DNA from: Candidatus Omnitrophota bacterium
Lineage (GTDB): Bacteria; Omnitrophota; Omnitrophia; Omnitrophales; JACQLI01
Assembly: GCA_016179745.1 (NCBI GenBank)
Contig: JACPCP010000010.1
Span: 3,832-67,831, forward strand
DNA length: 64,000 bases
Direction of reading: 5' to 3'
The notes under the pieces are model-generated. The model searched no databases and was not told the DNA's origin. It saw nothing but the letters and a program-made list of their open reading frames with translations. Positions 1 to 64,000 of this stretch are shown here, piece by piece (the first letter of the stretch is position 1; every line of letters starts with the position of its first letter). The position numbers were made by a program, and so were the translations under genes.

Positions 1-477
1 CTTCTTGTCGTTTTGGCCGGCGCAGCGGCCGGGGCCTTCAATCAATCCCAGGATCTTTTGAATTGGAATTATAATTTTGTCTCCCTGCAGAAGGAACTGC
101 GGCGGACCCTGGACGTGATGTCACGGGAGGTCCGGGAGTCGAGCCCCACAAGCCCCGGTGGAATTCTTCCCGTGACGGTGACTCCGGGAGTAAATCGTTT
201 CACATTTCAAATCCCGTCGGCCATCTCGGGAAACACTGTCACGGCCTGGACCCAAATCAGCTACGCCCTGACTGCCGACAACCGGGTCACCCGGACCGTC
301 GATAACGGGGCCCCTGTCGCCATTGGTTCCGACGTCCAAAGCCTGACGTTTGTCTACCCCTTGAACCTGCTGACAGCGCCTAGGACGGTCCAGATCCAAA
401 TCAACGGACGGAGAACGGCGCTCGAGAGGACCGTAACGGCAGCCCTGACCGGAGAGGTGACGCTCAGGAATCCCTAA
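1..477 (+). CDS. Type IV pilus minor pilin / pseudopilin-like protein (PilW/GspJ-like), 5' end outside window
   Basis: The reading frame is open from base 1 (LLVVLAGAAAGAF...), consistent with the hydrophobic N-terminal segment of a prepilin. It lies immediately upstream of a PilX-like gene. No start codon is visible in the window. Confidence 0.4.
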   Translation, partial: LLVVLAGAAAGAFNQSQDLLNWNYNFVSLQKELRRTLDVMSREVRESSPTSPGGILPVTVTPGVNRFTFQIPSAISGNTVTAWTQISYALTADNRVTRTVDNGAPVAIGSDVQSLTFVYPLNLLTAPRTVQIQINGRRTALERTVTAALTGEVTLRNP

Positions 478-488
478 AGGCAAAACCC

Positions 489-1616
489 ATGAGAACACTC
501 CCTGGCGAAAAATCTGGGATTCGGAAAAAGAAAGAAGGGGGATTTGTCCTGATTTATTTTCTTCTCCTGATTCTTGTCCTCTTGACGGGGGTCGGATCGT
601 TTTACGCCTTTGGTTTTGCGGACTTGAGGGCGTCCACCCGGACGGCGTGGCTCAGTCAGGCGCTCTACGTGGCAGAGGCGGGAATCGACCAAAAGCTAAC
701 TGAGCTTGCGACCGGCTCGACCGCCAACCTCACCGGCACGCTCAACTTTGACAATTTGGGAACCTACCAGGGCGCTTACGATGTCTTCTACGGAGAGGTG
801 GGCCCCTGCCAGAACCAGACGGGTTCGTGCGCCGTCAATCCCGACAGCGGGGCCGAGAGGCTGGTCACACAATACACGACGGGAGACGCCGTCATCTTCT
901 CCACCGGAACGATTTCTCAAAACGGGACCCTGCTCGCCCAAAAAATTGTTCGAATGACGGTCCGCCGGGACCCGCTCTTTGATCCCGACGGGGCGGTCTC
1001 CATCAACGGCGTCTCTTCCACGGCGGGGAGCATCACGGTGGACGGCCGGGAGCACGACCGGAACGGAAATCTCACCGGCGGGGCGGGAACGTTCGGGATC
1101 TCGACTTCCGGCAGCCGGTTCTCACAGGGCGGAAACTCCAAAATCGGCGGCAACGGACTGGCGCCGGCGAGGCCCGCACCGCCGGGGACCATTCAATTGA
1201 ATGCGCCCCTTCTTCCCAATACTCCCGAAGCCCTTCTCGGGTTAAGCGCCGGGGCCCTGGACCGGTTCAAGACCGACACGCCCCCTGCTGCGCCCTTCAA
1301 TGGCGTCGTCTATCTGACCCGGAGCTGGACCAGCGCCAACCTGGACCGTTCGAGCGGCATCTTGATTGTCCACGACGACGAGGGCGAAGCCAAACTTAAA
1401 AACGTGAGCGGGACTTTTAAAGGGGTCATCATCACCGACGATATTGAGCACATCAATTCCAACGCCAAATTGATCGGCGCCCTCTTCGGGCTCAAGTCGG
1501 AGGGGGTCACCCTGGGGAACGGAAACGCCGAGGTCCTCTTCAGTCCCGAAATCCTCGCCGGCCTCCCCCTCGCCAATTACAAGGTCACCTCCTGGGAAGA
1601 CTCCCAAAACGATTAA
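489..1616 (+). CDS. Type IV pilus assembly protein PilX-like minor pilin
   Basis: N-terminus has a hydrophobic helix (GGFVLIYFLLLILVLLTGVGSFYAF) typical of the PilX N-terminal domain. The rest is Gly/Thr/Asn-rich and non-enzymatic. It is adjacent to the pseudopilin-like gene. Confidence 0.5.
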   Translation: MRTLPGEKSGIRKKKEGGFVLIYFLLLILVLLTGVGSFYAFGFADLRASTRTAWLSQALYVAEAGIDQKLTELATGSTANLTGTLNFDNLGTYQGAYDVFYGEVGPCQNQTGSCAVNPDSGAERLVTQYTTGDAVIFSTGTISQNGTLLAQKIVRMTVRRDPLFDPDGAVSINGVSSTAGSITVDGREHDRNGNLTGGAGTFGISTSGSRFSQGGNSKIGGNGLAPARPAPPGTIQLNAPLLPNTPEALLGLSAGALDRFKTDTPPAAPFNGVVYLTRSWTSANLDRSSGILIVHDDEGEAKLKNVSGTFKGVIITDDIEHINSNAKLIGALFGLKSEGVTLGNGNAEVLFSPEILAGLPLANYKVTSWEDSQND

Positions 1617-1689
1617 CCCCTTTTTCGTCTGCAAGAAAGCCCTCCAGTTTTTGACGGACACTCGGCTATTCCATCATAGTAGCTAGTAA

Positions 1690-1878
1690 GGAGAAATTCT
1701 CCGGCGCTCTCGGCGCTCAGTCGCTTTGGATTCGGAAAGGTCTAAGGGCGATCTCGCTGGGGCCCCTCGCCGTTCCCCGTCCAATCTCTGCCCGGGGCCG
1801 GCGCTTCCCCCTAGCGATCTCGCCCAAGACTTTCTCGAATCCTCCGCGATTCGCGCCTCAAGCCCGGAGAATTTCTCC
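1690..1878. repeat. Two copies of a 13-bp palindrome GGAGAA(A/T)TTCTCC in a 500-bp non-coding region
   Basis: 1690-1702 GGAGAAATTCTCC and 1866-1878 GGAGAATTTCTCC. Both lie in the gene-free interval 1617-2145 upstream of the MFS transporter. Confidence 0.3.
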
Positions 1879-2145
1879 TTCTTAACGTCTCAAAGCTGGG
1901 AAGCCCCTCGCCACGGGCCGAATCGGATTCCCGGGTCTAGAAAATCTTGCGAGACGGCATGGGAAAGCCGGCGGCCCCCGTCCGGGGGAACGACGGAAGG
2001 GTTTTCCCGTGCCGGATCGCTTAGATTTTCTCCCGAGGAATCCGACTGAGGCCCGGGTGAGGGGCCTTCCCGGCTTAGGAACCGAGGCGAGAGGAGATTC
2101 TGCGGTGGGTGGGCATTTTGAGGAAAGGGGTCGATAAAGGAGTTT

Positions 2146-3330
2146 GTGAAGAGGAGATTGGCGCTCTACAGCTGGGCCTTCTATGATTTTGCCAATACGA
2201 TCTTCTCGGCCGTGGTCCTCACCTTCTATTTCCCCCTCTACCTGACCTCCATCACAGGACGGAATCTCAATCTTGGGCTGACGACCTCCTCGGCCATGGT
2301 CCTGGCCGGCCTCGTGGTGCCGTGGCTCGGGGGTTTGAGCGACCGCACCGGAAAAACCAAGACCTATTTGATTCTGACGACCCTCCTTTGCGTGACCTTC
2401 ACGGTTTACCTTTCCTTCGCCCGCTCGGTTTCATCGCTCACGATGGGCTTCCTGGCAGCGTGCTTTTTCTATCACGCCTCGCTCGTTTTCTATTGCGCCC
2501 TGCTCCCGGTCGTGGCCGGGCCGAAAAATCAGGGCTTTGCCTCGGGCCTCGGGACGGCGCTCGGCTATTTCGGGGTCCTCCTGGCTGTTCCGATTGCGCA
2601 CCTCGTGGATTATTATTGGGGGCGCCGCTATGTCTTTGTCACCGCAGGCATTCTCTTCTGGATCTCAAGCCTCCCCCTCTTTTTCTGGGTGCCGGAGCGG
2701 AAAGTTGCTCAACCGCTCAAGCCCTCCTTGAAACTTTTTCTGGAAGAGTGGTTCAAGGTTTTTGGGACCGTGGCCGCTTTGACGAAGCGCCGGGCGCTTC
2801 TTTTTTTTCTGGCGGGGAATTTTTTCGTGGTCGAGGCCCTGAATACGGTGATCTTCTGGTTTGTGGTCTACCTCTCCCGGGTCTTTAACCCTTCTCAGGT
2901 CCAGCTGCTCTCGATCTTTCTCGGCCTCAATGCCGGCGCCTTTGTCTTTGGGCTTGTGGCGGGGCGCCTCGCCGACCGCTGGGGCTCCCAAAAAACACTC
3001 CTCGCCAGCGCAGCGTCGATTTTCGGGACCTTGCTCCTCCTGAGCTTGATTCATCACCTGGGACTTTTCGTGACGCTCAGCCTGACGGGCGGGGCCTTCG
3101 GTCTGGCCGGGACCTGGACGGCGGGGCGGAAGCGGCTCGTGGAACTTTCTCCGGAAGAGGAAATCGGGAAATATTTCGGGCTCTACAACCTGACGACCAA
3201 AATTTCTGTGGTGAGCAGTTTGATCTTTTCCCTGCTGGCCGACCGCTTCGGCTTTGAGCGGGCCCTCTTGAGCCAGACCCTCCCCGCCGCCCTCGGTCTC
3301 TTCTTTCTCTGGCGCTCTTCGGAAAAATAG
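2146..3330 (+). CDS. MFS transporter (UMF1/Atg22-like family)
   Basis: 394 aa with about 12 predicted TM helices. N-terminal YSWAFYDFANTIF motif is characteristic of the UMF1/Atg22-like MFS family. GTG start. Confidence 0.65.
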   Translation: MKRRLALYSWAFYDFANTIFSAVVLTFYFPLYLTSITGRNLNLGLTTSSAMVLAGLVVPWLGGLSDRTGKTKTYLILTTLLCVTFTVYLSFARSVSSLTMGFLAACFFYHASLVFYCALLPVVAGPKNQGFASGLGTALGYFGVLLAVPIAHLVDYYWGRRYVFVTAGILFWISSLPLFFWVPERKVAQPLKPSLKLFLEEWFKVFGTVAALTKRRALLFFLAGNFFVVEALNTVIFWFVVYLSRVFNPSQVQLLSIFLGLNAGAFVFGLVAGRLADRWGSQKTLLASAASIFGTLLLLSLIHHLGLFVTLSLTGGAFGLAGTWTAGRKRLVELSPEEEIGKYFGLYNLTTKISVVSSLIFSLLADRFGFERALLSQTLPAALGLFFLWRSSEK

Positions 3331-3345
3331 CGCCCACAGTCCTCT

Positions 3346-3582
3346 TTAAGCAGGCTGATAACGGGAGGCGTAGTGGTCCAGGAGCTCCCGAATCATTCGT
3401 TGATATTTCGTGTGATGTTTCCGGGCCTGATGTTTAAAGAACTCCACGCTGGAACGGTTTAATGAAAGGGTGACTTTAAGGGTCGGTTCCGGATAGGCCA
3501 GCTCACCCGGGGGCGGCAAAAAATCTTCGACGCGCCGCAGTTTTCCCATCGGCATGTCGGGGTCACGCATTTTCTTTTTCAT
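3346..3582 (-). CDS. brnA: BrnA antitoxin (RHH-type, COG3514-like)
   Basis: C-terminal KVTLSLNRSSVEFFKHQARKHHTKYQRMIRELLDHYA matches the BrnA family. It overlaps the 3' end of the upstream BrnT-like gene. Internal start MKKKMRD chosen. Confidence 0.6.
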   Translation of the reverse strand: MKKKMRDPDMPMGKLRRVEDFLPPPGELAYPEPTLKVTLSLNRSSVEFFKHQARKHHTKYQRMIRELLDHYASRYQPA

Positions 3583-3838
3583 AGTATCTTTTCCCCTTTC
3601 TCCAATACCCGGCACCAAAAATCCTGATCTTGCCGTGGCGGTAAACAAATCTGACGGTCAGAATCTCTCCTCCCGCTTTTCCGACACAAAAGTATCTTTC
3701 TTCGCCCCTGCCATGCTTGTCATCCTCGTAGATTTTTCTTCCCGGGTCCTGAAATACCCTGGAAGCTGTTGCGAAATCCACCCCGTGCTTCCAGAGATTG
3801 ATGAGATCCTTATGAGCGTCCCAAACGAAACTGCTCAT
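3563..3838 (-). CDS. brnT: BrnT toxin (DUF497/COG2929 ribonuclease toxin)
   Basis: 91 aa. WDAHKDLINLWKHGVDF...FQDP...EERYFCVGKAGG.ILTVRFVYRHGKIRIFGAGYWRKG matches the BrnT/DUF497 consensus. Forms a toxin-then-antitoxin pair with the downstream overlapping BrnA. Confidence 0.65.
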   Translation of the reverse strand: MSSFVWDAHKDLINLWKHGVDFATASRVFQDPGRKIYEDDKHGRGEERYFCVGKAGGEILTVRFVYRHGKIRIFGAGYWRKGKRYYEKENA

Positions 3839-4077
3839 GGCCTGCCGGCCTTGCGAAGGTTAGCACAGAACCTTACATTAGTAAATACTATTTTATGTAT
3901 CGTTTTATTGCCTGTGGGCATCAAAATACCCTCCCGACGTTTTTTGTCGCATTTGGTTTGGAGGGTGAGGCGGGGTGGCCGACTTTTACGGGGGACGTTT
4001 TACGCCCATAACCCTGTTGGTTTACGGCAGATTATAACGCACGAGGTGACTCAAGAAAAGGGCTTCGCGGTTTGGAA

Positions 4078-4266
4078 CTACTCGCCCGGGGCGGCGGAGA
4101 AGTGAGTGACCTCGTTTCCTTCAAAGCGGACTTCAAATTGAATCGGACGGCAGCAAATCTCGCAATCCTGCACGAACTCCTGCTTCTGTCCGCCGCTCGC
4201 ATCCAAACGCACGCTGAGCTCCTCCCCGCAGTGCGGACACGTGAAAGAACGGTCCTGCTCAATCAT
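4078..4266 (-). CDS. CPXCG-motif cysteine-rich zinc-ribbon protein
   Basis: 62 aa with two Cys pairs (CPHCG ... CEICC), matching the CPXCG small-protein family. Confidence 0.5.
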   Translation of the reverse strand: MIEQDRSFTCPHCGEELSVRLDASGGQKQEFVQDCEICCRPIQFEVRFEGNEVTHFSAAPGE

Positions 4267-4321
4267 AAATCAAGCCTGAGCTGAAAAACCGGACGGCGTC
4301 CGGTGGGGACGGGTTAGCCAT

Positions 4322-5350
4322 TCATTCGCTGACTCGGACGGCGAGGGAGTGGCTGAGGAGTTCTTGATTGACGTAGGTCTCGTCCACCCAAACATCGGCC
4401 AAGTAGCGGTCGTATTTGTCGGATTTGACGGTGCGGATGAGAATGGGAAAGGGCCTCGCAAGGAGGGTGGTGAGGAATTCCTTGGCCTCCCGGCCTTCGG
4501 CGGTTTCGATTTCGGGGGCGTCCAGGCCACGGAGACGGAGCTTTTGAGTCGTGGTGAATCCAAACCCGAGATCGATCAAGGCATAAAAGGTGTCGCCGTC
4601 GACGATGTGCCTCACGTAGGCCCGGTAGGTGAAGAGATCCTTCCCGGCGAACTCCCGGTGATTCTTCTTAACCTTCCCCTTCTCCAGCGTGACAATCTCC
4701 CCCGGCTTAAACCTGCCGAATTTTTCCGGACGGAAGAAACTTGAAAAGCCGAGGTCCAAGGCCAGTTCCTTTTTATAAGGACCGTCCACCGCCACCACCA
4801 CACGGTAGGTGCCCGGCTTCCCGAGAGTTGCAGTCAGAATGGGTTCAGAAATATTTTCTTCGGCTTGTCCCTTCGCCCGCTTCCGCCTACGGACCTCTTC
4901 ACGAAGCCGGTTGCGACTCCAGCCCTGGCGGACCGCCTCTTTGGCCACCGCTTCTCTTTCTTCGGGATCATTGAGCGCCAAAAGGGCGTGGTAATGACTC
5001 CAACTTAATTCGTCAGCTGGCTGACGAATTGGATAAGCCCGAGCAAATTGGAGCATATATTTTAGCTCGGTCTCGTTGGTTCCCAAATCCTGGGCGAGTC
5101 TGAGGATGACCTTTTCTCCATAATCCGCCCGCTCCTTATGCTGAAGCACGTGTTCGTCGATCAGCTTGCCGATCTCCCAGGCCTCACGCACTTTCTCTTG
5201 ATTGATTGCCTGGTCAATTCTCTTCTGGCTGGCGGTTTGGACCTCACGAATTCGACGTAAAAGCTCGTCGTAGGTTTGAATCTCTGGCTGTGCCGCAAAA
5301 ACCGGGAACGAGAATTGAAGGATGAGAAAGAAGGAGAGAAAAATCTTCAT
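4322..5350 (-). CDS. Secreted fusion protein: DUF1016 (YhcG) N-terminal domain + staphylococcal-nuclease-like (SNase/thermonuclease) domain
   Basis: Signal peptide MKIFLSFFLILQFSFPVFAAQPE. Middle region WEIGKLIDEHV...YGEKVILRLAQDLG...LKYMLQFARAYP...LSWSHYHALLAL matches DUF1016_N. C-terminus HIVDGDTFYAL...LRLRGLDAPE...DRYLADVWVD carries SNase catalytic motifs. Confidence 0.6.
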   Translation of the reverse strand: MKIFLSFFLILQFSFPVFAAQPEIQTYDELLRRIREVQTASQKRIDQAINQEKVREAWEIGKLIDEHVLQHKERADYGEKVILRLAQDLGTNETELKYMLQFARAYPIRQPADELSWSHYHALLALNDPEEREAVAKEAVRQGWSRNRLREEVRRRKRAKGQAEENISEPILTATLGKPGTYRVVVAVDGPYKKELALDLGFSSFFRPEKFGRFKPGEIVTLEKGKVKKNHREFAGKDLFTYRAYVRHIVDGDTFYALIDLGFGFTTTQKLRLRGLDAPEIETAEGREAKEFLTTLLARPFPILIRTVKSDKYDRYLADVWVDETYVNQELLSHSLAVRVSE

Positions 5351-5401
5351 GAGTTCCGTTCCCCGTTTGCCTGTCCCCCCAAAGGGGACTGTCCCCTGAC
5401 C

Positions 5402-5878
5402 TCAACCGCCGTAGTGCCAGGCGGTGTCTTTCATGGTGAGCGAATCCACGTCCTGCACCAGTTCGCCGTCGATGACCTCGGCCATCACAATGTCGTGGTC
5501 GCCGCCCGGGATGATCTGCTTCGCCTGGCACTCGAGGTGACCGATGGCTTCGTCCAAGACCGGCGCCCCATTTTTCCCGACGTGAAACGGGACTTCACCG
5601 AATTTTCCGTCTTTGGCCTCGTGGGGGCGGAAGAAACGCTCGACCAGTTTTTTCTGGTCCTTGGAGGGAAAATTGATGCTGAAAAAAGGATTGTGCTCGA
5701 GCATCGTATGGGAATAGCTCCCCTTTTTGAGGCCCAGCATCAGAAGCGGCGGTTCGAAGGAGCACTGCGAAAGCCAGCTCCCGACCATCGCATGAAGTTT
5801 CTCGCCGTCCCTCAGGCCCAAAATGTAAAGCCCGTAGGGAATTTTACGCAGGATTTTTTTTCGGGTTTCCTTTTCCAT
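5402..5878 (-). CDS. Flavin reductase-like (FMN-binding split-barrel) protein
   Basis: Internal start [15 protein letters not shown]...AMVGSWLSQCSFEPPLLMLGL matches the Flavin_Reduct family. Immediately downstream of gltD, with start/stop overlap. Confidence 0.6.
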   Translation of the reverse strand: MEKETRKKILRKIPYGLYILGLRDGEKLHAMVGSWLSQCSFEPPLLMLGLKKGSYSHTMLEHNPFFSINFPSKDQKKLVERFFRPHEAKDGKFGEVPFHVGKNGAPVLDEAIGHLECQAKQIIPGGDHDIVMAEVIDGELVQDVDSLTMKDTAWHYGG

Positions 5879-7359
5879 CAGGGTAGATCGCTCCTTCCCA
5901 TTAAATATTCGTCCACCGCACGGGCGGCGAGGCGGCCTTCGTGAATGGCCCAAACAATGAGGCTTTGGCCGCGACGCATATCCCCTGCCGCAAAAACCCC
6001 TTTGAGACTGGTCGCAAATTTTCCGTATTCGGCTTTGACGTTGGAGCGCTCGTCGCGCTCAACCCCGAGCTCGGAGAGGACCGTGTCCTCGGGCCCGAGA
6101 AAGCCCATTGCAAGGAGGACCAACTGAGCCGGGAAAATTTTCTCAGAACCAAAAACTTGTTTTGGAACAAAGCGCCCCTTTTCGTCCTTCTGCCATTCGA
6201 CCTCCACAATTTCGATCCCTTTCACCTGCCCGTTTTCATCCCCGATAAAACGCTTGGCCGTGACAAGGTATTTCCGGGGGTCCCCGCCAAAAGCCGCCGC
6301 TGCCTCCTCCTGCCCGTAATCCAATTGATACACCTTCGGCCACTGGGGCCAGGGATTATCGGGAGCGCGTTCCAAGGGCGGCTTCGGAAGGATTTCAAGC
6401 TGGGTGAGGCCCTTGCAGTGATGACGCATTGCGGTCCCGACACAGTCGGTTCCGGTGTCGCCGCCGCCGATCACGATCACGTCTTTATTCTCCGCCGAAA
6501 TGTATTTTCCGTTTTTCCGGCCGTCGAGGAGCGACTTCGTGTTGGCGTGCAGGAATTCCATCGCAAAATGGACGCCCTTCAAATTGCGCCCTTCGATCGG
6601 AAGGTCCCGGGGTTTTGTGGCGCCGCACGAGAGCAGGACGGCGTCGAAGTCCTTCAAAAGTTTGGCGGCCGGGACATTTTTTCCGATCTCTGTATTCGTC
6701 ACAAATTTGACGCCCTCTTGAGCCAAAAGGTCCACCCGGCGCTGGACGATTTTTTTGTCGAGCTTGGGATTCGGAATCCCATACATCAAGAGTCCTCCAA
6801 TGCGGTCCGAGCGTTCAAAGACCGTCACCCGGTGGCCTGCCCGGTTGAGCTGGGCCGCCCCGGAAAGCCCGGCCGGCCCGGACCCCACGACCGCCACCTT
6901 TTTCCCGGTGCGCTTCTCGGGCGGCTCCGGCTTGACCCAGCCTTCGTCAAACCCTTTGTCGATGATGGCGCATTCGATATTTTTGATCGTGACGGGCGGT
7001 TCGTTGATCCCCAGAACGCAGGACCCTTCACAGGGCGCCGGGCAAACCCTTCCGGTAAATTCCGGAAAATTATTGGTCTTGTGGAGCCGCTCCAGCGCCT
7101 CCCGCCAGAGCCCCCGGTAGACGAGGTCATTCCATTCGGGGATGAGATTGTTGATGGGACAACCCGAAGCCATTCCGGCGAGGAGGGTCCCGTCGTGGCA
7201 AAAGGGAATGCCGCAATCCATACAACGCGCGCCCTGCTCCTGCAATTTCGCCTCCGGCAGGCGCAGGTGAAATTCCTGCCAATCGTTGATGCGCCCCCGG
7301 GGAGAGCGGTCTTCGGGCAGTTCGCGGGGAATTTCGAAGAATCCGGTAGGTTTGCCCAT
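5878..7359 (-). CDS. gltD: Glutamate synthase (NADPH) small subunit
   Basis: 493 aa. N-terminal Cys clusters ([19 protein letters not shown]), FAD/NAD Rossmann motif [10 protein letters not shown], and conserved GltD C-terminus. Directly downstream of gltB. Confidence 0.9.
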
Positions 7360-7381
7360 GGAAAGAGTCCGGCCTCAGACC

Positions 7382-10300
7382 TTAATTGCCGCCCACCCTT
7401 GAAAGGTCACGGGCATTTTCTTCAAAGGCGGCCATGATGGCTTCCTCTCCGCCGAGGCCCGCGCTTTTGACGCGCTCGAGTGCCTGCAGGACCCGTTTGT
7501 AATCTTTCGGAAGGACCTTCACAAATTTTGAAACCATCTCATCCCACAAATTCAAAATTTGCCGGGCCCGCCCGCTAGCCGTGGTTTGGACGTGCCGTTC
7601 AATCATGCCTCGAACAATCTCGATTTCCTCCCGGTCCTCGAGACGGCCAAGCTCCACCATCTGCTTGTTGCAAAGCGGCGGAAAAGTCCCGGCCGTGTCC
7701 AGGACATAGGCCACGCCCCCGGACATCCCGGCCGCAAAATTCCGCCCCGTGGGGCCCAGCACCACGACCCGGCCGCCGGTCATGTATTCACAGCCGTGAT
7801 CGCCCACAGCGTCAACCACGGCGTTGACGCCGCTATTCCGGACGCAGAACCGCTCGCCGGCCATTCCGTGAATGTAAGCCTCTCCCGCCGTGGCCCCGTA
7901 AAAAGCCACGTTGCCCACAATGATATTTTCCTCCGGGACAAACGTGGCGTCCTTCGAGGGGTAGACAATGATCTTCCCGCCCGAGAGCCCCTTGCCGATG
8001 TAATCGTTTGAATCGCCCTCGAGCTCAAGCGTCATCCCTTTGGGAATAAAAGCACCGAAACTCTGGCCCGCCGACCCCTTGAAACACAAATGGATCGTGT
8101 CGTCCGGAAGCCCGGCCGGCCCGTGGCGGAGCGTCAATTCACTGCCGACAATCGTTCCCACCACCCGGTTCGTGTTGCGGATGGGAAGCGAGGCTTCGAC
8201 CTTTTCACCTCTCGTGAGGGCGGATTCGCAGATTTTGAGCAGGGTCGTGTGGTCGAGCGCCTTCGCAAGCCCGTGGTCCTGGGGAATCTGGCAGTAGCGG
8301 CCCACGTCCGGCGCCGCCTTCGGCTGGTAAAGGATGGCCGAAAAATCGAGCCCCCTCGCCTTCCAATGTTCGACCGCCTTTTCCGCGTCGAGCCGGTCCG
8401 TCCGGCCGACCATCTCGTTGACCGTTCGAAAGCCGAGCTGGGCCATGAGCTCCCGTGCCTCTTGGGCGATGAACTTCATAAAATTGACCGCGTGGGCCGG
8501 GTCGCCGGTAAATTTCTTGCGAAGTTCCGGGTCCTGCGTCGCCACCCCGACCGGACAGGTGTTGAGGTGGCAGACTCGCATCATAATACAGCCCAGGGTC
8601 ACGAGGGGCGCTGTCGCAAAACCAAACTCCTCGGCGCCGAGAAGCGCCGCAATGACAACGTCCCGGCCCGTTTTGAGCTGGCCGTCCGTCTCGACCGCAA
8701 TTCGACTGCGCAAATTATTGAGGACCAGCGTTTGATGCGTTTCGGCGAGTCCCAATTCCCACGGGATGCCGGCGTGTTTGATGCTGGATTGAGGGCTCGC
8801 CCCGGTGCCGCCGTCGTGGCCGCTGATTAAAACCACATCGGCGTGGGCCTTTGCCACCCCCGCCGCAATCGTCCCGACGCCCACCTCGGCCACGAGCTTC
8901 ACACTGATCCGGGCGTTTTGATTGGAATTCTTGAGATCGTGAATCAGTTCCGCCAGGTCTTCAATGGAATAAATATCGTGGTGGGGCGGCGGTGAAATGA
9001 GTCCCACGCCCGGCGTGGAATAGCGGACCTTCGCAATCCAGGGATAAACTTTCTGCCCGGGCAATTGCCCGCCTTCGCCCGGCTTGGCGCCCTGCGCCAT
9101 TTTGATTTGGAGCTCCCTCGCATTCACGAGGTAAAGGCTTGTGACGCCGAACCGCCCGGAAGCGACTTGTTTGATGGCACTGTTCCTCGAATCGCCGTTG
9201 GGGTCAAGCTGGTAACGGTTCGGATCCTCCCCGCCTTCTCCGGTGTTGCTCTTGCCGCCGATTCGATTCATCGCAATCGCCAGGCTCTCGTGCGCCTCCT
9301 GGCTGATCGAACCATAGGACATGGCCCCGGTCTTGAAGCGTTTCACAATGGACTCCACCGGCTCCACCTCTTCGATCGGAACCGGCTTCCCGGCAAACTT
9401 AAAATCGAGCAGGCCCCGCAGCGTGCAATAGTGGGTGTTGTGGTTATTCACGGCCTCAGAGTATTCCTTGAAGACTTTGTAGTTCGCCGTGCGGGCCGCA
9501 AGCTGCAATTTGTGGACCGTCTCCGGATTGAAGAGATGGTATTCGCCGTCCCGCCGCCACTGGTATTGGCCCCCGGGGTCGAGGGTGCGCCCATTCACGG
9601 AACGCTCGGGAAAGGCATGCTCGTGCCGCTTCCGGACCTCCTCAGCCAATTCCTCGAGCCCAATCCCTTCCACCCGGGAGGCCGTCCAGGTGAAATATTT
9701 GTCAATCACGGAGTGATTCAGGCCGATCGCCTCAAAAATTTGCGCGCCCCGGTAACTTTGAATGGTGGAAATTCCCATCTTGGACATCGTTTTGACGACG
9801 CCCTTGGCGATGGCCTTGGCGTAATTTTTCACGGCGGTCTTGTGGTCGATGTCTTTCAAAATCCCCTGGCGAATCATGTCGTCCAGGGTCTCAAAGGCGA
9901 GGTAGGGGTTCACCGCCCCGCACCCGTAACCGATGAGAAGCGCAAAGTGGTGCACCTCCCGGGGCTCGCCCGACTCCAGCACAAGCCCCACCCTCGTCCG
10001 GGTCCCTTCCCGAATCAGGTGATGGTGAAGCCCTGAAACCGCAAGGAGCGCCGGAATGGCGGCGTGTTCCCGGTCAATTCCCCGGTCAGAGAGAACAATA
10101 ATGTTGGTCCCCTTTCGAATCGCCTGACTCGCCTTTTTAAAAAGCTCCTCGAGCGAGCGCTCCAATCCCTTCCCGCCCTCTGAAACCTTGTAAAGGATCG
10201 AAAGCGTCACCGATTTGAAATCCCGGTGCTGGACATGACGAAGCTTCTCGAATTCCTCGTTGGTCAGGACCGGGCTTTTCAATTTAATTTGGCGGCAGCT

Positions 10301-11980
10301 TTGGGGCGTGGGCTCGAGTAAATTCTGCTCCGAGCCGATCGTAGTCTCGGTGGACGTGATGATTTCTTCACGGATGCAGTCAATGGGCGGGTTCGTGACC
10401 TGGGCGAAGAGTTGCTTGAAGTAATTATAAAGGAGCTGCGGCTTGTTGGAGAGAACGGCGAGCGGCGTGTCCGTTCCCATGGAACCCACGGGCTCCACGC
10501 CATCCTTTCCCATGGGTGCCATGATGATCTTCAGGTCCTCAAAAGTGTAACCAAAGGCCTGCTGGCGGGCGAGCACGGTCCTGTGGTCCGGCTCGTGGAC
10601 GTGCGGGGCCTCGGGTAATTTCTCGAGCGAAACCAGATTGTCGTTCAGCCAGAGCCGGTAAGGCTCCGCCGATGAAATTTTATGTTTCAACTCCTCGTCG
10701 GCTACAATGCGCCCCTCCTCCGTATCAATCAGAAACATTCGGCCCGGCTGCAACCGTCCTTTTTGCAGGACCCGCTCCGGCGGCACGTCCAGAACGCCCA
10801 CCTCGGAAGCCATGATGACCAAACCATCCTTCGTGACGTAATAGCGGGAGGGCCGGAGGCCGTTCCGGTCGAGGACGGCGCCGATCTTGACCCCGTCCGT
10901 GAAGGCAATGGAGGCCGGCCCGTCCCAGGGTTCCATGAGCGAGCTGTGAAATTCGTAGAAGGCCTTTTTCTCGTCGCTCATGCTTTCGTGATTCGACCAC
11001 GGCTCGGGGATCATCATCATCACGGCGTGCGGGAGCGGGCGGCCGGCGAGGACGAGGAACTCCAGGCAATTGTCAAACATGGCGGAGTCGCTCCCGTCCG
11101 GTAAAATGACAGGCAGCAGCTTTTTGATATCGTCTCCGAAAAGTTCTGTTTCACACAGGGCCTGACGGGCGTGCATCCAATTGAGGTTGCCCCGGAGGGT
11201 GTTGATTTCGCCGTTGTGGGCAATGTAGCGATAGGGGTGCGCCCGGTCCCAGCTTGGGAAGGTGTTGGTGCTGAAGCGGGAGTGAACCAGGGCCAGCGCC
11301 GTTTCCACGGCCGGGTCCTCCAGCTCCCGGTAGAAGGGAACGACCTGGGCCGACATCAGCATCCCTTTGTAAACGATCGTCTTGTAGGAAAGGCTTGAGA
11401 TGTAGAAGTAACGGCCGCCCTTCATTCCCGAATAACGGATCGTGTTTTCGGCCCGTCTCCGGATGACGTAAAGTTTCCGCTCAAAGGCCGGGTCCTCCAG
11501 AATTTTCGAACTGCGGCCGATAAAAATTTGACGGACCACCGGCTCACAAGCTTTGGCGGTGTTTCCAAGAAGGGCGTCGTCCGTGGCGACCGTGCGCCAG
11601 CCGAGAAAATGCTGTCCTTCTTCTCGAATGATTTCCTCGAAAAGCTTCTCACATCCCCGGCGCTCCTCTGCGTCGGGAGGAAGGTAGACCATCCCAACCC
11701 CGTATTCTTTCGGAGAAGGAAGTTTAACGCCCGATTTCAAAGCAGCATCTTTGAGAAAAGCGTGGGGGATTTGAAGAAGAATTCCGGCGCCGTCCCCGGT
11801 GTTGGCCTCACAGCCGCAGGCGCCCCGGTGCCGGAGGTTTAAAAGGACCTCCAGGGCCTGCTGGACAATCGGGTGCGATTTTCTCCCTTGGACGTCGACG
11901 ACAAAACCGACGCCGCAGGAATCATGCTCATACCACGGGTCGTAAAGGCCCTGTTTTGCGGGGCGATTCGTGTCATTCAT
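7382..11980 (-). CDS. gltB: Glutamate synthase large subunit
   Basis: 1532 aa. N-terminal amidotransferase with catalytic Cys ([10 protein letters not shown]). Central FMN/3Fe-4S domain and C-terminal GXGXG domain are recognisable throughout. Confidence 0.95.
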
Positions 11981-12420
11981 GGAGTGCTGCCCCGGCCATA
12001 AATGTATTCCTTCAGGTAATGGATTTCGTATTCCTGGGCCTCAAGCTGCGACTTGACCACGTCGCCGATCGAGACAATCCCTTCGAGCTTCCCCTCGGCC
12101 ACGACCGGGATGTGCCTCACCCGATTCTGTGTCATCACTCCCATCAGGTAACTGACTTCATCTTCGGGAGAGCCGATAATCACGTTCGTCGTCATGAGCT
12201 CGCTCACCCGCTCCTCGCCGACCCCCTTGGCGTTGTAACACGCTCCCCTGACAATGTCCCTTTCCGAGATGATCCCGACGATCCGCTGGCTTTTGTCCAG
12301 GACCAAGAGCGCCCCGATATTCTGGTTCGCCAAAGTATGCAGCGCCTCCTGGACAGTCTGATCCTCCCGGATCGTCCACACCTTTGAACCCTTGATTTTC
12401 AGAATGTCTTTCAGTTTCAT
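11977..12420 (-). CDS. CBS-pair domain protein
   Basis: 147 aa. Two CBS motifs ([27 protein letters not shown]; [20 protein letters not shown]). ATGA-type overlap with the gltB start. Confidence 0.7.
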
Positions 12421-12436
12421 AAAAAGTTCCGGGACC

Positions 12437-12697
12437 TCAGCCCGATTTTAAATACTTGGATAATTGACCGGCGCCTTCAAGCCGAAAAAGCTCATCGGCC
12501 CCGCCAATGCATTGGTCCCCAATCACAATGATGGGGACCGTCAGCCAGCCGTAGCGCTCCTCGGCCTCCCGGCGCTTTCCGGCATTGTCTGTCACGTCGA
12601 TTTCCTGGAAGGCAATCCCCTTGCGTTTCAGGAGGTCTTTCGCCCGGACGCAATGGGGACAAGTCCGGGTGGTGTAGATCGAAACGGATTTCGCCAT
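12437..12697 (-). CDS. Glutaredoxin
   Basis: VSIYTTRTCPHCVRAKDLLKRKGI...TVPIIVIGDQCIGGADEL carries the classic CPxC Grx motif. Start assigned to the internal Met (MAKSV) to avoid a 44-nt overlap with ispH. Confidence 0.75.
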   Translation of the reverse strand: MAKSVSIYTTRTCPHCVRAKDLLKRKGIAFQEIDVTDNAGKRREAEERYGWLTVPIIVIGDQCIGGADELFRLEGAGQLSKYLKSG

Positions 12698-12701
12698 CTC
12701 G

Positions 12702-13886
12702 TCAACGGACCTGAATGAGTCGCTCGATGACTTCTTCGATGACACGGTTCGGAGTCGAGGCGCCGGCCGTCACGCCGACCTGGACGGGCCCCTTCGGGAG
12801 CCAGCCCCGGGAGCGGACCGGGTCTTTCTGGTGGACCGGTTTGTGCTCAATCTCGCTTTGGGAAATGATGCAGCTTGCGTCCTTGACGTGGTAGGCCGGA
12901 CAAAACTCCAGCGAGATTTCAACTAGGTGGCCCGTATTGCTCGAATTGTAGCCGCCGACCACGATCATGAGGTCCATCCCCTGCCGGCCTAATTTCAAAA
13001 CGGCGTCCTGCCGGTCCTGCGTGGCGGAACAAATCGTGTCGAAGTGACGGAACCGCTTTGGAAGCTCGGCCTCGCCCCACCGTTTCCGGATCGATTCCTG
13101 AAGCAGGTTGGCAATTTCCATCGATTCGCTGGAAAGCATGGTGGTCTGATTGGCGCAGCCGATCCGCTCCAAGTCCCGGTCCGGGTCGAAGCCGGTTGAA
13201 TGGGCCTCTCGAAACTTTTCCAGAAAGGCTTTTCGGTCTCCCGGTCCCTCAATGTAATCGCAGACAATCTGGGTTTCCAATTTATCCCGCACGACGAGGT
13301 ATTTCCCGCCGGCATACTGGGTCGCCCGGGAACTGGTGGCCTGCGTTTCCTCGTGATCGTATTTCCCGTGAATGACGGAGGTGAAGCCCTCCCGGGCGTA
13401 ACTTTCGACCCGCTTCCAGACGCTCATCACCGAGCCGCAGGTCGTGTCCACCAGGACACAGCCTTTTTTCTGGAGCTCGTTCAAATCCTTGGTGGTCGTG
13501 CCGAAGGCCGGGATGATCACAACATCCTCCTCGGTGACCCGCTCGACTCCCCCATCCGTTTGGTAGGGCCCGCTCAAAAACTGAACACCCATCTCGAGGA
13601 GCTTGGAATTGACCCGGGGGTTGTGGATGATTTCGTTGGTGAGGAAAATCCGCTTCTCGGGAAATTGGGCCCGGGTCTCGTAGGCGTAATCGACGGCCCG
13701 GTCCACGCCGTAGCAGAATCCAAACTCTTCGGCGAGACAAATCGTGAGATCGCCGGCTTCGAGCCGGTAGCCTTCCTGTTTGATTCGATCGATCAGGGGA
13801 CTGTGGTAACTCGCCTGAAGCTGGGGGCGGATTTGCTCCTTGAGGCCGAAACTTTTCCGAATGATGGTTTGATTTTGTTCGGGCAT
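12702..13886 (-). CDS. ispH: 4-hydroxy-3-methylbut-2-enyl diphosphate reductase (long form)
   Basis: CLAEEFGFCYGVDRAVD...NEIIHNP...HVKDASCI... matches IspH/LytB motifs including conserved Cys ligands. About 394 aa from the internal Met. The upstream extension in the ORF track would overlap the neighbouring gene. Confidence 0.85.
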   Translation of the reverse strand: MPEQNQTIIRKSFGLKEQIRPQLQASYHSPLIDRIKQEGYRLEAGDLTICLAEEFGFCYGVDRAVDYAYETRAQFPEKRIFLTNEIIHNPRVNSKLLEMGVQFLSGPYQTDGGVERVTEEDVVIIPAFGTTTKDLNELQKKGCVLVDTTCGSVMSVWKRVESYAREGFTSVIHGKYDHEETQATSSRATQYAGGKYLVVRDKLETQIVCDYIEGPGDRKAFLEKFREAHSTGFDPDRDLERIGCANQTTMLSSESMEIANLLQESIRKRWGEAELPKRFRHFDTICSATQDRQDAVLKLGRQGMDLMIVVGGYNSSNTGHLVEISLEFCPAYHVKDASCIISQSEIEHKPVHQKDPVRSRGWLPKGPVQVGVTAGASTPNRVIEEVIERLIQVR

Positions 13887-13893
13887 GACGAGG

Positions 13894-14910
13894 CTAGGCG
13901 GCCAGCGGTTGGGCGATCGCCACCTGACGGATGACAACGCCTCCTTCCTCCAGGAGCGCCTTCGCCCTTTCGGCCAGGTCGTAATCCACGTTGTAGACCA
14001 CTTCCCGAATGCCGGCATTGATGATCATCTTCGTGCAAATCAAGCAGGGCGAGTAGGTCGTGTAAAGCGTGGACTCCTTGATCGTGACTCCGTGGTAGGC
14101 GGCCTGCGTGATCGAATTTTCCTCGGCGTGGGAGCACAGGCATTCTTCCAGGTCCTTGCCGGAGGCGCTGAGGTTGTTGCAGCGGGGGCAGCCGCCTTCG
14201 CTGCAATTTTTGACCCCTCGGGGCGTGCCGTTGTAGCCCGTGGAAATAATCCTCCGGTCCTTGACGATGACGGCGGCCACCTTCCTTTTGATGCAATTCG
14301 ACCGGAGCGCCACCATTTTGGCAATTCCGATAAAGTAATCGTCCCAGTCCGGCCGCAGTTCCTTTTTGGAAAAATCGAGGAGCAGCCGTTTGATTTTCTC
14401 GTGGAGGTCCCGGAGCGGGCCGCCGTTTTCAAGCGTGGCGTCGGCCGAGGAAATCGTGCGGTCAAGCTGCTGGTGATCGGAATCCGGGCTCGCTGCTTCT
14501 TTTGCCTCGAGGGCCAGGAACTCCTCAAAAGTGCGGGGGTCATTCTCCCGGCCCCGCTGGCGGAGCCGCTCAAATCGGAGACGCTGGGGGCCCTGAACAT
14601 GGACGAGGGAGAAATCCCGGCGCCGGCGGAAGACCTGGGCCTCGGCCGGGTGACGGATCGAATCGATGATGTAATTTTTCTCGGGGTCGAGCCGGGCGAA
14701 AATCCGCTCGGCCAAAACGCCGGGTCCGGATTCCTTGCGGAGCCGGTTGCCGAGCTCCACCAAAACGTCCCGGGTCACGGGCTGGCCCGCACTGCGGGCC
14801 TCGTCCCGAAGGACATCCGAAAGGGAGAGGGGGACAAAGCCCCGCTCGGCCAGAAACTTTACGGCCTCGCCCTTCCCACCTCCATTTTTCCCGGTCAATC
14901 CGATAATCAT
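13894..14910 (-). CDS. Fusion protein: N-terminal P-loop nucleotide-kinase-like domain + C-terminal dCMP deaminase (CDA-fold) domain
   Basis: N-terminus MIIGLTGKNGGGKGE is a Walker A in a CoaE/dNMP-kinase-like context. C-terminus HAEENSITQAA...YSPCLICTKMIINAGIREVVY carries the zinc-binding motifs (HAE, PCxxC) of deoxycytidylate deaminase. Confidence 0.6.
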   Translation of the reverse strand: MIIGLTGKNGGGKGEAVKFLAERGFVPLSLSDVLRDEARSAGQPVTRDVLVELGNRLRKESGPGVLAERIFARLDPEKNYIIDSIRHPAEAQVFRRRRDFSLVHVQGPQRLRFERLRQRGRENDPRTFEEFLALEAKEAASPDSDHQQLDRTISSADATLENGGPLRDLHEKIKRLLLDFSKKELRPDWDDYFIGIAKMVALRSNCIKRKVAAVIVKDRRIISTGYNGTPRGVKNCSEGGCPRCNNLSASGKDLEECLCSHAEENSITQAAYHGVTIKESTLYTTYSPCLICTKMIINAGIREVVYNVDYDLAERAKALLEEGGVVIRQVAIAQPLAA

Positions 14911-14969
14911 AACGGCGCTTATTCTATGCCAAAACCGGGCGAACGGCGGAGAAACTTCAAACCCAGGAC

Positions 14970-15203
14970 TTAGGTTTTCTCAAGGACAAGCTGGGTGTCG
15001 GTGTCCCGCACACCTTCAGCTTTTCGAATCGTATCGACGAGGCGGGCAAAGGCATGATAGGGTTCGGCCTCGATGAAGGCAATCATGTCAAACTCCCCGG
15101 TGACTTGATAAACGGAATGGACGCCCGCCATTTGACGGACGGCCTCTTCGACGTGGTCTTCCTTGCCGGGATGGACATCGATCATCACAAAGGCTTTAGG
15201 CAT
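14970..15203 (-). CDS. Lrp/AsnC-type ligand-binding domain protein (standalone RAM domain)
   Basis: 77 aa resembling the C-terminal effector domain of AsnC/Lrp regulators, with no HTH. Start abuts the ferredoxin stop. Confidence 0.55.
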   Translation of the reverse strand: MPKAFVMIDVHPGKEDHVEEAVRQMAGVHSVYQVTGEFDMIAFIEAEPYHAFARLVDTIRKAEGVRDTDTQLVLEKT

Positions 15204-15517
15204 TACTGGACGAGCTTGTTTGTAGGCTTCCGGGGAGGCTCGTTCTTGGGCCGCTCAGGCACCTTGGGGTTGGCCTTGAATTGCGGGGACAGGTCGGCGT
15301 TGATCTTGGCGTAGGCCTGATCGTAATCTTCCGATTCCACGATGGCCCCAATAGGGCATTCCGGGAGGCAGGCGCCGCAGGTAATACAGATGGTGGGATC
15401 AATGACCATGAAAGGTTCATTCTTGTAAGGCCCGGGGTAGATGCAATCCACCGGGCAGACGGCCACGCACGACGCATACTGTTCTCCCAGGCATTTCTCA
15501 GTGATGACATAAGACAT
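15203..15517 (-). CDS. Ferredoxin (7Fe/2x[4Fe-4S]-type)
   Basis: YVITEKCLGEQYASCVAVCPVDCIY ... CITCGACLPECP matches the Azotobacter-type FdxA cysteine pattern. Confidence 0.75.
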   Translation of the reverse strand: MSYVITEKCLGEQYASCVAVCPVDCIYPGPYKNEPFMVIDPTICITCGACLPECPIGAIVESEDYDQAYAKINADLSPQFKANPKVPERPKNEPPRKPTNKLVQ

Positions 15518-15635
15518 TTTTTCCTCCTCGCCGAATCTGGTTTTGGTTCCTCGTTGTTGGGGTATAGTAGCGAACAGAGGGGGGGCTCGTCAACAGCTCT
15601 CATCGGAAATCTTGAATCTTTCGAAGACGCTTGGG

Positions 15636-16469
15636 CTAGTTGGCAGGAATACGATTAACTGTTAATTTCCCTACCTGGCGGTTTCCTTCAACAATGAAAA
15701 AGATAATCCTGACTCTCTCCAAATTCACTCCCTTGAACTCGGAGGTGGGGATCGCCCACACTTGTTCCTTTCCCCGTTTGATCCCTTCGAGAATCACGGA
15801 GGCCTTCCGGCCTTTACTGTCGACAATCTCAAGCTTGACTTCGGAGGGATCTCCTTTGAGACCAAATACCAACCGGGATCTCCCGCTTAGATCCACCGTC
15901 TCAATCTTAGAAGTCCCAAAATGGTCATAGGTAAATCCCCCGCCTGAAAAACCGCCCGTCTTTGTATCATAGCTGAAGAGCATCCCACGACTTGTCTTTT
16001 GGGCTGAAGCTTTGACATTTTGGCCCGAGGGTTTTGTCACAGCCAGAAGCGGCATCTTAAACCTCTGACCCAAGTCCTTGACGATGGTTTGGGGCAAACG
16101 AGAAATCTTGTCCGGGGTCAGGGTGGGATGCGGAGAAATCGTGGTCGAGGGAACGCTCCTGGGACGGCCAATGCTCCCCTCATCCGAATCGAAATCTTCG
16201 TTCTCAGAGGTTGCGGCCTTTGAAAGAGGGCTGTGCTTTTCACTTGCGTCAATTGCATTGAACCTTCCCCTTTCGGCATCGGACGAAGCATTGGGTGCGT
16301 TCGAAGTGGTCTCGACCTCAACGGACTTCACTGGCACGTAATGTCCCCCATCCTGAGCCTGCACTACAACGGGAGCTTCGTCTGCGAGAATGGATCCGGG
16401 AATCGCTAACCCCATTATTACGAATAGAGGAAGGACCCTGCTCAATCTGGATATTCTATTTGTAACCAT
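15636..16469 (-). CDS. Hypothetical secreted protein
   Basis: Internal start with a GGAG RBS. Signal peptide RVLPLFVIMGLAIPGSILA. Acidic, Ser/Thr-rich linker, then a C-terminal beta-rich domain. No family recognised. Confidence 0.4.
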   Translation of the reverse strand: MVTNRISRLSRVLPLFVIMGLAIPGSILADEAPVVVQAQDGGHYVPVKSVEVETTSNAPNASSDAERGRFNAIDASEKHSPLSKAATSENEDFDSDEGSIGRPRSVPSTTISPHPTLTPDKISRLPQTIVKDLGQRFKMPLLAVTKPSGQNVKASAQKTSRGMLFSYDTKTGGFSGGGFTYDHFGTSKIETVDLSGRSRLVFGLKGDPSEVKLEIVDSKGRKASVILEGIKRGKEQVWAIPTSEFKGVNLERVRIIFFIVEGNRQVGKLTVNRIPAN

Positions 16470-16682
16470 AAGCAATTTCTGTTTCTCCTTTAGCCGCCTG
16501 AAGTTAAGAATTAGTAAACTTCTTAACTGAGAGCAGTGAAATAAGCCTAGCATCTATTCGGAAAAAGTCAAATTCACCTCCGAAAGCTACCCTTTTTCCT
16601 GTGGGAAGCGTCAGGTAATGGAAAAATGCTCGGGAAATCCAAGCGACGTGTGATATACTTTCGCAGAAAAGGAGGCGGTTCC

Positions 16683-16889
16683 ATGCCCATAAGTTGTCCT
16701 GAACCTATTGATTTGACAAAAATTCTGGAACCCTACGAAGGGGAATGGGTAGCTCTTTCTTCGGATCAAAAAAGGGTGATGGGTCATGGTCCAACTCCTC
16801 ACGAAGCCCTCGAGATGGCTAAAGAAAAAGGAGAGAAAGATCCAATTCTTTTTGGTGTGCCGGACGCCTATTCCAGCCATTTCTTGTGA
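16683..16889 (+). CDS. DUF5678-like small protein
   Basis: AGGAGG RBS before MPISCPEP. EGEWVALSSDQKRVMGHGPTPHEALEMAKEKGEKDPILFGVPD resembles DUF5678 family members. The assignment is from memory and not verifiable here. Confidence 0.45.
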   Translation: MPISCPEPIDLTKILEPYEGEWVALSSDQKRVMGHGPTPHEALEMAKEKGEKDPILFGVPDAYSSHFL

Positions 16890-16942
16890 TCCAGACTTTT
16901 CACCTTCCTTAAACAAAAATCCTCACGAAGCCCTCCGAGGCC

Positions 16943-17338
16943 TTGCCTCAAAGGGCGTTGATCCTCCGACCTATGCTTTCTATCTGGCTTTCGCATGGGG
17001 AGAAGAAAATCCATACGCTTGCCCTCCTTGATTCCGGTGCGGATGACTGTCTTTTCCCGGCATTACTGGGCCGCGAAATCGGGCTTGAGGTGGAGGAAGG
17101 GAAGAAACAGTTTTTCTCCGGAGTCGGTTCCGCGGGCAATGTCTCCTACTTCCATAAGGTTAAAATAGCTTTTGAGTTGGATGAGCATCCTTTTGAATTC
17201 GAATGTTATGCCGGGTTCTCAACAGCGATGGACCTCGTCAAGTTCGGCCTCCTTGGCCGGTACGGCTTTTTTGACCTCTTCAATCGGCTCACCTTTGACA
17301 CCGAACACTCACTCATCGAGATTAATGCTGACTTGTAG
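16943..17338 (+). CDS. Retropepsin-like (clan AA) aspartic protease
   Basis: 131 aa. ALLDSGADDCLFP carries the D(S/T)G active-site motif in the hydrophobic context typical of single-domain retroviral-type aspartyl proteases. Confidence 0.6.
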   Translation: MPQRALILRPMLSIWLSHGEKKIHTLALLDSGADDCLFPALLGREIGLEVEEGKKQFFSGVGSAGNVSYFHKVKIAFELDEHPFEFECYAGFSTAMDLVKFGLLGRYGFFDLFNRLTFDTEHSLIEINADL

Positions 17339-17542
17339 CAGCGTGGGACGAGCTACCTCCGAACCATAACCTGCTCGGAGATTGGAATTCGCCCCCGTCT
17401 ATCTTAAGAACGTTTCACTGCCTAGGTAGTCGTTCTTAAAGAGAAACGAAATCCTCAAGGTCAAGGGACGACCCTGCGGGGCGGGTCCAAAGGCGCAGCA
17501 GTGCCTCGCTCGTGGGGGTTGTGCTAGAATGAGCGCCACTTT

Positions 17543-18280
17543 ATGGAAGCGCTCAAACGGATTTTACTCTCGGTTTACCTTTGGATCGCCGTCATCCTCG
17601 TGACCGTGGGGGTGACTACCCTGATTGTGATCACCTGGCCTCTGGCCCTGGTGGACCCTTCGAGGCGCCTCGCCCACTCCCTCGGGGCCGTTTGGGCCTA
17701 TCTGCTTTTGCATGTCAACCCTCTCTGGCATTTCGAAACCCTGGGAATCAAGAAGCTCAAAAAAGACCAGGCTTACGTTCTCATCTCAAACCACGCAAGT
17801 CTTTCGGACATCGTCTGCCTCTTCAGCCTTCGTCACCCTTTCCGGTGGCTCGCCAAGCGGAGCCTCTTTTACATCCCTTTTCTCGGCTGGGCGATGAAGG
17901 CAATGGGCTCGATTCCGCTTGAACGGGGCCGCCACGGAAGTATCCGTGAGAGTTACGCCCAGTCGCTTGAGTGGCTCCGGCAGGGTGTCTCGGTCCTGAT
18001 TTTTCCGGAGGGGACCCGCAGCCGGACGGGTGAAATGGGAAAATTCAAAAGCGGGGCCTTTAAGCTTGCGATCGAGTCCGGCTGTCCGATCGTGCCTATT
18101 GTCCTCACCGGAACTCAGCAAATCATCGCAAAAGGTAAATCCTCCTTCGGCAGGCCGGGACGGGCGGTGATGAATGTTCTGGATCCGATCGAAACGAGAG
18201 GACTCGACCCCAAAGAGGAAGAAGCGGTCCGTTGCCGGGTGGAAAATTTAATGCGGGCCGAGCTTCGGAGACCTGCTTAG
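17543..18280 (+). CDS. plsC: 1-acyl-sn-glycerol-3-phosphate acyltransferase
   Basis: NHASLSD (HX4D block) and FPEGTRS motifs, with an N-terminal TM helix. Confidence 0.8.
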
Positions 18281-19117
18281 ACGCTCGAGGCGTTCGATTC
18301 TTTCTTCGACCGGCGGGTGCGTGCTGAAAAGTTTCACGATCCCTCCCCCTCGAAGCGGATTCACAATAAATAAATGAGCCGTCGTGGGGTTCGCCTCAAC
18401 CATCGGAGTCCGGCGGCTTCCGGCGTCTAATTTCCTCAAAGCACTTGCCAATCCCAAGGGATTTCCGGCCAGTTGGGCGCCCCCTTCGTCTGCGCCAAAT
18501 TCCCTCGAACGGGACACGGCGAGTTGAATCAGAAGCGCCGCAAAAGGGGCGACAATGGCCGTGATCAAAAGCACCAAAGGATTCGCCCCGCCTTCCCGGT
18601 CGCTTCGCCGGCCTCCGCCGAACATCAAGGCCCACCGTGCCATCGAAGAAAGCATGCTGACAGCGCCCGCAATCGTGGCCGCCACAGAGGCAATTAAAAT
18701 ATCCCGGTGTTGAACGTGGGCCAGTTCGTGTCCCAAAACCCCTTTGAGCTCCTCCTCCTCGAGAAGCCGGAGAATCCCTTCCGTCACAGCCACCACGGCG
18801 TGACGGGGATTGCGGCCGGTCGCAAAGGCATTGGGCGCCTCGGAAGGGATCCGAAAAATGCGTGGCATGGGCATCCCGGCTTTCTCAGTCAGTTCACGAA
18901 CGATCCGGTAAACCGCCGGGGCGTCTGATTCAGAAAGCGCCTGAGCTCGATACATCGCTAACACGATCTTGTCGCTGAACCAGTAGGCGCCCAGATTCAT
19001 CACGCAGGCGAAGACAAGCGCTGTCATCATCCCCTGCTGGCCGCCGAGGGCGCCGCCCGCAAAAACCAAAAGAAGCGTCAGGGCCGTCAAAAGGAAAAGG
19101 GTCTTGAAGAAATTCAT
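18248..19117 (-). CDS. htpX: Zinc metalloprotease HtpX (M48)
   Basis: HELAHV zinc motif and four TM segments. C-terminus [14 protein letters not shown] is typical of HtpX. Confidence 0.85.
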
Positions 19118-19170
19118 TTTTTACCTCCAAAGACATTTGGTTCGGTTTCTGGTATTTTACTCGCTCTGAA

Positions 19171-20403
19171 ATGAAAAGCAAACCGGCCCTCGCAACGGTA
19201 TTTTTGGCGGTCCTGATTGACCTCATGGGCTTTGGGATCGTCCTGCCGCTCCTCCCGTTCTACGCCTCTCTTTTCAAGGCCTCGCCCGTGGCGATCGGCC
19301 TTCTTTACAGCATTTACTCCTTCGCCCAGCTTGTTTTTTCTCCCATCTGGGGAGGGCTCTCGGACCGGGTCGGGAGAAGGCCGATTATGTTGATGAGCAC
19401 GTTGGGCGCCTCTTTCGCTTACCTCCTTTTCGGCCTGGCCCACACCCTCCCGCTCCTTTTTCTCTCAAGGCTGATTGCCGGAATCATGGGCGGAAATATT
19501 TCCACGGCCCAGGCCTACGTGGCAGATGTCACCCCTCCCGAAAAAAGGGCGCAGGGGATGGGACTCATCGGAGCGGCCTTTGGAATCGGCTTCGTCCTCG
19601 GGCCCGCCATCGCCTCGGTCTTGATTCAGCCGGCCTTCCTTAATTTTTTCAAGATCCCCGTGGAGCACGAGTATGCGATCCCCGGATTTTTTGCGGCGGC
19701 CCTCTCCCTCACGAGCTTCCTCCTCGTTCTCTTTAAACTTCCCGAGACCGTGAAATCCCCGGTTAGAGAAACTGAGGGGCTCTTCAAGTCGAGCGTCTTC
19801 ACAAAAGGCTTTTGGGTTTCCATGACGGAACCGGGGGCCGCCGGGATGAAATTCCTTTTTCCGATACTGGCCGGCTGTGTCTTCCTGTTCTCTTTTGCCC
19901 AGTCCAGCCTTTACAGCTCCTTCCCCCTCTTTTGCGAATCCGAACTCGGCCTGTCGGCGGGGAAGGTCGGCATGCTGTATGCCTATCTCGGGTTGATCGC
20001 CATTTTGATTCAGGGAGGATTGATCCGGGGCCTCGTCAAAAAATTCGGGGAGGAAAAACTTTTTCTGGCCGGGAGTTTTCTTCTGGTCCTGGGATTTGCG
20101 GCCGTCCCCCTGGCCGGGTCGATCCAATTTTTGGTCATGGCGCTCGGTCTTCTGGGATTGGGGGGAGGCCTGACGGGGCCCACGCTGAACAGCCTGATTT
20201 CAAAGGAGGCCGATCCCCGCCGGGTGGGTCAGGCCATGGGGGCCTCCCAGGGAATGGCGGCCCTCGGAAGAGTGATTGGGCCTACCTGGGGAGGGCTTCT
20301 TTACGGCGTCCTTGTCTGGCTCCCCTTCGCCCTGACGGCCCTGATTCTTTCGGTCACAGTCTTAATTGGAAATAAATTACAGCGAATAAAGTCGCCACGC
20401 TGA
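19171..20403 (+). CDS. MFS transporter (TetA/drug-efflux-like)
   Basis: 410 aa with 12 TM helices. Motif A GRLSDRVGRRPIM after TM2. Confidence 0.7.
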   Translation: MKSKPALATVFLAVLIDLMGFGIVLPLLPFYASLFKASPVAIGLLYSIYSFAQLVFSPIWGGLSDRVGRRPIMLMSTLGASFAYLLFGLAHTLPLLFLSRLIAGIMGGNISTAQAYVADVTPPEKRAQGMGLIGAAFGIGFVLGPAIASVLIQPAFLNFFKIPVEHEYAIPGFFAAALSLTSFLLVLFKLPETVKSPVRETEGLFKSSVFTKGFWVSMTEPGAAGMKFLFPILAGCVFLFSFAQSSLYSSFPLFCESELGLSAGKVGMLYAYLGLIAILIQGGLIRGLVKKFGEEKLFLAGSFLLVLGFAAVPLAGSIQFLVMALGLLGLGGGLTGPTLNSLISKEADPRRVGQAMGASQGMAALGRVIGPTWGGLLYGVLVWLPFALTALILSVTVLIGNKLQRIKSPR

Positions 20404-20671
20404 AGAGAATCATCAGAAGGTCGGGCATCAGGCGATGATTTTTGTGCCAGGTGCCGAGAAACCGGGCCCCCAGTAAAAAGGCAATCCCCAAACTCGCCAG
20501 CGCTGCCGGGCGGATCCCTCTCTCCATCCCATAGGCGGAGGCGAGGAGCGCCGCTCCGGCAAGGGTTCCGGCCATCAAGGAGGCTTTGCTTTTCGCTTTG
20601 ACAAAGCCGATCACGCCTCCGACGAGATTGAAGATCCCAAACAGAGCGGTGATCCAAACGGCAGGGTTCAT
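20354..20671 (-). CDS. Small integral membrane protein (TMEM14/UPF0136-like)
   Basis: 105 aa with 3-4 hydrophobic helices rich in Gly/Ala. Weak family assignment. Confidence 0.4.
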   Translation of the reverse strand: MNPAVWITALFGIFNLVGGVIGFVKAKSKASLMAGTLAGAALLASAYGMERGIRPAALASLGIAFLLGARFLGTWHKNHRLMPDLLMILFSVATLFAVIYFQLRL

Positions 20672-20686
20672 CTCTGACCTCCTCTT

Positions 20687-21292
20687 TTAAATCCGGACTT
20701 TAAAACCCCGGAGTTCCTTTTTGAGCCGGGCGTTGGAACGAAATTGAATCGTATGGATCCCGAGCCTCTGGGCTGATTCGACAAAAGCCGGCATGTCGTC
20801 GATAAAGACAACTTCTTCCGGACGCAGCCGGGTTGTTTTCAAGACCTTCCAGAAAATCTTCGGGTCCGGTTTCCGGTGGCCCATCCGGTGCGAGGGAAAG
20901 GTCCGCTTGAAACAGCGGAAGATTCCGGGAAACCGGCGCCTGACATAATTGAAGTGGAGGGCGTTCGTGTTCGAGATGACGTAGAGGGGATAACGGCGGC
21001 TTAAGCTCTTCAGAATCGGACGAACGCCCTCATTCTCCCAAAAAATATCATTCCAGAGTTTCTCGAACTTCCGGAAGCTCACCTGGGTATGAAAGGCCCG
21101 CTGGGCGTGGCGGAAAAACTCCCGGGTTGTGATTTCGCCCCGGGTGTAGGCCTTTTCAACTTTGGAGGTAAAGAAATGCCTCCAAACTTTCTCCTCCGGC
21201 GCCCGGGTCTCCTGGGCGAAGCGCCGTGCGGCCCGCCGGGCGTCAAAATGAATCAGCACATTTCCGAGATCAAAAATAATGGCTTTAATCAT
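20687..21292 (-). CDS. HAD-superfamily hydrolase (subfamily IA)
   Basis: N-terminal MIKAIIFDLGNVL carries the DxG motif I. C-terminal VVFIDDMP (motif IV). Confidence 0.6.
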   Translation of the reverse strand: MIKAIIFDLGNVLIHFDARRAARRFAQETRAPEEKVWRHFFTSKVEKAYTRGEITTREFFRHAQRAFHTQVSFRKFEKLWNDIFWENEGVRPILKSLSRRYPLYVISNTNALHFNYVRRRFPGIFRCFKRTFPSHRMGHRKPDPKIFWKVLKTTRLRPEEVVFIDDMPAFVESAQRLGIHTIQFRSNARLKKELRGFKVRI

Positions 21293-21307
21293 CGTCCAGG
21301 GACGTGC

Positions 21308-22294
21308 TTACGTAATGCGGAGAGGGGCAAGGTCCGCTTCCGCCAGGGCCGACCCAATCTCAAGAATCCGGTTGGAACCCTCATTTTCCCATCGAATCTG
21401 AGGCGTCTCTCCGGGAAGGTGCTTTGTGTAACTTAAAATCATCCGGCCTGCCGCCTCCAGCCGTTCAAAGGTCCCGGGCCCGATCAAAAGCGCCGTGGGC
21501 CCGGCAAAGTTGACGGGTGTCATGAGCGTCGTCCCCTTCGGATGAAGGTATTCCAGATACTCGTTTTCACTCAATTCCCTTCCCAGAATGACTTTGGCCC
21601 CGGGGTCGATCCTGAGATGCCGGCCCACCTTCAAAATTTCAAACTGCCAGCGCTCCCCGTCCTGCCCGTGTTGAAAGAGGTCCCTCACCTTCTTGGCGAA
21701 CTCGGGCTCGGTCAGGGCACAGCCGGTCGAAGGCTGCGGAGGATTTTCGATACCGAACTCCTTCGCCAATTTGAGGAGCCTGGCCCGGGAGCGGCCGGCA
21801 ATGTCGTAAAGCCTTTCCCGGTCCACGATCCCCTCTTTCTCGGGAAGGGAGGGTTCGAGAAGTTTGGCCGAGAGGGGGCGCACAATCAATCCCGCAAGAC
21901 CCGTTTCCTTTTCGATGGTCTCAAAACAATCCGAGCGCTGGGACATGGGCCTTTGGCCGAGGACCTCCCCGGACACCACAAAGGAAGCGCCCACGGTTTG
22001 CATCATTTTTTTGGCGAGGCGGAACATATAAGAGCGGCAGTCGACGCAGGGGTTGATGCCTTTTCCAACACCGTGCTTGGGATTTTTGACAAGCTCGAGG
22101 TAATCCATTCCCACGGGAATCATCGTAAACCGGACCCCCAGCTCATGCGCCACCTGGCGGGCGTCGTCCTTGCAGCAGCCGAACATCGTCTGGAAATTGA
22201 TGGCCTCGAGCTCCACCCCTTGCCGCAGGAGAATTTTTGCCGCCAGCGTGCTGTCCAAACCTCCGGATAACAGGATGACGCCTTTTCGATTCAT
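21308..22294 (-). CDS. PP-loop ATP pyrophosphatase, ThiI/TtuA-like tRNA sulfurtransferase family
   Basis: ILLSGGLDSTLAAKILLRQGVELEAINF is a PP-loop SGGxDS motif in a ThiI-like context. NPCVDCRSY Cys motif. No THUMP domain. Confidence 0.45.
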   Translation of the reverse strand: MNRKGVILLSGGLDSTLAAKILLRQGVELEAINFQTMFGCCKDDARQVAHELGVRFTMIPVGMDYLELVKNPKHGVGKGINPCVDCRSYMFRLAKKMMQTVGASFVVSGEVLGQRPMSQRSDCFETIEKETGLAGLIVRPLSAKLLEPSLPEKEGIVDRERLYDIAGRSRARLLKLAKEFGIENPPQPSTGCALTEPEFAKKVRDLFQHGQDGERWQFEILKVGRHLRIDPGAKVILGRELSENEYLEYLHPKGTTLMTPVNFAGPTALLIGPGTFERLEAAGRMILSYTKHLPGETPQIRWENEGSNRILEIGSALAEADLAPLRIT

Positions 22295-22329
22295 GACGGG
22301 ATCATACCATAGAAGGCGGTAAGTGAAAA

Positions 22330-23220
22330 TCAGCCCCCGTAGCCCAGCCGTTTCAGGGCCTCGGGATCTTTTTTCCAGTTTTTGAGGGTCTTGACCCAGA
22401 GTTCGAGAAAGACCTTTTTCCCGAGAAACCGTTCGATCTCAAGGCGGGCCGCCTGGCCGATCTGCTTGATTTTGGCGCCGCCCTTTCCGATCAGGATGAC
22501 CTTCTGCGAATCTTTCTCCACCACCACCGCCGCCTTGATCACGACGAGCCCGGCTGATTTTTCCTTAAACTCTTCGATCTCGACGGCGGAACTGTAGGGC
22601 ACCTCCTCGCCCGTGAAACGGAAGACCTTCTCCCGGATAATTTCTCCGACAATCGTGCGCTCGTTTTGGTCGGTGAGGATTCCGTCGTCAAAGTAGGCCG
22701 GGTTTTCCGGCAGCGCCTGAAAGGTCTTCTCGACCAAGACGGACAAGTTTTCCCCGTGCACAGCGGAAATAGAAAGGACTTCCCGGAAAGGGTGGAGTTT
22801 CCGCCACGCCTCCAGGAGGGGCGGCCGCTTCGGCTTCACGACCCGGTCCACCTGATTGATCAAAAGAAAAAGAGGGATGGCCCCCTTTTGGAATTTCCCG
22901 GCAAGCTCCTGATCGAGCGTGTCAGGCGGCTCGGGAAAGACCACCCAGTAGATCAAATCCGAACCCTCGAGCGCCTTCCCGATCTCCCCCATCATCCAAT
23001 CCCCGAGCCGGTCGTGGGGCTCGTGAAAGCCGGGCGTGTCGAGGAAAACAGCCTGGCCCTCGGGGCGGGAGACAATGCCACGGATCACGTGGCGGGTGGT
23101 TTGGGGTTTCCGGGAGACGCCGGCCAGTTTCTCGCCGACCAGGTGATTGAGGAGCGTCGACTTTCCGACATTGGGACGGCCGACAATGGAAATGAATCCG
23201 GAACGAAAAGTTCGGGGCAC
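22330..23220 (-). CDS. era: GTPase Era
   Basis: G1 GRPNVGKST, G3 DTPG, and C-terminal KH domain (VIKAAVVVEKDSQKVILIGKGG). Confidence 0.9.
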   Translation of the reverse strand: MPRTFRSGFISIVGRPNVGKSTLLNHLVGEKLAGVSRKPQTTRHVIRGIVSRPEGQAVFLDTPGFHEPHDRLGDWMMGEIGKALEGSDLIYWVVFPEPPDTLDQELAGKFQKGAIPLFLLINQVDRVVKPKRPPLLEAWRKLHPFREVLSISAVHGENLSVLVEKTFQALPENPAYFDDGILTDQNERTIVGEIIREKVFRFTGEEVPYSSAVEIEEFKEKSAGLVVIKAAVVVEKDSQKVILIGKGGAKIKQIGQAARLEIERFLGKKVFLELWVKTLKNWKKDPEALKRLGYGG

Positions 23221-23227
23221 CTAACGC

Positions 23228-23620
23228 TCAGCGGATCTTCTGGATGATTTTATTGTAAAGCTCGTTGGCGAGTTCCAGATTGGGGATGAGCTTGTAACCC
23301 TTGCGGGCCTTGATGCGCAGCCGCACCGTGCGTTCGGTGATCTGTTTGACCCGGATCTTGACCTGGGACTTTCGGACTTCGGCCACGAGATCTCCCCGGG
23401 GCCGGTCTTCCCTGCGGATGAAACCCTCAACCCTCAAAGTCTCCCGGCTCGCCTGGTAAACCTTGTCAAAGGACTTGTCGAGATTTCCTTCAATTTCATC
23501 CTTGGAGATGGCGTAGCCGCCGGCCGCCCCGGCGCCGATCAAAAAAACCGGACAGCCGGAGAAAAGAATCAGCGAAAAGAGGAGCCCGCCTGCCGTCCAA
23601 ATTTTTCCCATTCCCTTCAT
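23228..23620 (-). CDS. Lipoprotein of unknown function (DUF3568-like)
   Basis: Lipobox LILFSGC, about 130 aa, with a basic C-terminal half. Confidence 0.45.
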   Translation of the reverse strand: MKGMGKIWTAGGLLFSLILFSGCPVFLIGAGAAGGYAISKDEIEGNLDKSFDKVYQASRETLRVEGFIRREDRPRGDLVAEVRKSQVKIRVKQITERTVRLRIKARKGYKLIPNLELANELYNKIIQKIR

Positions 23621-24303
23621 GAGAGAGGCCTCCCTGCACGAACCGGGTTTTGAACCAGTCTTAGAATTTCATTCACGAGCTTTTCGATCCCCTGCCACGC
23701 CTCAGCGACATTTTGGGCCAGCATGTAGGCCGGGGTGGTCACAATCTTATGATCGGCATCGACCCAGATTTCGTTGACCCCGCATTCGTGGTGGCGGGAG
23801 CCGAGTCTCTCCAATTGATCTGCCGTCGAGCGGTCTTTTCCGATCGTGAGCCCGACGCCGGAACCCTCAAAAATCTTGGCCACGAGGGCCGGGGCAATAC
23901 AAATGGCACCGATCGGTTTCCCGGCCTGGTGGACCTCCCGGACGAGCCGGGCAACTTCGGGGTGGACCTTGCAATCCGTCCCGTCGACGGCAAAGGTGCA
24001 GAGGTTTTTGGCGGCGCCGTAACCCCCGGGGAAAATGAGGGCATCCACATCGCCGGCCTGGACCTCTTTAATATCCCTGATCTTGCCCCGGGCAATTCGG
24101 GCGGACTCGACCAGGATGTTCCGCTTCTCTTGGGTCTCAACGCCCGTGAGATGATTGATGACGTGGAGTTGGTCCGAGTTGGGCGCCATACAAACGGCTT
24201 CGGCTTTTGCCTTCGACAAGGCGAGAAGGGTCAGAACGGACTCGTGAATCTCGGACCCGTCCATCACCCCGCACCCGGAAAGCACAACGCCGATCCTGGG
24301 CAT
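23617..24303 (-). CDS. elbB: Isoprenoid biosynthesis glyoxalase ElbB (DJ-1/PfpI family)
   Basis: MPRIGVVLSGCGVMDGSEIHE...DALIFPGGYGAAKNL...GAICIAP matches ElbB. Confidence 0.7.
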   Translation of the reverse strand: MPRIGVVLSGCGVMDGSEIHESVLTLLALSKAKAEAVCMAPNSDQLHVINHLTGVETQEKRNILVESARIARGKIRDIKEVQAGDVDALIFPGGYGAAKNLCTFAVDGTDCKVHPEVARLVREVHQAGKPIGAICIAPALVAKIFEGSGVGLTIGKDRSTADQLERLGSRHHECGVNEIWVDADHKIVTTPAYMLAQNVAEAWQGIEKLVNEILRLVQNPVRAGRPLS

Positions 24304-24305
24304 TT

Positions 24306-25454
24306 TCAGTATTTCGGGACGGACGGGTCCACCTGGCTCGACCAGGCTGAAATTCCGCCGGCCACGCTCCAAACCTTTTTAAACCCGCTCTTCAGCAACA
24401 ATTCGACGGCCCGGGAACTCCGGCCGCCCAGTTTGCAGTGGGCGACGATCTCCTTGTCCCTATAAGACTCAAGCTCGCTCAAGCGATCGGCAAGCTGGCC
24501 GACCGGAATCAATTTGGAGCCGGGGATTTTCGCAATCTGATACTCGTGGGGTTCCCGGACATCGAGGAGAAGAAAATCTTCCTTTCGGTCCAGTTTGGCC
24601 TTCAGGTCAAAAACGGAAATTTCAGGAATCATCGATTCTCCCCGGCTCTCTCCCCGTTTTACGCCGCAGAATTCTTCATAATCAATGAGCTTCGTGACCG
24701 TGGGGTGATCGCCGCACACCGGGCAATTCTTGTCCCGCCTCAGCCGGAGGGTGCGAAAACTCATTTTCAAGGCGTCGTAAAGAAGGAGCCTTCCGATCAA
24801 GGGCTCTCCGGTCCCGACAATCAATTTCACCGCCTCCGTCGCCTGAAGGACCCCGATCACGCCCGGAAGAATTCCGAGCACTCCCCCTTCGGCGCAGCTT
24901 GGGACCATCCCGGGCGGCGGCGGCTCCGGGTAAAGGCAGCGGTAGCAGGGCCCCGTTTTCGGCATGAACACGGTGGCCTGTCCTTCGAAACGAAAGATGG
25001 AACCGTAAATATTGGGCTTGTTCAAAAGAACGCAAGCATCGTTGACGAGATAACGGGTGGGAAAATTGTCTGTCCCGTCAATCACGAGGTCGTAACCCTG
25101 GATGATTTCTAAGGCATTGTCGGACGAAATTTTCACCGGGTGTTTGACGACCTTCGTGTCGGGGTTCATTCCTTTGATTCGTTTCTCGGCAGAATCGAGT
25201 TTGGATTTCCCGATGTCGTCATTCGTGTGAAGGATCTGGCGCTGGAGGTTGGAAAGATCGACCACGTCAAAATCGACAAGGCCGATCGTCCCCACGCCCG
25301 CCGCTGCCAAATAAAGACCGAGCGGCGAACCAAGACCCCCGGCTCCAATGAGAAGCACTTTGGCGGCCAGAAGCTTTTTCTGCCCCGCTTCCCCGATCTC
25401 GGGAAGTATCAGGTGACGGCTGTAACGGCTGTATTGTTCAGGGGTTAAATTCAT
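24306..25454 (-). CDS. moeZ: Sulfur-carrier-protein adenylyltransferase MoeB/MoeZ-type E1 with C-terminal rhodanese domain
   Basis: YSRHLILPEIG...VLLIGAGGLGSP (E1 nucleotide loop), CxxC pairs, and a C-terminal rhodanese domain with active Cys (AHCKLGGRS). Confidence 0.8.
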   Translation of the reverse strand: MNLTPEQYSRYSRHLILPEIGEAGQKKLLAAKVLLIGAGGLGSPLGLYLAAAGVGTIGLVDFDVVDLSNLQRQILHTNDDIGKSKLDSAEKRIKGMNPDTKVVKHPVKISSDNALEIIQGYDLVIDGTDNFPTRYLVNDACVLLNKPNIYGSIFRFEGQATVFMPKTGPCYRCLYPEPPPPGMVPSCAEGGVLGILPGVIGVLQATEAVKLIVGTGEPLIGRLLLYDALKMSFRTLRLRRDKNCPVCGDHPTVTKLIDYEEFCGVKRGESRGESMIPEISVFDLKAKLDRKEDFLLLDVREPHEYQIAKIPGSKLIPVGQLADRLSELESYRDKEIVAHCKLGGRSSRAVELLLKSGFKKVWSVAGGISAWSSQVDPSVPKY

Positions 25455-25477
25455 TTTGAGGGTTTTTCCGGCTCCTA

Positions 25478-26680
25478 TTATACAGCGTCCCAACCCCGGA
25501 TCAAACGGCGCATCAGGAGATGGCCTTTCTCCAACTGAATGCCGGTCGAGCGGGCGTCCGCCTCGGTGTAGTTTTTCCCGGAGCGGATTTTCACATCGGA
25601 GCCGGAGAAAATAAAAGGGACGGGGTCCGCAATGTGGGTTTTCTTCGCCGTCGGCGTGAAGTGGTCCGGGGCAACAAAAAGGCGGTAGGGCCCCCGCTTC
25701 CTGAGATGATCGGTGAGGGGGGCCACAATGGCTTCATCGATTCTTTCAATCGCCTTCTTCTTTTCCAGGGCAAGCCCCGAGTGGCCCGCCTCGTCCGTGG
25801 CCTCGACGTGGACGAAAATCAAATCAAGTTCCTTCAAGGCGTTGATCGCATAACGGGCCTTGGCGTCGTAATCGGTGTCAAAGTAGCCCGTGGCGCCCGG
25901 GACGTGGATCACCTTCCAGCCGAGGTAATGCCCAAGCCCCTGCAAAAGATCGACGGCTGAAATGACACCGCCCCGGACCCCTTTAAATTTTTCGTGAAAG
26001 GGTTCGATTTCGGGCCGGACTCCGCCGCCCCAGAGCCAAATCATATTTGCTTTCGATTTTCCTTCCTTTTCACGTTTTTGATTCACCGGATGATTCTCGA
26101 GAAGCTTCCGGGATTCGAGAATGAAATTTCTGAAAACCTCGGAGCCCTTTCCCTTGGGAAGAAAAGGTTCAAATTTTTGCCCCTGAATGTCGTGCGGTTG
26201 GGCGGTTTCGACTTCGAAGTCTTCTCCTCTCCGGCAGAGAAGGAGGTGGCGATACATCTTCCCCGGAAAAAATTGGAAATCTTTTGAGCCGAACTTTTTT
26301 TGGACGGCTTCGATCAATTCCTTCGCTTCTTCCGTCGTCACGTGGCCGGCGCTGTAATCTTCAAGGCGGTCGCCTCGGGCCGTCACGAGATTCGTGCGAA
26401 AAACTTTTTGCTTGCCCTCCACCGGAATGCCGAGGCTCGCCGCCTCCAGCGGCGCCCGGCCGGTGTAACAGGTCCGGGGGTCGTAACCCATGAGGCTCAG
26501 ACCGCACACGTCGCTTCCGGGAACCATTCCGTCGGGAACCGTTTTGAGCGTCCCCAAAATCCCTTCCTGCGCCAGCCGGTCCAGGTTCGGCGTCCGGGCG
26601 GCTTCGAGCGGGGTCTTCTCCCCCAGCTCCGGAACCGGCCAGTCACCCAACCCATCTGGAACTATCACCGCATATTTCAT
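25478..26680 (-). CDS. apgM: 2,3-bisphosphoglycerate-independent phosphoglycerate mutase, archaeal type
   Basis: MKYAVIVPDGLGDWP...TPNLDRLA... and the metal-binding C-terminal half match the ApgM family. Confidence 0.8.
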   Translation of the reverse strand: MKYAVIVPDGLGDWPVPELGEKTPLEAARTPNLDRLAQEGILGTLKTVPDGMVPGSDVCGLSLMGYDPRTCYTGRAPLEAASLGIPVEGKQKVFRTNLVTARGDRLEDYSAGHVTTEEAKELIEAVQKKFGSKDFQFFPGKMYRHLLLCRRGEDFEVETAQPHDIQGQKFEPFLPKGKGSEVFRNFILESRKLLENHPVNQKREKEGKSKANMIWLWGGGVRPEIEPFHEKFKGVRGGVISAVDLLQGLGHYLGWKVIHVPGATGYFDTDYDAKARYAINALKELDLIFVHVEATDEAGHSGLALEKKKAIERIDEAIVAPLTDHLRKRGPYRLFVAPDHFTPTAKKTHIADPVPFIFSGSDVKIRSGKNYTEADARSTGIQLEKGHLLMRRLIRGWDAV

Positions 26681-26681
26681 T

Positions 26682-27641
26682 TTAGTTTCGATAGAAACCC
26701 GTTTTGAAAATTTCGTCGCTCTCGTAAACCCGTCGGAGGACGGAGATCTCTTCGATCCGGAGCTTCGGGTCCTCGCTCGCCTTTAAATTCTGAAGGACTT
26801 GCAGCCGGGTCTTTGCGCCCGGAATCGCTGCACTCACCGCCTCAAAGCTCAAAACAAATTCCAGGGCCTCCTCAACCGGCGAAACCCGTTCTGTTTTGAG
26901 GCTGGCCCGAAGCCGGGACAGTTTTTGAAGGTCCAGCTCCTTTTTCTCCCGGGACCAGCCGTTTCGATGATCGGTCTTGGGAAAGGCGCTCACGCCCGAG
27001 TATTTCCCGGTCAGGAACCCGCAGGCCAGCGGTTCCCGGGCAATGATTCCGATATTTTTCTCCACAGCCTCCGGGAAGACCTCCAGGACCGGCCGCTGAT
27101 CAATCAGGTTAAAGATCAATTGAAGGGTGTCGGCCTTCCCGGAACGGATCACGGCCAGCGCTTCGGCCGGCGTGTGCACGGAGACGCCGTAATAACGGAC
27201 CTTCCCTTCCCTTTTTAATTCCTCCAACACCTGGAAAAGGCCCCCCTGTTCAAGGATTTCAAGCCTGGGATTGTGCAGCTGGTAAAGATCGATCCGGTCC
27301 GTCGCAAGACGCCGGAGGCTCTCCCCGCAGGCGAAGCGGATGTAATCCGGGTCAAAATTCTGCCTCGAACCGCCGTGATAGAAATCCCAGCCGGCTTTGG
27401 TGGCGATCACCGCCTGGTCACGCTTTCCTTTCAGGAAGCGGCCGATGAGCTCTTCGGAATGGCCATGCCCGTAAGTGTCGGCGGTGTCGAAAAAATTGAC
27501 GCCGTGCTCCCAAGCCGCTTCGAGGGCGTCGAGCGAATCCTCATCCCGGGTCGGGCCGTAGCTCGTCCCTCCAATGGCCCACGCCCCGAACCCGATTTCA
27601 GAGACACTCAGCCCTGTCCGTCCAAGTGTTCGGTATTTCAT
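26682..27641 (-). CDS. Aldo/keto reductase
   Basis: [25 protein letters not shown]...DTADTYGHGHSEE...IDLYQLH are AKR signature motifs. Confidence 0.8.
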   Translation of the reverse strand: MKYRTLGRTGLSVSEIGFGAWAIGGTSYGPTRDEDSLDALEAAWEHGVNFFDTADTYGHGHSEELIGRFLKGKRDQAVIATKAGWDFYHGGSRQNFDPDYIRFACGESLRRLATDRIDLYQLHNPRLEILEQGGLFQVLEELKREGKVRYYGVSVHTPAEALAVIRSGKADTLQLIFNLIDQRPVLEVFPEAVEKNIGIIAREPLACGFLTGKYSGVSAFPKTDHRNGWSREKKELDLQKLSRLRASLKTERVSPVEEALEFVLSFEAVSAAIPGAKTRLQVLQNLKASEDPKLRIEEISVLRRVYESDEIFKTGFYRN

Positions 27642-28099
27642 TGGAGGGGGAGTTCGAACTGCGGATTGACGGCTTTTGCCTTTTCCAAAACAGCATGGAT
27701 CCATTCCTCGGCATCGGTCAACGCATTTTTGGTTTCATCGTGTGTCACCAATCCGCCATATTCGTAAGTCAGCTGATTCCTCTTGCGCCGCATCGTTTCG
27801 AACTGCTCTGCGAGGGCTTTAAACCGGCTCCCGAGCAGCGTCTCACAAACTAAAATGACGGTCCGGTGCTGAGAGCCATCGGCGGGACGGAGCCCTTCCA
27901 GAAAAAGGAGGGAGCGGCCGGCTTTCAGCATGGACTGATAAGCCATCAAAAAAGGTGAACGCTCACCGACGGTGAGGACCGCCTTTGCTTCTCGAATATC
28001 CCTGAGCGCGTCCTTCAGGAGCCCCTCAATTTGCACCCATGCCACTTTCTGCTCCCGAAGTTTTCCTTCCCGTTTCAATTTTTCAATCAATTCCTTCAT
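27638..28099 (-). CDS. HEPN domain protein (toxin-like partner of MNT)
   Basis: 153 aa helical protein. Located immediately downstream of, and overlapping, a minimal nucleotidyltransferase gene. Confidence 0.6.
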   Translation of the reverse strand: MKELIEKLKREGKLREQKVAWVQIEGLLKDALRDIREAKAVLTVGERSPFLMAYQSMLKAGRSLLFLEGLRPADGSQHRTVILVCETLLGSRFKALAEQFETMRRKRNQLTYEYGGLVTHDETKNALTDAEEWIHAVLEKAKAVNPQFELPLQ

Positions 28100-28658
28100 C
28101 GAGCTTTCCTTTTAAAATGATCTTTTTCCCTCGAGTCACGTCCGCAAGAAAACTTCCCTTTGCCCGGAGTTTCGTTCGGAACTCCCGGTCGGGATAAAGA
28201 GTAAAATTAATCTCACGACCCAGCCGTTCTTCAAGCGCCCGGATCTGGGAGGTGAACCGCCTGCGGTCGAGCTCCCCCACCACCACGAGATCAATATCGG
28301 AAGACGCACGCTCCTCCCCTTTGGCGTAGGAGCCATAAATGAACGCCAGCCGGATTGCCGGAAACTTTTCAACACACTGCCGGAGGCTTCCTTCAATCCC
28401 CTCGGTTTTAAAGATGATTTGTTTCAGCTCCAGGTAAAGCGGGTATCTCGGATTCAGCCGGTAGAATCTGATCCTTCCTTTGGGCTCTTCCTGAAAAAGC
28501 CCCTCTTCGGTGAGGCGGCGGAGCTCTTTGGAAAGATTGCCCGGATCCAGGCTGAGGAGGGCTGCAATTTCCCGGACGTAATACTTCTCGTCAGGGTGGG
28601 TGAAGTAATGAGTCAGCAGCTTTCGCCGGAGCTTGGACGAAATCACGTAGGGGAGCAT
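28083..28658 (-). CDS. Minimal nucleotidyltransferase (MNT) with N-terminal wHTH
   Basis: FIYGSYAKGEERASSDIDLVVV is the GS...D.D NTase motif. N-terminal REIAALLSLDPGNLSKELRRLTEEGL is a wHTH. Confidence 0.7.
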   Translation of the reverse strand: MLPYVISSKLRRKLLTHYFTHPDEKYYVREIAALLSLDPGNLSKELRRLTEEGLFQEEPKGRIRFYRLNPRYPLYLELKQIIFKTEGIEGSLRQCVEKFPAIRLAFIYGSYAKGEERASSDIDLVVVGELDRRRFTSQIRALEERLGREINFTLYPDREFRTKLRAKGSFLADVTRGKKIILKGKLDEGID

Positions 28659-28659
28659 T

Positions 28660-28845
28660 TTAGGGTTCCGCTTGATGTATCAGATACATCAATTGTAGTA
28701 TCCAACTCCCCCAAACGCAAGGCCTGTTTGGGCCTTCCCGATCCCGGGTCGGGCCGTAGCTCGTGCCTCCGATGGCCCAGGCCCCGAAACCCATTTCAGA
28801 AACCCTGAGCCCCGTGCGTCCGAGTGTCCGGTATTTCATCGGCAC
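28660..28845 (-). pseudogene. Duplicated 5' fragment of the aldo/keto reductase gene (remnant)
   Basis: Encodes [33 protein letters not shown], then diverges and stops at 61 aa. About 105 bp (28740-28848) are roughly 88% identical to 27543-27650, the start of the intact AKR. Confidence 0.6.
28672..28692. promoter_or_regulatory. Palindromic candidate operator of the HEPN/MNT module
   Basis: TTGATGTATC-a-GATACATCAA, a perfect 10-bp inverted repeat 14-34 nt upstream of the MNT start codon. Confidence 0.4.
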
Positions 28846-28854
28846 GGCGGGTTG

Positions 28855-30636
28855 TCAGACGGACGGGAGATGTTCGCCCTTTCGGCTTCTCAGGCGGGCC
28901 ACCAAAAATTCCTGCTCTTTAAGAAGCTCCCCGGGAAGCCGGGTGCCGAAAAGCGAAAAGAATTCGGTTTGTTCCTCAGCGGCCTTGAGCCACTCTTCCG
29001 GGTCCACCTCAAAAAGCTGACGAAGCCCTGCGGGGTCGACTCCGACCCCTTCGAGGTCAAGGTCCTGAAGCAGCGGCAGGCGGCCAATCGGCGTCTCAAG
29101 GCAATCGACCTTGTCATGACATCGGTCCATGATCCATTTCAAGACCCGGATGTTCTCCCCAAAGCCGGGCCAGATAAATTTCCCTTTCTCGTCGGTCCGG
29201 AACCAGTTCACCCGGAAAATCCGGGGGGGCCGTTTGAGCTGCCGGCCGATCCGGAGCCAGTGGTCAAAATAATCGGCCATGTTGTAGCCGCAAAAAGGAA
29301 GCATGGCCATGGGGTCCCGCCGGACCACGCCCACCGCCCCGGCCGCCGCCGCCGTTGTTTCCGAACTCATCGTGGCACCGAGATAGACCCCGTGCTGCCA
29401 ATGGAAGGATTCGCAGATCAGCGGAACAATCGTGGAGCGCCGGCAGCCGAAAATAACCGCAGAAATGGGGACCCCCTCCGGCCGGTCCCATTCCGGGGCG
29501 TAAATCGGACACTGGCGGATCGGCGCCGTAAACCGGGCATTCGGGTGCGCCGCCTTCCAACCCAGGGTCGGGTCCCACAGCCGGCCCTGCCAGTCCAAAA
29601 TCTCCCCGTCCTTGGGGAGCTCCAGGCCCTCCCACCAAACTCTCTGATCGGAAGCCATCGCCACGTTGGTAAAGAGCGTGTTTCTCGAGATGGTCTTCAT
29701 CATATTGGGGTTTGTCTGAAAGTTCGTGCCGGGCGCCACACCGAAAAAGCCCGCCTCCGGGTTGACGGCATAAAGCTGTCCGTCCCGCCCCGGCCTCAAC
29801 CAGGCAATGTCGTCCCCCACACAAAAGATGCGGTATCCTTTGAACTTTCCGTCCGGCTGAAGCATGGCCAGATTGGTTTTCCCGCAGGCGGAAGGGAGTG
29901 CGGCGGCGATATAAATTTTTTCTCCCTGAGGGTTCTCAATGCCCATGATGAGCATGTGCTCGGCCAGCCAACTCTCTTCCCGGCCCAGCCAGCTGGCGAT
30001 CCGAAGCGCCGCACACTTCTTGCTGAGAAGGGCATTGCCCCCGTAACCGGAATTGATGCTGTAAATCGTTTTGTCCTCGGGGAAATGACAGATGTATCGT
30101 TTCTGAGGATCCAGATTGCCGGTCGAGTGGAGCCCCTTGATGAAATCTCCGGATTCGCCCAGCTCCTCCAGGGCGGCCTCCCCCATTCGGGTCATAATCC
30201 GCATATTGACGGCCACGTAAAGGCTGTCCGTCAGCTCAATCCCCACCTTGCTGAAGGGAGAATGCCGGGGCCCCAGAAGAAAAGGAATCACATAGAGCGT
30301 CCGGCCCCGCATCACCCCGTCAAAAAGCCCCTTCAAAAGGGTCTTCGCCTCGCCGGAGGGAAGCCAGTTGTTGGTCGGGCCGACGTCTTCCCGTTTCTCC
30401 GTGCAGATGAAGGTGCAATGCTCGGTCCGGGCCACATCCTGAGGGTCGGAACGGTGGAGGTAGGAGCCGGGGTGTTTCTGGGGATTGAGCGGGATCAGTT
30501 CGCCGGACTCACAAGCCTGGGCCAGCAGGCGGCGATTCTCGGCCTCGGACCCGTCGAGCCAGACGATCCGGTCCGGTTTCGTGAGGCGGGCCATCTCGTC
30601 GACCCATTCCCGGACCTTTTGATTTTGCATTGCCAT
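28855..30636 (-). CDS. pckG: Phosphoenolpyruvate carboxykinase (GTP)
   Basis: 593 aa. GTP-PEPCK motifs (GSGYGGNAL, kinase-1a CGKTN). Confidence 0.9.
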   Translation of the reverse strand: MAMQNQKVREWVDEMARLTKPDRIVWLDGSEAENRRLLAQACESGELIPLNPQKHPGSYLHRSDPQDVARTEHCTFICTEKREDVGPTNNWLPSGEAKTLLKGLFDGVMRGRTLYVIPFLLGPRHSPFSKVGIELTDSLYVAVNMRIMTRMGEAALEELGESGDFIKGLHSTGNLDPQKRYICHFPEDKTIYSINSGYGGNALLSKKCAALRIASWLGREESWLAEHMLIMGIENPQGEKIYIAAALPSACGKTNLAMLQPDGKFKGYRIFCVGDDIAWLRPGRDGQLYAVNPEAGFFGVAPGTNFQTNPNMMKTISRNTLFTNVAMASDQRVWWEGLELPKDGEILDWQGRLWDPTLGWKAAHPNARFTAPIRQCPIYAPEWDRPEGVPISAVIFGCRRSTIVPLICESFHWQHGVYLGATMSSETTAAAAGAVGVVRRDPMAMLPFCGYNMADYFDHWLRIGRQLKRPPRIFRVNWFRTDEKGKFIWPGFGENIRVLKWIMDRCHDKVDCLETPIGRLPLLQDLDLEGVGVDPAGLRQLFEVDPEEWLKAAEEQTEFFSLFGTRLPGELLKEQEFLVARLRSRKGEHLPSV

Positions 30637-30668
30637 TGGAAATCTCCCGAATGGACCTGATCAATCCT

Positions 30669-31760
30669 CTACGGCTGGCAGCAACCCTGCCTTGAAGTTT
30701 TCCCTGCCGATTTTTGGACCGGGCGCCCCGCCCGGTCGACGACCTCGATTTTTTCCCGGCCGCCATAAAGCGAAAACCACGGCTGGGCCCCCCGATTGAG
30801 AGTTTCGTTCAATGCCTTGATATTTTTAACGCCCCGGTCCCGGAGCCAGTCTTCGAGGGCCTTCACACCTTTCTGGCCGTAGACGGGGATCCCCTCTTTC
30901 CACGTGGCCCGGCCGCAGAGAACGCCGGCAAACGTCACACCGGCCTCCGCCGCAAGCTCCAAACTTTCACGGAATTCATCATCTCCCACGCCGGCGCTTA
31001 GATAGATAAAAGGTCTCTTGGCCACTTTGGCTGTCTCTTTGAAAAACTGGAGGGCCTCCTTGCGGGTGTAGGCCTTGGAACCTTTGAAGGCCTTCGTGCC
31101 TTCGGTAAACTGCATATTGACGGGGATCTCGACTTTTAAAACGTCGATCCCGTAGCGGGGCTTTGAAAATTCTTCCATGCTCTTCGAGACGACCTGGGGC
31201 TTCTGCTTCGCAAACTCCAGATCGCTCAAGGAAGAGCCGTCCAGTGGATACCCCACGAATTCGAGAAAATAGGGCACATCGTGCCAGGCGCACTCCGCTC
31301 CGATCCGCTCGACAAAGGTGTGTTTGATCGTGTTGACTTCCTTTTTTTCGAAGGGATTGTAGTAGATTAGGACTTTGATCGCATCGGCGCCGGCCTCGAT
31401 GAGCCGCCGGACGGTCCATTCGTCCAAAAGGTCGGGAATTCTCCCCGGCCGGGTGTTGTCGTAGCCGGAAGACTCGTAGGCCAGAAGCACGCCGGCCTTT
31501 TTGTCCTTCGCCTTGACGGCCTCCAGGCCGTATTCGGGATCGAGAAGAATAGCGCTGGCGTGAGGAGTCAACACCTTCGTCACCGCCACTTTGAATTCCG
31601 ACATCATGGCCGGCGTCACCTGTTTCGGGTCCACGCCTTTGGCCTTCGCAATCGATTTGGCCAGGGACCCCCGCTGGTCCATGGCCGCCGCACGGATGAT
31701 TCCCTTGGCATCTGAAACCGCTTCCAGTCCCTTCAATTTTCCTTGAGTCATTTGAATCAT
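30669..31760 (-). CDS. Class I aldolase of the LacD (tagatose/fructose-1,6-bisphosphate aldolase) family
   Basis: N-terminus GKLKGLEAVSDAKGIIRAAAMDQRGSL...ILLDPEYGL...LLAYE..GYD aligns with LacD/DeoC-fold aldolases. Confidence 0.75.
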   Translation of the reverse strand: MIQMTQGKLKGLEAVSDAKGIIRAAAMDQRGSLAKSIAKAKGVDPKQVTPAMMSEFKVAVTKVLTPHASAILLDPEYGLEAVKAKDKKAGVLLAYESSGYDNTRPGRIPDLLDEWTVRRLIEAGADAIKVLIYYNPFEKKEVNTIKHTFVERIGAECAWHDVPYFLEFVGYPLDGSSLSDLEFAKQKPQVVSKSMEEFSKPRYGIDVLKVEIPVNMQFTEGTKAFKGSKAYTRKEALQFFKETAKVAKRPFIYLSAGVGDDEFRESLELAAEAGVTFAGVLCGRATWKEGIPVYGQKGVKALEDWLRDRGVKNIKALNETLNRGAQPWFSLYGGREKIEVVDRAGRPVQKSAGKTSRQGCCQP

Positions 31761-32086
31761 TTTGCCACCACCTGTTCAACGGCCTGCTGGATCTTCACCT
31801 GAGACTGGAAACCCACCATCTGATGGGCCACCTGGCCCCCTTTAAAGAAAAGGAGCGTCGGGATGCCCTGAATCCCGAATTGCTGGGCCGTCACCGGGTT
31901 TTCATCCACATTGAGTTTTGCCACTTTGATTTTGGACTGATTGGCCTCGGCAATCTTTTCCAGGACCGGCGCCAGCGCCCGGCAGGGGCCGCACCACTCC
32001 GCCCAAAAGTCCACCAAAACGGGCGTGCCCGAGGAGAGAACCTCTTCCTTAAAATTGCCGTCTGTGACAACTACTTCCTTGCTCAT
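31757..32086 (-). CDS. trxA: Thioredoxin
   Basis: LVDFWAEWCGPCRALAP (WCGPC active site). Internal Met start (MSKEVVV). Confidence 0.85.
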   Translation of the reverse strand: MSKEVVVTDGNFKEEVLSSGTPVLVDFWAEWCGPCRALAPVLEKIAEANQSKIKVAKLNVDENPVTAQQFGIQGIPTLLFFKGGQVAHQMVGFQSQVKIQQAVEQVVAK

Positions 32087-32189
32087 CGCTGAATCCTTTC
32101 TTTTAATAGATGGAAACCGATTTCTTGCTTGGCAGGAAGGGCATACTATACAATACCGTCGAAAGGCACGCAACGGCCCATTCCAATTC

Positions 32190-34049
32190 ATGCAGACCCT
32201 GGCCCCCAAATCGATCAATCGGCTCGGAAAAGAACGAAGCCCTTACCTTCGAAGCGCCGCCCACCAGCCTGTTCACTGGTTTCCCTGGTCCCAAGAGGCC
32301 TTTGACGAGGCCGAGCGGCTCGACCGGCCGATCCTCCTCGATATCGGCGCCGTCTGGTGCCACTGGTGTCATGTCATGGACCGTGAGAGCTACGAAAGTG
32401 AGGAAATCGCCAGGGTCGTCCATGACCATTTCATCGCCATCAAGGTGGACCGGGACGAACGGCCGGAAATCGACGCCCGCTACCAGCTCGCCGTCAACGC
32501 CCTGACCGGTGTCTCCGGCTGGCCGCTTACCGCCTTCCTCACGCCCCGAGGGGAAGTCTTTTACGGCGGCGCCTACTTCCCTCCCGAGGACCGCTACGGA
32601 AAACCGGGATTCAAACGCATCCTGAAGCAAATCGCCGAACTCTACCGCAACCGAAAACAGGATATTCTGGAGGACGCCCAAAAAATTTCCGGGCTCTTCG
32701 AATCGGACCAGGCCCACGTCTCGGTCCCCGGGAAACTGGACGGCGCTCCCCTCGAATCCTGTCTCGCCCACCTCAAACAGCAATTTGATTTCGCCTACGG
32801 GGGTTTCGGCAATGCGCCCAAATTTTTCCACCCGAGCGCCCTCGAATTCGCCCTCCATCAATATTCCCGCTCCGGGCAGGCCTGGATCCGGGCCGTCATC
32901 GAGAAAACATTGGATGCCATGGGAAAAGGGGGAATCTATGACCAGCTCGGAGGCGGCTTTCACCGTTACTCTGTTGATGAGCGCTGGGTCGTCCCCCACT
33001 TTGAAAAACTGTCCCCGGACAACGCCTCCCTGCTTCTTGTTTACTCCAGGGCCTTTCAGCAATTCGGAAAGCCCTTTTACCGGGAAATCGCCCAGGGCAC
33101 CCTCCGCTGGGTCCGGGAAAACCTTTCGGACCGGGAGCGGGGAGGCTTTTACGCCAGCCAGGACGCCGATACCGACCGGCACGACGACGGGGATTACTAC
33201 ACCTGGACCCGCCGGGAGGTCTCAGGCCTCCTCAGTCCGGAAGAAGCTGCGGCAGCCCTTCCTCATTTTGATGTCGAGGCCCAGGGCGAGATGCTCCACG
33301 ATCCTTCCCGGAATGTCCTCTTCGTGGCCAAAGAGCCCGAGATCCTGGCCCGGGAACTGGAGCTGAAACCCAGCGAAGTCGCCCGACGGATTGAATCGGC
33401 CAAACACAAACTCCTCGAGGCCCGCAAGAAAAGGAGGGCCCCTTTCGTGGACCGGTCCCTTTACTCCGGCTGGAACGGTCTTTGGGTCCGGAGCGCTTTG
33501 ACGGCCTCCTCTATCCTTCAAGATCCGGAACTCAAAAAATTTGCGTTGAAGACACTGGACCGGTTCCGGGCCGAGGCCTGGGACCCCGAAACAGGAATGA
33601 CCCGGTTTCTCCCGGAAGGAGGTCCGGCCCCGGAGGGTCTTTTGGAAGACCAGGTGGAAATGCTGGCAGCGGCCTGGGAGGCTTTTCAGGCCACGAAAGA
33701 AAAATCATACCTGGATTTCGCAGAGGCCCTGGCCGGGATCCTGAGGGACCGTTTTTGGGGGACGGAGGGCGGGTTCTTTGACACGCCGGACTTTAAAGAA
33801 GAGGGGCATCTCCGGATCCGGCACCGGGGCATTCAAGACTCTTCCTCTTATTCGCCCAACGCCACGGCGGCAAGGATTTTCCTCAAGCTATTTCACTCGA
33901 CTCAAAACGGGAGATACCGGGAACAAGCGGAAACGCTGCTGCGATTCTTCTATGAGAAGGCCAAGGGGGTGGGTTACTTCGCCGCCGCCTACTGCCTGGC
34001 GCTCGATTTCTACCTCCGGGGCCCTGAAGCGCCCGGTCCGAAACAATGA
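32190..34049 (+). CDS. Thioredoxin-domain protein of the DUF255/YyaL family (alpha/alpha-toroid C-terminal domain)
   Basis: WFPWSQEAFDEAERLDRPILLDIGAVWCHWCHVMDRESYE...IAIKVDRDERPEIDARY matches DUF255. Start set at the internal Met after the antisense-overlapping N-terminal extension. Confidence 0.75.
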   Translation: MQTLAPKSINRLGKERSPYLRSAAHQPVHWFPWSQEAFDEAERLDRPILLDIGAVWCHWCHVMDRESYESEEIARVVHDHFIAIKVDRDERPEIDARYQLAVNALTGVSGWPLTAFLTPRGEVFYGGAYFPPEDRYGKPGFKRILKQIAELYRNRKQDILEDAQKISGLFESDQAHVSVPGKLDGAPLESCLAHLKQQFDFAYGGFGNAPKFFHPSALEFALHQYSRSGQAWIRAVIEKTLDAMGKGGIYDQLGGGFHRYSVDERWVVPHFEKLSPDNASLLLVYSRAFQQFGKPFYREIAQGTLRWVRENLSDRERGGFYASQDADTDRHDDGDYYTWTRREVSGLLSPEEAAAALPHFDVEAQGEMLHDPSRNVLFVAKEPEILARELELKPSEVARRIESAKHKLLEARKKRRAPFVDRSLYSGWNGLWVRSALTASSILQDPELKKFALKTLDRFRAEAWDPETGMTRFLPEGGPAPEGLLEDQVEMLAAAWEAFQATKEKSYLDFAEALAGILRDRFWGTEGGFFDTPDFKEEGHLRIRHRGIQDSSSYSPNATAARIFLKLFHSTQNGRYREQAETLLRFFYEKAKGVGYFAAAYCLALDFYLRGPEAPGPKQ

Positions 34050-34811
34050 TTAATAAACGAAGGCAGGGCTTTCGGCCGCCTTTTTAACCTGGCGGGCAAT
34101 CCGGGCAAGCCGGTTCCGGTCGATCGGCTTAACCCTGGAATCGGCGGGCGGGCGGCTCACGGTATAAACGTAGACCGCTTTGGGCCCGATCTCCCGGACG
34201 GTTTCAAGCCAGCGGTCGAGACTTTCTCCTTCCGAATTGTCCACCGGAGAAGTGATAAAAAGACTCTGGAGGGTCACCTCCGGCAAGGCCTTCAACCCCC
34301 GGACCAACGCCTCCCAATCGATCGGCACAACCGGATTGTTGATCCTGGCATAAGTCCCGGCATCTCCGGCATCGAATTTCATATACCGTTCGTCCAATTC
34401 ACCCAGGGCGTCCCGGACTCCCGAAAGATGGACCCGTGTGGAATCGGAGAGAATGGCGAGACGGGCTTTCGGGAAATAACGGTCCCGCAGGGGCTTGATC
34501 TCCCGAATCAACTTTCCCAGCTCCGGATGAAGGGTGGGCTCGCCATTGCCGGAAAAGGTGATGGAATCAACGGGGCCTCCCCGGAAGGAACGGGCCGAAA
34601 AATCCCGCTCAATTTCCTCGACGAGTTCCCGGGCAGGACGGAGCTTTGATCTTCTCATTTCGTCCCGGTCCGTCCATCCATACTGGCAATAGAGGCAGTT
34701 CGAGAGACAGAATTTTGCGTCGGTGGGCAGCAAATTGATCCCGAGGGAACTCCCGAAACGGCGGGAGGCCACCGGGCCGTAGACCACAGAACTCTGCAGA
34801 GGGATGGTCAT
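34050..34811 (-). CDS. Radical SAM protein (small, uncharacterised family)
   Basis: CLSNCLYCQ is a CX3CX2C motif preceded by GPVASRRFGSSLGINL. 253 aa. Immediately downstream of the ThiH-like gene. Confidence 0.55.
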   Translation of the reverse strand: MTIPLQSSVVYGPVASRRFGSSLGINLLPTDAKFCLSNCLYCQYGWTDRDEMRRSKLRPARELVEEIERDFSARSFRGGPVDSITFSGNGEPTLHPELGKLIREIKPLRDRYFPKARLAILSDSTRVHLSGVRDALGELDERYMKFDAGDAGTYARINNPVVPIDWEALVRGLKALPEVTLQSLFITSPVDNSEGESLDRWLETVREIGPKAVYVYTVSRPPADSRVKPIDRNRLARIARQVKKAAESPAFVY

Positions 34812-34817
34812 GTCCGG

Positions 34818-35891
34818 TCACCCCCCATGAAAGACCGACTCGTAACCCTGGGACGATACTTCCCTTTCCACTTCCCGGAGGGGCCGGTGGTCCCTCAGAT
34901 CAAACTGCCCGCCCCGTTCCTCCGGCTCGACCGTGTAACCGCCCGGCTGGGTGGAAGAGCCGGCGCTCAAGTGGGTCACGCCGATCCCGAGTTCAATCAA
35001 TCTTTTTCTCATCGCCGGGGTCTCCCGGGTGGTCAGAACGATTCCGACCGAGGGCATGGCAAGCCGGGAGACGGCAATTATTTTTTCGAAGTCCTCGTCC
35101 GAAACCGTTTCCTGGGCCGCCCAGGGAACGGAGACACCGTAAGCGGGCTGAAGCCTCGGGAAGGAAAACGTGGCCGGAAAGAACCCGAATTTTTTCTTAA
35201 ACGTCCAGGCATGCCCGACCAAACCCGCCAGATCTTCCCGAAAGGAATGAAGGCCGAGAAGGATACCGAGCCCCACCTTCCCCAGGCCGGCCAAAACCGC
35301 CCTTTCCATGGCCTCGAGACGCCAGTCAAAATTTTTCTTGGGGCCGTCGTGCACCAGGACGTAAGAGGGCCGGTGATAGGTCTCCTGAAAAAGAAGGCAC
35401 CGGTCCACGCCCAAAGCCTTAAGGGTCCGGTAGCCGGTGAAATCCAGCGGCCCCACTTCGACGGTCACCGAAAAAGCAAGGTCGGCCTTCTGAAGGACCT
35501 GCAGATACCCGGCAATCCTATCAACGCCCGCATAAACGGGGTGCTCCCCGGCGATCAAAAGGAGGGAACGATGGCCCTCCTGCCAAAGAAATTTCGCCTC
35601 TCGAAGGAACTCTTCACACGTGAGGGCCCGGCGCTTGGCGAGACGGTTTGACCGCCGGAAGCCGCAGTAAAGACAGTCGTTCACGCAGTAACTGGAAAAA
35701 TAAAGCGGCGCAAAGAACCTGATTTTCTTTTCGAATTTCTGTTCGTTAAGGACCCGGGCGCATTCGAAGACGGCGGCCCAGTCTGCGGGCGTGGCCTGAC
35801 TCCACAAGGAGAGGACCTCCCCGGGCAAAAGCCCCTCCCCCCGGCGGGCCTTCTCAAGCAGCGATGCCGGGTTCTCAAATTCTCCGATCAT
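34818..35891 (-). CDS. thiH: 2-iminoacetate synthase ThiH-like radical SAM tyrosine lyase
   Basis: APLYFSSYCVNDCLYCGFRRSN...LLLIAGEH...FQETYH...FDWRLEAMERA...SFPRLQP...TRE...STQPGGY aligns block-by-block with E. coli ThiH (from memory). Confidence 0.7.
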   Translation of the reverse strand: MIGEFENPASLLEKARRGEGLLPGEVLSLWSQATPADWAAVFECARVLNEQKFEKKIRFFAPLYFSSYCVNDCLYCGFRRSNRLAKRRALTCEEFLREAKFLWQEGHRSLLLIAGEHPVYAGVDRIAGYLQVLQKADLAFSVTVEVGPLDFTGYRTLKALGVDRCLLFQETYHRPSYVLVHDGPKKNFDWRLEAMERAVLAGLGKVGLGILLGLHSFREDLAGLVGHAWTFKKKFGFFPATFSFPRLQPAYGVSVPWAAQETVSDEDFEKIIAVSRLAMPSVGIVLTTRETPAMRKRLIELGIGVTHLSAGSSTQPGGYTVEPEERGGQFDLRDHRPLREVEREVSSQGYESVFHGG

Positions 35892-35894
35892 GCC

Positions 35895-36611
35895 TCAGAC
35901 TCCATTTCGTAACACTCGCTGAGGCCGGGCAAAGTAATATCCCTGCGCATAGGGAATGCCGGCCCGCTTGATAAAATCAAGATCCTGCCTCACCTCCACG
36001 CCCTCTGCAATCAGAAGTGTGCTGTATTCCTTTCCGAGACGGACCAGGCGCCGGATAAAGGACTGCTGGAAGCGGCTCGTGGCGACCCCTTTGACAAAAC
36101 TCATGTCGATCTTGACAAAATCCGGCCTGAGCGAAAACAGTTTGAAAAGTTTCGAACCGATCCCCGAAACATCGTCGATCGCAAAGCGGAACCCCAATCC
36201 CCGAAGAAAGGCGACGCCCTGCTTGATAAATACAAAATCCCTGCCCTTCATCCCTTCGGTCAGCTCGAAAACGATCTGGCGGCGGTCCACGGCCAGCCTC
36301 CGGACCAGGAAGGCCGCCTCCCGCTTCCTCCGGACGAGGTGACTCAAGGTCATGGGCTCCACATTGACGAAAAGCAGGTGCGTCCTCCCAAGCTTTGGGA
36401 GGATCTGGAGAGCGGTCTTAAGACACCTGAAATCCAGCTCCACCGTGGTCCCTTTTTGATAGGCCGACCGGAACAAGTCCTCCGGCAGGCGCCATTTCCC
36501 GGTCCCCCGGGTCAGGGCCTCGTAACCGATCACCTTCCTCGATTTCAACTCCACGATCGGTTGATACAAGGTATGAAGCGGACAATGAGGAAAATTTTTA
36601 GGGCTCATCAC
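35895..36611 (-). CDS. EAL-domain protein (c-di-GMP phosphodiesterase-like, no sensor domain)
   Basis: YQPIVELKSRKVIGYEALTRG...FVNVE...ELTE...DDVSGIGS... are EAL motifs. Confidence 0.7.
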   Translation of the reverse strand: MMSPKNFPHCPLHTLYQPIVELKSRKVIGYEALTRGTGKWRLPEDLFRSAYQKGTTVELDFRCLKTALQILPKLGRTHLLFVNVEPMTLSHLVRRKREAAFLVRRLAVDRRQIVFELTEGMKGRDFVFIKQGVAFLRGLGFRFAIDDVSGIGSKLFKLFSLRPDFVKIDMSFVKGVATSRFQQSFIRRLVRLGKEYSTLLIAEGVEVRQDLDFIKRAGIPYAQGYYFARPQRVLRNGV

Positions 36612-37900
36612 CGGTCCCTTTCACTTGTAAGTGGCGGATTCCCGAGGTTGGAAATCCGTTGTTTGGCTTCGTCGTGGAAACGTTCGAATTCTTCCTTGTT
36701 CGGAAATCGAAAGAGGCGGGGCAGGGCGAAAAAGAGCCAGCCCCCGCCGGCCAGAAGCCACCCGAGGGAGGCCGCCCCAAGCAGGCGAAAGTAAGCATCC
36801 GGAAAAAAAGGCGCCAGAAGCCTGAGGCCCAGGGCCGTCGAAATCCCGGCCAGAACAATCCCCAGGACAGGGAGCGGCCGGCGAAGCTTCGGGGCCTCCC
36901 CCGAATGGCTCAAAGTCACCACCGTTGCCACCGCAAAAGTCATCAGGCTAAAACCTCCGAGAAAGACAAGGTGCAACAGGGCCGTCCGATGTTTTGAAAA
37001 AACAAGCACCGCCCAATGTCCCAAGGCCGTCATCCAAAGCGAGACCCACAGGAGTTTCGCATAAAAATCGCTTACCCGGGGAGGAAAAATTAACGAGCAG
37101 GTCCAAAGCAGCTCCCCCGTCACGACAACGGCCCTCAACCCGTAACCGGCGGCAAACCTCCCGAACCCCTCCAGCCAGAAACTTGTAAAAAGAAGAAGGC
37201 CGGCCAGAAGATGAATCACGACACGGCGCTTCCGAATTTGCAGGCTTTTTTCTACGGAACAAACCTCGGAAGGTTTGATGACTTGAAAACGCCCCATCAA
37301 ACGGGGCGCCAGAAAACCTCCCACCCCGACGACAACGGCCAAAAGAAACCCCTGCTCCGCCATCGGCTTTCCCACTCCCACGGCCCAGCTCCCCATCCAT
37401 TTCAGTTCGCCCGTCATCATCAGCAGGGCCCCGACAAGGCCGTGCAAAATCGCTACGGGGATCCAGACAAATTCGGCGGGCGGAGAGGGGCTTTCCCCGT
37501 TTTTCTTCACCCGAAGGACCCGTCGAATGGCAAATCGGGCCAACCCAAGAAGCCATCCGATGAAACAAAGTTCGGAAAAAAACTGACGGCCCAAAGCGGA
37601 AAATCCGAAGATTCCGAAGGTCCAAAGAAGGAAACCGGCCAGTTCTCCCGCCGTGGCCGGAGGCGCCGAAGCAAACCGGGGCATGGCGGTCAGCAGGAAC
37701 CCAATGACAAAACAGCCGAGGTATCCCTGGGTTTGAACCGTCGAGTGGAAAAGCCCGGAATAAGCCGGGATCCAGCCCACGGAATAAAAAAACCAGTGTG
37801 TGGCCCCGACCGCACCGAATAAAATTCCCAGGGGAAAAAAGACCCGGTAGGGTTCCCCGGCAATTCGTTCGATAAACTGAGTGATGTCGTTGCGCCGAGT
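36608..37900 (-). CDS. nnrS: NnrS family haem-copper membrane protein (NO-responsive)
   Basis: About 12 TM helices with conserved His positions, typical of NnrS. The start is uncertain because the long N-terminal extension in the ORF track overlaps the upstream gene and is Arg/Gly-rich. Confidence 0.6.
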   Translation of the reverse strand, partial: TRRNDITQFIERIAGEPYRVFFPLGILFGAVGATHWFFYSVGWIPAYSGLFHSTVQTQGYLGCFVIGFLLTAMPRFASAPPATAGELAGFLLWTFGIFGFSALGRQFFSELCFIGWLLGLARFAIRRVLRVKKNGESPSPPAEFVWIPVAILHGLVGALLMMTGELKWMGSWAVGVGKPMAEQGFLLAVVVGVGGFLAPRLMGRFQVIKPSEVCSVEKSLQIRKRRVVIHLLAGLLLFTSFWLEGFGRFAAGYGLRAVVVTGELLWTCSLIFPPRVSDFYAKLLWVSLWMTALGHWAVLVFSKHRTALLHLVFLGGFSLMTFAVATVVTLSHSGEAPKLRRPLPVLGIVLAGISTALGLRLLAPFFPDAYFRLLGAASLGWLLAGGGWLFFALPRLFRFPNKEEFERFHDEAKQRISNLGNPPLTSERDR

Positions 37901-38595
37901 CAAGGTTGTTTGAGCGTCAGAGTGGCTGAAGCCGGTTCCCCCTCCTTGACGACGATCGGCTCCCGGTGCGTTCCGAGCCATTCGTGCCAGACTTCGAGTT
38001 CGTAATTCCCGGCCGGGACCCCTTCGATCGTAAAATTTCCGTCGGCGTCCGTCACGGCGAAGAAAGGCTCTGAGAGCACCGCCACGTAAGCGCTCATCCA
38101 CGTGTGGCCGGCATCGCATCGGAATTTGAGAAGACCGGCCTGGCCGAGCTTCTTTGAAATTTCCATTCCCATAATGGGCACGGCAATGTTAAAGGCCGTA
38201 GTGCCGTCTTCGAAGAAGGCGTGCGAATTGTGAAGCACGGGGTCGCTGCTCGTGATCTTCAACGTGGCGCCCATCGACAAGGCCTGCACGTGGGGAACAA
38301 ATTCGCATTTCACTTGATCGAGCTTTCCCGTTTGCGGCACGGCCGCCCCCGGAGCGCCCACAATCTTGACCACGGCATGGGCCACGCCTTGATCCTGGCC
38401 GAGAACAATTTTCTGCACTTCTTTGACAGCGCCACAGGTGGGCATGTCGCTTTTCACATCCACTTTTTCGGCGGCCGGCGCCGTCCCCTCAAAGAGGACA
38501 CGCCCCTGGACCGTCCCCTGGGCGTAGCCCCAGCGGGGCCCTGTGACAGTAATAAAGGCTGCGATCAGGAAGAGTAACTTGATTTTTTTCATCAT
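37900..38595 (-). CDS. Periplasmic blue-copper (cupredoxin) protein with C-terminal carboxypeptidase-regulatory-like beta-sandwich domain
   Basis: Signal peptide MMKKIKLLFLIAAFITVTG. Candidate type-1 Cu ligands in cupredoxin order (H in LHNSHAF ... CDAGHTWM). C-terminus TDADGNFTIEGVPAGNYELEVWHEWLG. Lies between nirK and nnrS. Confidence 0.5.
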   Translation of the reverse strand: MMKKIKLLFLIAAFITVTGPRWGYAQGTVQGRVLFEGTAPAAEKVDVKSDMPTCGAVKEVQKIVLGQDQGVAHAVVKIVGAPGAAVPQTGKLDQVKCEFVPHVQALSMGATLKITSSDPVLHNSHAFFEDGTTAFNIAVPIMGMEISKKLGQAGLLKFRCDAGHTWMSAYVAVLSEPFFAVTDADGNFTIEGVPAGNYELEVWHEWLGTHREPIVVKEGEPASATLTLKQP

Positions 38596-38614
38596 TGCTC
38601 GGCTCCTTTCAAAT

Positions 38615-39622
38615 TCATTGAATCTTGTTAAGGATTTCCGGATTTTCGGGCCCCTCGACATGAAGCGTCCCGAGGGCGCCTTTATTGATCCTGAAAATGC
38701 TATGGTCCACCAGGGTGAAATCCCCGGGGACTTCGATCTTAAACTCCACCGTGCTGGCCGCCCCTGCCGGGATCAGAGTTGTCTGCACATTACGATTGGG
38801 GTCCAGAAGCGACCCTTCCCGGTAAACCCGGTCAAAAATCTCGCCAATCACGTGGAAGGAGGAAACCAGATTGGGGCCAATGTTACCGACAAAAAGCCGG
38901 ACCGTTTCTCCGACCTTCGCTTGGAGCGCCCCGTCTCCTGAAAGGGCCGCCACCTTGCCATTGAAAACGACATAAGTCGGATTTTCATCCATTCCCTTCT
39001 GAGAAGAAAAAGCGGCCAACCCTTGGGCCCCAATGGACCCCTCCGTGTAGAACTCACTTTGCATCACGTAATACTCCCGATCTACTTTTGTCAGTCCTTC
39101 CTTCGGTTCCACCAAAATTAATCCGTAGAGACCGTTGGCAATGTGGACCGGAATCGGCGGGGCGGCGCAATGATAAACGTAAAGGCCGGGGTTGATCGCC
39201 TTGGCCTGGACCACGGACTCCTTGCCGGGTTCCGTCATGAGGATGCAGGCAGCTCCGCAAGGGCCCGTCATGGAATGAAAGTCAACGGTGTGGGTATTCT
39301 TGCTCGTTTCGGAATTCTTGAAGTGGAATTCGATCGTGTCGCCCTCCCGCACCCGGACAAAGGGGCCCGGGACGTGGCCGTTGTAGCCCCAAAAATCATA
39401 TTCCACGCCTTTTGAGAGCTCGCCCCGAAACTCCGTGGACTCAAGCCGCACAATGACCCGGGCCTCATAATTTCGATTCAGGGGCGGCGTGACACGGGGT
39501 GCAAAACCAAGCTCCGCTTCAATCACCGGCAGCTCCTGGGCGTGAAGTTTTCCCACCCAGGCAAAAAATCCGACCGCTGCCAAAAGCATGAACGCAACCG
39601 AAAACAAAGTTTTCACTTTCAT
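38615..39622 (-). CDS. nirK: Copper-containing nitrite reductase
   Basis: Signal peptide. HTVDFHSMTG, YVYHCAAPPIPVHIANGLYGLILVEP and the second cupredoxin domain match NirK type-1/type-2 Cu motifs. Confidence 0.85.
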   Translation of the reverse strand: MKVKTLFSVAFMLLAAVGFFAWVGKLHAQELPVIEAELGFAPRVTPPLNRNYEARVIVRLESTEFRGELSKGVEYDFWGYNGHVPGPFVRVREGDTIEFHFKNSETSKNTHTVDFHSMTGPCGAACILMTEPGKESVVQAKAINPGLYVYHCAAPPIPVHIANGLYGLILVEPKEGLTKVDREYYVMQSEFYTEGSIGAQGLAAFSSQKGMDENPTYVVFNGKVAALSGDGALQAKVGETVRLFVGNIGPNLVSSFHVIGEIFDRVYREGSLLDPNRNVQTTLIPAGAASTVEFKIEVPGDFTLVDHSIFRINKGALGTLHVEGPENPEILNKIQ

Positions 39623-39676
39623 CGAAACTTCCTTCTTAGCGCACCGTTCGATAAATCTGTGACTGTTCCGGTTTCT

Positions 39677-40696
39677 TCATTTCACTTGGTTAACAGGCTT
39701 GCGAGACAAAAAGGCCCGGATGTTTTCGATGGTTGTGTCCAGGATCCTTTGGACCGCCTCCCGGGAATAAAAGGCCATGTGCGGCGTGTAAACGACATTT
39801 TCCCGATGCAGGAGGACATGGTTCTTCAGGGTTGTCTGAAGTTTTTTCCAATGCTCCTCATTTTCCGTTCCCTCGAGGAGCCGTTTCTCCTCCAGAATAA
39901 ACTCTTCTTCCTCCAGCACATCCAGGCCCGCTCCGCTTAGAATCCCTTTGTCCAGCGCTTCAACCAGGGCATCCGTGTCCACCAATCCTCCCCGGGCCGT
40001 ATTGATCAGGATCGCCCCCTTCTTGATGATTCGAATGGCCTTTTTGCCGATGAGGTGCCGGGTGCCGGGAAGAAAAGGGACGTGCAGGGTAAGGATATCA
40101 GAACGCTTCAGGAGTTCTTCGAAGGAAACATAATCAAAATTAAGCGCCTCTGAAAGAATCCTTTGTTCTTTGGCATCGCTGGCAATCACTTTCATCCCGA
40201 AGGCCACGCCGATACGGATCACGTGCACGCCGATATGGCCGGTCCCCACCACCCCCAGGGTTTTTCCTTTTAAGTCGAAACCCATCAGGTTGTCGATTGA
40301 AAAATTATTTTGAAGGGTCCGAAGGTAGGCCTTTCTCAGGTTTCTGGAAAGCGAGAGGATGAGGGCAAAGGCGTGTTCGGCAACTGTGTTTTCGCCGTAA
40401 GCCGGGACATTCGAAACGACAATTCCCCTCTCTCTCGCCGCCTCCAGGTCAATGTGCTCGAAACCGGTGGATCGGGTCGCAATGAAGCGAAGCTTCGGGA
40501 GGCCGGCCAAAAGGGAACGATAGACCTTTGATTTGATGAAGACAGAAAGCACCTCCATCTCCCTCAACGCCTCCAGGGACTCCTCGACAGTTCCCTGAAA
40601 GTAGGAAAAACCGTCCTTCTCCGGAAGTTCGTTTTGGAGATAGGCTTTCTGCCATTCCTCTTCCATCTCAACAAAAGCCGCTTTCACAGCCTTCAC
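39677..40696 (-). CDS. D-isomer-specific 2-hydroxyacid dehydrogenase (D-lactate dehydrogenase-like)
   Basis: GVVGTGHIGVHVIRIGVAFGMKV (NAD Rossmann), then the catalytic R/E/H triad region (INTARGGLVD ... YTPHMAF). Confidence 0.75.
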   Translation of the reverse strand: MKAVKAAFVEMEEEWQKAYLQNELPEKDGFSYFQGTVEESLEALREMEVLSVFIKSKVYRSLLAGLPKLRFIATRSTGFEHIDLEAARERGIVVSNVPAYGENTVAEHAFALILSLSRNLRKAYLRTLQNNFSIDNLMGFDLKGKTLGVVGTGHIGVHVIRIGVAFGMKVIASDAKEQRILSEALNFDYVSFEELLKRSDILTLHVPFLPGTRHLIGKKAIRIIKKGAILINTARGGLVDTDALVEALDKGILSGAGLDVLEEEEFILEEKRLLEGTENEEHWKKLQTTLKNHVLLHRENVVYTPHMAFYSREAVQRILDTTIENIRAFLSRKPVNQVK

Positions 40697-41592
40697 ATGC
40701 CTCCTTCGGGGTCTTCGTGGATCGTCACATCCGCATTGGAAAACTTTTTTTTGATCTTCTCAATCAGAGATTCTGTCACCTCGTGGGCCGACACCAGACT
40801 TTCTTTGGGCTGTAGCACGAGATGGAAATCGATGAAGGTCTTATCGCCCGCCTTCCGGGTCCTCAATTCGTGGTAGCCCAGAATCCGCCGGTCGTGCCTT
40901 CGAATGAGGGTGCCCAGCTGATCCAGGACACCCTGGGGAAGCGAACGATCCACGAGTTCGTTCGCTGCCTGAATCAGAATCTGACCGGCGAGAAAAACAA
41001 CATAACCGCCGACAAAAATTCCGCCCACGAGGTCCCAGTTCGGCCATCCGGTCACTCGAACGAGAACCAGGGACACGACAATCACCGCATAGGAAAGAAT
41101 GTCCATGAAATAGTGGGCCTTCTCGGTCTTCACAATGAGGGACCCCGTCCTCCGCTCCGCCCTTTGCAGAATGGCGGTGATCAGGAAATTGACCCCCATT
41201 GAAAACCCGACCGCAAGAAACGCCAGCTCGGAACGGTGGATAAAACTTCCGGCCAGGGTGCGTCGGAAACTTTCTCCAAAAAGCAGAAAGGCAAAAATCA
41301 GAATCAGGACCCCTTGGGAATAAGAGGCGAGACTTTCGATCTTCTGGTGCCCGTAGGCGTGGTCCTCGTCGGGCGGTTTCGAGGCCTTGTAGACGGAGAG
41401 AAGATTCACGGAGGAAATTCCCATGTCCATCAGGGAATCCAGGGCCGAGGCCAGAAGGGCCTGAGAGGCTGTGAAAAGGGCGGCCAGCCCCTTCACGAGC
41501 GTAAGGAGAAAAGAGAGAGCGATCGCCCATCTCAAACTTCCGATCTTTTCCTTTAAAAGACCCGCTTCAGTCATTTTTAAGGCCCTCCCCAT
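40693..41592 (-). CDS. Cation diffusion facilitator (CDF) family metal efflux transporter
   Basis: TM domain with SALDSLMDMGIS...HAYGHQKIESL, and a C-terminal cytoplasmic domain. Confidence 0.75.
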   Translation of the reverse strand: MGRALKMTEAGLLKEKIGSLRWAIALSFLLTLVKGLAALFTASQALLASALDSLMDMGISSVNLLSVYKASKPPDEDHAYGHQKIESLASYSQGVLILIFAFLLFGESFRRTLAGSFIHRSELAFLAVGFSMGVNFLITAILQRAERRTGSLIVKTEKAHYFMDILSYAVIVVSLVLVRVTGWPNWDLVGGIFVGGYVVFLAGQILIQAANELVDRSLPQGVLDQLGTLIRRHDRRILGYHELRTRKAGDKTFIDFHLVLQPKESLVSAHEVTESLIEKIKKKFSNADVTIHEDPEGGM

Positions 41593-42166
41593 ATTCCGCC
41601 GGCGTGTTCAGGTTCATGAAAACCAGCGGCTCCTCTCGAGATTCCTCGTCCCAGGGGACCACTTTGATTCTCAAATCCTCCAGGGCGTCCCGGACGCTCA
41701 AAGAACCCCGCCGAATTCGAGCTTCAAAAACGCCCAGGGCGCTTTTGCGGTAAACCGCACAAAGCGGCTCCAGGCCGTAGGACGACCTCGGCAGGACGGC
41801 GTCAAAATCTTCCATGGACTCGCAGAGCCGCTTCACGACCCTCATCTTAACCTGGGGCATATCGCAGGCAAGGACAAAATTAAGTTCTGTCCGGCTGTAG
41901 AAAAGGCCCGTGGCGATCCCCACGAGAGGGGAAAAATACGGAAAGCGGTCTGCCACTAAGAGAGTTTCCCTTTCGAATTGAAACTTAAACTTCTCCTTCT
42001 CCTTGGCCACGACGATGATTTCTGAAACGTGCCCCGCCAAAGATTCGACCACCGCCTGGATCAAGGGCCTTCCCTGCCAGTCAAGGAAGGCCTTGTCCCG
42101 GCCCATGCGGCTTGACTTCCCGCCCGCCACCACAATGCCTGTTAAATCCCGGATCCTCTCTGTCAT
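41567..42166 (-). CDS. mobA: Molybdenum cofactor guanylyltransferase
   Basis: TGIVVAGGKSSRMGRDKAFLDWQGRPLI matches the MobA signature. Confidence 0.75.
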   Translation of the reverse strand: MTERIRDLTGIVVAGGKSSRMGRDKAFLDWQGRPLIQAVVESLAGHVSEIIVVAKEKEKFKFQFERETLLVADRFPYFSPLVGIATGLFYSRTELNFVLACDMPQVKMRVVKRLCESMEDFDAVLPRSSYGLEPLCAVYRKSALGVFEARIRRGSLSVRDALEDLRIKVVPWDEESREEPLVFMNLNTPAEYGEGLKND

Positions 42167-42669
42167 TTCGTCCCAAAAAATTCCCTTTCGATGAATTCGG
42201 CGAGTTCATCGATCCGGGCGCTTGAAAAAACGGGGACGCTCGTCTTGACAGCGTCTTCGGAATAAACTGCCAGCAAATCGGGGTCTTCAGCCGCCACAAG
42301 ATTCTTGCCCAATTCCTTTCGGAAGACTTCAACTTTGGGAAGACTCGATTTCTTAAATCCCTCCACCAAAACCAAATCCTGAGATTCATAAAGCTCCAAA
42401 AGTTTCACGAGCGTCAGCTCGGATTTGAATTCCCGGACGAAGACCGTCTTGGTCCTCGAAGAAATCGCCACGGCCTCGGAGCCGGCCGAGCGGTGGCGGG
42501 AGGTGTCCTTGCCCGCCACGTCGATCTCAAACCCTTCGTGGCAGGTGTGCTTGATCGTCCCCACCCGAAGACCCCGGGCCTTCAAAATTGGAATCAACTT
42601 CTCAATGAGCGTGGTCTTTCCGCTGTTGTGGACACCCACCACGGAAATCGCAACCGGTTTTCTTTTCAT
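42163..42669 (-). CDS. mobB: Molybdopterin-guanine dinucleotide biosynthesis adapter protein
   Basis: Internal Met start MKRKPVAISVVGVHNSGKTTLIEKLI (Walker A) ... GTIKH matches the MobB family. Confidence 0.75.
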   Translation of the reverse strand: MKRKPVAISVVGVHNSGKTTLIEKLIPILKARGLRVGTIKHTCHEGFEIDVAGKDTSRHRSAGSEAVAISSRTKTVFVREFKSELTLVKLLELYESQDLVLVEGFKKSSLPKVEVFRKELGKNLVAAEDPDLLAVYSEDAVKTSVPVFSSARIDELAEFIEREFFGTK

Positions 42670-43430
42670 CCCAATCCCCTTATCAGTTTGAATGAAGCGG
42701 CCGCCAAAACCAGGGCCAGGATCCTCTTCAATCCCCGGCCGGAAAAGTGACGGGCCCCCAGGCGGGACCCTGCCCAACCGCCCAAAAACGCAGCCGCCAT
42801 CATCAAGCCCAGGGCGGGAGAGAGATAGAGTTCAAAATTTTGTCTCAAGTGGCGTCCGAAGATTCCGGCGAGGGAATTGACAAAGATAAAAAGCGCTGAG
42901 GCCGCCGCCGTCTCCTTCGGAGGGGCCCACTTTGAGAGGAGAATCAAGGGACTCAGAAAGATCCCTCCCCCGACTCCCACGAGGCCTGAGAGAATTCCAA
43001 CGCCGCCCCCGACCGGAAGAGCCACTTTTAAACTCGGGGGTTTTAAAATTCCCGGGATTTTTTCCGTTTCAAAGTCGAAGGCCAAACGAAGGGCCGCATA
43101 AAAGAGAACGCCCGCCAAAAGGAGCGCATAAATCCCGGACGAAATTTCCAGAAATCCTCCCAGAAAGGCGGCCGGGACCGAGGCCGCAAGAAAGGGCCAG
43201 GTCAAACTCCACGAGAAGTAACCGGCCTTTCGATAAGTCCAAAAGGCCGTTCCTGCCACGAGTAAATTTAACCGGAGGGCGCTCATGGCCATTTCCTCGT
43301 GGGGAACGGAAAAAAAAGAAAGGAGGGCCAGATACCCCGACGCCCCTCCGTGCCCGACCGAGGAATAAATCAGGGCCACTAAAAAAATAAGAAGGAGGAC
43401 CGGGGTCATCTGAATCAAACTAAGTCCCAT
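42666..43430 (-). CDS. TauE/SafE (DUF81) family membrane permease
   Basis: About 8 TM helices with duplicated GGGxG-containing halves (SVGHGGASGY; GLVGVGGGIFLSP). Embedded in the Moco cluster. Confidence 0.6.
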   Translation of the reverse strand: MGLSLIQMTPVLLLIFLVALIYSSVGHGGASGYLALLSFFSVPHEEMAMSALRLNLLVAGTAFWTYRKAGYFSWSLTWPFLAASVPAAFLGGFLEISSGIYALLLAGVLFYAALRLAFDFETEKIPGILKPPSLKVALPVGGGVGILSGLVGVGGGIFLSPLILLSKWAPPKETAAASALFIFVNSLAGIFGRHLRQNFELYLSPALGLMMAAAFLGGWAGSRLGARHFSGRGLKRILALVLAAASFKLIRGLG

Positions 43431-43938
43431 TTTTCCGCCTCCCCTTCCTCTCATCGGTTCTGCAATCCATGACCGTCCCCCGAATCAATCCCACCGCATG
43501 CGCCAGAAGGGGCCCCAGAATCTTGAAGGCCTCTCGAACCGCTTCCGGGCTTCCCGGAAGATTCACAATAAGACTCCGCTTGCGGACGCCGGCCACTCCC
43601 CGTGAAAGGACCGCTCGGGGGGTTTGTTGCTGCCCCACCTGTCTCAGCGCCTCAGACACGCCGGGGATTTCTTTCTCCAGGATTTCGGAGGTGGCCTCCG
43701 GTGTCACATCCCGGGCAGCGATCCCGGTCCCGCCGGTCGTTAAAACCACTTCGCAGTCGAGGTCATCGACCCAGGAAATCAACACCGCCTGAATCCGGTT
43801 CTTCTCATCGGGAACCACCTGGCGGGCGACGATTTCGGCCGGAATCTTCCTGACCAGTTCCGCCAGTAACTTTCCGCTCAAATCCTCCCTCAAACCTTGC
43901 GAAGAACGGTCGCTCACGGTCACAATCCCGACTCTCAT
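43420..43938 (-). CDS. moaB: Molybdenum cofactor biosynthesis protein MoaB/MogA family
   Basis: MRVGIVTVSDRSS...VVLTTGGTGIAARDVTPEAT matches the MogA/MoaB fold. Confidence 0.75.
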   Translation of the reverse strand: MRVGIVTVSDRSSQGLREDLSGKLLAELVRKIPAEIVARQVVPDEKNRIQAVLISWVDDLDCEVVLTTGGTGIAARDVTPEATSEILEKEIPGVSEALRQVGQQQTPRAVLSRGVAGVRKRSLIVNLPGSPEAVREAFKILGPLLAHAVGLIRGTVMDCRTDERKGRRKNGT

Positions 43939-44462
43939 AGAATCTTTTCTTCTCCTTCTCTCAGGTAGGCGCCGCTCTTTCCGCCCGTTTTCTTGATTAA
44001 ACGAATATTCCCAATCACGATCCCCTTGTCCACGGCCTTGCACATATCGTAAAGCGTAAGACCCGCCACAGCGACAGCGGTCAGGGCCTCCATCTCGACC
44101 CCGGTCTTGGCGGAGGTCTTCACGGTCGATTCGATTTCAACTGTCCGGCCGTCATCGAGAAAAATAAATCGAAGGTCAATCGAATCCAGAGGGAGCGAAT
44201 GACAGAGGGGAATAAGCCCGGCGGTCCGTTTGGCCGCCAAAATTCCCGCTGTTTTGGCCACGGCCACGGCATCACCTTTCACCAGACGATTCTCTTTAAG
44301 CTGCCGAAAGGCCTCGGGTGACATCCGCACCTCACCCCGGGCAATAGCGGTTCTTTCCGTATCTTTTTTTGAACCCACATCAACCATCTTGAGTTCACCT
44401 TTGGAATCCAAATGGCTGAGTGAAACAGGAGACCCGTCCCCTGTTTCTAGTTTTTTCTTCAT
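43935..44462 (-). CDS. moaC: Cyclic pyranopterin monophosphate synthase accessory protein
   Basis: LSHLDSKGELKMVDVGSK...IPLCHSLPL...EMEALTAVAVAGLTLYDMCKA matches the MoaC signature. Confidence 0.85.
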   Translation of the reverse strand: MKKKLETGDGSPVSLSHLDSKGELKMVDVGSKKDTERTAIARGEVRMSPEAFRQLKENRLVKGDAVAVAKTAGILAAKRTAGLIPLCHSLPLDSIDLRFIFLDDGRTVEIESTVKTSAKTGVEMEALTAVAVAGLTLYDMCKAVDKGIVIGNIRLIKKTGGKSGAYLREGEEKIL

Positions 44463-45661
44463 AAAATCAGCGCCTCGACCTCCTCGCCTTTACTCCTCTT
44501 TGAAACATTTTCTCCTAACCGGAGCAAGGCATTAGCGTGGGCCAGCGAACTCAAACAATGCGAACCCTGCATGCCGCTTGAGCGGATTCCGGGGGCTCCG
44601 TGATTCCTTTCACAGACGGCCCGGATAAAATCAACTCTTCCCGGGGCGTGGGTCAGGTCCTGGGCGAGCCGGGCTTTTTCGAAGACCGGCAGCGCTTCAC
44701 GGGCCCCCATCCTCTTCCGGAGGGCGGGACGGACAAAGAGTTGAAAGGAAACAAAACTCGAGGCGGGATTTCCCGGCAGACCGAAGACCAGCGTTTTCCC
44801 TTTTTTCCCGAAAAAGAGCGGTTTGCCGGGTTTCATTCGGACCTTCCAGAAAAGTTCCTTGACGCCTTCTGCTTCAAGAATTTCCTTCACCAGATCATGG
44901 GTCCCGGCCGAAACGCCTCCGGCCACAAGCAGAAGGTCCCGGGCCAGGCCCTTTCTGATTTTTTTCCTGAGGCTGGCCCGGCTGTCTTTTGCGATCCCGA
45001 GACGGACCGGGTTCGCCCCCGCTTCCCTCAAAAGGGCTTCTAAGGTGTCAGAATTCGAATCTCGAATTTTTCCCGGAGAAAGCTTTTTTGAAACCGGCAC
45101 CAGCTCATTGCCGGTCGAAAGAAAGGCAACGCTGGGTCTTGGAAAAACAAGGGGTCGGCTGAAGCCCAGGGCCGCCAAGAGGGCCACTTGCTGGGCATGG
45201 ATAGCCGTTCCTTTCTGGAGCACGGTCTTTCCCTTTCGGACATCTTCGCCCTGATAACGGATATTTTCTCCCGTTGAGACAACCCTCTTGATTTTTATTT
45301 CGTCCCCCACGGACTCGGTCTCCTCCAACATCACCACCGCACCGGCCCCTCTCGGGAGAAGCCCCCCCGTCATGATCCGGGCGCAGGTTCTGGCTGTAAT
45401 TTTCCTTCTCGCCACTTTGCCTGCCGGCAAATCTTCAACCCTTTGAAGCCGGCAGGGAGATTCTTCGGAAGCCTGTGCCGTGTCTTCGCCCCGAAGGGCA
45501 TAGCCGTCCATGGCAGAACTCGTGAAAGGAGGAAGATCGACGGAGGCAATAACGTCTTCTGCGAGAACGAGTCCGAGCGAATCCTTAAGCGAGACCCGCC
45601 TCGGGGGATTCGGCCTCGTAGAATCGAGGATAATCATTTGTGCTTCTTCTACGGAAATCAT
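44459..45661 (-). CDS. moeA: Molybdopterin molybdenumtransferase
   Basis: MISVEEAQ...VSLKDSLGLVLAEDV...PPF..SAMDGYA, GGVS..D, and a C-terminal domain match MoeA. Confidence 0.8.
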   Translation of the reverse strand: MISVEEAQMIILDSTRPNPPRRVSLKDSLGLVLAEDVIASVDLPPFTSSAMDGYALRGEDTAQASEESPCRLQRVEDLPAGKVARRKITARTCARIMTGGLLPRGAGAVVMLEETESVGDEIKIKRVVSTGENIRYQGEDVRKGKTVLQKGTAIHAQQVALLAALGFSRPLVFPRPSVAFLSTGNELVPVSKKLSPGKIRDSNSDTLEALLREAGANPVRLGIAKDSRASLRKKIRKGLARDLLLVAGGVSAGTHDLVKEILEAEGVKELFWKVRMKPGKPLFFGKKGKTLVFGLPGNPASSFVSFQLFVRPALRKRMGAREALPVFEKARLAQDLTHAPGRVDFIRAVCERNHGAPGIRSSGMQGSHCLSSLAHANALLRLGENVSKRSKGEEVEALIL

Positions 45662-45671
45662 TGATTTCCCC

Positions 45672-46181
45672 TCACCCCAACCCCTTCCCTGTCTCGATTG
45701 AAGCAACTGAAGCAACCGGTTCCTCCCGGGTTCCTGCCCCTTCCGTGATTTTAATCCGGTCGCCCACTTGGATTTCCCCGCCCGAGAGGACCCGGGCAAA
45801 AATCCCTTCGGTCGGGAAAATGCAGTTCCCCACCTGATAGTAAATGGCGCAAGGGGTGTGGCAGACCTTTCCGATCTGAGTGATCTCGATCAGGGCCCCC
45901 TCCCCCAGGAAGAGTTTCGTTCCCACCGGAATTTCCAAAAGATCGATTCCATCGGTGGTGATATTCTCCGCAAAATCTCCCGGACCCACCCGGAGGCCCT
46001 GATCCACCATTTTTTGAATGCTCACCAAACTCATCAGACTGACTTGTCTCGTCCAATTGCCGGCGTGGGCGTCCCCCTCGATCCCGAAATTTTCAATAAG
46101 ACGGGCATTCGGAACATTGGTCTTTTTAATCCTTCGATGACGGCTGATTGAAATCGCAAGAATGCGTCCCGCCTCTTCCAC
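45672..46181 (-). CDS. MOSC-domain protein (YiiM-like)
   Basis: 169 aa. GIEGDAHAG...GDFAENITTDGIDL...GEG.LIEITQIGKVCHTPC matches the MOSC beta-barrel with conserved Cys. Confidence 0.6.
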   Translation of the reverse strand: MEEAGRILAISISRHRRIKKTNVPNARLIENFGIEGDAHAGNWTRQVSLMSLVSIQKMVDQGLRVGPGDFAENITTDGIDLLEIPVGTKLFLGEGALIEITQIGKVCHTPCAIYYQVGNCIFPTEGIFARVLSGGEIQVGDRIKITEGAGTREEPVASVASIETGKGLG

Positions 46182-46182
46182 C

Positions 46183-47163
46183 TTACCCTCCCACCTGGCA
46201 CATGTAGGTCACCGGCTCATCTTCTGGCAACCCCTTGAAGGCGTGCCCCTTCGGTTTTCCCTGGACGGCCTCGTGAATTAAATCCATCAGTTCCGGACGG
46301 GAAGCGCCCAGACGCAACGGCGTTCTTAAATCGAGAGTTTCCTCGCCGTGAAGGCAAAGCCTCAAAATTCCGTCCGAGCGAAGCCGGATCCGGTTGCAAT
46401 CGGAACAAAAAGCATTGGTGATGGAATTGATAAAACCAATCCTTCCCCTTCCGCCCCGTAACCGGTAAGTCTCGGCCACATCGCCGGGAAGCCGCTCCTC
46501 TGGAATCAATTCCGCATAGCGGCTCACTTGCTCTTTAATCTTGCTACTGGGGACAAACCGATCCCGCTCGACAAGAAAACAGTTCTTGGTCGGCATAAGC
46601 TCGATAAAGCGAAGCTCGATCGGACACCGCATGGCAAAGGCTGCAAACTTTTCGATCTCATCGTCATTCACCTCTTTGAGGGTCACCACGTTGACCTTCA
46701 CGGGATCCAATCCCGCTCGAAGGGCCGCTTGAATGCCTTCAAGAACTTTCTCGTGACAATCAAGGCCGGTGATCCAACGGAATTTTTCCCCGTCAAACGT
46801 ATCCAGGCTGATATTGATCCTTCCCAGCCCCGCCTGGCGGAGCCGGGCCGCCTGCTCGGCCAGAAAAACACCGTTGGTGGAAAGAGAGAGGTCTTTCACG
46901 CCCTGAAGCCGCCGAATACCGGAAATGAGAACGTCGAGATCCTTACGAAGGAGGGGTTCGCCTCCGGTGATACGGACCTTTTCGATGCCGAGCTCAACGA
47001 AACACTCGACAAGACGGAGGATCTCCTCATAGCTCAAGATTTCTTCCCGCTCAATCAAAGGAAATCCGCCGACCGGGACACAATACCGGCACCTTAAATT
47101 ACAACGGTCGGTCACCGAGACCCGCAAGTAATTAATGGCCCGGCCGTAACGATCTTTGAGCAT
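46183..47163 (-). CDS. moaA: GTP 3',8-cyclase (radical SAM)
   Basis: YLRVSVTDRCNLRCRYCVP, a C-terminal second cluster Cys motif, and the GG motif match MoaA. Confidence 0.9.
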   Translation of the reverse strand: MLKDRYGRAINYLRVSVTDRCNLRCRYCVPVGGFPLIEREEILSYEEILRLVECFVELGIEKVRITGGEPLLRKDLDVLISGIRRLQGVKDLSLSTNGVFLAEQAARLRQAGLGRINISLDTFDGEKFRWITGLDCHEKVLEGIQAALRAGLDPVKVNVVTLKEVNDDEIEKFAAFAMRCPIELRFIELMPTKNCFLVERDRFVPSSKIKEQVSRYAELIPEERLPGDVAETYRLRGGRGRIGFINSITNAFCSDCNRIRLRSDGILRLCLHGEETLDLRTPLRLGASRPELMDLIHEAVQGKPKGHAFKGLPEDEPVTYMCQVGG

Positions 47164-47189
47164 GGGCTTCCTCTTTAATTTTTACGCCA

Positions 47190-47232
47190 AATAAAAAAAG
47201 CCAGCCTCAAATAAATAGAGACTGGCTTTGGC
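47190..47232 (-). terminator. Rho-independent terminator-like hairpin immediately upstream of the moaA RBS
   Basis: On the minus strand: AAGCCAGTCTCTATTTATTTGAGGCTGGCTTTTTTTATTTGG. A GCCAG/CTGGC stem is followed by a U7 tract, about 30 nt before the moaA ATG. Confidence 0.5.
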
Positions 47233-47420
47233 AGCTTCTCCTTTCCAAGTCCAGCCTCGTCTGAGGCGGGTCCCACTCCTGCCCCGCCACGTTTCGTGGC
47301 AGGGCAGGGCAGGACTCGAGGAGGTGCCTTCGTTTCCTAGCGGCACCCGAAACGGCCGGCGCCGCATGTCCTCCCAAAGGGAGAGAATGAGGATTTAGCG
47401 GTCCGGCTCGGAGATTAAGT
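47233..47420 (-). ncRNA. Structured 5' leader of moaA, candidate Moco riboswitch aptamer region
   Basis: GC-rich and hairpin-rich, e.g. CCTGCCCCGCCACG-TTT-CGTGGCAGGGCAGG with a 14-bp stem. A terminator directly abuts the RBS. Moco riboswitches are known upstream of moaA operons. The consensus was not verified. Confidence 0.3.
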
Positions 47421-47541
47421 CAATAAATCTGAAAGAGCAATGTTCTGTCCGGCTTTTTTAACGGCTGACTCTACTCAGTTGCAGAATTGATGTCAGTGAC
47501 AGAGATCACACGCCGGATTTCCTGCCTTCTCAACCTCTAGC

Positions 47542-48720
47542 TCAATACGCAACCTGTATGGCGCTCAGGATTTGATTATCGTCCAAGCTACCCTGACCCT
47601 CCCGCCGGACGTAATTCAGCTGGAGCTTGGCGTGATAACTATCAAGAAAGTAATTGAGTCCAGCGGTCAAATCGTGAGCCCGGTCTTCGGAGGCCCGCTC
47701 ATTCTGGTCGAAGCTGTCGAACTTAAGCACTCCTTGCAATTTGTCTGGGAGTAAGAAATAGCCGCCCTGGGTATACCATCCCCAGAGGGGGGCAGCGGCC
47801 GTCTGTCCGTAGGCGGCTTCTCCCTTCAAGGAGTAGCGGCCGTATTCCCACCTTGCTTCGAATCCCATCCGCCGTTTCTCTGTGAACACAGAGGAATCGT
47901 TTGAATTCCGATAATATTGACTGATCCCCAACTCAACATTCTTGAGGACTTCGTGTTGGGAACTCCCTGAGCGGAATGGACGAAGAACAGCCCGCCAGGC
48001 AAGGTCTTTCTTATCATTCACATCCAGATTGTTTTGTTCTTGACCGTTGAAGACGCCCGCTTGATACATCAACCAGTCCCAGTCTCCGGTCATCATGATG
48101 CCGATATCCCGTTTGTCGCCAAAAGTGCGGGTGATGAAAGAACGTTCAATCGTCTCCAGCTTTGCCGAGGAACGGAGACCCTCCTCGGTGTGTGGAATTT
48201 TAAATTGTCCGATGTCAAACTTGTGCCTGGGAACATATCCCAGTGTGAAGTAAGCATCCTGAAGGGAGCTTCGCCTCGTGGCGTCCTCCCGGAGTTGAGA
48301 AGGATCAAACATAATGGTCCATCTAAGGTCCTTATTGACCTCGCCCGCAAATTTCAATTCTGTCCGTCGAATCCTGGCCGTATCATCCGCATCGTTGGAC
48401 ATGGAATACCAGCCCTGAAAAAGCCCTCCCACGGTGAGCTTCCCGTAGCCAACGCCCACTTTTTTCTCCAACTCTTCCTTGGTCGGGAGATAGACCGTCT
48501 CATTGGGTTTCTTCTCGGCAACAACCGACTGAAGGGCCTGGATTTGAGAAGTTTGTTCTTTGATGACCGTCTGCTGGGAAGCAATCGTTTTCTCGAGGGC
48601 CCCAATCCGCTGCTCGAGCTTGGACATATTCGCAACCTGGTCCGACGGAGTTTCAATCCCGCCGGCAAAGGCCTTCGAAGTTAAAAAAACAAAGAGCATT
48701 GTCAGCATCACTTTTTTCAT
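47542..48720 (-). CDS. Phosphate/anion-selective porin O/P family outer-membrane protein
   Basis: Signal peptide MKKVMLTMLFVFLTSKAFA. N-terminal coiled-coil, then a beta-barrel with many alternating aromatic strands. Matches the OprO/OprP family organisation. Confidence 0.6.
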   Translation of the reverse strand: MKKVMLTMLFVFLTSKAFAGGIETPSDQVANMSKLEQRIGALEKTIASQQTVIKEQTSQIQALQSVVAEKKPNETVYLPTKEELEKKVGVGYGKLTVGGLFQGWYSMSNDADDTARIRRTELKFAGEVNKDLRWTIMFDPSQLREDATRRSSLQDAYFTLGYVPRHKFDIGQFKIPHTEEGLRSSAKLETIERSFITRTFGDKRDIGIMMTGDWDWLMYQAGVFNGQEQNNLDVNDKKDLAWRAVLRPFRSGSSQHEVLKNVELGISQYYRNSNDSSVFTEKRRMGFEARWEYGRYSLKGEAAYGQTAAAPLWGWYTQGGYFLLPDKLQGVLKFDSFDQNERASEDRAHDLTAGLNYFLDSYHAKLQLNYVRREGQGSLDDNQILSAIQVAY

Positions 48721-49361
48721 TGTTGGGTCTCCTCCCTTTGGATAAATCGTTCTAGACTGAGAGCCACCTTTTGGTAAAAGTTTGAAACGGTTTGTTTCGT
48801 AAGATGATTCAGAAAAACAAAAATCCATCGCCCGAGGTGTTCCTTAAAAAAAGCCTCGGCGGCGTCCTCTTTCCCGGCTTGAAGCATTCGCCCCATAAAC
48901 TCGAGTTCGCAGGCCGCATGGTCCGGAAGTTCATGGAAGGCCGTCACCTTCCGAAATCCCTCGGCCTCATAAATCGTCTGCACCTGGACGGCTGATTCTC
49001 CGCCCAAGAAACCCTTCATTCCTTCGGGCAGGGATTCCGACCTGAAATAGCAGGAGTTTGCCGTCGACGTGTCAATGGTCAACCGATCGCAATAGTAAGA
49101 CTCATAAGGGGAGACCGCTTTCTCCCCGGGCGCCACAAAAAGTGAAGTATATTCCACAGCAATGTCGTCGACCCTCGCCGGCCAATCCGGATCTTCCAAG
49201 ATCGTAGTGTTGCCCGGAACCGCATCCCCGCTGAAACAGAAGGCAAGTGTCAGGAGTTTTTGCTCGGTAACCGATCGGAGGAGAGCGCCATCAGGCGCTT
49301 CCCGGAAAAGTCGGGAAAACAAAAAATAAACTGCGGTCTTTTCCTCAAGCTCGGCTGACAC
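48717..49361 (-). CDS. TorD/DmsD-family redox-enzyme maturation chaperone
   Basis: 214 aa helical. AVYFLFSRLFREAP...YTSLFV... matches the Nitrate_red_del/TorD family. Overlaps the Mo-subunit stop. Confidence 0.65.
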   Translation of the reverse strand: MSAELEEKTAVYFLFSRLFREAPDGALLRSVTEQKLLTLAFCFSGDAVPGNTTILEDPDWPARVDDIAVEYTSLFVAPGEKAVSPYESYYCDRLTIDTSTANSCYFRSESLPEGMKGFLGGESAVQVQTIYEAEGFRKVTAFHELPDHAACELEFMGRMLQAGKEDAAEAFFKEHLGRWIFVFLNHLTKQTVSNFYQKVALSLERFIQREETQQ

Positions 49362-51786
49362 GCACGCAGATTTCCTTATTCAGGGACTGGCCGGAGAGCG
49401 GACAGGCGATCGTCTTTGCAAGAAAGCCTGTGTGAGCGCCCCGGCCCTTGGCGATCTTTCCCATGGCCCAGTGTCCCCATCCGTGCTGTGTGCCGACAAC
49501 TTCTGGGTGGATCCCTTCAGTGAGTTCCGCCCGCATCTTGATTTTGCCATAAGGAGACTCGACCCAAACCCAATCCTTATCCTGAATTCCAAACTTTACC
49601 GCTGTCTTGGCGTTGATCCTGAGTCCGTCCGTTGCTTTGAGTTCCGCAAGAAAGGCGTTGTTCTGAGTGCGGGAATGCGTCTGCGATGCCTCTTTCCAGT
49701 TGATCAGGAAAAGGGGATATTCTTGACTTGGCTGCCACTCCCGTGGCTCGTAAACGGGAAGAGGGGCGAGATCATGTCCGGCTGCGTCTTTTTTCCCGAC
49801 ATGCTTCGCTGCGTAAAGTTCAAGCTTGCCAGAAGGCGTAAAAAAGCCATGGATTGCCGTCCCATCGGCTTTTAACATTCCCATCGGCTTGTCCTTGGTG
49901 CCATCCTTCTTCTTTGAAAAGGCAAGGTTTCCTTCGATCAAAGCATCCTTCAGCTTATCTCCCGGGACGGGATCAAGATGTTTGTGATACTTCGTCCCGT
50001 TCGGGCTAACCCACGTAGCGCCGGGGAGCGCCTTGAGCTCTTCCAGGGTGATCTTGGGTTCGCCTTCCTTAAGCTCTCGGCTCAGCCACTCCTCATACCA
50101 CCTCTTTTTGTCCTCAATCCGCTCGCCCGACGTCCGTCCGACCCAGAAAACGTCGTTGCCGTTCGCTTCCTTCAAGCCAAGCCGGCGACCGAGTTCTGAG
50201 ACAAACTCGTATTCCGCCGGCTGACCAAAAAGCGGTTTCACCACCGGTTGGCGAAGTCCCACCGCCGGCCATGTCACCCAGTGGGTATTTAAGTCGTAGC
50301 GTTCTAAATAGGTCGTCCCCGGGACCACGATATCGGCGAACTCAGCAGTTTCGCTTAACATGGTGTCCACGACGACAACGAATTCAAGATTCTTCAGGGC
50401 CTTCTCGGCATTCTTCGTGCCCGCCACCGACATCAAGAGGTTTTGGAAAACGATCATCGCCATCTTCGGCTGGTAGGGGCCCTTGCCGTCAACGAGTCGA
50501 TTGATGATCTCCATGTAAACACCCGATTTGTGGAAGTAGGGCCATTTGTCCTTGCCGCCGTCCAGGCGGGGTTCCTTCAAGGTTTTTGCCGCCACGGCGT
50601 CTGGCTCTACTTCAATGTGCTTACCGCCCTTCGCATTGGGGAGCACGAGGGTTCCCGGCTTCTCGATATTCCCCGTAATCGCAGCAAGCGCCCCAATCGC
50701 CCAACCGGCATACACTCCATTCGTATGATGGGTGCCTGACCAGACGTCGACTAAGGCGGGCTTCGTCGTGGCAAATTCTTTTGCCAGTCGTTCAATTCGC
50801 TCGGCGGGGACGGTGGTAATTACTTCAGCCCATTGAGGCGTTTTATCCTTGACGTATTCCTTAAATTGATCAAACCCCACAGTCCACTCATCAATAAAGG
50901 GTTGGTCCTGAAGATTATCACGAAGAATCACGTGCGCCAGGGCCAGCGCCAGCGCTCCATCCGTGGCCGGCCGAATCGGAACCCACTCATCGGCCCTGGA
51001 GGCCGTGTAAGAAAAGTGAGGATCTACAATCACAAGCTTGGCGCCCCGTTCCCTGCCCCGTGTGATGATCCGTGGCAAATGGGAAAATTTTGTTGCCGAC
51101 AGGGGATTCCAGCCGAAGATCAGCATGTATTTGGAGTTGAGGGCGTCGATCAGGGGGCGCTCATCTCCCATCAGGATCTTGAAGGAGGCCTTCCGCCCCG
51201 TATCACAAAGGTTGGAGTGCATGCTGTAGTTCGGCGTGCCGAAAAGTTTGCAGAAGTCGCCCTGAGGGTGGGTAAACGAGTGGTCCTCAGAGAACCAGAG
51301 AAGTTTGTGCGCCTCGCCGCCGTCCCGCAGTTTCTTGAGACGGTCGACAATTTCCGTGTAAGCCTCTTCCCAAGAGATCGCCTTCCACCGGGGATCCACA
51401 CCAATGCCTTTCTTGGAATTGGTCCGCCGCAAAGGCTGCTTCAGGCGATCAGCATCATAGAGCGCCATGATCCCGGCGTTTCCCTTCGGGCACATGACGG
51501 CCCCCTCTTTCGCTGCATTGGCAAAGAAGTCGTCCGAGATGTTGGAAAATCCAATGGGGTTGTGGGGATTGGGCTTGATCCGAAAGAGGCGCCCGCCCAC
51601 CACCTGGCACAGAATCCCCGTCTGCCCCCCGCACATGTTGCAGCAGGAAGGAATCCATTCGTCCTTATCATAAGGGCCCTTGAGCATCTCCTCTTGGGCC
51701 AAGGCCTGTGCGGTCTTGGTCAGCGTCCCGACACCCAAGAGACCCGCTCCGCTGAGTTTCAAGAATTTACGTCGATTAAGTTTCAT
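49345..51786 (-). CDS. Molybdopterin oxidoreductase catalytic subunit, DMSO-reductase family, Cys-ligand Psr/Phs/Ttr/Arr-like clade
   Basis: Tat signal MKLNRRKFLKLSGAGLLGVGTL. N-terminal FeS-cluster Cys cluster (SCCNMCGG...C). Likely Mo-ligand Cys in HSNLCDTGR. 813 aa with MGD-binding domains. Confidence 0.8.
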   Translation of the reverse strand: MKLNRRKFLKLSGAGLLGVGTLTKTAQALAQEEMLKGPYDKDEWIPSCCNMCGGQTGILCQVVGGRLFRIKPNPHNPIGFSNISDDFFANAAKEGAVMCPKGNAGIMALYDADRLKQPLRRTNSKKGIGVDPRWKAISWEEAYTEIVDRLKKLRDGGEAHKLLWFSEDHSFTHPQGDFCKLFGTPNYSMHSNLCDTGRKASFKILMGDERPLIDALNSKYMLIFGWNPLSATKFSHLPRIITRGRERGAKLVIVDPHFSYTASRADEWVPIRPATDGALALALAHVILRDNLQDQPFIDEWTVGFDQFKEYVKDKTPQWAEVITTVPAERIERLAKEFATTKPALVDVWSGTHHTNGVYAGWAIGALAAITGNIEKPGTLVLPNAKGGKHIEVEPDAVAAKTLKEPRLDGGKDKWPYFHKSGVYMEIINRLVDGKGPYQPKMAMIVFQNLLMSVAGTKNAEKALKNLEFVVVVDTMLSETAEFADIVVPGTTYLERYDLNTHWVTWPAVGLRQPVVKPLFGQPAEYEFVSELGRRLGLKEANGNDVFWVGRTSGERIEDKKRWYEEWLSRELKEGEPKITLEELKALPGATWVSPNGTKYHKHLDPVPGDKLKDALIEGNLAFSKKKDGTKDKPMGMLKADGTAIHGFFTPSGKLELYAAKHVGKKDAAGHDLAPLPVYEPREWQPSQEYPLFLINWKEASQTHSRTQNNAFLAELKATDGLRINAKTAVKFGIQDKDWVWVESPYGKIKMRAELTEGIHPEVVGTQHGWGHWAMGKIAKGRGAHTGFLAKTIACPLSGQSLNKEICVRVSRA

Positions 51787-51795
51787 GATTCGCTC

Positions 51796-52635
51796 TTACA
51801 ACAAGTAGTAGACATTCGGCTCGGTTCCAAGTTCCTCTTTCAAACGAGTCCACTTCCGATGGGTGATCAATTCGTTCAAATTGCATCCATGCCCGATACA
51901 CCGCCCTGTGAGAAAATCGCCGAAGTGAATGGCTTTTCCCATGCAGGTTTCAGCGCATGCTGTCGGACGGGTGTATTGCCCGCTGGCATCCTGGAGATGA
52001 AGGCAAAAGGTGCATTTGCGGGCATTTCCGATCGGGGCTTTCGCCTTTTCACGCAATCCATACTTGCTGTGAAATTCCGGCGAAGGAATATTCCCATATT
52101 CTGTTTCCTGGGCAGGGTAATTTTTCCCCTCATCGAAAATACGAGCTCCATAGGGACAGGCGGGGATACAGTCGCCGGCACCAATACACTTGTCATGATC
52201 GACGAGAACAATTCCGTCTTCCTCCCGTTTGTAGGTTGCACCGACCGGGCAGACATCAATACAGGGCGGTTTCTCACAATGAAAACAAGGCCGGGGGAAC
52301 CAGCGGCGTTGGACATCGGGAAATTCGCCAACCTCTTCTTCAATCACAGGATTGTAAGTAACGCCCGGGGGGGTTTTATTCTCAAGTTTACAGGCGGCGG
52401 TGCAGGCCTCGCAGTTCACACAACGTTTGAGATCAATCGTCATCCCGTAACGAAACTTCTTCTTGGTGGTGAAGTTCTCAGCGGCCTCGACGATCTCGGC
52501 TGGGAGGGCAGCGATCGCTGAGGCGACGACTCCGATACCGGCCAGCTTTAAAAAGGACCGTCGCCCCAACTCCTGGTCCACTGTCTCTTGGAGGGTTAAT
52601 CGTTTCTGGGCCATTTGCGGTTCATCTTCGGTCAC
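51796..52635 (-). CDS. 4Fe-4S ferredoxin-type electron-transfer subunit of the molybdoenzyme (DmsB/PsrB/TtrB-like)
   Basis: Own Tat signal GRRSFLKLAGIGVVASAIAA. Four ferredoxin-like CxxCxxCxxxC(P) motifs. No TM helix. Confidence 0.8.
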   Translation of the reverse strand: MTEDEPQMAQKRLTLQETVDQELGRRSFLKLAGIGVVASAIAALPAEIVEAAENFTTKKKFRYGMTIDLKRCVNCEACTAACKLENKTPPGVTYNPVIEEEVGEFPDVQRRWFPRPCFHCEKPPCIDVCPVGATYKREEDGIVLVDHDKCIGAGDCIPACPYGARIFDEGKNYPAQETEYGNIPSPEFHSKYGLREKAKAPIGNARKCTFCLHLQDASGQYTRPTACAETCMGKAIHFGDFLTGRCIGHGCNLNELITHRKWTRLKEELGTEPNVYYLL

Positions 52636-52694
52636 GGGAAACGCAAATTCAAATTGATTCTTTCCATCTAATTGATTAGAATTCCCTATCTTCC

Positions 52695-53585
52695 ATGGAA
52701 ATCCGGGAACTCAAGATCTTTAGAGACATCGCCCAGGAAAAAAACTTTGTCAAGGCAGCCAAGCTGAACTTCCTCACCCAGCCCTCCATCAGCTCTCACC
52801 TAAAACACCTCGAAGAAGAGCTTGGGGTGCGCCTTTTTGAGCGGGTCCCTCGAAAAGTTAAGCTGACCCACGAAGGCGAGCTCCTGCTGCCCCACGTCGA
52901 GGAAGTGCTCCTGAAATGCGGGAACCTGAAAACCTTGATTTCACGATTAAGCGGCATCCCCAAGGGCGATATCCGGATTGCAACGGTTTACAGCATCGGA
53001 ATGTATGAATTGGCCCCGGCCCTCAAACAATTTATCCGCACGTATCCGGACATTCATGTCCATCTTCAATACCGCCGTTCGGATATCATCTATGATCTGC
53101 TTCTTGAGGATAAAATCGACCTCGGCATGGTGGCTTACCCGGAGGACCGGGTCAAGATCAAAGTCACGCCTTTTGGCAATGACCACCTCGTTTTAATTAC
53201 CCCTCCCCATCATCCCCTTGCCAAACAGAAAAGCATCCGCCTCAAACGGATCGAGGGAGAGAACTTCATCGCCTTCGATTCGGGTATTCCGACACGAGAG
53301 ACGGTGGATCAGACGCTCGAACAGCGGGGAATCAAAGTCCAAGTCCGGATGAGCAATGAGAACATTGATACGTTGAAACGGGCCGTCGAGGTGGGACTGG
53401 GTATCTCGATTGTCCCCAGCAAGACCATCACCGAAGAGGTTCGGAAGGGAACCCTGAAGAGTGTTCATCTCAGTGATGTCAAGCTGAACCGGCCTCTCGG
53501 TATCCTCACCTTAAAAGATCGCATCCCCAGTTATCCCCTTCAGCTTTTTATGGAAGTGCTAACGGACCACGCTTCGAGAACCTAG
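52695..53585 (+). CDS. LysR-family transcriptional regulator
   Basis: N-terminal HTH (IRELKIFRDIAQEKNFVKAAKLNFLTQPSISSHLKHLEEELGVRLFER) and a C-terminal LysR substrate-binding domain. Divergent from the molybdoenzyme operon. Confidence 0.8.
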   Translation: MEIRELKIFRDIAQEKNFVKAAKLNFLTQPSISSHLKHLEEELGVRLFERVPRKVKLTHEGELLLPHVEEVLLKCGNLKTLISRLSGIPKGDIRIATVYSIGMYELAPALKQFIRTYPDIHVHLQYRRSDIIYDLLLEDKIDLGMVAYPEDRVKIKVTPFGNDHLVLITPPHHPLAKQKSIRLKRIEGENFIAFDSGIPTRETVDQTLEQRGIKVQVRMSNENIDTLKRAVEVGLGISIVPSKTITEEVRKGTLKSVHLSDVKLNRPLGILTLKDRIPSYPLQLFMEVLTDHASRT

Positions 53586-54692
53586 GACCGGCTGATAGGC
53601 ACAGCAAGGATCTTCCTCCAGATAATCCCCGGTCAGGGCATAAGCCCGGGAGCGGGAGCCCCCGCAGATTTCACGATAGGGACAAATCCCGCAGCGGCCT
53701 TTTAGGAGTGAGGCGTCTCTCAATTCCTTCAAGAGCGGGGAATTTCGATAAATTTCCTTCAGGGAATTTTCCCGAACATTTCCGGCCGCAAGCGGAAGAA
53801 AGCCGCTCGGCATCACCTCGCCCCGGTAGGAAATAAAAATAAATCCCTTGCCGGCATTGACGCCCTGCGGGGCGTGGCCAATGCTCCCCCGGGGTCCGGC
53901 ATCCCGCTTGAGAGAAGCCGGCAACGACACCTTGTCCCACTCGACCCGGTCCGAACGAATCCCCTGGCGGGCCAATTCCTTCTCAAAACAAAAACGGCGA
54001 TAGTGCGGGGCCTCGGTGATTTTAATGACCGTCTGGACCCGCTGGCTTAGGGCGTAAATTTTTTCAAAGGCCGCTTCGAATCTCTCGGCGCTCATCAGGG
54101 GCAATTCTTTCCCCCGCCCCACCGGCACTAGAAAGAAGACTTCCCAGAAGACGATGTCGAGTTTTTCAATCAAATGAATGAGTTCATCCAGCTGGGCCGT
54201 ATTGTGGACATTGACGAGGGAATTGATCTGGACGGCGAGGCCGCATTCTTTCGCCTGACGGACACACTCCAGGGTGTGATCAAAGACCCCGCTCGTTCTC
54301 CGGAAGGCGTCGTGGTCCTCCGCCTTTGCGGCGTCCAGACTGAAGGCGATTTGATCAAGGCCCGACGCTTTGAGCGCTGAAATCTTTTCGTAGGTCACCG
54401 CCGGTGTCACGGCCGGAATGGCCCCGGTCCGAAGCCCCAGTGATTTTGCCTCACGAATCAAATCGGGAAGGTCTGTGCGCTTCAGGCAGTCACCGCCGCT
54501 GAAAACGATGATCGGCGTCCCCATCTCCCGAACTTCCCTCACCAGACGAAGCGCCTCCTCAGAAGTCAGTTCGTCAGGGGCGGGGTTCGGATCCGCCGAG
54601 GCCCGGCAGTGAACACAGGCCAGGTCACACGCCCGGGTCGTCTCCCAAATGACGAGAAAGGGTCTTTCGGAAAAGTCGAAACCGTGAGTCAT
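53559..54692 (-). CDS. Radical SAM protein with C-terminal SPASM domain (AhbD/NirJ/PqqE-like)
   Basis: WETTRACDLACVHCRA is a CX3CX2C motif. C-terminus GRCGICPYREICGG...CC (SPASM). Downstream of feoA. Confidence 0.6.
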   Translation of the reverse strand: MTHGFDFSERPFLVIWETTRACDLACVHCRASADPNPAPDELTSEEALRLVREVREMGTPIIVFSGGDCLKRTDLPDLIREAKSLGLRTGAIPAVTPAVTYEKISALKASGLDQIAFSLDAAKAEDHDAFRRTSGVFDHTLECVRQAKECGLAVQINSLVNVHNTAQLDELIHLIEKLDIVFWEVFFLVPVGRGKELPLMSAERFEAAFEKIYALSQRVQTVIKITEAPHYRRFCFEKELARQGIRSDRVEWDKVSLPASLKRDAGPRGSIGHAPQGVNAGKGFIFISYRGEVMPSGFLPLAAGNVRENSLKEIYRNSPLLKELRDASLLKGRCGICPYREICGGSRSRAYALTGDYLEEDPCCAYQPVLGSRSVVR

Positions 54693-54736
54693 GCCCGGAA
54701 TGTATCACTTCTCTGAATAGCAATCAGTGATCAAGA

Positions 54737-55189
54737 TCACAACTTCACGTAAATAGCAGAGGCGAGCCCCCGATCGACGGAGAACTGGCTCCAGCCGATC
54801 TGGAAAACATAGGAAGGAAACCGCTGAAGCAGGGTGATCGGAGATCCCGGCAGAACTCCGATCGCAATCAGCTTTTTGAGCCGTTGGGGATCCTGCATTT
54901 CCAGATGGGTGACTTCGGCCTTCTGATTCACCGGGAGGGATGAAAGCGGAAGGCAGGTCACTTCTCCCGAAAAGGGGACAGGCCCCTGGGCCATTGGCGA
55001 TCCTGGACCTGTCCCCTTTTCTGTGCGAAAAAGGCCGAACAGTTTTTTCATCCATTCCGGCTGGGGCACTATTTCGTAATAACAGTAAGGGCAGCGCACC
55101 CCCTGACAGCCCTTGACGAATCCGCAGGCCGAACAGGTCTGACGCCCCTGGCTTTCCTCAAACTCCCGTTTACAAAGATCGCAAATCAT
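54737..55189 (-). CDS. feoA: FeoA-domain protein with N-terminal zinc ribbon
   Basis: Internal Met start. MICDLCKREF...CSACGF...CPYC is a 4-Cys ribbon. C-terminal SH3-like FeoA domain (AEVTHLEMQDPQRLKKLIAIGVLPGSPITLL). ATGA start/stop overlap with the feoB stop. Confidence 0.65.
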   Translation of the reverse strand: MICDLCKREFEESQGRQTCSACGFVKGCQGVRCPYCYYEIVPQPEWMKKLFGLFRTEKGTGPGSPMAQGPVPFSGEVTCLPLSSLPVNQKAEVTHLEMQDPQRLKKLIAIGVLPGSPITLLQRFPSYVFQIGWSQFSVDRGLASAIYVKL

Positions 55190-57216
55190 AACACCGCCCC
55201 CAACCGCACCAGGATTTGATTCAGCACAAAGGCAAACCCGAAAGAAAAAAAGAGGATGAAAATGGAAATCCCGACCCCGGTCTTCCATCCCCGCTCCTTG
55301 ACATTCATTAGGAATTGCGCAATGCAGGGCAGGAAAAGGGTCAGAGCCACACAGGCCACCAGCATTTGGACGCCGTCCAACCGGCCCTTCGACACGAGGT
55401 CATAGAGGCCGGCGGCCCCGTAATCCCGCCTGAAAAAGCCCATCAAAAAGATCGAGGCCGCCTCCGCCGGAAGACCGATCGCCCGGACCGGGACCGCCAG
55501 GCCTCGAATCAAAAAACCGAAAAGGCCCGTCAACTGCCCGAGCCAGATCAAGGCGCTCGCCACAATGAACAAGGGGAGAACTTCCGTGAAATACCATTTG
55601 ACCCGGACATAGGTTTTTGTAAGCACATGAGAAATTTTGGGCCAGCGGAGCGGGGGCAATTCCATGTAAAACGAGGGCCGTTCGCCCGGCAGGATCTGCG
55701 CCGTGAGAAATCCGATGAAAAGAAAGACAAGGCCCACGACGAACGCCCAAAGAAGAAGCGCCCGGTCGTGACCCGCCAAAACGGCAAAGATCACCCCGAG
55801 CTGCGCCGAACAGGGGATGGCCAGAGAAAGAAGCAGGGTCGAGATGATCCGCTCTCTCACCGTCGGCAGGGTGCGGGTCACCATCGTGGCCATCGTGTCA
55901 CAGCCGAATCCCAGAACCATCGGTATCACGGCCCGGCCGCTCAGCCCGATTTTCTTAAAGGTCCGGTCGAGGAGCATGGCGAGTCTCGGGAGGTAGCCCG
56001 TATCCTCAATGACGGCGAAGACGGCAAAGTAGAAGGTGACGATGGGGAGAATAAGGGCCACCGCATACCTCACTCCGAGTGTCAGCATTCCATACTCGCC
56101 GACAAAGAGATCCTGAAGGAGCGGCCAGGGAAGGATCCTTGAGAAGACCTTGACGAAGAAAGGGTTCAGGAACCCTTCAAAGACCGTGCCTTCGAGGAAA
56201 TCGACGACGGTCCCCGCCCCGAACACACCCACGAATTGGTAAAGTCCCCCATACAGCACAAAGAAAAGGATCGGAAATCCCGTCAGGGGATTCATTGTAA
56301 GGCGGCTTAAGAATTCCCCCCACCTCCCGGAACGGACATCGGACCTCCAGGACCGTTTTTTGGTTCGGCATACATTTTCCGAAATCCGGGCCGCCCGGCG
56401 TTTGAGGCTTGATGCGATTTCAAATTCAAGCGGGGCCTGAAGATGGTTTTTTAATTCGCTGGCAAGCGCCTCCGCAATCTCCAAAACCAGAGGTTCCTGT
56501 TTCTTAACCAGCGACCGCACCTCCTCGTCCCCTTTGAGGAGAAGCAGTGAGAGAGACCGCTTTGAAATCGGATACTCGCCCGCCAGGGACTCGCCGATCC
56601 TTGCCAGAGCGCCCTCCAGCGAGACCGGCGCCCGGCCGTCATAATTCACCGTCGTTCCACGGAGGGAGGGTGATTCCGCTTCCAATCCGGTTAAGTGACG
56701 GACAGCTGTCTTGAGCTCTTTGAGGCCCTCGCCCGTCGTCAGCACGGTCTCGAGAACTGGGATGCCCAAGTCCTGAGTCAGGGCCTTTTGATGGATTCCG
56801 ATCCTCAGGCGCCGGGCCTCATCCATCATGTTGAGGACCAGGATCGTCGGGAAGGCGGCCTCGATCAATTGAAGCGTCAAGGGAAGCAGCCGTTCCAGAT
56901 TCTTTGCATCCACCAGGTGGATCACCAGAGAGGGCTTTTCCTTAAAAAGGATTCTTCGTGCTACGCCCTCCTCCTCCGTCAGGGGCGAAAAGGAATAAAT
57001 GCCGGGCGTGTCGATCACCTCGAAAGAGACGCCGTCGATTTTCGCCTTTCCCCGGGAAACTTCCACGGTCGTGCCCGGGTAATTGGCCACGGTGACATAA
57101 CGGCCTGTAAAGTGGTTAAAGAGCAGGCTTTTCCCGACATTGGGGCTGCCGACAATCACCACCTTCTTCAATCCCGAGCTGGTTTTATCCTGTTTGTGAT
57201 CGCAGCAAGCTTCCAT
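55186..57216 (-). CDS. feoB: Ferrous iron transporter B
   Basis: N-terminal G-domain (GSPNVGKS, DTPG) plus a polytopic membrane domain with gate motifs. 676 aa. Confidence 0.9.
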   Translation of the reverse strand: MEACCDHKQDKTSSGLKKVVIVGSPNVGKSLLFNHFTGRYVTVANYPGTTVEVSRGKAKIDGVSFEVIDTPGIYSFSPLTEEEGVARRILFKEKPSLVIHLVDAKNLERLLPLTLQLIEAAFPTILVLNMMDEARRLRIGIHQKALTQDLGIPVLETVLTTGEGLKELKTAVRHLTGLEAESPSLRGTTVNYDGRAPVSLEGALARIGESLAGEYPISKRSLSLLLLKGDEEVRSLVKKQEPLVLEIAEALASELKNHLQAPLEFEIASSLKRRAARISENVCRTKKRSWRSDVRSGRWGEFLSRLTMNPLTGFPILFFVLYGGLYQFVGVFGAGTVVDFLEGTVFEGFLNPFFVKVFSRILPWPLLQDLFVGEYGMLTLGVRYAVALILPIVTFYFAVFAVIEDTGYLPRLAMLLDRTFKKIGLSGRAVIPMVLGFGCDTMATMVTRTLPTVRERIISTLLLSLAIPCSAQLGVIFAVLAGHDRALLLWAFVVGLVFLFIGFLTAQILPGERPSFYMELPPLRWPKISHVLTKTYVRVKWYFTEVLPLFIVASALIWLGQLTGLFGFLIRGLAVPVRAIGLPAEAASIFLMGFFRRDYGAAGLYDLVSKGRLDGVQMLVACVALTLFLPCIAQFLMNVKERGWKTGVGISIFILFFSFGFAFVLNQILVRLGAVL

Positions 57217-57221
57217 TGAGT

Positions 57222-58073
57222 TTATCTTTTAGCTTTCTTTTTCCAAAAGTGATCGAAACTGATCGAAAGGCCGGCAATAACGGCCTGTTCGGGCTTCTCA
57301 TTATTCGTAAGGCCGGCCCTCCAAGCCAGATCCAATAAGACGTTCGGGCTCACCTGAAAGGTCAAACCCACGAGCGGATTCAAACGGTGGTGGTTTGAGG
57401 CGTCCGCATCAAAATGCCCTCCCTTTTCTCCGTAGAGTTCTCCCGCAACCTTCCACCGGTCCGAGAGTTTGTATTCAGAGGCAACTCCATAGATCAAGTA
57501 GTCCCTTAAGGCCTCGTCTTTGTCATCTCCTACAAAGGCATACCCGGCATTACCGTGCACGGTGAGGTTTTTAATCATCTTCGATACGACCCCCACAAGT
57601 TGGACGTCTTCATCGCCGCTTCCGAGGCCCTTGGCTTCGTTCCCGTTTGCAAATTTTACCACGATCTTCAGAAGCGCAGCCGGTATAAACTCCTTCTCCG
57701 GAAAAATCTGGGTCTTTGTAATTAAACTGATATCCGACCAGCCTTCCACATTCTTCCCCTCTTCAGGCCGGAGGAAGCTTGCGGGAAAATCGGCCGAAAC
57801 CTCGAGCCGATCCGTAAGGCCCAGGATGGGGGTCGTCGTTAACGAGAATTCCTCATCTTGATTCTTGTCCGCATACTGGATTCCTTCTTCCAGCTGGAAT
57901 ACCCAGCGGCCGGCGACTCCGGCATCCTCGGTTGCGAAAGGCCGGCCGGCATACCCCGAAGGCATCTCAAGGCCTCCTTCCCCGAAAAGGAGAAAGAGCC
58001 CGGCCGCCCCCCAGCCCAGCCACCCGAGGGACCTCACCCCGCTCCAAGGCCTCAGTTTGATATTGAGAATCAT
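57222..58073 (-). CDS. Putative outer-membrane beta-barrel protein (transporter/MetA-pathway-like family)
   Basis: N-terminal signal-like hydrophobic segment. Alternating amphipathic strands rich in G/Y/D. Lies between the large barrel gene and feoB in the same strand string. Confidence 0.4.
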   Translation of the reverse strand: MILNIKLRPWSGVRSLGWLGWGAAGLFLLFGEGGLEMPSGYAGRPFATEDAGVAGRWVFQLEEGIQYADKNQDEEFSLTTTPILGLTDRLEVSADFPASFLRPEEGKNVEGWSDISLITKTQIFPEKEFIPAALLKIVVKFANGNEAKGLGSGDEDVQLVGVVSKMIKNLTVHGNAGYAFVGDDKDEALRDYLIYGVASEYKLSDRWKVAGELYGEKGGHFDADASNHHRLNPLVGLTFQVSPNVLLDLAWRAGLTNNEKPEQAVIAGLSISFDHFWKKKAKR

Positions 58074-58158
58074 TCTCAGAATGATGACTCAAGAGAGTCC
58101 CCTTGTCTAGTCGTTTCTTCGAATCAATCGAATCGGGAGAGGTGATTGATCTTCCGGC

Positions 58159-60249
58159 TTACCAGCCGAGGGTAAATTCTAACGAGAACAGGTGGGCGAG
58201 GTAATCCCCTACTTCCGCATCGGCATTCGCCTTGTAAAGGGAGTATCCATACTCGGGCGAGAGGGTCAGGCGCTCATTCACCGCCCATTGGAGGCCCAAG
58301 GTCAAGTCGACCCGGTCAAAGTCGGCCCCCATCGGGATTCCCCGATCCGAAAAATCGTCGAAGTTCCGGGCGTGGGTGAGAAGAAAGGAAGTGGTCGTCG
58401 TCAGGTTGGGCCGGGGAAAATAATTGACCGAAAAAAGCCAGGTGTTGGAGTCCGCCGTAAAACGAGGAATGGCAGTCGTGGCGTTGGAAGCGGCGGCCGG
58501 GGAAACAACCGAGAGGAGCTGCCGGGAGAAAGCGGTCGTCAAAAGAAAATCAGCAGAGGGCTGGTAGGAGAGATCCAGGGTCACTGTTTGTGAATTGGCA
58601 TCCGAATCGACAGCAACCTCATTCTCTGCCCGGGATCGGTCGTCCTCAAGGCGAAGCTGGTAGCGAAAAGAGGGGCGAACCCGGATCCAGGACGTGAGGG
58701 TGGTCCGGAAGGCATATTCCGTAATGTCGACATCCAGCTCATCGTAGAAAGCAGACCGGGCCGTGCTCCCTGTGGGATCGGTTTCACGGGTATCGTCATA
58801 ATCATTGTTACTCCAACGCTGCCTCACGTGGGTCGTCAAATCCAAGTGATCCGTGGGAAGGATCCGGGCGCCCAGGGTCCAGACTCCCCGGCCGATATGA
58901 GTGATGGTTTCACGGCTGAAAGTGTCATTGGCGCTCGCAGCGGATTGGCCCGCAAGGCTTAGCCGGTCCTCACTCAGCCAGTTTCTGGCCTGCTCAAATT
59001 CGAGCTCTCCATAAAGGGCGGTGCGGGAGATTGAGGTATTTCGGAAGGAAATACTTTCTCCGAAGCGGTAGATATTGCTGTCAGTAACGCTTCGTGCGGT
59101 GGTATTGATGATGCCGTCCGGGGCGCCCGCCGTGGTGTCATCGGGGTAAAGGGAGTTTCCGTGGCCGATGATCCTTTCGGTCTTCAGTCTCCCCACCAGA
59201 TTGGTGGATGGCCAAAGATTCCAGAGGTAACTGGCCACCCAGGTGTGGGAGTCGTAGTCATTGTCCGCACGAGCATTCCGGATCTGCTTCGGATTAGCGA
59301 AATTGGTCACCACCCGGTTCTCATTCATCTCAAAGATATTTTCCATTTCTTGATTGTTGAGATGGACATAGCGGTAGGCGACGCCGCCGAATTTCTTTTC
59401 ATCCTTGGACCAGCGTTCCGCCTCAAGCGTGGTGGACATAAACCGGGCCTGAGGTTCCTGGATCTGGTTTCGGATCTTCCGGTCAGCGGCGGCGGCCGTC
59501 GTGGAACGCCACCTTTCCTCCCGCATCAGTTCTGATTTCGAAATTTCCCACTTTTGTTCTCCCTTGACATCGAAACCCTGAATCTTTTGTTCCATGCGGA
59601 GGCCAAAAATATCCACCACCTCCTCAATCTCCTGAAAGGCCGGGGCAATGTAACGGATAATGCTGCCTTCGGTGACCCCGGCCCAGGTGAGACGGGACTT
59701 GATACCGTCCTTAAACTCTCTTTCATAAAAGAAAACCGTGTCCGGGAGCTTTCCCAGATCGAGCCCCACCTCCAGGGCCAAATGCCCGATCTCAAGCTCA
59801 AGCTCCCGGTCCACATTGGCCGATTTGAAGGTGGTGAATCGCCGGTAAGCGCCCCCCGTGTTGTCATAAAAACGGCTAAATTCCTTGTAGTCGAGATGGA
59901 GAAAGCCAAAATCTTCCTTTTCGATCTCCAGCTCCCCCTTGAGATCGTTCTCGTCAATGAAGGCGTGGCCTTCGGAAACCATGGAAATTTTCTCTTCGGG
60001 ATTGGCGGAGTAAAGTGAGAACTCTTTGATGCCCCCTACATAGTTGTCCTTGATCCAATGGTGGGCTTCGAATTTTCTCTCGTCTCCGCTCACGGAAGTG
60101 AATCGAAGAGGCGCGGGGGTGATCGAGACTTCACTTTCGGCCGCCAGGGCCTGAGAAGCCATAAGCAATGCGAGAAAGGAGGAAAATATAAAGAAAATCA
60201 CGGTGCTTCCTGCGGGCCGTATCGTGTTTTTCTTCCCGGAATTAATCAT
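58159..60249 (-). CDS. Large outer-membrane beta-barrel protein (MtrB/PioB-like by size and context)
   Basis: Signal peptide (internal Met MINSGKK...ALLMASQALA). About 697 aa, rich in alternating aromatic/polar strands. C-terminal ...FSLEFTLGW ends in an aromatic residue. No TonB plug motifs. Start overlaps the octaheme cytochrome stop. Confidence 0.45.
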   Translation of the reverse strand: MINSGKKNTIRPAGSTVIFFIFSSFLALLMASQALAAESEVSITPAPLRFTSVSGDERKFEAHHWIKDNYVGGIKEFSLYSANPEEKISMVSEGHAFIDENDLKGELEIEKEDFGFLHLDYKEFSRFYDNTGGAYRRFTTFKSANVDRELELEIGHLALEVGLDLGKLPDTVFFYEREFKDGIKSRLTWAGVTEGSIIRYIAPAFQEIEEVVDIFGLRMEQKIQGFDVKGEQKWEISKSELMREERWRSTTAAAADRKIRNQIQEPQARFMSTTLEAERWSKDEKKFGGVAYRYVHLNNQEMENIFEMNENRVVTNFANPKQIRNARADNDYDSHTWVASYLWNLWPSTNLVGRLKTERIIGHGNSLYPDDTTAGAPDGIINTTARSVTDSNIYRFGESISFRNTSISRTALYGELEFEQARNWLSEDRLSLAGQSAASANDTFSRETITHIGRGVWTLGARILPTDHLDLTTHVRQRWSNNDYDDTRETDPTGSTARSAFYDELDVDITEYAFRTTLTSWIRVRPSFRYQLRLEDDRSRAENEVAVDSDANSQTVTLDLSYQPSADFLLTTAFSRQLLSVVSPAAASNATTAIPRFTADSNTWLFSVNYFPRPNLTTTTSFLLTHARNFDDFSDRGIPMGADFDRVDLTLGLQWAVNERLTLSPEYGYSLYKANADAEVGDYLAHLFSLEFTLGW

Positions 60250-60251
60250 TT

Positions 60252-61091
60252 TTAATAGCGCAGATGTTCGTCGAAATTGGAACCGTGCATCCCCGTGTGG
60301 CACCCGGCGCTAAAGCAAGTTCCCTGCGGCAGTCGGGCGGCGTGGCTTGATTTTCCGATCGTCGGAAAATTCACTTGGGTATGGCAGCGAAGGCAGAGCG
60401 TGCTGTCCCGGGCCATCAGGAGGCTCGGATGGATGGAGCCATGGACCTTGTGGCAGGTCGTGCATCCTTCCCGGACCGCCTCATGTTCAAAGACAAAAGG
60501 GCCCCGCTGTTCTTTGTGGCACTTGAAGCAAGCTTCATTCATATCGTTCAGGGTGGTTGCCGACCAGGGACGGACCTCGGCACCGTGAGCGCTGTGACAA
60601 TCCGTGCAACTGACCTTCCCCTCCAGAACAGGATGGTGGTAAGGGAGACGAAACTCGATTTTCTTATCCAAGTGGCAGTTAAAGCAGGCGCTGGGATCCC
60701 GTTTCGGATTGATAATCGTCTGGCGTTTCCCTTTTTTGTCTGTGTCGCTCGCCTCGACGTGCAGGCTGCCCGGCCCGTGACACATTTCGCAGCCTTGGGC
60801 CTTAACTTTTTCACCCGGGACGGAAATCCGGGAATGGGTGGAGAGACGGAATTCCTTCGCCTCTTTCTCGTGGCAGAGGACACAAGTGTCCGTCCCGACA
60901 TATTCAGCGGTAACAGATTCCTTTGCCTTGATCGCCTTCGGCGCTTCGGAAGGAGGACCTCTTTCACCTTCGGATTCCGGCCAAACGGGGCTTGGGAATA
61001 GGGCCAGGAAAAGCGTCAATGAAAGAATTGAGCAAAACGGCAAGATCCAACGGCGGGACGGGAGCAGCGGAAAAGACTTTTTGGGGATCAT
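60252..61091 (-). CDS. Periplasmic multihaem (octahaem) cytochrome c
   Basis: Signal peptide after internal Met MIPKKSF. Seven CxxCH motifs (CVLCH, CEMCH, CFNCH, CTDCH, CFKCH, CTTCH, CLRCH) plus one CX4CH (CFSAGCH), in about 280 aa. Confidence 0.75.
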   Translation of the reverse strand: MIPKKSFPLLPSRRWILPFCSILSLTLFLALFPSPVWPESEGERGPPSEAPKAIKAKESVTAEYVGTDTCVLCHEKEAKEFRLSTHSRISVPGEKVKAQGCEMCHGPGSLHVEASDTDKKGKRQTIINPKRDPSACFNCHLDKKIEFRLPYHHPVLEGKVSCTDCHSAHGAEVRPWSATTLNDMNEACFKCHKEQRGPFVFEHEAVREGCTTCHKVHGSIHPSLLMARDSTLCLRCHTQVNFPTIGKSSHAARLPQGTCFSAGCHTGMHGSNFDEHLRY

Positions 61092-61258
61092 CTCGGCTAT
61101 TTTTGTTTGCTTAATATTACGGCCGGTTGCCGTTTTGCCTCTAGTGACCCGTGTCACAGATCTGACGGCCTGGTGCATTATGCCATTGGGCTAAATGCTT
61201 CGGATGAGATTATCGCAAAGGATAGTAGATTTAATAAATTGATTTTTCTTCTCTAACC

Positions 61259-61275
61259 AATCAGTTTGACTGATT
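61259..61275. promoter_or_regulatory. Palindromic candidate operator in AT-rich intergenic region upstream of the octahaem cytochrome gene
   Basis: AATCAGT-ttg-ACTGATT, a perfect 7-bp inverted repeat. It lies inside an unusually AT-rich 225-bp spacer (61092-61315) that also contains a GATAAT hexamer. Confidence 0.3.
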
Positions 61276-61315
61276 TATCTCGGGTATGAAGAACGTCTTT
61301 CAATCTCGCCACGGC

Positions 61316-62780
61316 CTAATCCGACCCGCCGGTGTGGCAATCGGTGCAGGCCATTTCCTTCCAGGTCTCGCCGATGTCTTCCGGATGTTTAAATTCAAGC
61401 CCCTCCGAAGCCCGCTCCGGCTGGGCGGCCGGCCCCTGTTCAATGATGCTGTGGCAGACGGCGCACTCGTTCCGGATCACCTTCCCCTCCTCTGTCTGAT
61501 GTAACCCATCGTGGCAGCGGAAGCAGCCCGGAAAGATAAAGTGGCCGATGTTGTTCGGGTATTCCTTCCACGAGACTTTCATATTGGGAAAAAAGTTGGT
61601 CCGGTAAATTTCCTGGACCGCCTTGACGGTCCGTTCGATCCTTTTTTCCTTCTGGGCCCAGATTTCGGGATACTTCGTTTGGTAAAAATTTTCCAGGTGA
61701 CTCCGGACCCCGGCCAGGGCCGCCTCCGGGGACGGGTAATCGCCCAAAAGCGCCTTCACCGCCTCCCGTTTGACGTAGGGAAGCGAACGGTCGATGACGC
61801 CGTAACTCATCGCTTCATTGACCGCCTTGGAAGGAGACTTGAAGATATGGCTCGGGCGGTTGTGGCAGTCCATGCAATCCATCCGGCGCAATTCGCCCTT
61901 CGGCAGATTCGTGGCTGAAAGACCCGATCCTTTCTCGACAAAAACCTCCTCTCGGCCATCCGGTCCGATCTTCTTGACCCAGGGGATGACCTGCCGCTTT
62001 TCGTCGGTGGCCACGTAATAAACCTGGTTATTGATGTTCATGTGCCAATGGATCCCCTCTTTCCTGCCGTAAGGAGGGATGCCGCCCCCGACAAACATCA
62101 GCATCCGGGTTTTCCATTCCGTATTGGTCTCGTCGGGTAAAAAGTATTCCCGGTCCTGCTCCACAGCGCCGAAAAATTGACGGGGCCAGTGACACTTCTC
62201 GCAGGTCTCCTGCGCCGGGCGAAGGTTTTTAATGGGGGTCTTGATCGGCTTCGAATATTTTTTTGTCAAGACAGAATAAATTTGATAGGACGGGTCCGAT
62301 GTGACATTCGGCGCAGGCCACCCGGGCATGGGGAGAATTGTGATACGCCACATATTCCGGCTGCATGACTTGATGGCAAAGACGGCCGCAAAAGGCCGTC
62401 GATTCCGTAAACTCGTAGGCCCGGTAGGTCCCAACCATCGTAAAGAGCAAAAAGAGGGTGCAAACCCCAATGGTGGTGAAAGCCCACTTTTGATGGATGG
62501 GATTGTTGAAATCGATTTGCGGAAACCGCCGGACGTAACCCCGCTTAAAGCGCCTCTTCCTCTCCCTCCAGGCACCGAGAGGAATGATGATGAGGCTCGT
62601 GACCAGAAACCCCGGCAAAATGAGGTAGGTGATGGCCCCCAAATAGGGGTTGGTCTCTTTGGCCCAGAAATCCAGGACAAAGAGGAAGAGGAGGACGGCA
62701 AACAGGAAAACCGAAAGAATGCCGCCGATGACACTGATCCAGTTTTGGAAATAGTTTTCCTGCTTCGGGAAAGAGTCCAT
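61316..62780 (-). CDS. Inner-membrane heptahaem cytochrome c with NapC/NirT-like N-terminus (ImcH-like), interrupted by an apparent frameshift at an A7 run
   Basis: Frame A (62229-62780) encodes 3 TM helices plus CGRLCH and CAECH, then stops 10 codons after an A7 run (62258-62264). Frame B continues from the same run with KKYSKPIK...CEKCH, CMDCH, CFRCH, CAVCH, CTDCH down to 61316. The joined product is about 487 aa with 7 haems. Confidence 0.5.
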
Positions 62781-62810
62781 CCGTCACCTTTTCTATAAAC
62801 TATCGGCATC

Positions 62811-62890
62811 CCCTAAAGAAAAGGGGACAGGCACCTTTAAGGGGACACCCATTTTTGCCTGTCCCCCTAAAGGTGCCTGTCCCCTGAACT
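62811..62890 (-). terminator. Compound palindromic terminator downstream of the tetrahaem cytochrome gene
   Basis: Minus strand: GGGGACAGGCACCTTTAGGGGGACAGGCAAAAATGGGTGTCCCCTTAAAGGTGCCTGTCCCC followed by TTTTCTTT. Preceded by three CTGAACT direct repeats at 62883-62910. Confidence 0.5.
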
Positions 62891-62909
62891 GACTGAACTG
62901 GCCTGAACT

Positions 62910-63359
62910 TTATCCCTGCGGAACCGGGTGTTTGATCTTTTCCCAGTATTCTGCGTAATTAAAACTTTTGAAGGTCGGCGCTTCCGGATTGTGACACTTC
63001 TGGCAGGTCTTTTCATCCGGCACAACCAGCCCCGCCTCAACGGCGGCCGCCTCATCTTCCATCACGCTTTTCTTCATATAATCCTTCCCCGGGCCGTGGC
63101 AGGATTCGCAGGAAACGCCTTCTTCAACAGGAATCGCTGCCGTGACGACCGCCTCGGTAAACCCATAAGCGGTGGAATGACACTTCAGGCACTTCCCGTC
63201 CGTCTGGGGATTCTCAACGCCCTTTTGAGCACCCTGCGCTTTCGCCTCCGGGGTTCCCAGGGTTTCAAAGGCCTTGGCGTGCCCGGATTCCTGCCAGATA
63301 CGGACCTGTTCCCCCTGTTCCGGTTTTTTATGGCAGATGGCGCACTTGGTGGAGCCCAC
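62910..63359 (-). CDS. Tetrahaem cytochrome c domain protein (no signal peptide of its own)
   Basis: Four CxxCH motifs (CAICH, CLKCH, CESCH, CQKCH) in 149 aa. GTG start. Begins 10 nt after the cyt b stop in a different frame. No hydrophobic N-terminus. Confidence 0.65.
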   Translation of the reverse strand: MGSTKCAICHKKPEQGEQVRIWQESGHAKAFETLGTPEAKAQGAQKGVENPQTDGKCLKCHSTAYGFTEAVVTAAIPVEEGVSCESCHGPGKDYMKKSVMEDEAAAVEAGLVVPDEKTCQKCHNPEAPTFKSFNYAEYWEKIKHPVPQG

Positions 63360-63369
63360 AAACTCATGT

Positions 63370-64000
63370 TCAAACTGGGCACGTTTTCTTTGATTCCGAC
63401 AAATAACCCATCATCCCAAGCACCAGGAGTGAAAGCACCACAAGAATCCCGATCGTCATCGCTACCGGCCGCTTGAGCGGATGACGCTCCTTGGAACGGT
63501 CGATAAAAGGCCAGATAAATAGAAAAAGGGGCGCCAGCGAGACAATAAAAATGCCCACGAGCTTCGGGAAATATTTGATCACCTGATACATGGGCAGAAA
63601 ATACCACTCGGGCTTGATGGCAAAGGGGGTCTGGAGCGGGTCGGCCTTTTCGCCCAACTCAAAAGGGGCCAGAATGGCCAGGGTGACCAGAAGACCCAGC
63701 AGGAGATAAAATACCATCCCTTCCTTCGTGACATGATGGGGAAAAAAGGGGATGCCTTCTCCGGGCTTGGGCTTTTTCTCCTGGCCGACCGGCTCCAGGG
63801 TGGCAATCCCCTGAAACCGGACAAGGACCAGATGAAACAGGACAATAAAGAAAACAGCCCACGGAAGGACGATGACGTGCACCACAAAAAACCGGGAGAG
63901 CGTCTCTCCGCTCACACTCTCTCCTCCCCTCAAAAGGGTCTTGATCCACTCACCGGCCCCGGGAATGGCGCCGGCCACCTCGGTCCCCACGGTCGTGGCC
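63370..64000 (-). CDS. Cytochrome b of a bc-type complex (C-terminal part incl. PEWY loop, b6/subunit-IV-like 7-helix type), N-terminus outside window
   Basis: IKPEWYFLPMYQ is the PEWY motif, followed by two more TM helices. The upstream part matches helix D/E of cyt b. The open frame continues past the window end. Confidence 0.7.
   Translation of the reverse strand, partial: ATTVGTEVAGAIPGAGEWIKTLLRGGESVSGETLSRFFVVHVIVLPWAVFFIVLFHLVLVRFQGIATLEPVGQEKKPKPGEGIPFFPHHVTKEGMVFYLLLGLLVTLAILAPFELGEKADPLQTPFAIKPEWYFLPMYQVIKYFPKLVGIFIVSLAPLFLFIWPFIDRSKERHPLKRPVAMTIGILVVLSLLVLGMMGYLSESKKTCPV

Follow-up and report, generated by a model that had tools for sequence, protein, structure and literature searches.

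A phylum-spanning two-gene cassette of a DUF5678 small protein and a retropepsin-like aspartic protease, interrupted in its protease gene in an Omnitrophota contig

Two small co-oriented genes, one for a DUF5678 protein and the next for a retropepsin-like aspartic protease, lie side by side in a 64-kb stretch of an Omnitrophota contig (the window, meaning the whole of the DNA analyzed), and they raise the question of whether such a pair is a functional unit and, if so, of what kind. A preliminary description of the locus had proposed a conserved two-gene module to which no function was assigned, and indeed no report on a pairing of DUF5678 with a retropepsin-like protease was found in the literature. 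When relatives were compared with the 64-kb window by blastn, the cassette was delimited to 16615-17359 on the + strand (∼745 bp), the sole interval of the window homologous to related contigs, with the left edge falling at 16613-16619 and the right edge at 17339-17359. The protease-bearing relatives L001, L002, L067, and L068 match the window in the cassette interval alone, at ∼84% identity, the match of L072 runs up to the end of the L072 contig, and L069, L070, L071, and L004, in which the protease is deleted or replaced, match part of the cassette only. Outside 16615-17359, the flanks of the window and of its relatives are unrelated. A 9-nt repeat, ACCTCCGAA, found at 16576 and 17355, was considered as a target-site duplication and set aside because ∼2 such matches are expected by chance per 1 kb.

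The cassette appears to carry its own 5′ region, in which a putative promoter is followed by a Shine-Dalgarno sequence. An extended -10-like element, TGaTATACT, was read from the sequence at 16651-16659 (+), and its TATACT is invariant in an alignment of the window with L001 and L002, which share the same allele; the element noted earlier is therefore present and conserved, but a consensus sigma-70 scan called no full promoter at this position. The AGGAGG motif at 16670-16675 (+) stands 7 nt ahead of the ATG of the small gene, and AAAGGAG is kept at this site in L001 and L002. The small gene itself is intact, with 68 codons at 16683-16889 (+) and a TGA stop at 16887-16889, as the preliminary description had it. 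Upstream, a divergent gene at 15636-16553 (-) has a signal-peptide-like N-terminus by eye, in keeping with its earlier labeling as a secreted hypothetical, and has no Pfam or NCBIfam match at E ≤ 1. A search of 16000-18000 against Rfam returned no RNA element at E ≤ 1.

The product of the small gene matches Pfam DUF5678 (PF18929) at 36.1 bits (gathering threshold 23.2; E 5.9e-9) over profile positions 2-48 of 49, which confirms the family first suggested for it, and the same family is matched by 25/25 diverse partner proteins. Homologues of the small protein number 277 at E ≤ 0.001, and in the window's clade the gene shows a dN/dS of 0.03-0.13 against relatives, the values remaining at 0.03-0.07 in copies whose protease is dead or has been deleted. 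The AF2 model (pLDDT 76.5) predicts an alpha-beta-beta-alpha-beta arrangement with floppy ends (pLDDT <50 for residues 1-4 and an average of 57 for the last residue block) around a folded alpha/beta core (pLDDT 76-89) in which W22, A24, and P60 are invariant, and the small proteins share a conserved hydrophobic C-terminal tail (..SHFL, ..SYLL, or ..AMFL-COOH). With a model of this confidence, Foldseek found nothing significant in the PDB (best E 0.57), a sequence-profile search of the PDB gave no match, and the best fold matches in BFVD were weak and confined to annotated DUF5678 proteins. No RHH, HTH, AbrB, or Phd domain was detected in the small protein by Pfam search, and it matches none of the PADLOC models. 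In one locus (L095), the DUF5678 domain is fused to an AF2212-like domain (PF01954), which is a domain that accompanies PIN toxins.

The second gene was first described as a 131-aa protease beginning 54 nt after the small gene. Such an ORF exists, running from a TTG at 16943 to 17338 (+) with LLDSGADD inside it, but the TTG is codon 20 of an ancestral 150-codon frame at 16886-17338 (+), collinear with P0001-P0003, L001, and L072. In close relatives (84-91% identical), the product has 150 aa and starts at a GTG or ATG that overlaps the small-gene stop by 4 nt, and in the window the corresponding GTG at 16886-16888 likewise overlaps that stop (GTGA). What the earlier gene structure missed is an in-frame TAA at codon 9 (16910-16912, +), as the frame reads GTG(16886) ATC CAG ACT TTT CAC CTT CCT TAA, and this codon is TAT in relatives, encoding Tyr9 of a conserved FPY/LPY motif. 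The TAA is present in 6/6 independent assemblies from different sequencing runs, which are identical over 656 bp, so that a sequencing or assembly error is ruled out and the stop is a real allele. Public assemblies instead call a 121-aa product from an ATG at 16973 (codon 30); proteases of this family are often given a wrong start by public gene callers, and the copy in the window should be annotated as interrupted.

The protease sequence retains the hallmarks of clan AA, as the preliminary description recognized, with the motifs LLDSGADD, FSGVGS (the GxG flap), and FGLLGRYGFF (hydrophobic-hydrophobic-Gly), the catalytic D-S-G-A being encoded by GAT TCC GGT GCG at 17030-17041 (+; catalytic GAT at 17030-17032). 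An alignment of 89 family sequences shows no variation at the catalytic Asp, which is intact in the window, and ≥90% conservation of the L-G..GFF positions and of the Gly residues in the motif and in the flap. The window protein scores below the Pfam gathering thresholds (RVP, 17.6 vs. 20.7; Asp_protease_2, 16.1 vs. 24.3), and Asp_protease_2 is matched by 60/89 family members at E ≤ 0.01. The fold was modeled on the 150-aa intact relative P0001 (91% identical), not on the truncated ORF of the window, and the AF2 model (pLDDT 96.6, pTM 0.89) has as its top Foldseek matches in the PDB APRc, the C-terminal domain of Rv0977, the RSV and EIAV proteases, and Ddi1, on which basis a retropepsin-like fold is confidently predicted for this relative. 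Membership in TIGR02281 or TIGR03698, suggested at the outset, was not borne out: neither the window protein nor P0001 matched either model, the window protein giving nothing in NCBIfam at E ≤ 1, and across the family TIGR03698 was matched by 14/89 sequences (best 5.8e-7) and TIGR02281 by 2/89, all weakly. Judged by these profiles, the proteases are a separate family without an existing model. An exhaustive search places its size at 2303 clusters at 50% identity (E ≤ 0.001), and its public annotation is generic (“retropepsin-like domain-containing protein” or “hypothetical protein”). Both cassette products are probably cytoplasmic, since inspection by eye revealed neither a clear signal peptide nor a clear membrane segment.

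The pairing extends far beyond the window. A DUF5678 gene lies immediately upstream on the same strand in 53/57 protease-selected loci, which span Omnitrophota, Acidobacteriota, Planctomycetota, Actinomycetota, Nitrospirota, CPR phyla, Proteobacteria, and Elusimicrobiota, and with hundreds of homologues behind it the conserved module of the preliminary description holds: the small ORF is conserved next to the protease. In more than 50 loci, the junction is either a 4-nt overlap (GTGA or ATGA) of the protease start codon with the small-gene stop or a short gap of ∼0-40 nt. Expression by gag-pro-like read-through or frameshifting is ruled out because the partner is a separate ORF and the protease occurs, across loci, in all three frames relative to it. 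Pairwise distances of the small protein and the protease correlate (r = 0.93, 40 pairs). Among the neighbors of cassette loci, no conserved third gene or pathway context was found, the nearest ones belonging to 89 different Pfam families, none of them in more than two loci; the distribution is patchy, and close relatives carry the cassette in differing contexts. A phage or plasmid origin was considered and received no support, as tblastn of P0001 found no match in plasmid and phage collections and neither an IMG/VR locus nor a PHROG was obtained, which is weak evidence because one query protein or one pattern set was used. An autonomous, horizontally exchangeable two-gene unit is the best explanation of these sequence comparisons, and the strict pairing defines a functional unit for two uncharacterized families whatever the nature of that unit proves to be.

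For the window, the codon-9 stop bears directly on what the cassette can make. Because a nonsense codon interrupts the gene, the window probably makes either no functional protease or a hypomorphic form truncated at the N terminus and missing three confidently predicted beta-strands, and with TAT changed to TAA at codon 9 the DUF5678 protein alone would be expected to be produced efficiently. The arguments are evenly balanced as to whether the protease part is, in the window only, a recently inactivated pseudogene next to a DUF5678 gene that alone is functional. The stop is fixed in six assemblies; by eye, neither downstream start has a good Shine-Dalgarno sequence, with GAGG only 2 nt before the TTG at 16943 and no GGAGG ahead of the ATG at 16973; the absent residues 1-29 form three confident beta-strands in the P0001 model (E2-8, E10-13, and E25-28; pLDDT about 98); and sister lineages have independent lesions, the start codon of L067 having changed from GTG to GTA, the protease gene of L071 having lost an internal part, and that of L070 and L004 having been replaced. 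Against this, the protease core (codons 30-150) has a dN/dS of 0.04-0.08 (window pairs, dS 0.8-1.06), and therefore either the TAA is recent or the truncated product is still in use; as no relaxation is visible in these codons, selection may still act on a product started at Met30, and L067, which lost its upstream start independently, has retained the same Met30.

Across loci, decay of the cassette is asymmetric. The protease carries a nonsense or frameshift mutation in the window, L005, L035, L046, L047, L056, L058, L074, and L090, is internally deleted in L071, L088, and L094, and has been replaced by MazE-ParE in L070 and by DUF433-DUF5615 in L075 and L076. In addition, the L004 cassette is overwritten by Phd-ParE, and that of L067 adjoins RHH-ParE and MazE-ParE. 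Some of the disruptions in metagenome-assembled genomes could be assembly errors, the window lesion alone being confirmed in independent assemblies. Among ∼46 intact proteases in protease-selected loci, none lacks an upstream DUF5678 ORF, and the upstream DUF5678 ORFs extracted from these loci are full-length. No intact protease accompanies the small gene in 13 of the 32 assessable loci selected by the small gene, a sample whose ascertainment differs from that of the protease-selected one and which was seeded by the window's own DUF5678 subfamily, so that the reverse association is biased toward that subfamily.

The reading that we favor, with confidence just short of even, is that the cassette is a toxin-antitoxin (TA)-like pair in which the DUF5678 protein neutralizes a cytoplasmic aspartic protease. 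In intact copies, the protease would be translationally coupled to the DUF5678 gene by the 4-nt overlap or very short spacer and would act, presumably as a homodimer, as a harmful or costly effector, with the DUF5678 protein as its cognate neutralizer. The hydrophobic C-terminal tail of the latter, modeled with low confidence, might lie in the substrate cleft like a product strand or else obstruct the dimer interface. Neutralization of this kind would give the pair the behavior of a type II TA or abortive-infection cassette, and several traits of such systems are present, including the compact bicistronic layout, the unconserved neighbors, homology limited to the cassette, and the finding that the toxin-side gene is not seen intact on its own while orphan small genes and dead proteases are common. 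The TA or protease/inhibitor logic suggested in the preliminary description is thus supported by the unconserved context, sharp boundaries, asymmetric decay, and exchange with TA pairs but not by the small protein, in which no antitoxin or DNA-binding fold was recognized. The latter point counts against the TA-like reading, as do the lack of a match to a known TA family for either protein, the failure of one query protein or pattern set to find copies on plasmids, phages, or IMG/VR contigs, and the sporadic association of the neighbors with defense islands. That orphan small genes are under strong purifying selection (L070 and L071) could also point to an independent function of the small protein. 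The broader proposal that these loci make up a previously unrecognized, phylum-spanning TA or abortive-infection class, with an aspartic protease as the toxin and, as the antitoxin, a proteinaceous inhibitor acting through its C-terminal tail, is possible but doubtful. If the TA-like reading is true, aspartic proteolysis would join the toxin activities of mobile two-gene addiction or defense cassettes, and DUF5678 would gain a function as a gene-encoded inhibitor acting on retropepsin-type enzymes, which bears on how proteases are controlled and on how the fold of retroviral proteases evolved.

Many of the same observations would also suit a non-toxic pair for regulatory proteolysis, in which the protease has a specific benign task and DUF5678 is an adaptor, activator, or assembly factor. 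The tight pairing and co-divergence of the two proteins, the strong purifying selection on both genes, the retention of the small gene without the protease in L070 and L071, and the lack of an antitoxin-type fold in the small protein are all compatible with it. There is also a precedent in RimB, a retropepsin-like protease reported to be cytoplasmic and to serve in regulation (PMC11957791), and the position of RimB within RimABK is comparable in spirit to that of a DUF5678-assisted regulatory protease. We nevertheless consider this alternative unlikely, since no conserved substrate or pathway gene occurs among the 89 neighboring families, the distribution is patchy with contexts that differ among close relatives, and frequent inactivation of the protease and its replacement by TA pairs would be unusual for a useful housekeeping regulator.

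Rather improbable is an anti-phage abortive-infection or defense module in which DUF5678 would hold the protease inactive until infection releases or activates it, a mechanism that overlaps with the TA-like one and differs in placing the selective benefit in phage defense. The cassette is mobile with a TA-like turnover, at least one locus adjoins the DISARM genes DrmA and DrmD, and L102 adjoins an Mrr-type restriction gene. In addition, the B components of PADLOC PDC-M52 and PDC-M08 are ∼120-140-aa proteins that match the protease family, although the matches are weak, those to PDC-M52B ranging from E 5.3e-8 for P0012 to 3.7e-4 in the window's clade. The partner gene differs from those of PDC-M52 and PDC-M08, because the DUF5678 protein matches no PADLOC model and the resemblance is limited to one component of two. 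Moreover, the neighbors are mostly ordinary housekeeping genes, no link to PHROG, phages, or IMG/VR was obtained, and no mention of PDC-M52 was found in the literature. Lastly, the small protein is very improbable as a substrate or precursor of the protease (a processed peptide, for example, or a pro-domain in trans), for while its conserved hydrophobic/aromatic tail (..SYLL, ..AMFL, or ..SHFL) resembles retropepsin P1/P1′ preferences and the overlapping genes imply stoichiometric co-translation, it has a conserved folded alpha/beta core unlike a variable core peptide, maturation or export genes are absent nearby, and orphan small genes without the protease are still under purifying selection.

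Among known proteins, the best structural match of the cassette protease is APRc (RC1339) of Rickettsia conorii (PDB 5c9f; Foldseek E 6e-5, TM 0.57-0.65; PMC4140852), which, like RimB of Pseudomonas fluorescens (PMC11957791) and RloA-C of P. aeruginosa (PMC12239564), is, as the cassette protease is, a single retropepsin domain that spans ∼120-150 aa and contains a D-[ST]-G-A motif. Sequence identity between the cassette protease and these bacterial retropepsin-like proteases is merely 12-14%, and the cassette family has, unlike them, an extra conserved N-terminal beta-hairpin with FPY/LPY. It also has the DUF5678 gene upstream (53/57 loci), a partner that we have not seen reported for APRc, RimB, or RloA-C. 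APRc is reportedly membrane-embedded, and the cassette protease differs from it and from the Rlo enzymes in that inspection by eye revealed no evident signal peptide or membrane anchor in it. The Rlo enzymes of P. aeruginosa are called secreted in the title of their report (PMC12239564). TIGR03698 (clan_AA_DTGF, the AF_0612 family) and TIGR02281 likewise comprise small stand-alone prokaryotic clan-AA proteases, but most members of the cassette family, the window protein and P0001 included, are not matched by either model. With the retroviral proteases and the RVP domain of Ddi1 (MEROPS clan AA, A2 and A28), the cassette protease shares the fold and the catalytic motifs, and profile matches to Ddi1 and to the FIV, EIAV, and HTLV proteases occur at E about 1e-3, with DSGAD aligned to DTGAQ. 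The GxG flap and the hydrophobic-hydrophobic-Gly (GLLG) motif are also common to the cassette and retroviral enzymes; unlike the latter, the cassette protease lies outside any polyprotein, and its partner is a separate ORF.

A proteinaceous inhibitor of an aspartic protease is known in yeast IA3 (68 aa), which acts on saccharopepsin, a pepsin-type two-lobed enzyme whose gene does not share an operon with that of IA3. The DUF5678 protein has no sequence or fold relationship with IA3, and its inhibitory role is hypothetical; the likeness lies in small size, acidic character, and the proposed inhibition of an aspartic protease by a segment that lacks order in the free protein. From the type II TA systems (for example, MazEF, ParDE, and Phd-Doc), the cassette differs in that its proteins are not homologous to known toxins or antitoxins and searches for a DNA-binding fold in the DUF5678 protein returned none, and we know of no description of an aspartic protease as a TA toxin. 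It resembles them in consisting of two small co-oriented genes, the smaller one first, with a stop/start overlap, in being autonomous with its own 5′ region, patchy across phyla, and unconserved in context, and in the frequent inactivation of the downstream gene with retention of the upstream one, together with physical exchange with classical TA pairs.

The DUF5678-protease module is a real and widespread gene pair with evolutionary behaviour resembling that of toxin-antitoxin (TA) systems. Its small gene, a 68-codon ORF (16683-16889, plus strand) preceded by TGaTATACT (16651-16659) and by AGGAGG (16670-16675) 7 nt before the ATG, encodes a protein that matches Pfam DUF5678 with 36.1 bits (E 5.9e-9, curated threshold 23.2), which bears out the assignment in the preliminary description, and the same domain is matched by 25 of 25 diverse small partner proteins. 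The AF2 model built with 109 homologues predicts an alpha-beta-beta-alpha-beta core (pLDDT 76-89) flanked by floppy ends (residues 1-4 below pLDDT 50, the last block of residues averaging 57), and the C-terminus is a conserved hydrophobic tail (..SHFL, ..SYLL, ..AMFL). Foldseek and a sequence profile against the PDB gave no significant match, BFVD gave weak matches only, all to other DUF5678 proteins, and PADLOC gave none; these searches of sequence and model therefore do not point to a classical DNA-binding antitoxin domain in the small protein.

As judged from alignment and model, the protease partner belongs to a genuine family of retropepsin-type enzymes whose catalytic apparatus is complete. 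In an exhaustive profile search 2303 cluster representatives reached E <= 0.001 and 566 reached E <= 1e-10; almost all have a single domain and a length of 130-160 aa. Every one of 89 aligned sequences carries the catalytic Asp, as the aspartic protease assignment demands, and the Gly of DSG, the flap Gly, L-G..GFF and the Pro preceding the core are conserved in at least 90% of them. Among these 89 members, Asp_protease_2 (60), gag-asp_proteas (44) and RVP (16) are matched at E <= 0.01, and the NCBIfam models TIGR03698 (weakly, 14/89) and TIGR02281 (2/89) less often. The proteases begin with x-F/L-P-Y, and in the AF2 model of P0001, an intact 150-aa relative with 91% identity (pLDDT 96.6, pTM 0.89 with the 89-sequence alignment), the N-terminal 28 residues, which hold this conserved FPY/LPY motif, form confident beta-strands (E2-8, E10-13, E25-28). 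Foldseek of this model against the PDB retrieved APRc of Rickettsia (E 6e-5, TM 0.57-0.65), the RSV and EIAV proteases and Ddi1, and a sequence profile aligns DSGAD with DTGAQ of Ddi1. P0084, a protein of 1243 aa, has an odd repetitive architecture of 12 separate stretches matching profile positions 68-127. Contig L028 holds, besides an intact module, a second retropepsin-like match at 5714-5980, some 2 kb further downstream, which is partial (E 1e-8, profile positions 21-78).

Conservation of the pair, as proposed earlier, is borne out across many phyla. A protease-alignment scan of species-representative genomes yielded 57 loci in Omnitrophota, Acidobacteriota, Planctomycetota, Actinomycetota, Nitrospirota, CPR phyla, Proteobacteria, Elusimicrobiota and others, and an HMM built from two small proteins places a same-strand small ORF directly upstream of the protease in 52; a divergent one identified by eye in L052 (..GKWVAVTKDG..) raises this to 53/57. 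The remainder comprise a contig edge (L051), two C-terminal protease fragments (L057, L060) and L004, where a Phd/YefM-ParE pair replaces the small gene and the first ~45 protease codons. The two genes meet in a GTGA/ATGA overlap or are separated by about 0-40 nt, and all three relative frames occur, which argues for probable translational coupling and disfavours expression as a read-through fusion. The two proteins diverge in step (r = 0.93, 780 pairwise distances). Among the loci examined, no intact protease was found to lack an intact DUF5678 gene upstream, and across loci sampled by two differently ascertained scans the protease gene is strictly dependent on the presence of the small gene. 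In one contig (L080:354-3205) two divergent modules are separated by 1.5 kb, and a dprA-like gene follows each of them. The DUF5678-like sequence of the upstream module is in frame with the end of an aroK-like ORF and has an ATGA overlap with a 149-aa DSGAS protease; a tandem duplication or a chimeric assembly may account for the arrangement.

The window copy of the cassette is a degenerate allele. Downstream of the small gene, the ORF list contains a 131-aa ORF (TTG 16943 to 17338) with the LLDSGADD motif already noted, which is sub-threshold in Pfam (RVP 17.6 vs 20.7 bits, Asp_protease_2 16.1 vs 24.3) and has no NCBIfam match, so that the suggested TIGR02281/TIGR03698 assignment fails. The closest homologues (84-91% identical) have 150 aa and start MIRTFHLPYTR.. 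or VTQTFHLPYTK.., and in L001 the 150-aa gene (2477-2929) overlaps the DUF5678 gene (2274-2480) by 4 nt. DNA alignment and translation place the window frame at GTG (16886-16888), overlapping the small gene's TGA (GTGA), followed by ATC CAG ACT TTT CAC CTT CCT and then TAA (16910-16912) at codon 9, where L001, L067, L068 and L072 have TAT (Tyr9); beyond the TAA the frame stays collinear with the relatives (TKILTKPSEALPQRALILRPM...). The 54-nt gap and 131-aa protease of the preliminary description are therefore not native but products of a single-base nonsense mutation. Error is ruled out as its source, since the window's 656 bp recur without any difference in six contigs, each assembled independently from a different run. 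The nearest relative (L072) retains both GTG and TAT; a sister lineage (L067) has independently lost its start (GTG->GTA). Neither TTG 16943 nor ATG 16973 has a well-placed SD by eye, and products starting at codon 20 or 30 would lack the N-terminal beta-strands, so the window protease is probably null or a poorly made truncated form. Low dN/dS (0.04-0.08, dS 0.8-1.06) over codons 30-150 in pairs with the window counts against a long-dead pseudogene. Public gene calls cut the N-terminus in L102 (4368-4637, 89 aa) and L106 (4340-4645, 101 aa), where the full frame is open with a nearby GTG or ATG start, and length-based family statistics from such calls are unreliable; the 121-aa call on the window-identical contigs (L061-L066) reflects the real TAA stop.

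The protease is often lost while the small gene is kept, and it is interchanged with classical TA cassettes. Among protease-selected loci, in-frame stops occur in L005, L046 (at the first Gly of the flap GxG) and L056, and frameshifts in L035, L047 and L058. Seeding a metagenome scan with the small protein brought up 34 loci, 32 of them assessable, and in 19 of these the protease is apparently intact or cut only by the contig end. The two samples differ in ascertainment, and MAG errors may inflate the lesion count, the window's lesion being the only one confirmed in independent assemblies. In the other assessable loci there is a stop (L074), a frameshift (L090), only a C-terminal remnant (L071, L088, L094; in L071, codon ~14 runs straight into the last ~20), a MazE-ParE (L070) or DUF433-DUF5615 (PIN-like; L075, L076) pair in place of the protease, or no protease (L089, and the DUF5678 subfamily of L092, L095, L097 and L101). 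The window's clade alone (at least 84% identity) shows every stage: the protease is intact in L001, L002 and L068, and in L072 up to the contig end at about codon 114; it has a nonsense codon in the window, has lost its start in L067, carries an internal deletion in L071 and is overwritten by TA pairs in L070 and L004. The small gene has dN/dS 0.03-0.13 in every pair, including lineages with a dead or missing protease. In the protease-less subfamily, an AF2212-like domain (PF01954) is fused to DUF5678 in L095 (2345-2674), the only member where this part was confirmed, in a region with a weak, sub-threshold DUF3368 match, which suggests that TA-type proteins reuse DUF5678 as a module.

The TA logic proposed earlier is supported in its evolutionary part, namely protease loss, retention of the small gene and TA interchange, but not by any sign of a classical DNA-binding antitoxin domain. 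The leading, still tentative reading is a TA-like or abortive-infection cassette in which the protease would be harmful when unchecked and DUF5678 would neutralise it stoichiometrically, plausibly by placing its hydrophobic tail in the substrate cleft or against the dimer sheet. Less probable is a benign protease with a regulatory task, for which DUF5678 would serve as adaptor.

A third reading, a dedicated defence system, is unlikely: protease matches to the PADLOC candidate models PDC-M52B and PDC-M08B and one DISARM-adjacent locus lend it weak support, but the neighbours are mostly housekeeping genes. Lastly, a substrate or precursor relationship between small protein and protease is very improbable. 

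Comparison of loci shows a bicistronic, tightly coupled and mobile pair. The nearest ORFs on both sides of the 57 loci are spread over 89 different Pfam families, each seen in two loci at most, and blastn of protease-carrying relatives against the whole 64-kb window aligns only 16613/16619 to 17339/17359 (about 84% identity; up to the contig end in L072), with unrelated flanks. Context differs even between close relatives, as seen with a CDC48-like AAA ATPase (L001, L070), RHH-ParE and MazE-ParE pairs (L067), nearby dnaA and dnaN (L104) or adjacent mutL and a PIN gene (L106). With the queries used, no copies were found in plasmid, phage or IMG/VR collections, and PHROG gave no matches.

In the window, the cassette lies between a PlsC-type acyltransferase gene and, as described earlier, a divergent secreted hypothetical gene (15636-16553, minus strand; signal-peptide-like N-terminus by eye) with no Pfam or NCBIfam match at E <= 1. 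The 200-nt spacer before the plsC-like gene (17339-17542), outside the cassette homology, contains a perfect 10-bp inverted repeat (CTTAAGAACG...CGTTCTTAAG; hairpin at about 17400-17440, without a T-run), folds modestly better than shuffles (z = -2.06) and has no Rfam match. Elsewhere in the window, a 338-aa dCMP/cytidine deaminase (13894-14910, minus strand) carries an extra N-terminal AAA_18-like region (kinase-type P-loop) according to precomputed Pfam matches on window-identical contigs. A 19-nt direct repeat (18/19, 16 exact: TCCTCACGAAGCCCTC) lies inside the DUF5678 gene (16793-16811) and, in a different frame, in the 5' protease part (16917-16935); by our calculation, chance would produce such a repeat at this distance only very rarely; it is less exact in relatives (13/16 in L001, 15/16 in L067), and the homology breakpoint of the L071 deletion falls within its second copy.

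The DUF5678-protease pair is apparently undescribed. Literature searches gave only an irrelevant mention for DUF5678, nothing relevant for retropepsin with antitoxin, nothing for PDC-M52 and nothing prokaryotic under the Pfam accessions, and public databases name the two proteins generically ("DUF5678 domain-containing protein", "retropepsin-like domain-containing protein", "hypothetical protein"). Characterised bacterial retropepsin-like enzymes include APRc (PMC4140852), RimB (PMC11957791) and RloA-C (PMC12239564), for which the literature searched revealed no DUF5678 partner; by Foldseek, the retropepsin fold is common to APRc and the DUF5678-paired protease.

Follow-up and report, generated by a model that had tools for sequence, protein, structure and literature searches.

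An anchor-less, Tat-exported molybdoenzyme with a co-translated OprO/P-family porin in an uncultured Omnitrophota bacterium

Genes and features of the locus

The window, i.e. the whole 64-kb stretch of DNA analysed here, comes from an uncultured groundwater bacterium of the Omnitrophota and holds on its minus strand a four-gene molybdoenzyme operon. The operon and its surroundings comprise the following features:

51796..52635, minus strand: B subunit, 279 aa, with Pfam Fer4_11 and other ferredoxin domains and a Tat motif
49345..51786, minus strand: A subunit, 813 aa, with Pfam Molybdop_Fe4S4, Molybdopterin and Molydop_binding domains and a Tat motif
48717..49361, minus strand: chaperone of the TorD/DmsD/NarJ family (Tat proofreading, cofactor insertion), PF02613
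47542..48720, minus strand: outer-membrane porin of the OprO/P family, PF07396 (Porin_O_P)
52695..53585, plus strand: divergent LysR-family regulator, Pfam HTH_1 and LysR_substrate
47266..47425, minus strand: candidate Moco/Tuco riboswitch aptamer, RF01055
41567..47163, minus strand: Moco (bis-MGD) biosynthesis cluster, from its ORFs and matches to MoaA (TIGR02666), MOSC and TauE
58159..63990, minus strand: candidate redox-partner module, from CXXCH counts, Pfam and NCBIfam TIGR03508

Coordinates and domains agree with the order B-A-TorD-like chaperone-porin given in the preliminary description, and both Tat signals reported there are present (GRRSFLKLAG with the core RRSFL in B, NRRKFLKLSG in A). 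The four genes are translationally coupled: B and A are separated by 9 nt, the A gene overlaps the chaperone gene by 17 nt, and the chaperone stop and porin start share an ATGA, preceded by the Shine-Dalgarno sequence GGGAGGAG. The porin ORF spans 47542-48828, with its real start at the ATG at 48720. The divergent LysR gene followed by B-A-chaperone-porin was assembled independently in three sequencing runs, with the same B-A junction. The operon specifies a soluble, Tat-exported periplasmic heterodimer of A (Mo/W-bisPGD, Cys ligand) and the ferredoxin B, together with a TorD-like chaperone dedicated to its maturation and a co-translated porin of the OprO/P family.

The assignments of the two accessory proteins proved sound. 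The chaperone matches PF02613 (E 1.2e-22, 80.8 bits; its NCBIfam TorD match is weak), and its orthologue follows A in 16 related loci. The porin, composed of a signal peptide, an N-terminal coiled coil and a beta-barrel, matches PF07396 with E 8e-22, and its sole sequence relatives in the PDB are OprP (2o4v, E 1.5e-5) and OprO. Porin-like homologues are encoded next to the enzyme in no fewer than 37 of the 79 related loci (porin clusters, HHalign probability 99.4-99.5%), which bears out the proposed link between porin and enzyme. The porin would let an anionic substrate into the periplasm, where A would convert it at the Mo centre.

The 59-nt region between the LysR and B genes contains a perfect TCTAAT-CA-ATTAGA palindrome, and a LysR orthologue (72% identical) occupies the same divergent position in the related locus L004; LysR is probably the regulator of the operon in this lineage. 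The Moco cluster comprises genes for MoaA (362.7 bits against TIGR02666, above the cut-off), a MOSC protein, MoeA, MoaC, MoaB/Mog, a TauE/SafE-family permease, MobB and MobA. It adjoins the operon, as had been described, but is set apart from it as a unit of its own, with 378 nt of spacer between the porin gene and moaA. RF01055 matches this spacer over its full length (1-135) with 26.4 bits and E 3.9e-4, and no riboswitch is found in the spacer at the gathering score of 36; a stem-loop and U-run follow the candidate aptamer, which suggests that the Moco genes form their own cofactor-regulated unit. Of the 79 loci, 28 have Moco genes and 8 have TauE no more than 8 kb from the enzyme.

The catalytic subunit, the missing anchor and the B subunit

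The Cys ligand ascribed to A is retained: C194 of the motif HSNLC194DTGRK aligns with the region of the Mo-ligand Cys in PsrA (SLCTAPRE) and ArrA (SSVCAEAH). The FS0 motif departs from the usual pattern (C48-C49-x2-C52 ... C99), and at the position of the ArrA R-G-R-Y motif A has S166-E167-D168-H169, a tetrad invariant in 79 clade members, whose Asp occupies the place of the arsenate-binding Arg165. None of the curated family cut-offs is passed by A; the best curated NCBIfam model is PhsA (387 bits, cut-off 694), the ArrA model gives 254 bits (cut-off 1600) and that of TtrA 108 bits (also below its cut-off), and matches in the PDB include PsrA (2vpw, 257 bits) and ArrA (6cz7, 214 bits). The earlier placement in a Psr/Phs/Ttr/Arr-like clade needs correction: A falls in a lineage of its own, whose identity to PsrA, PhsA and ArrA is about 30%. 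This clade is monophyletic with 100% support and its members are 52-84% identical; the tree leaves its sister group unresolved, with 0% support for "clade + Ttr-like". It is known from metagenomes only, spans more than 25 phyla (its hosts include Nitrospira, Tepidiforma, Gemmataceae and Fimbriimonadales), and represents a large, uncharacterised and laterally mobile enzyme lineage, whose members are labelled by JGI as "thiosulfate reductase/polysulfide reductase chain A". The term "reductase" is not established for it, as the reaction could run in either direction. The suggested resemblance to ttr holds for gene order, since the relatives have B-NrfD-A as in ttrBCA, but not for sequence, where TtrA scores far below PhsA.

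No NrfD/PsrC-type gene is present in the operon, and a tblastn search of the entire 64 kb with NrfD proteins of three relatives' loci yielded no match. The absence of a membrane anchor, noted previously, therefore stands, and supports the view of a soluble periplasmic enzyme that requires a separate redox partner. Because 64 of the 79 clade loci have the B-NrfD-A arrangement, the anchor-less operon in the window represents a derived state. NrfD is retained by the nearest Omnitrophota relatives, at about 80% identity, whose B N-termini are near-identical to that of the B studied here, and the anchor-less state, found in 14 loci, is polyphyletic with at least six origins. The enzyme is thus a derivative of a clade whose usual form is a quinone-linked B-NrfD-A complex, and the absence of the anchor is a secondary loss rather than the design of the family; an NrfD, CymA or NapC partner may be encoded elsewhere in the genome. 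One might suspect that anchor loss inactivated the complex and left a decaying remnant, as the NrfD of close relatives is missing here. This can hardly be so, given that none of the four ORFs is disrupted and their translation is coupled, the catalytic and cofactor residues are retained, the operon is present in three independent assemblies, and the architecture recurs in the 14 loci from at least six lineages together with a convergent change in an FeS cluster of B.

B is a Tat-exported four-cluster ferredoxin of the DsrO/NrfC/TtrB/QrcC type (DsrO, NrfC and TtrB are its top NCBIfam models, each below the cut-off). Inspection of the FeS cysteine spacing, a check suggested beforehand, and comparison of the pattern with 70 homologues revealed 15 of the 16 canonical Cys residues, the missing one being the second of group III, at position 153 (C150-x2-A153-x2-C156-x3-C160-P). 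This residue is substituted in 13 of the 14 anchor-less loci and in none of the 59 anchored ones, and the substituting residues vary (A, L, T, I, K or F). The position is that of DmsB-C102 and NarH-Trp220, which is known to specify a [3Fe-4S] FS4 adjoining the anchor. With A153 in place of Cys, FS4 of B, the anchor-facing cluster, is predicted to be a [3Fe-4S] cluster.

Candidate redox partners and substrates

The combined loss of NrfD and of the FS4 Cys suggests that B probably trades electrons with periplasmic c-type cytochromes, not with quinol; the electrons would travel by way of FS0 and all four B clusters. A search for distal partners, which found no NrfD, did find cytochromes. The candidate module lies 5.5-11 kb upstream on the same strand as the operon and encodes a cytochrome b (b6 + subunit IV, running off the window end), a 4-haem c554-like cytochrome, a 5-haem cytochrome, and a 7-haem MtrA/DmsE-family-like cytochrome whose gene overlaps that of a 714-aa outer-membrane protein. 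Between the cytochrome cluster and the operon lie feoAB, a radical-SAM gene and the LysR gene. The heptahaem protein scores 166 bits against TIGR03508 (DmsE family, cut-off 192), and the 714-aa protein matched no family in Pfam or NCBIfam. The best partner candidates would be the cytochrome-b-linked multihaem proteins and the heptahaem protein, in a wiring that would resemble the anchor-less Shewanella ArrAB using CymA. The cluster may instead serve iron metabolism, or nitrate/nitrite metabolism, as in the related locus L007 the heptahaem/outer-membrane-protein pair sits between the operon and napA.

In the same locus, orthologues of the 7-haem protein (66%) and of the outer-membrane protein (44%) are encoded 1.3 kb downstream of B-A-chaperone, and among Omnitrophota loci multihaem genes accompany three of three anchor-less enzymes and none of four anchored ones. 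Both observations, and the match of the parts to dmsEFABGH (anchor-less A and B, TorD-type chaperone, DmsE-like cytochrome, outer-membrane protein of about 700 aa), would also fit an AB dimer located at or beyond the outer membrane and wired, as in DmsEFAB, by the heptahaem protein and the 714-aa barrel. We regard such a location as improbable: a co-translated substrate porin fits a periplasmic enzyme best, the cytochrome/barrel pair is absent from the available flanks of most other anchor-less loci and is separated from the operon by six genes in the window, the DmsE-family score is below the cut-off and the 714-aa protein is without a family match, and type II secretion genes were not seen.

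The best overall explanation, though tentative and held at somewhat less than even confidence, is an anchor-less AB enzyme with a porin and cytochrome partners, for which an arsenic oxyanion would be the likeliest substrate (arsenate being reduced or arsenite oxidised). Arsenic is favoured because orthologous operons are probably controlled by arsenic-sensing three-component systems of the ArrX/AioX type and are sited beside ars genes. In 16 loci, solute-binding proteins encoded beside a histidine kinase and a response regulator match ArrX best (6x6b, 293 bits, E 2e-86), ahead of AioX (211 bits), PtxB (125) and HtxB (87) and far above PhnD too, and retain the subfamily-specific pocket Cys as well as the Tyr, His and Asp residues known from ArrX/AioX (PMC5908839). 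Genes for ArsR, ArsP, ACR3 and ArsC lie within 10 kb of the enzyme in 14 loci, and in four (L018, L034, L047 and L067) the clade cluster is adjoined by GR-motif Ttr-like B-C-A clusters, candidates for arsenate reductases; altogether, at least one arsenic marker occurs in 28 of 81 loci. The window itself has no ars gene, ArrX-like sensor or Ttr-like neighbour, so that the arsenic link rests on orthology at 57-68% identity; LysR would have replaced the ArrX/AioX-type sensor in this genome. Among the five substrates listed in the preliminary description, the context in relatives would thus favour arsenate, while the window adds no marker of its own. Every arsenic-converting Arr, Arx and Ttr-like enzyme is reported to have a Gly-Arg motif (PMC12949373). 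The clade lacks it, with the invariant S-E-D-H in its place, and has no counterpart of the arsenate-binding motif of ArrA. Given the arsenic sensors and arsenic-resistance genes of its relatives, this could be a novel type of arsenic-transforming enzyme, from a family never characterised.

What may count against arsenic at the level of sequence, namely PhsA as the nearest curated model, Thermus PsrA as the best solved structure, and the thiosulfate/polysulfide reductase name given by public pipelines such as that of JGI, is also what speaks for a reductase of polysulfide, thiosulfate or tetrathionate, with the porin as the entry route for polysulfide or the sulfur oxyanion and with periplasmic cytochromes as electron donors. 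The B-C-A order shared with ttrBCA, a nearby TauE/SafE ("sulfite exporter" family) permease, and an OprO/P-like porin of Dissulfuribacter thermophilus syntenic with a ttrBCA homologue, both up under H2/sulfite (PMC13490349), point the same way. We nevertheless consider a sulfur substrate unlikely. Identity to true PhsA/PsrA is 28-32% and the PhsA score is far under its cut-off, TauE travels with the Moco genes rather than the enzyme, recurrent neighbour families include no rhodanese, Sud, Dsr or Sox gene, and many hosts, such as the four named above, belong to lineages without known sulfur respiration. Moreover, the sensors of the relatives fall in the arsenic-binding ArrX/AioX subfamily, and ArrX and AioX failed to bind thiosulfate or tetrathionate (PMC5908839).

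The arsenic-type context could also accompany another metalloid or chalcogen oxyanion (antimonate/antimonite, selenite/selenate, tellurite or phosphite), to which we give a small chance. The ars systems (ArsR, ACR3) handle Sb(III) as well, the invariant acidic S-E-D-H pocket, unlike every known arsenate site, would suit an uncharged hydroxo species, for instance Sb(OH)3 or As(OH)3, and the sensors belong to the PhnD/PtxB superfamily; within it, their profile is that of ArrX and AioX rather than PtxB or HtxB, and AioX/ArrX gave no ITC binding of antimonite, selenate or phosphonate (PMC5908839). The porin also weakly matches ExtI, cytochrome b matches ExtP/ExtQ from the selenite/tellurite operon, and LysR matches the "selenium-metabolism LysR" model, but all of these scores fall far below the cut-offs (31.9 vs 150; 48 vs 290; 193 vs 250), and the Sb enzymes known from the literature (NaoABC) differ in architecture and clade.

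Comparison with known systems

The best matches to A are PsrABC of Thermus thermophilus (2vpw, 257 bits) and PhsABC of Salmonella/E. coli (387 bits), which share the position of the Cys Mo ligand, Tat export, a four-cluster B and, with the clade at large, an NrfD-type anchor. They differ in the low identity (28-32%, with the PhsA cut-off unreached), in gene order (A-B-C against B-(C)-A), and in that the B studied here has its own Tat signal, the FS0 motif of A is atypical, A has an insertion of about 60-100 aa around residues 545-660, S-E-D-H replaces the G-H-G-T of PsrA, and the window lacks the anchor.

The respiratory arsenate reductase ArrAB of Shewanella sp. ANA-3 (6cz7) also works in the periplasm as a soluble A-B dimer that has no anchor. 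It is fed by the multihaem quinol dehydrogenase CymA. An NrfD-type ArrC is encoded in other Arr operons, a split that the clade described here shows too, and relatives of the operon carry ArrX/AioX-type sensors and ars genes reminiscent of ArrXSR/AioXSR. In contrast, A reaches only 254 of the 1600 bits required by the ArrA model, has S-E-D-H in place of (R/K)GRY, and is encoded in the order B-A, not A-B, next to a LysR regulator instead of an X-S-R system. TtrBCA and the Ttr-like arsenate reductases (Pyrobaculum, Anaeromyxobacter PSR-1, Melioribacter MROS_1074-1076) resemble the clade in B-C-A order and in the Tat signal of B, whereas TtrA-type subunits are longer (about 1020-1120 aa), the TtrA model gives A just 108 bits, and the clade has no GR motif and no tree support for grouping with them.

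The extracellular DMSO reductase system DmsEFABGH of Shewanella has an anchor-less A-B pair, TorD-type chaperones, a multihaem cytochrome of the DmsE/MtrA family and an outer-membrane barrel of about 700 aa, a set that the window also has and whose genes are closely grouped in L007. Here, however, A is Cys-ligated and Psr/Arr-like, not a Ser-ligated DmsA, the cytochrome has 7 haems instead of 10 and is below the family cut-off, and an OprP-type porin is added. The replacement of the group III Cys in anchor-less clade members recurs in SerABC, ClrABC, PcrAB, DdhABC, EbdABC and NarH. The B subunits of the periplasmic type II enzymes of the DMSO reductase family in this set, and NarH, have a [3Fe-4S] FS4 because the second group III Cys is replaced, and soluble type II enzymes hand electrons to haem proteins, not quinol. 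Catalytically these systems fall in another clade, with an Asp ligand, and their B subunits come from another lineage; in the clade described here, the replacement occurred repeatedly and only where NrfD was lost.

Two further systems, from sulfur-disproportionating Desulfobacterota, were compared by description only. The MOLY cluster (MolyAB + TorD-like), in which MolyB has 191 aa and is predicted to be cytosolic for the single strain described (F29), is also a two-subunit molybdoenzyme with a chaperone and no anchor (PMC9676032). The D. thermophilus cluster, whose enzyme has been presented as a TtrBCA homologue of true size, resembles the locus in that an OprO/P-like porin is syntenic with a B-C-A molybdoenzyme, both of which rise together in proteomes (PMC13490349).

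The operon and the placement of its catalytic subunit

The enzyme encoded in the window is a secondary anchor-less offshoot of a clade in which the gene of a membrane anchor, NrfD, lies between those of the iron-sulfur subunit B and the catalytic subunit A (B-NrfD-A). Its operon comprises four genes, all present in the order, on the strand and at the coordinates that the preliminary description had assigned to them, next to a divergent LysR gene.

Features of the operon
52636-52694: 59-nt stretch separating B from the divergent LysR gene, with a perfect 6-2-6 palindrome, TCTAAT-CA-ATTAGA, at about 52664-52677
51796-52635, minus strand: B subunit, 279 aa, with twin-arginine signal GRRSFLKLAG and ferredoxin-type domains
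49345-51786, minus strand: A subunit, 813 aa, with Tat signal NRRKFLKLSG and all three Mo/W-bisPGD domains
48717-49361, minus strand: chaperone of the TorD/NarJ family (PF02613)
47542-48828 (ORF; start at 48720), minus strand: Porin_O_P protein (PF07396, E 8e-22)

The Tat signals of both subunits, the TorD-like chaperone, the OprO/P-type porin and the ttr-like arrangement, in which a B gene with its own Tat signal precedes A, had all been read from the DNA and are borne out. The chaperone scores 80.8 bits on PF02613 (cut-off 22.2), which places it among the TorD/DmsD/NarJ proteins, and its gene adjoins that of the client enzyme; the porin reaches 78.4 bits on PF07396 (cut-off 20.9), the OprO/OprP domain. 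The B and A genes are separated by 9 nt, A overlaps the chaperone gene by 17 nt, and the chaperone stop overlaps the porin start (48720) in the sequence ATGA, preceded by the ribosome-binding site GGGAGGAG; the B, A, chaperone and porin genes are translationally coupled. The divergent LysR gene and the B-A-chaperone-porin genes, with identical junctions, are found in three independent public assemblies, whose concordance rules out an assembly artefact at the B-A junction. The palindrome is a plausible LysR box; a promoter and terminator consensus scan of the operon gave counts no higher than the shuffled expectation.

The enzyme had also been described as lying directly upstream of a bis-MGD biosynthesis cluster. 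The adjacency holds, with a 378-nt spacer between the porin gene and moaA. Upstream of moaA this spacer contains a full-length match to the Moco riboswitch RF01055 (47266-47425, minus strand; 26.4 bits, E 3.9e-4, i.e. below the gathering score of 36 and seen only in a sensitive search; at the gathering threshold Rfam gave no match in the whole window), followed by a terminator-like hairpin, a stem-loop with a U-run at about 47195-47228. Given the riboswitch match and the hairpin, the Moco genes probably form a unit of their own, regulated by the cofactor. Of the 79 loci, 28 have Moco genes alongside the enzyme. Amid those of the window lies a TauE/SafE-family permease (42666-43454, minus strand), embedded in the same way in three other loci of the clade (L006, L010, L041), and in a fourth (L002) a TauE-family permease (11503-12267, 52% identity) directly follows A. 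This protein may be an oxyanion permease, e.g. for molybdate or tungstate, rather than a sulfite exporter.

Subunit A exceeds the gathering scores of PF00384 (125.9 bits), PF01568 (67.7 bits) and PF04879 (24.4 bits), and thus belongs by its domains, including the N-terminal FeS (FS0) domain, to the DMSO-reductase (Mo/W-bisPGD, MopB) family. The Cys molybdenum ligand noted earlier is supported by alignment: Cys194 in HSNLCDTGRK falls on the segment that holds the ligand in PsrA and ArrA, and the Cys of this H-S-x-x-C segment is conserved in 78 of 79 clade members, as in the Cys-ligand Psr/Phs-Arr/Arx-Ttr enzymes. Neither A nor B passes any of the curated NCBIfam models.

Scores on curated models, with model cut-offs in brackets
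A, PhsA model NF012032: 387.4 bits (694)
A, ArrA model NF041714: 254.5 bits (1600)
A, DmsA/YnfE model: 250 bits (778)
A, TtrA model NF011567: 108.2 bits, C-terminal part only (1750)
B, DsrO model: 156 bits (200)
B, NrfC model: 155 bits (378)
B, TtrB model: 145 bits (416)

PhsA, ArrA, TtrA, DmsA, QrcB and the other curated families were rejected as identities of A, each score lying under its cut-off. Among solved structures A matches Thermus PsrA best (257 bits), then Shewanella ArrA (214 bits) and acetylene hydratase (188 bits). Aligned identity to genuine PhsA, PsrA and ArrA is 30-32%, the range for PhsA and PsrA also being given as 28-32%. A is also shorter than the catalytic subunit TtrA (813 versus about 1020 aa). 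In a neighbour-joining tree with few references, the clade of A-subunit relatives was monophyletic in 100% of 500 bootstraps, and sister-group support was 8% for ArrA, 15% for PsrA plus PhsA and 0% for the Ttr-like enzymes. The phylogenetic check proposed earlier yields a separate clade without a supported sister, within the Cys-ligand Psr/Phs-Arr/Arx-Ttr supergroup; judged by its sequence, the window enzyme belongs to no characterised family.

A has an unusual FS0 motif. Its C49-x2-C52 pair and C99 hardly vary (C49 is present in 77, C52 in 78 and C99 in 79 of 79 members), and Ser or Thr takes the place of the third Cys of the canonical C-x2-C-x3-C in 65 members (Thr56 in the window). Additional Cys residues occur at position 48, in tandem with C49 (70/79), and at position 60 (30/79), either of which may substitute for the absent one. 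Five members from Chloroflexota and Actinomycetota possess only three FS0 Cys. The cluster could be tandem-Cys-ligated or of the [3Fe-4S] type.

Anchor loss, the signature in B and candidate redox partners

The first three distant relatives inspected all displayed the order B-NrfD-A. Among 79 usable loci, NrfD lies between B and A in 64, one locus is broken by a contig end, and 14 are anchor-less (the window, L007, L009, L014, L015, L016, L017, L025, L028, L033, L041, L069, L072 and L077), with B-A gaps ranging from a 19-nt overlap to 163 nt. The absence of a membrane anchor was read correctly: no NrfD-type gene occurs between B and A, and tblastn with three NrfD proteins found no homologue within the 64-kb window, which rules out a distal NrfD/PsrC anchor there. 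The interpretation built on this anatomy has to be revised, however, because the anchor-less state is not a primary design but the result of a secondary loss. The nearest Omnitrophota relatives (L004, L005, L006 and L008, about 80% identity) retain NrfD, and their B subunits are near-identical to that of the window around the first cluster; we conclude that a clean deletion of NrfD took place in the line leading to the window, L007 and L009. On the tree of A subunits the anchor-less loci are scattered over six or more positions. Members of the clade generally carry a Tat signal on B.

In 70 aligned B subunits all 16 canonical Cys are conserved but one, the second Cys of group III (C-x2-C-x2-C-x3-C-P). 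Thirteen of the 14 anchor-less loci have another residue here, versus none of the 59 aligned B-NrfD-A loci, and the substitute differs between lineages; L069 is the sole anchor-less locus in which the Cys is retained. Inspection of the cysteine spacing, suggested earlier as a check, shows 15 of the 16 Cys in window B, with group III one residue short.

Residues replacing the second group III Cys in anchor-less loci
Ala: window (Ala153), L014, L017, L028, L041, L072, L077
Leu: L007, L009
Thr: L015
Ile: L016
Lys: L025
Phe: L033

This position corresponds to DmsB Cys102 and NarH Trp220, and it decides between a [4Fe-4S] and a [3Fe-4S] FS4, the cluster that faces the membrane subunit. The soluble periplasmic SerB, ClrB, PcrB and DdhB have the [3Fe-4S] form and haem-protein partners. 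FS4 of window B is predicted from sequence to be [3Fe-4S], and we infer for the anchor-less enzymes a higher-potential [3Fe-4S] exit/entry cluster suited to a non-quinol partner. As far as we found, the pairing of NrfD loss with replacement of this Cys, by different residues across lineages, is new. Whatever the substrate, it provides a testable rule for membrane-bound molybdoenzymes that turn soluble and cytochrome-coupled, and a simple sequence marker for separating the two forms in annotation.

A candidate porin-cytochrome module is located 5.5-11 kb upstream of B.

Genes of the module at 58159-63990, minus strand
Minus strand: cytochrome b, a fusion of b6 with subunit IV, cut off where the window ends
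62910-63359, minus strand: 4-haem cytochrome, c554-like
Minus strand: 5-haem cytochrome
60252-61178, minus strand: 7-haem cytochrome, TIGR03508 (DmsE/MtrA family) 166 bits, cut-off 192.2
Minus strand: 714-aa outer-membrane protein with a signal peptide, gene overlapping the 7-haem gene, no Pfam or NCBIfam match

The module is followed by genes for a MetA-like outer-membrane protein (57222-58073) and by feoAB (54737-57216). The closest anchor-less relative, L007, carries orthologues of the 7-haem cytochrome (66%) and of the outer-membrane protein (44%) 1.3 kb downstream of B-A-chaperone, and after them a bona fide NapA; in L009 the 10 kb around the enzyme encode the 5-haem orthologue together with an 11-haem protein and part of a cytochrome b. 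No multihaem genes were found in the 10-kb flanks of four anchored Omnitrophota loci. The resulting pattern in Omnitrophota (3/3 anchor-less versus 0/4 anchored) probably reflects one evolutionary event and is therefore suggestive only. The flanks available for most other anchor-less loci contain no cytochromes. Within the window, the proposed look for distal partners led to cytochromes and to no NrfD/PsrC-type gene, and the multihaem module is a candidate source of redox partners for AB.

Several other genes of the window were classified. A radical SAM/SPASM protein encoded upstream of the LysR gene (53559-54692, minus strand) scores 456 bits on TIGR04053 (cut-off 395), a family related to the haem b synthase AhbD, and has homologues near the enzyme in L013, L043 and L051. 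NirK, encoded at 38615-39622 on the minus strand, is a bona fide copper nitrite reductase (TIGR02376 319.8 bits, cut-off 296.3), with NnrS nearby (36608-38119, minus strand) and an EAL-domain protein just downstream (35895-36611); the host organism can probably reduce nitrite. Hints of selenium, i.e. a "selenium metabolism" LysR model and matches to ExtI, ExtP and ExtQ, were far under cut-off and were not relied on.

Porin association and the substrate

The only clue to the substrate inside the window is the porin, the remaining clues being provided by relatives. In the PDB only OprP and OprO are related to the porin in sequence (OprP 2o4v, E 1.5e-5), and in a partial, low-scoring alignment F-R-R-A-Y-L-E-F of OprP is matched by I-R-R-T-E-L-K-F. 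Of the 79 loci, 37 have a porin-like gene, among them 12 of the 14 without an anchor. The porins encoded beside the enzyme fall into three sequence clusters that are homologous to one another (HHalign probability against the window porin family 99.4-99.5%); in L004 a Porin_5 protein takes the place of the OprO/P-type porin. This recurrence makes the porin association a trait of the clade, and its absence from Chloroflexota and Actinomycetota is expected from their envelopes. An OprO/P-like porin has also been described in synteny with a ttrBCA homologue in Dissulfuribacter thermophilus (PMC13490349). The earlier argument from the porin to an oxyanion is sustained insofar as the association supports an anionic substrate that needs outer-membrane passage; the compound itself is not given by the window.

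From the list of tetrathionate, thiosulfate, polysulfide, arsenate and selenate put forward earlier, the context in relatives favours arsenic oxyanions. In 16 loci a PhnD-superfamily binding protein is encoded upstream of B, beside a histidine kinase and a response regulator, the latter of sigma-54/AtoC type or NarL/FixJ type depending on the locus. The best match of a profile of 14 such binding proteins is the arsenate-binding ArrX of Chrysiogenes arsenatis (293 bits, E 2e-86), followed by the arsenite-binding AioX (211 bits), PtxB (125 bits) and PhnD (95 bits). The Cys that marks the arsenic-sensing subfamily (PMC5908839) and is absent in PhnD is invariant in them, together with two Tyr, one His and one Asp of the pocket. 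Each sensor of the ArrX/AioX type binds the substrate of its cognate molybdoenzyme, and binding of thiosulfate, tetrathionate, selenate, antimonite or phosphonate was not found (PMC5908839). In 14 loci, ArsR, ArsP, ACR3 or LMW-PTP ArsC is encoded no more than 10 kb away (for a random 20-kb stretch we would expect about 1%, a rough estimate that was not computed). In L018, L034, L047 and L067 a second B-C-A (B-NrfD-A) cluster directly adjoins that of the clade; its A subunit (1050-1120 aa, 445-480 bits on the TtrA model) is Ttr-like with a Gly-Arg motif and groups with Melioribacteraceae and Verrucomicrobia members, so that these neighbours are candidates consistent with published Ttr-like arsenate reductases (PMC5492636, PMC13608581, PMC12949373). 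At least one marker of arsenic type (sensor, ars gene or Ttr-like neighbour) occurs in 28 of 81 loci.

Two observations speak against arsenic. The marker genes of the relatives are missing from the window, which contains no arsenic sensor (X-S-R system), ars gene or Ttr-like neighbour. Moreover, the clade has no Gly-Arg motif, reportedly a feature of every arsenic-converting enzyme of the Arr, Arx and Ttr-like types (PMC12949373): the site of the ArrA/ArxA motif, (R/K)GRY or XGRGWG, is occupied by S166-E167-D168-H169, kept in 73-79 of 79 members (E167 in 79, D168 in 78), with Asp168 in place of the arsenate-binding Arg165. If arsenic is the substrate, it must therefore be bound in another way than in Arr, Arx and Ttr-like enzymes. 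Neutral As(OH)3 would fit the acidic, H-bond-accepting S-E-D-H pocket better than arsenate would. Menaquinone is the quinone of most host phyla, and thermodynamic reasoning, which is not a test, favours arsenate reduction by the anchored form in such hosts; the [3Fe-4S], cytochrome-coupled form could work in either direction. Sulfur species are a live rival class of substrates, and so are other metalloids; arsenic oxyanions are the best-supported class, by context in relatives only.

Further genes were noted next to the enzyme: a PstS-like binding protein with a methyl-accepting chemotaxis protein after the anchor-less operon of L072 (Bdellovibrionota; 5672-8150), and a CitMHS/ArsB-superfamily anion permease downstream of A in the Omnitrophota loci L019, L021 and L022.

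Distribution, possible role and comparison with known systems

Apart from a 100% match in a Candidatus Omnitrophica MAG, the best 120 of 1499 database matches to A have 57-84% identity and are almost exclusively metagenome or MAG proteins from many phyla. A search from an Ignavibacteriaceae member again returned almost only uncultured sources among its best 120, and cultured members are almost absent from the best 120 of either search. A scan of species-representative genomes yielded 80 loci (52-82% identity), mostly from groundwater, in Omnitrophota, Elusimicrobia, Planctomycetota, Latescibacterota, Zixibacteria, Acidobacteriota, Nitrospirota, Methylomirabilota, Chloroflexota, Actinomycetota, Bacteroidota, Ignavibacteria, Verrucomicrobiota, Armatimonadota, Bdellovibrionota and others. 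A tblastn search of plasmids found nothing above 30% identity. JGI labels clade members "thiosulfate reductase/polysulfide reductase chain A".

A broader reading, which we offer tentatively and consider rather unlikely, is that the clade is an unrecognised, very widespread family of arsenic-transforming respiratory molybdoenzymes, whose anchor-less form represents a repeated switch from quinone to cytochrome c. Such a family would span more than 25 phyla, be known almost only from groundwater and soil metagenomes, and have been mislabelled as thiosulfate/polysulfide reductase; its chemistry would differ from that of Arr, Arx, Aio and Ttr-like enzymes through the acidic S-E-D-H pocket and the atypical FS0. 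In these Omnitrophota the switch to cytochrome c might let arsenite be oxidised with nitrate or nitrite as acceptor (NapA is encoded in L007, NirK in the window), or electrons might leave through an MtrAB-like outer-membrane conduit. The genes arrA, aioA and arxA account only partly for arsenic mobilisation in aquifers and paddy soils, and non-Arr enzymes dominate transcripts in some soils (PMC11462812). Members of the clade abound in groundwater metagenomes, are strongly conserved from phylum to phylum and in many genomes are tied to arsenic sensors; should they act on arsenic, phsA/psrA labels would over-call the sulfur-cycling and under-call the arsenic-cycling potential in many metagenome studies.

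We found no paper in the literature that characterises this clade. A "previously undescribed" DMSO-reductase-family enzyme of Zixibacteria RBG-1, encoded near multihaem cytochromes, with a non-conserved Arr/Arx pocket and regarded as a possible arsenic enzyme (PMC3903129), may be related to it, and a broad survey contains unnamed Cys-ligand MAG lineages with PsrA-like best matches (PMC10100899). Identity with the published Ttr-like arsenate reductases is ruled out by size, TtrA score, absence of the Gly-Arg motif and the tree, in a comparison made without the PSR-1, OR-1 and MROS sequences themselves. Antimonite oxidase NaoABC is ruled out as well, being NapA-like with the order A-B-Rieske, and in their published descriptions the MOLY cluster and the porin-ttrBCA cluster of D. 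thermophilus differ from the clade. PhsABC differs in its operon order, A-B-C, from both the window (B-A without C) and its relatives (B-NrfD-A). Of the TtrBCA arrangement, B-C-A with a Tat signal on B, the window has B before A and the signal; the C gene is absent there and present in 64 of 79 relatives. The closest functional precedents for anchor-less AB are ArrAB and DmsEFABGH of Shewanella: ArrAB, without an anchor, is fed by the tetrahaem CymA, and anchor-less DmsAB is wired via the DmsE/DmsF cytochrome-barrel pair.

Follow-up and report, generated by a model that had tools for sequence, protein, structure and literature searches.

The closest described counterparts of the locus analysed here are porin-cytochrome conduits, including MtrAB within the Shewanella MtrCAB complex (PDB 6R2Q), MtoAB of Sideroxydans and PioAB of Rhodopseudomonas. 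In Shewanella, mtrCAB occupies a "conserved location upstream of feoAB" (Baker et al. 2022; PMC8805035). For the Geobacter Pcc, PMC4245776 describes a periplasmic eight-haem cytochrome with a porin-like protein. Inner-membrane cytochromes of the ImcH type are defined by three transmembrane segments (TM), one CX3CH motif and six CX2CH motifs, and mtrAB or mtoAB genes were not found adjacent to imcH (PMC6295460).

Proposed modules of the minus-strand cluster

The window is a 64,000-nucleotide stretch of a Candidatus Omnitrophota contig. Every open reading frame (ORF) listed in an earlier note on this DNA was recovered on the minus strand at the same position. The features discussed below are as follows.

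63370..64000, minus: 3' part of a cytochrome b gene (fused b6/subunit IV type), running off the window end (PF00032, PF13631)
63369..63391, minus: deletion junction (pairwise DNA alignments to loci L030, L033 and L045; ORF comparison)
62910..63359, minus: tetrahaem cytochrome c554-like ORF, four CXXCH (PF13435, 68 bits)
62815..62885, minus: intrinsic terminator, hairpin plus U tract (folding energy against shuffles)
62229..62780, minus: N-terminal fragment of an ImcH-type cytochrome, 3 TM (PF03264 NapC/NirT, 27.5 bits)
61316..62291, minus: C-terminal part of the ImcH-type cytochrome, five CX2CH (frame comparison with relatives)
61179..61315, minus: AT-rich spacer 5' of the octahaem gene (sequence)
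60252..61178, minus: MtrA-like periplasmic octahaem cytochrome (phmmer, TIGR03508 score, motif conservation)
58159..60252, minus: MtrB-like outer-membrane beta-barrel, 697 aa (predicted fold, ~26 strands)
58064..58078, no strand: Fur-box-like 7-1-7 palindrome TGAGAAT-N-ATTCTCA, overlapping the start codon of the next gene
57222..58073, minus: COG4313/PF13557 outer-membrane channel (OMP), 283 aa (PF13557, 40 bits)
55186..57216, minus: FeoB ferrous-iron transporter (TIGR00437, 421 bits against a cut-off of 316)
54737..55189, minus: FeoA, 150 aa (PF04023, 49 bits)
53559..54692, minus: TIGR04053-family radical SAM/SPASM protein (456 bits against a cut-off of 395)

The junctions, described earlier as tiny or overlapping, were so where the barrel ATG at 60252 shares one base with the octahaem stop and where the feoA start (55189) and the feoB stop overlap in ATGA, but not between the barrel and OMP genes (85 nt), the tetrahaem and ImcH-like genes (129 nt) or the ImcH-like and octahaem genes (137-224 nt).

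With a probability of about 0.7, we read this region of an Omnitrophota chromosome as a mosaic whose modules are separate, rather than as one dedicated system. The conserved core (module A) would be a two-gene electron conduit across the outer membrane, made of the octahaem cytochrome and the barrel. Module B, comprising cytochrome b and the tetrahaem cytochrome, a strong terminator and the ImcH-type heptahaem cytochrome, would provide the connection to the quinone pool at the inner membrane. Module C would be a self-contained ferrous-iron import cassette of the COG4313-type channel, FeoB and FeoA with its own Fur-type operator, flanked on one side by the conduit and on the other by the radical SAM gene; in relatives, that gene adjoins the conduit directly.

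The octahaem cytochrome and its barrel partner

The octahaem cytochrome matched the MtrA chain 6r2q_A with an E value of 2.4e-32 (phmmer), its N-terminal half aligning with MtrA haems 1-5 and its C-terminal half with haems 5-10. Its eight haem sites, as counted previously, were borne out as seven CX2CH motifs and one CX4CH; the latter spacing is retained in 44 of 46 homologues and replaced by CX2CH in the remaining two. The true start is likely M30 at 61091, giving a signal peptide. The best NCBIfam match was the DmsE family TIGR03508 (166 bits, under the cut-off of 192), with a further match below cut-off to the GSU2203 decahaem family. By sequence comparison, the protein is a clear MtrA homologue. 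The AT-rich spacer 5' of its gene does carry the palindrome described earlier, a 7-3-7 repeat (AATCAGTcaaACTGATT) at 61259-61275, and is a candidate promoter or operator; a consensus promoter scan stayed at chance level.

The 697-aa barrel protein carries a signal peptide and ends in an aromatic residue. It matched no Pfam or NCBIfam family, PF11854 (MtrB/PioB) included, nor did a profile search yield any PDB entry, so there was no match to MtrB or PioB at the sequence level. The predicted structure (pLDDT 89.8) is a barrel of about 26 strands with no plug, whose best PDB match was MtrB (TM 0.63/0.68), at 13% identity in the structural alignment. The MtrB/PioB affinity raised in the earlier note was thus upheld by the fold but not by the PF11854 search. 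Distant members of the barrel family carry N-terminally fused monohaem PSCyt1 domains and weak, co-linear PF11854 matches.

The missing PF11854 match would also suit an ordinary transporter or exporter, TonB-dependent-like or of polysaccharide/LPS type, with an incidental cytochrome neighbour. This is highly improbable. The beta-strands start directly after the signal peptide, leaving neither a plug domain nor a TonB box; the ~26 modelled strands compare with 22 in TonB-dependent receptors, to which the global TM is ~0.4 as against 0.63-0.68 for MtrB; and the cytochrome c fusions of distant homologues, like the invariable pairing with an MtrA homologue described next, argue against a chance neighbour.

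The octahaem gene lay upstream of the barrel gene in 45/45 related loci, all from Omnitrophota-type MAGs, and the pair is conserved across the phylum. No close relative of the window lineage is present in the databases, the next barrel being 54% identical. ImcH/NapC-like or cytochrome b genes occurred near the pair in 24 of the 40 loci whose flanks extend 5 kb or more, and in one clade the pair is followed by a monohaem cytochrome c gene and preceded by a gene for a membrane protein. Together, this pairing, the MtrA homology and the MtrB-like fold make a porin-cytochrome conduit of the MtrAB/MtoAB/PioAB type well supported, in agreement with the earlier proposal. The octahaem cytochrome, which we place inside the barrel lumen by inference, would thread the plug-less barrel and conduct electrons through the outer membrane. 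Since no extracellular MtrC-type partner is present, the layout is MtoAB/PioAB-like. Sequence does not reveal which way the electrons flow, towards metal reduction or from Fe(II)/mineral oxidation.

A PhsA/PsrA-like Mo-oxidoreductase, which lacks a dedicated membrane anchor subunit, is encoded 1 kb from the cluster.

It is improbable that the conduit mainly feeds this enzyme, in soluble or surface form, as in DmsEFAB. DmsE is the best NCBIfam match of the octahaem cytochrome, and the FeS-MoOx-TorD genes (48717-52635) encode Tat signals with no NrfD/PsrC-type gene; in L010 their orthologues (78-81% identical) immediately precede the octahaem-barrel pair, and Mo-oxidoreductases are also close to the pair in L006, L031 and L037. 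Against this reading, the link occurs in just 4/40 loci, a divergently oriented LysR gene separates the Mo genes from the cluster, and export of the enzyme past the periplasm is without support.

Inner-membrane cytochromes, the Feo cassette and the radical SAM gene

Upstream of the conduit, the cytochrome b gene has a truncated C-terminal tail, its relatives running ~30 residues past "GYLSESK". Some 230-270 nt found in seven relatives, spanning this tail, the intergenic spacer and the tetrahaem signal peptide, are missing from the window. Because about 250 nt are missing, the tetrahaem ORF has no signal peptide: as assembled it starts without an ATG, from a GTG right at the first haem motif, whereas the seven relatives have an N-terminal signal or anchor of 30-60 residues. 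The tetrahaem cytochrome of the earlier note is therefore sound in its four CXXCH motifs and PF13435 match but incomplete at its N terminus. The terminator proposed there is strong, with a perfect 26-bp stem at 62823-62885 followed by UUUUCUUU (MFE -62.6 kcal/mol, z = -7.25; 0/200 shuffles as stable), and splits the cytochrome b-tetrahaem unit from the remaining cluster.

The ImcH-type gene is likewise broken. Its N-terminal fragment of 183 codons, with the haem motifs CX3CH (CGRLCH) and CAECH, ends at a premature stop at 62229, and the loss of 35 nt at about 62291 puts the two halves in different frames. Intact relatives have 497-514 codons between stops; L015, L016, L028, L030 and L039 hold a single ORF with one CX3CH and six CX2CH motifs. 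The 3-TM, seven-haem architecture previously assigned to this gene thus exists in intact relatives, but the window copy is split by frameshift. Each of the two cytochrome c genes in module B is disabled by a lesion in this assembly. The lesions are either real or assembly errors; if real, the conduit may lack local quinol partners here.

Downstream of the conduit, the assignments of the 283-aa outer-membrane protein and of feoB-feoA were sustained by their family matches. FeoA has a Cys-rich N-terminal extension with three CxxC motifs. The AF2 model of the OMP has 12 long strands and one short 4-residue element (DSSP) and matched FapF and 4RL8 (Pput2725) at TM 0.62-0.67 (Foldseek). Described COG4313 channels take hydrophobic substrates. 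Homologues of the OMP adjoin FeoB (L046, L051), CbiMQO/CbtB (L052) and NikR (L047), gene neighbourhoods suggesting that the channel may let Fe2+ or other divalent metals in through the outer membrane.

The Fur-like box at the OMP start was the sole match with up to 2 mismatches to TGATAATNATTATCA in 64 kb (0.05 expected by chance), and its core recurs where the OMP gene starts in L046 and L051, making three OMP starts in all. Fur may bind this palindrome. OMP-feoB-feoA is a self-contained and probably iron-regulated cassette for ferrous-iron import, which appears to have been inserted at this locus.

The earlier note suggested that the conduit and OMP-FeoBA form one system, for reductive iron assimilation or as a one-operon Fe(II) oxidation/uptake module. 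The genes share a strand across an 85-nt gap, and no terminator hairpin was found between barrel and OMP, so co-transcription is possible. The barrel-OMP-feoB junction was recovered in five independent per-run assemblies (L055-L059). A single further contig, L046, has the same arrangement, with a barrel of just 47% identity, so the link either persisted or arose twice, hinting at some selective value; the Shewanella locus offers a parallel (PMC8805035). Nevertheless, neither feoB nor the small OMP occurred in any of the 32 related loci that extend 2.5 kb or more downstream, nor in L050 and L053, the closest long-contig relatives (barrels 53% and 51% identical). The OMP-feoB unit stands alone next to an IS66 transposase in L051, the OMP clade accompanies other metal importers in L052 and L047, and the cassette has a Fur-like operator of its own. 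A single system is therefore unlikely, and a conserved conduit-Feo co-linearity is contradicted by these loci. Nor is the arrangement undescribed, given the Shewanella precedent; it is a rare, lineage-specific neighbourhood. Any coupling would be opportunistic and confined to the lineage, for example with surface-made Fe(II) being imported or iron being supplied to the haem-rich cluster.

The radical SAM/SPASM assignment was confirmed above the TIGR04053 cut-off. This family is a paralogue of AhbD and NirJ, and the protein scored 303 bits against AhbD, under cut-off. The gene is linked to a conduit or ImcH gene in L018, L031, L033, L039 and L045, directly after the barrel in L039 and in the order rSAM-octahaem-barrel in L045. 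These five linkages, the position of TIGR04053 as nearest paralogue of the haem b synthase AhbD, the ResB-CcsA cytochrome c maturation genes directly 5' of the octahaem gene in L046, and a cluster coding for 19 c-type haem sites in addition to the b haems of cytochrome b could mark a cofactor-supply neighbourhood, in which Feo and the AhbD-like protein meet iron and haem demand and the link is logistic or regulatory rather than one that channels redox products. We consider this doubtful: TIGR04053 has no assigned function, Feo linkage is rare, and a Fur-repressed importer would be off at high iron, when cytochrome synthesis likely peaks.

Comparison with described systems

Like MtrAB, of which it is a diverged relative, the mosaic's core places an MtrA-homologous cytochrome gene immediately 5' of a plug-less barrel of MtrB fold, and the Shewanella mtr locus likewise adjoins feoAB (PMC8805035). 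The window differs in having eight haems rather than ten, with two internal sites gone and the last being CX4CH; in having no MtrC/OmcA-type extracellular cytochrome; in a barrel without detectable MtrB/PioB sequence similarity; and in an inner-membrane partner of ImcH type or cytochrome b rather than CymA.

With the Fe(II)-oxidising MtoAB and PioAB, the window shares an MtrA-family cytochrome and a barrel without an outer-surface cytochrome. The likeness to MtoAB(-MtoD-CymA/ImoA) extends to related Omnitrophota loci, some with a monohaem cytochrome c after the barrel in an MtoD-like position and others with a NapC/NirT-type cytochrome there in a CymA/ImoA-like position. In contrast, the window has an octahaem instead of a decahaem cytochrome, a barrel outside PF11854, and neither a monohaem nor an intact NapC-type partner.

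The Geobacter Pcc (OmaB/OmbB/OmcB, with ImcH/CbcL), as described in PMC4245776, shares the combination of eight-haem periplasmic cytochrome and porin-like protein, but the window has no 12-haem outer cytochrome, and its octahaem protein is an MtrA/DmsE homologue. With known FeoAB plus COG4313 channels, the cassette shares FeoB and FeoA above family cut-offs and a 12-strand OMP like Pput2725 and FapF; it differs in the order OMP-feoB-feoA and in the Cys-rich extension of FeoA. Finally, the Omnitrophota relatives share the 3 TM, CX3CH and six CX2CH of Geobacter ImcH, whereas the window gene is frameshifted; and, in contrast to the lack of such neighbours reported for imcH (PMC6295460), conduit and imcH-like genes are clustered in the window and in L015, L016, L028, L030, L033, L039 and L045.

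An octahaem cytochrome paired with an outer-membrane barrel

The conduit proposed in the earlier note is encoded by two adjoining genes:

60252-61178, minus strand: octahaem cytochrome with MtrA homology
58159-60252, minus strand: 697-aa barrel without a Pfam or NCBIfam match, fold closest to MtrB

The octahaem cytochrome was homologous to MtrA of the solved Mtr complex (phmmer against 6r2q_A, E 2.4e-32), with an alignment composed of two overlapping stretches spanning residues 76-302. The N-terminal half matched haems 1-5 of MtrA and the C-terminal half haems 5-10; therefore, two internal sites are absent. Eight haem sites (seven CX2CH and one CX4CH) were found rather than the ten CXXCH of TIGR03508, the MtrA/DmsE decahaem family, and the protein fell just short of the cut-off for that family (166.1 vs 192.2 bits) and below that of the GSU2203 family (165.4 vs 325 bits). 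Because CX4CH was kept at the eighth site in 44 of 46 homologues and replaced by CX2CH in the remaining two, this site is genuine. As previously described, an AT-rich spacer with a palindrome (7-3-7, at 61259-61275) precedes the octahaem gene, and the barrel ATG overlaps the octahaem stop.

The earlier note had pointed to MtrB/PioB (PF11854) and to structure prediction as means of placing the barrel. PF11854 was not matched at E <= 0.01, nor was any other Pfam or NCBIfam model, and a profile of 60 barrel homologues found nothing among all PDB sequences, even at E <= 10. Because of these results, sequence-level membership of MtrB/PioB was rejected, leaving only a similarity of fold. The high-confidence structural model (pLDDT 89.8, pTM 0.81) comprised about 26 strands beginning right after the signal peptide and no plug, as expected of the large (26-strand), plug-less MtrB/PioB porins. 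Its best Foldseek match in the PDB was MtrB (6r2q_B; E 4.5e-12, TM 0.63/0.68), followed by TonB-dependent receptors at a TM of about 0.4.

When 1.8 billion cluster representatives were searched with a profile, 902 barrel relatives (50%-identity clusters) were recovered at E <= 0.001. Ten distant relatives of about 680-915 aa were scanned for domains, and one or two fused N-terminal monohaem PSCyt1 ('Planctomycete cytochrome C') domains were detected in eight of them:

P0188, P0195, P0199, P0204, P0212, P0241, P0244, P0247 (distant homologues) and L063:1869-4613 (locus of a fusion): PSCyt1-barrel fusions, about 770-915 aa

Weak, co-linear, sub-threshold matches to PF11854 occurred in only two distant relatives (E 0.007 and 0.02), and no MtrA-like neighbour was present at the single fusion locus inspected (L063). 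Independently of the window, the fusions link the barrel family to redox chemistry. By analogy, such a protein looks like a large fused cytochrome-porin, Cyc2-like in concept with a barrel of MtrB size, and the barrel may belong to a large unannotated MtrB-like superfamily whose distant members include cytochrome-fused forms.

Synteny was compared by tblastn across 45 species-level genome loci and four metagenomic contigs. Wherever upstream sequence was available (45 of 45 loci), the octahaem gene lay 5' of the barrel, directly in 44 and with a gap of about 600 nt in one. Together with the MtrA homology and the MtrB-like fold, this order upholds the porin-cytochrome interpretation of the earlier note, and we consider the reading of the pair as a conduit well supported (probability about 0.85).

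Omnitrophota are widespread, uncultured and often ultra-small bacteria of groundwater and sediment, and their energy metabolism is poorly known. The data are valuable chiefly because they give evidence of a phylum-wide, HMM-invisible family of MtrAB-like conduits, in which a strictly paired MtrA-like octahaem cytochrome and MtrB-like barrel escape the standard models (PF11854, TIGR03508). Annotation pipelines undercount MtrAB-like conduits, and the family makes extracellular electron transfer in Omnitrophota accessible to concrete tests.

Inner-membrane partners and redox neighbours

Of the 40 loci flanked by 5 kb or more, 24 had ImcH/NapC-like or cytochrome b genes, and the accessory genes were clade-dependent. 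A NapC/NrfH-like gene lies straight 3' of the barrel in some loci, while other relatives carry cytochrome b and ImcH, or a cytochrome b-tetrahaem-ImcH trio as in the window. In one clade the pair is preceded by a gene for a small membrane protein (Aq_1264_TM) and followed by one, in an MtoD-like position, for a monohaem cytochrome c that carries a signal peptide:

L050:8686-12431, L053:8625-12494, L054:8614-12396 (contigs) and about 10 GTDB loci: four-gene cassette of a 174-aa PF27139 Aq_1264_TM protein, octahaem cytochrome, barrel and 110-126-aa monohaem cytochrome c

Both accessory genes of this cassette are missing from the window. The cassette is often preceded by genes for Crp, hemerythrin and a P-type ATPase, and in L050 also for a multicopper oxidase. 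The synteny pattern fits a portable outer-membrane conduit that would be joined to different quinone-pool modules, with ImcH-type, NapC-type, cytochrome b or monohaem cytochrome c as interchangeable partners. Because PMC6295460 reported no mtrAB or mtoAB genes adjoining imcH, the clustering of conduit and ImcH described here is a modest addition.

The inner-membrane module of the window is as follows:

63370-64000, minus strand: cytochrome b, 3' part (PF00032, PF13631)
62910-63359, minus strand: tetrahaem c554-like ORF (PF13435)
62229-62780 and 61316 to about 62291, minus strand: ImcH-like cytochrome, interrupted, in two frames

The terminator noted earlier 3' of the tetrahaem gene was revealed by folding as a very strong intrinsic terminator, with a 26-bp perfect stem (62823-62885) and a U tract (MFE -62.6 kcal/mol, z = -7.25). 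This hairpin was under-called by the consensus scan, in which promoters and terminators were at chance level (5 found vs 4.5 expected; 18 vs 16.3). The spacers contained no inverted repeats of minimum length 12; the short palindromes were recognised by reading the sequence itself.

The ImcH-like heptahaem cytochrome, previously taken for a single gene, proved to be split by a 35-nt deletion and frameshift. Six related loci encode a single ImcH-type ORF of 497-514 codons between stops, and intact relatives have the three TM helices, one CX3CH and six CX2CH that define ImcH in PMC6295460. In the window, 35 nt are absent after CAECHIGP (about 62291), and as a result the first 183 codons reach a stop at 62229 and the other five haem motifs are out of frame. 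The window copy thus consists of a 183-aa fragment and an out-of-frame remainder, whereas the relatives encode one polypeptide.

A second lesion affects the junction of cytochrome b and the tetrahaem gene, where about 230-270 nt present in relatives are absent from the window (63369-63391). The tetrahaem ORF, which matches PF13435, stands as labelled in the earlier note; the note had missed that the N-terminal signal is absent. The ORF starts with GTG directly at the first haem motif, whereas seven relatives have an N-terminal signal peptide and cytochrome b genes about 30 codons longer. Maturation of a c-type cytochrome requires an export signal. The C-terminus of cytochrome b is predicted to be periplasmic, and similar E[YH]EF codons are found close to the deletion junction. 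An in-frame cytochrome b-cytochrome c fusion created by the deletion was considered and is not claimed, because in the assembled sequence a stop separates the two parts and their reading frames differ.

Look-ups for exact matches to the two products, the truncated ImcH fragment and the tetrahaem ORF, found none. Two metagenome scans, one with the junction and one with flanking sequence, found neither sequence, and independent Logan contigs (L055-L062) end before both lesions. The lesions may be errors of assembly, or the inner-membrane module may truly be decaying; as read from its sequence, the module is damaged in this assembly.

Genes for a PhsA/PsrA-like molybdopterin oxidoreductase and a DsrO/NrfC-like FeS subunit, both with Tat signals, lie at 47542-52635 on the minus strand with a TorD-like chaperone and a porin (weak ExtI match). 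They are followed by the molybdenum cofactor genes MoaA (46183-47163) and MoeA (44459-45799), and no NrfD/PsrC-type membrane anchor accompanies them in the window. Orthologues of these oxidoreductase genes (78-81% identical) are situated directly 5' of the octahaem-barrel pair in a related locus (L010:4656-8455), an arrangement that recalls DmsEFAB. Weak, sub-cut-off NCBIfam matches to families of the Geobacter selenite/tellurite 'Ext' operon were also observed:

52695-53585, plus strand: LysR_Sec_metab, 193 bits vs 250
63370-64000, minus strand: cytb_ExtP/ExtQ
47542-48828, minus strand: porin_ExtI

These matches may hint at chalcogen oxyanion reduction or reflect mere family breadth.

The adjacent Feo cassette

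Four minus-strand genes follow the conduit:

57222-58073, minus strand: 283-aa outer-membrane protein (OMP), PF13557
55186-57216, minus strand: feoB, TIGR00437
54737-55189, minus strand: feoA, PF04023
53559-54692, minus strand: radical SAM/SPASM gene, TIGR04053

FeoB (TIGR00437, 421 bits vs 316; PF02421, PF07670 and PF07664 also match) and FeoA (PF04023, 49 bits vs 23) exceeded their family cut-offs, and their genes overlap in ATGA as first described. FeoA residues 1-45 (window 55060-55189) contain three CxxC pairs and an extra Cys (MICDLCK...CSACG...CPYC); this N-terminal extension, which has no Pfam match, looks like a zinc-ribbon or metal-sensing module. The radical SAM protein exceeded the TIGR04053 equivalog cut-off (456.4 bits vs 395) and missed that of AhbD (303 vs 500); its gene is directly 3' of the barrel in one related locus (L039) and directly 5' of the octahaem gene in another (L045).

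The OMP exceeded the PF13557 cut-off (40.1 bits vs 22) and had no match among PDB sequences. Its AF2 model (pLDDT 76) has 12 long strands and one short 4-residue element by DSSP, and resembles the COG4313 channel 4RL8 and FapF (TM 0.62-0.67). Named homologues of the OMP, as of the barrel, come only from Candidatus Omnitrophica/Omnitrophota MAGs, in one of which a 100%-identical OMP is annotated; the window is therefore assigned to an uncultured member of the Omnitrophota. Other members of its clade are encoded beside metal importers or regulators:

L047:9200-10819: OMP-clade gene after NikR
L051:148-4266: OMP-feoB pair without a conduit, beside an IS66 transposase
L052:1092-4729: OMP-clade gene with CbiM/Q/O and CbtB

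The recurrence of this COG4313-type channel with FeoB, CbiMQO or NikR suggests that the clade is an outer-membrane metal entry channel rather than a hydrophobic-substrate channel, and points to an unrecognised outer-membrane route for divalent metals.

The octahaem-barrel-OMP-feoB junctions were recovered in five separate per-run assemblies. It is improbable that, in a subset of Omnitrophota, the eight-haem conduit, the 12-strand COG4313-type channel and FeoBA form one Fur-controlled route of reductive iron acquisition. The conduit would then reduce insoluble Fe(III) at the cell surface, and the released Fe2+ would cross both membranes via the adjacent channel and FeoB; if true, a porin-cytochrome conduit would here have a dedicated role in assimilation. 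The linkage in relatives that the earlier note had sought was not borne out: feoB and OMP were absent from 32 of 32 related loci whose sequence extends 2.5 kb or more beyond the 3' end of the barrel gene, and the long contigs closest to the window (L050, barrel 53% identical; L053, barrel 51% identical) lack both as well. Only one other contig, L046, shares the adjacency, in the order ResB-CcsA-octahaem-barrel-(Cys-rich 112 aa)-OMP-FeoB; its OMP and FeoB N-terminus are 67% and 72% identical to those of the window, and its barrel only 47%. ResB and CcsA (system II cytochrome c maturation; L046:1937-3975) are encoded directly 5' of the octahaem gene in this contig. The 112-aa cytoplasmic Cys-rich protein between barrel and OMP-feoB (L046:7068-7406) has two internal repeats, and homologues near the conduit at L028:12329-12652 and L010:2645-2950.

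The Fur 7-1-7 consensus had one match in 64 kb (at most two mismatches; 0.05 expected), at 58064-58078 on the OMP start codon. This palindrome, a candidate Fur operator, fits 12 of 14 positions of a consensus that may not be that of this phylum, and it has a core conserved where the OMP begins in L046 and L051. Because the stretch between barrel and OMP has no terminator, read-through from one into the other is possible.

The simplest reading is that a self-contained, probably iron-regulated cassette of outer-membrane channel and FeoBA lies between the conduit and the radical SAM gene in this lineage. Rather than a conserved unit, the conduit-Feo 'system' is a rare gene neighbourhood for which a precedent is known, and conduit and Feo are unlikely to form a genuine functional unit. 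Shewanella mtrCAB occupies a 'conserved location upstream of feoAB' (Baker et al. 2022, PMC8805035); the co-linearity, not known to the earlier note as a described system, is not new in kind. Feo adjacency defines no new system. Taken together with the Shewanella case, it is a reasonable lead on a possible role of conduits in iron assimilation as well.

Comparison with known conduits

In the searchable literature on extracellular electron transfer, nothing on porin-cytochrome or Mtr/Mto genes of Omnitrophota was found beyond two entries: a table of three ImcH and three CbcL homologues in Ca. Omnitrophica (PMC6295460) and a mention, at FeGenie level, of genes for iron cycling in DeMMO MAGs, including Omnitrophota (PMC8478452). 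The pair described here, known from its genes and predicted fold, is likened to MtrAB/MtoAB/PioAB. It falls outside strict membership of that group in having eight rather than ten haems, in missing the DmsE cut-off and in lacking PF11854. Unlike Geobacter Pcc (OmaB-OmbB-OmcB), the pair has no outer-surface cytochrome, and no further multihaem ORF was found beside the barrel in the window or in most relatives; in common with Pcc, it has the octahaem count and, by architecture, an ImcH-type partner.
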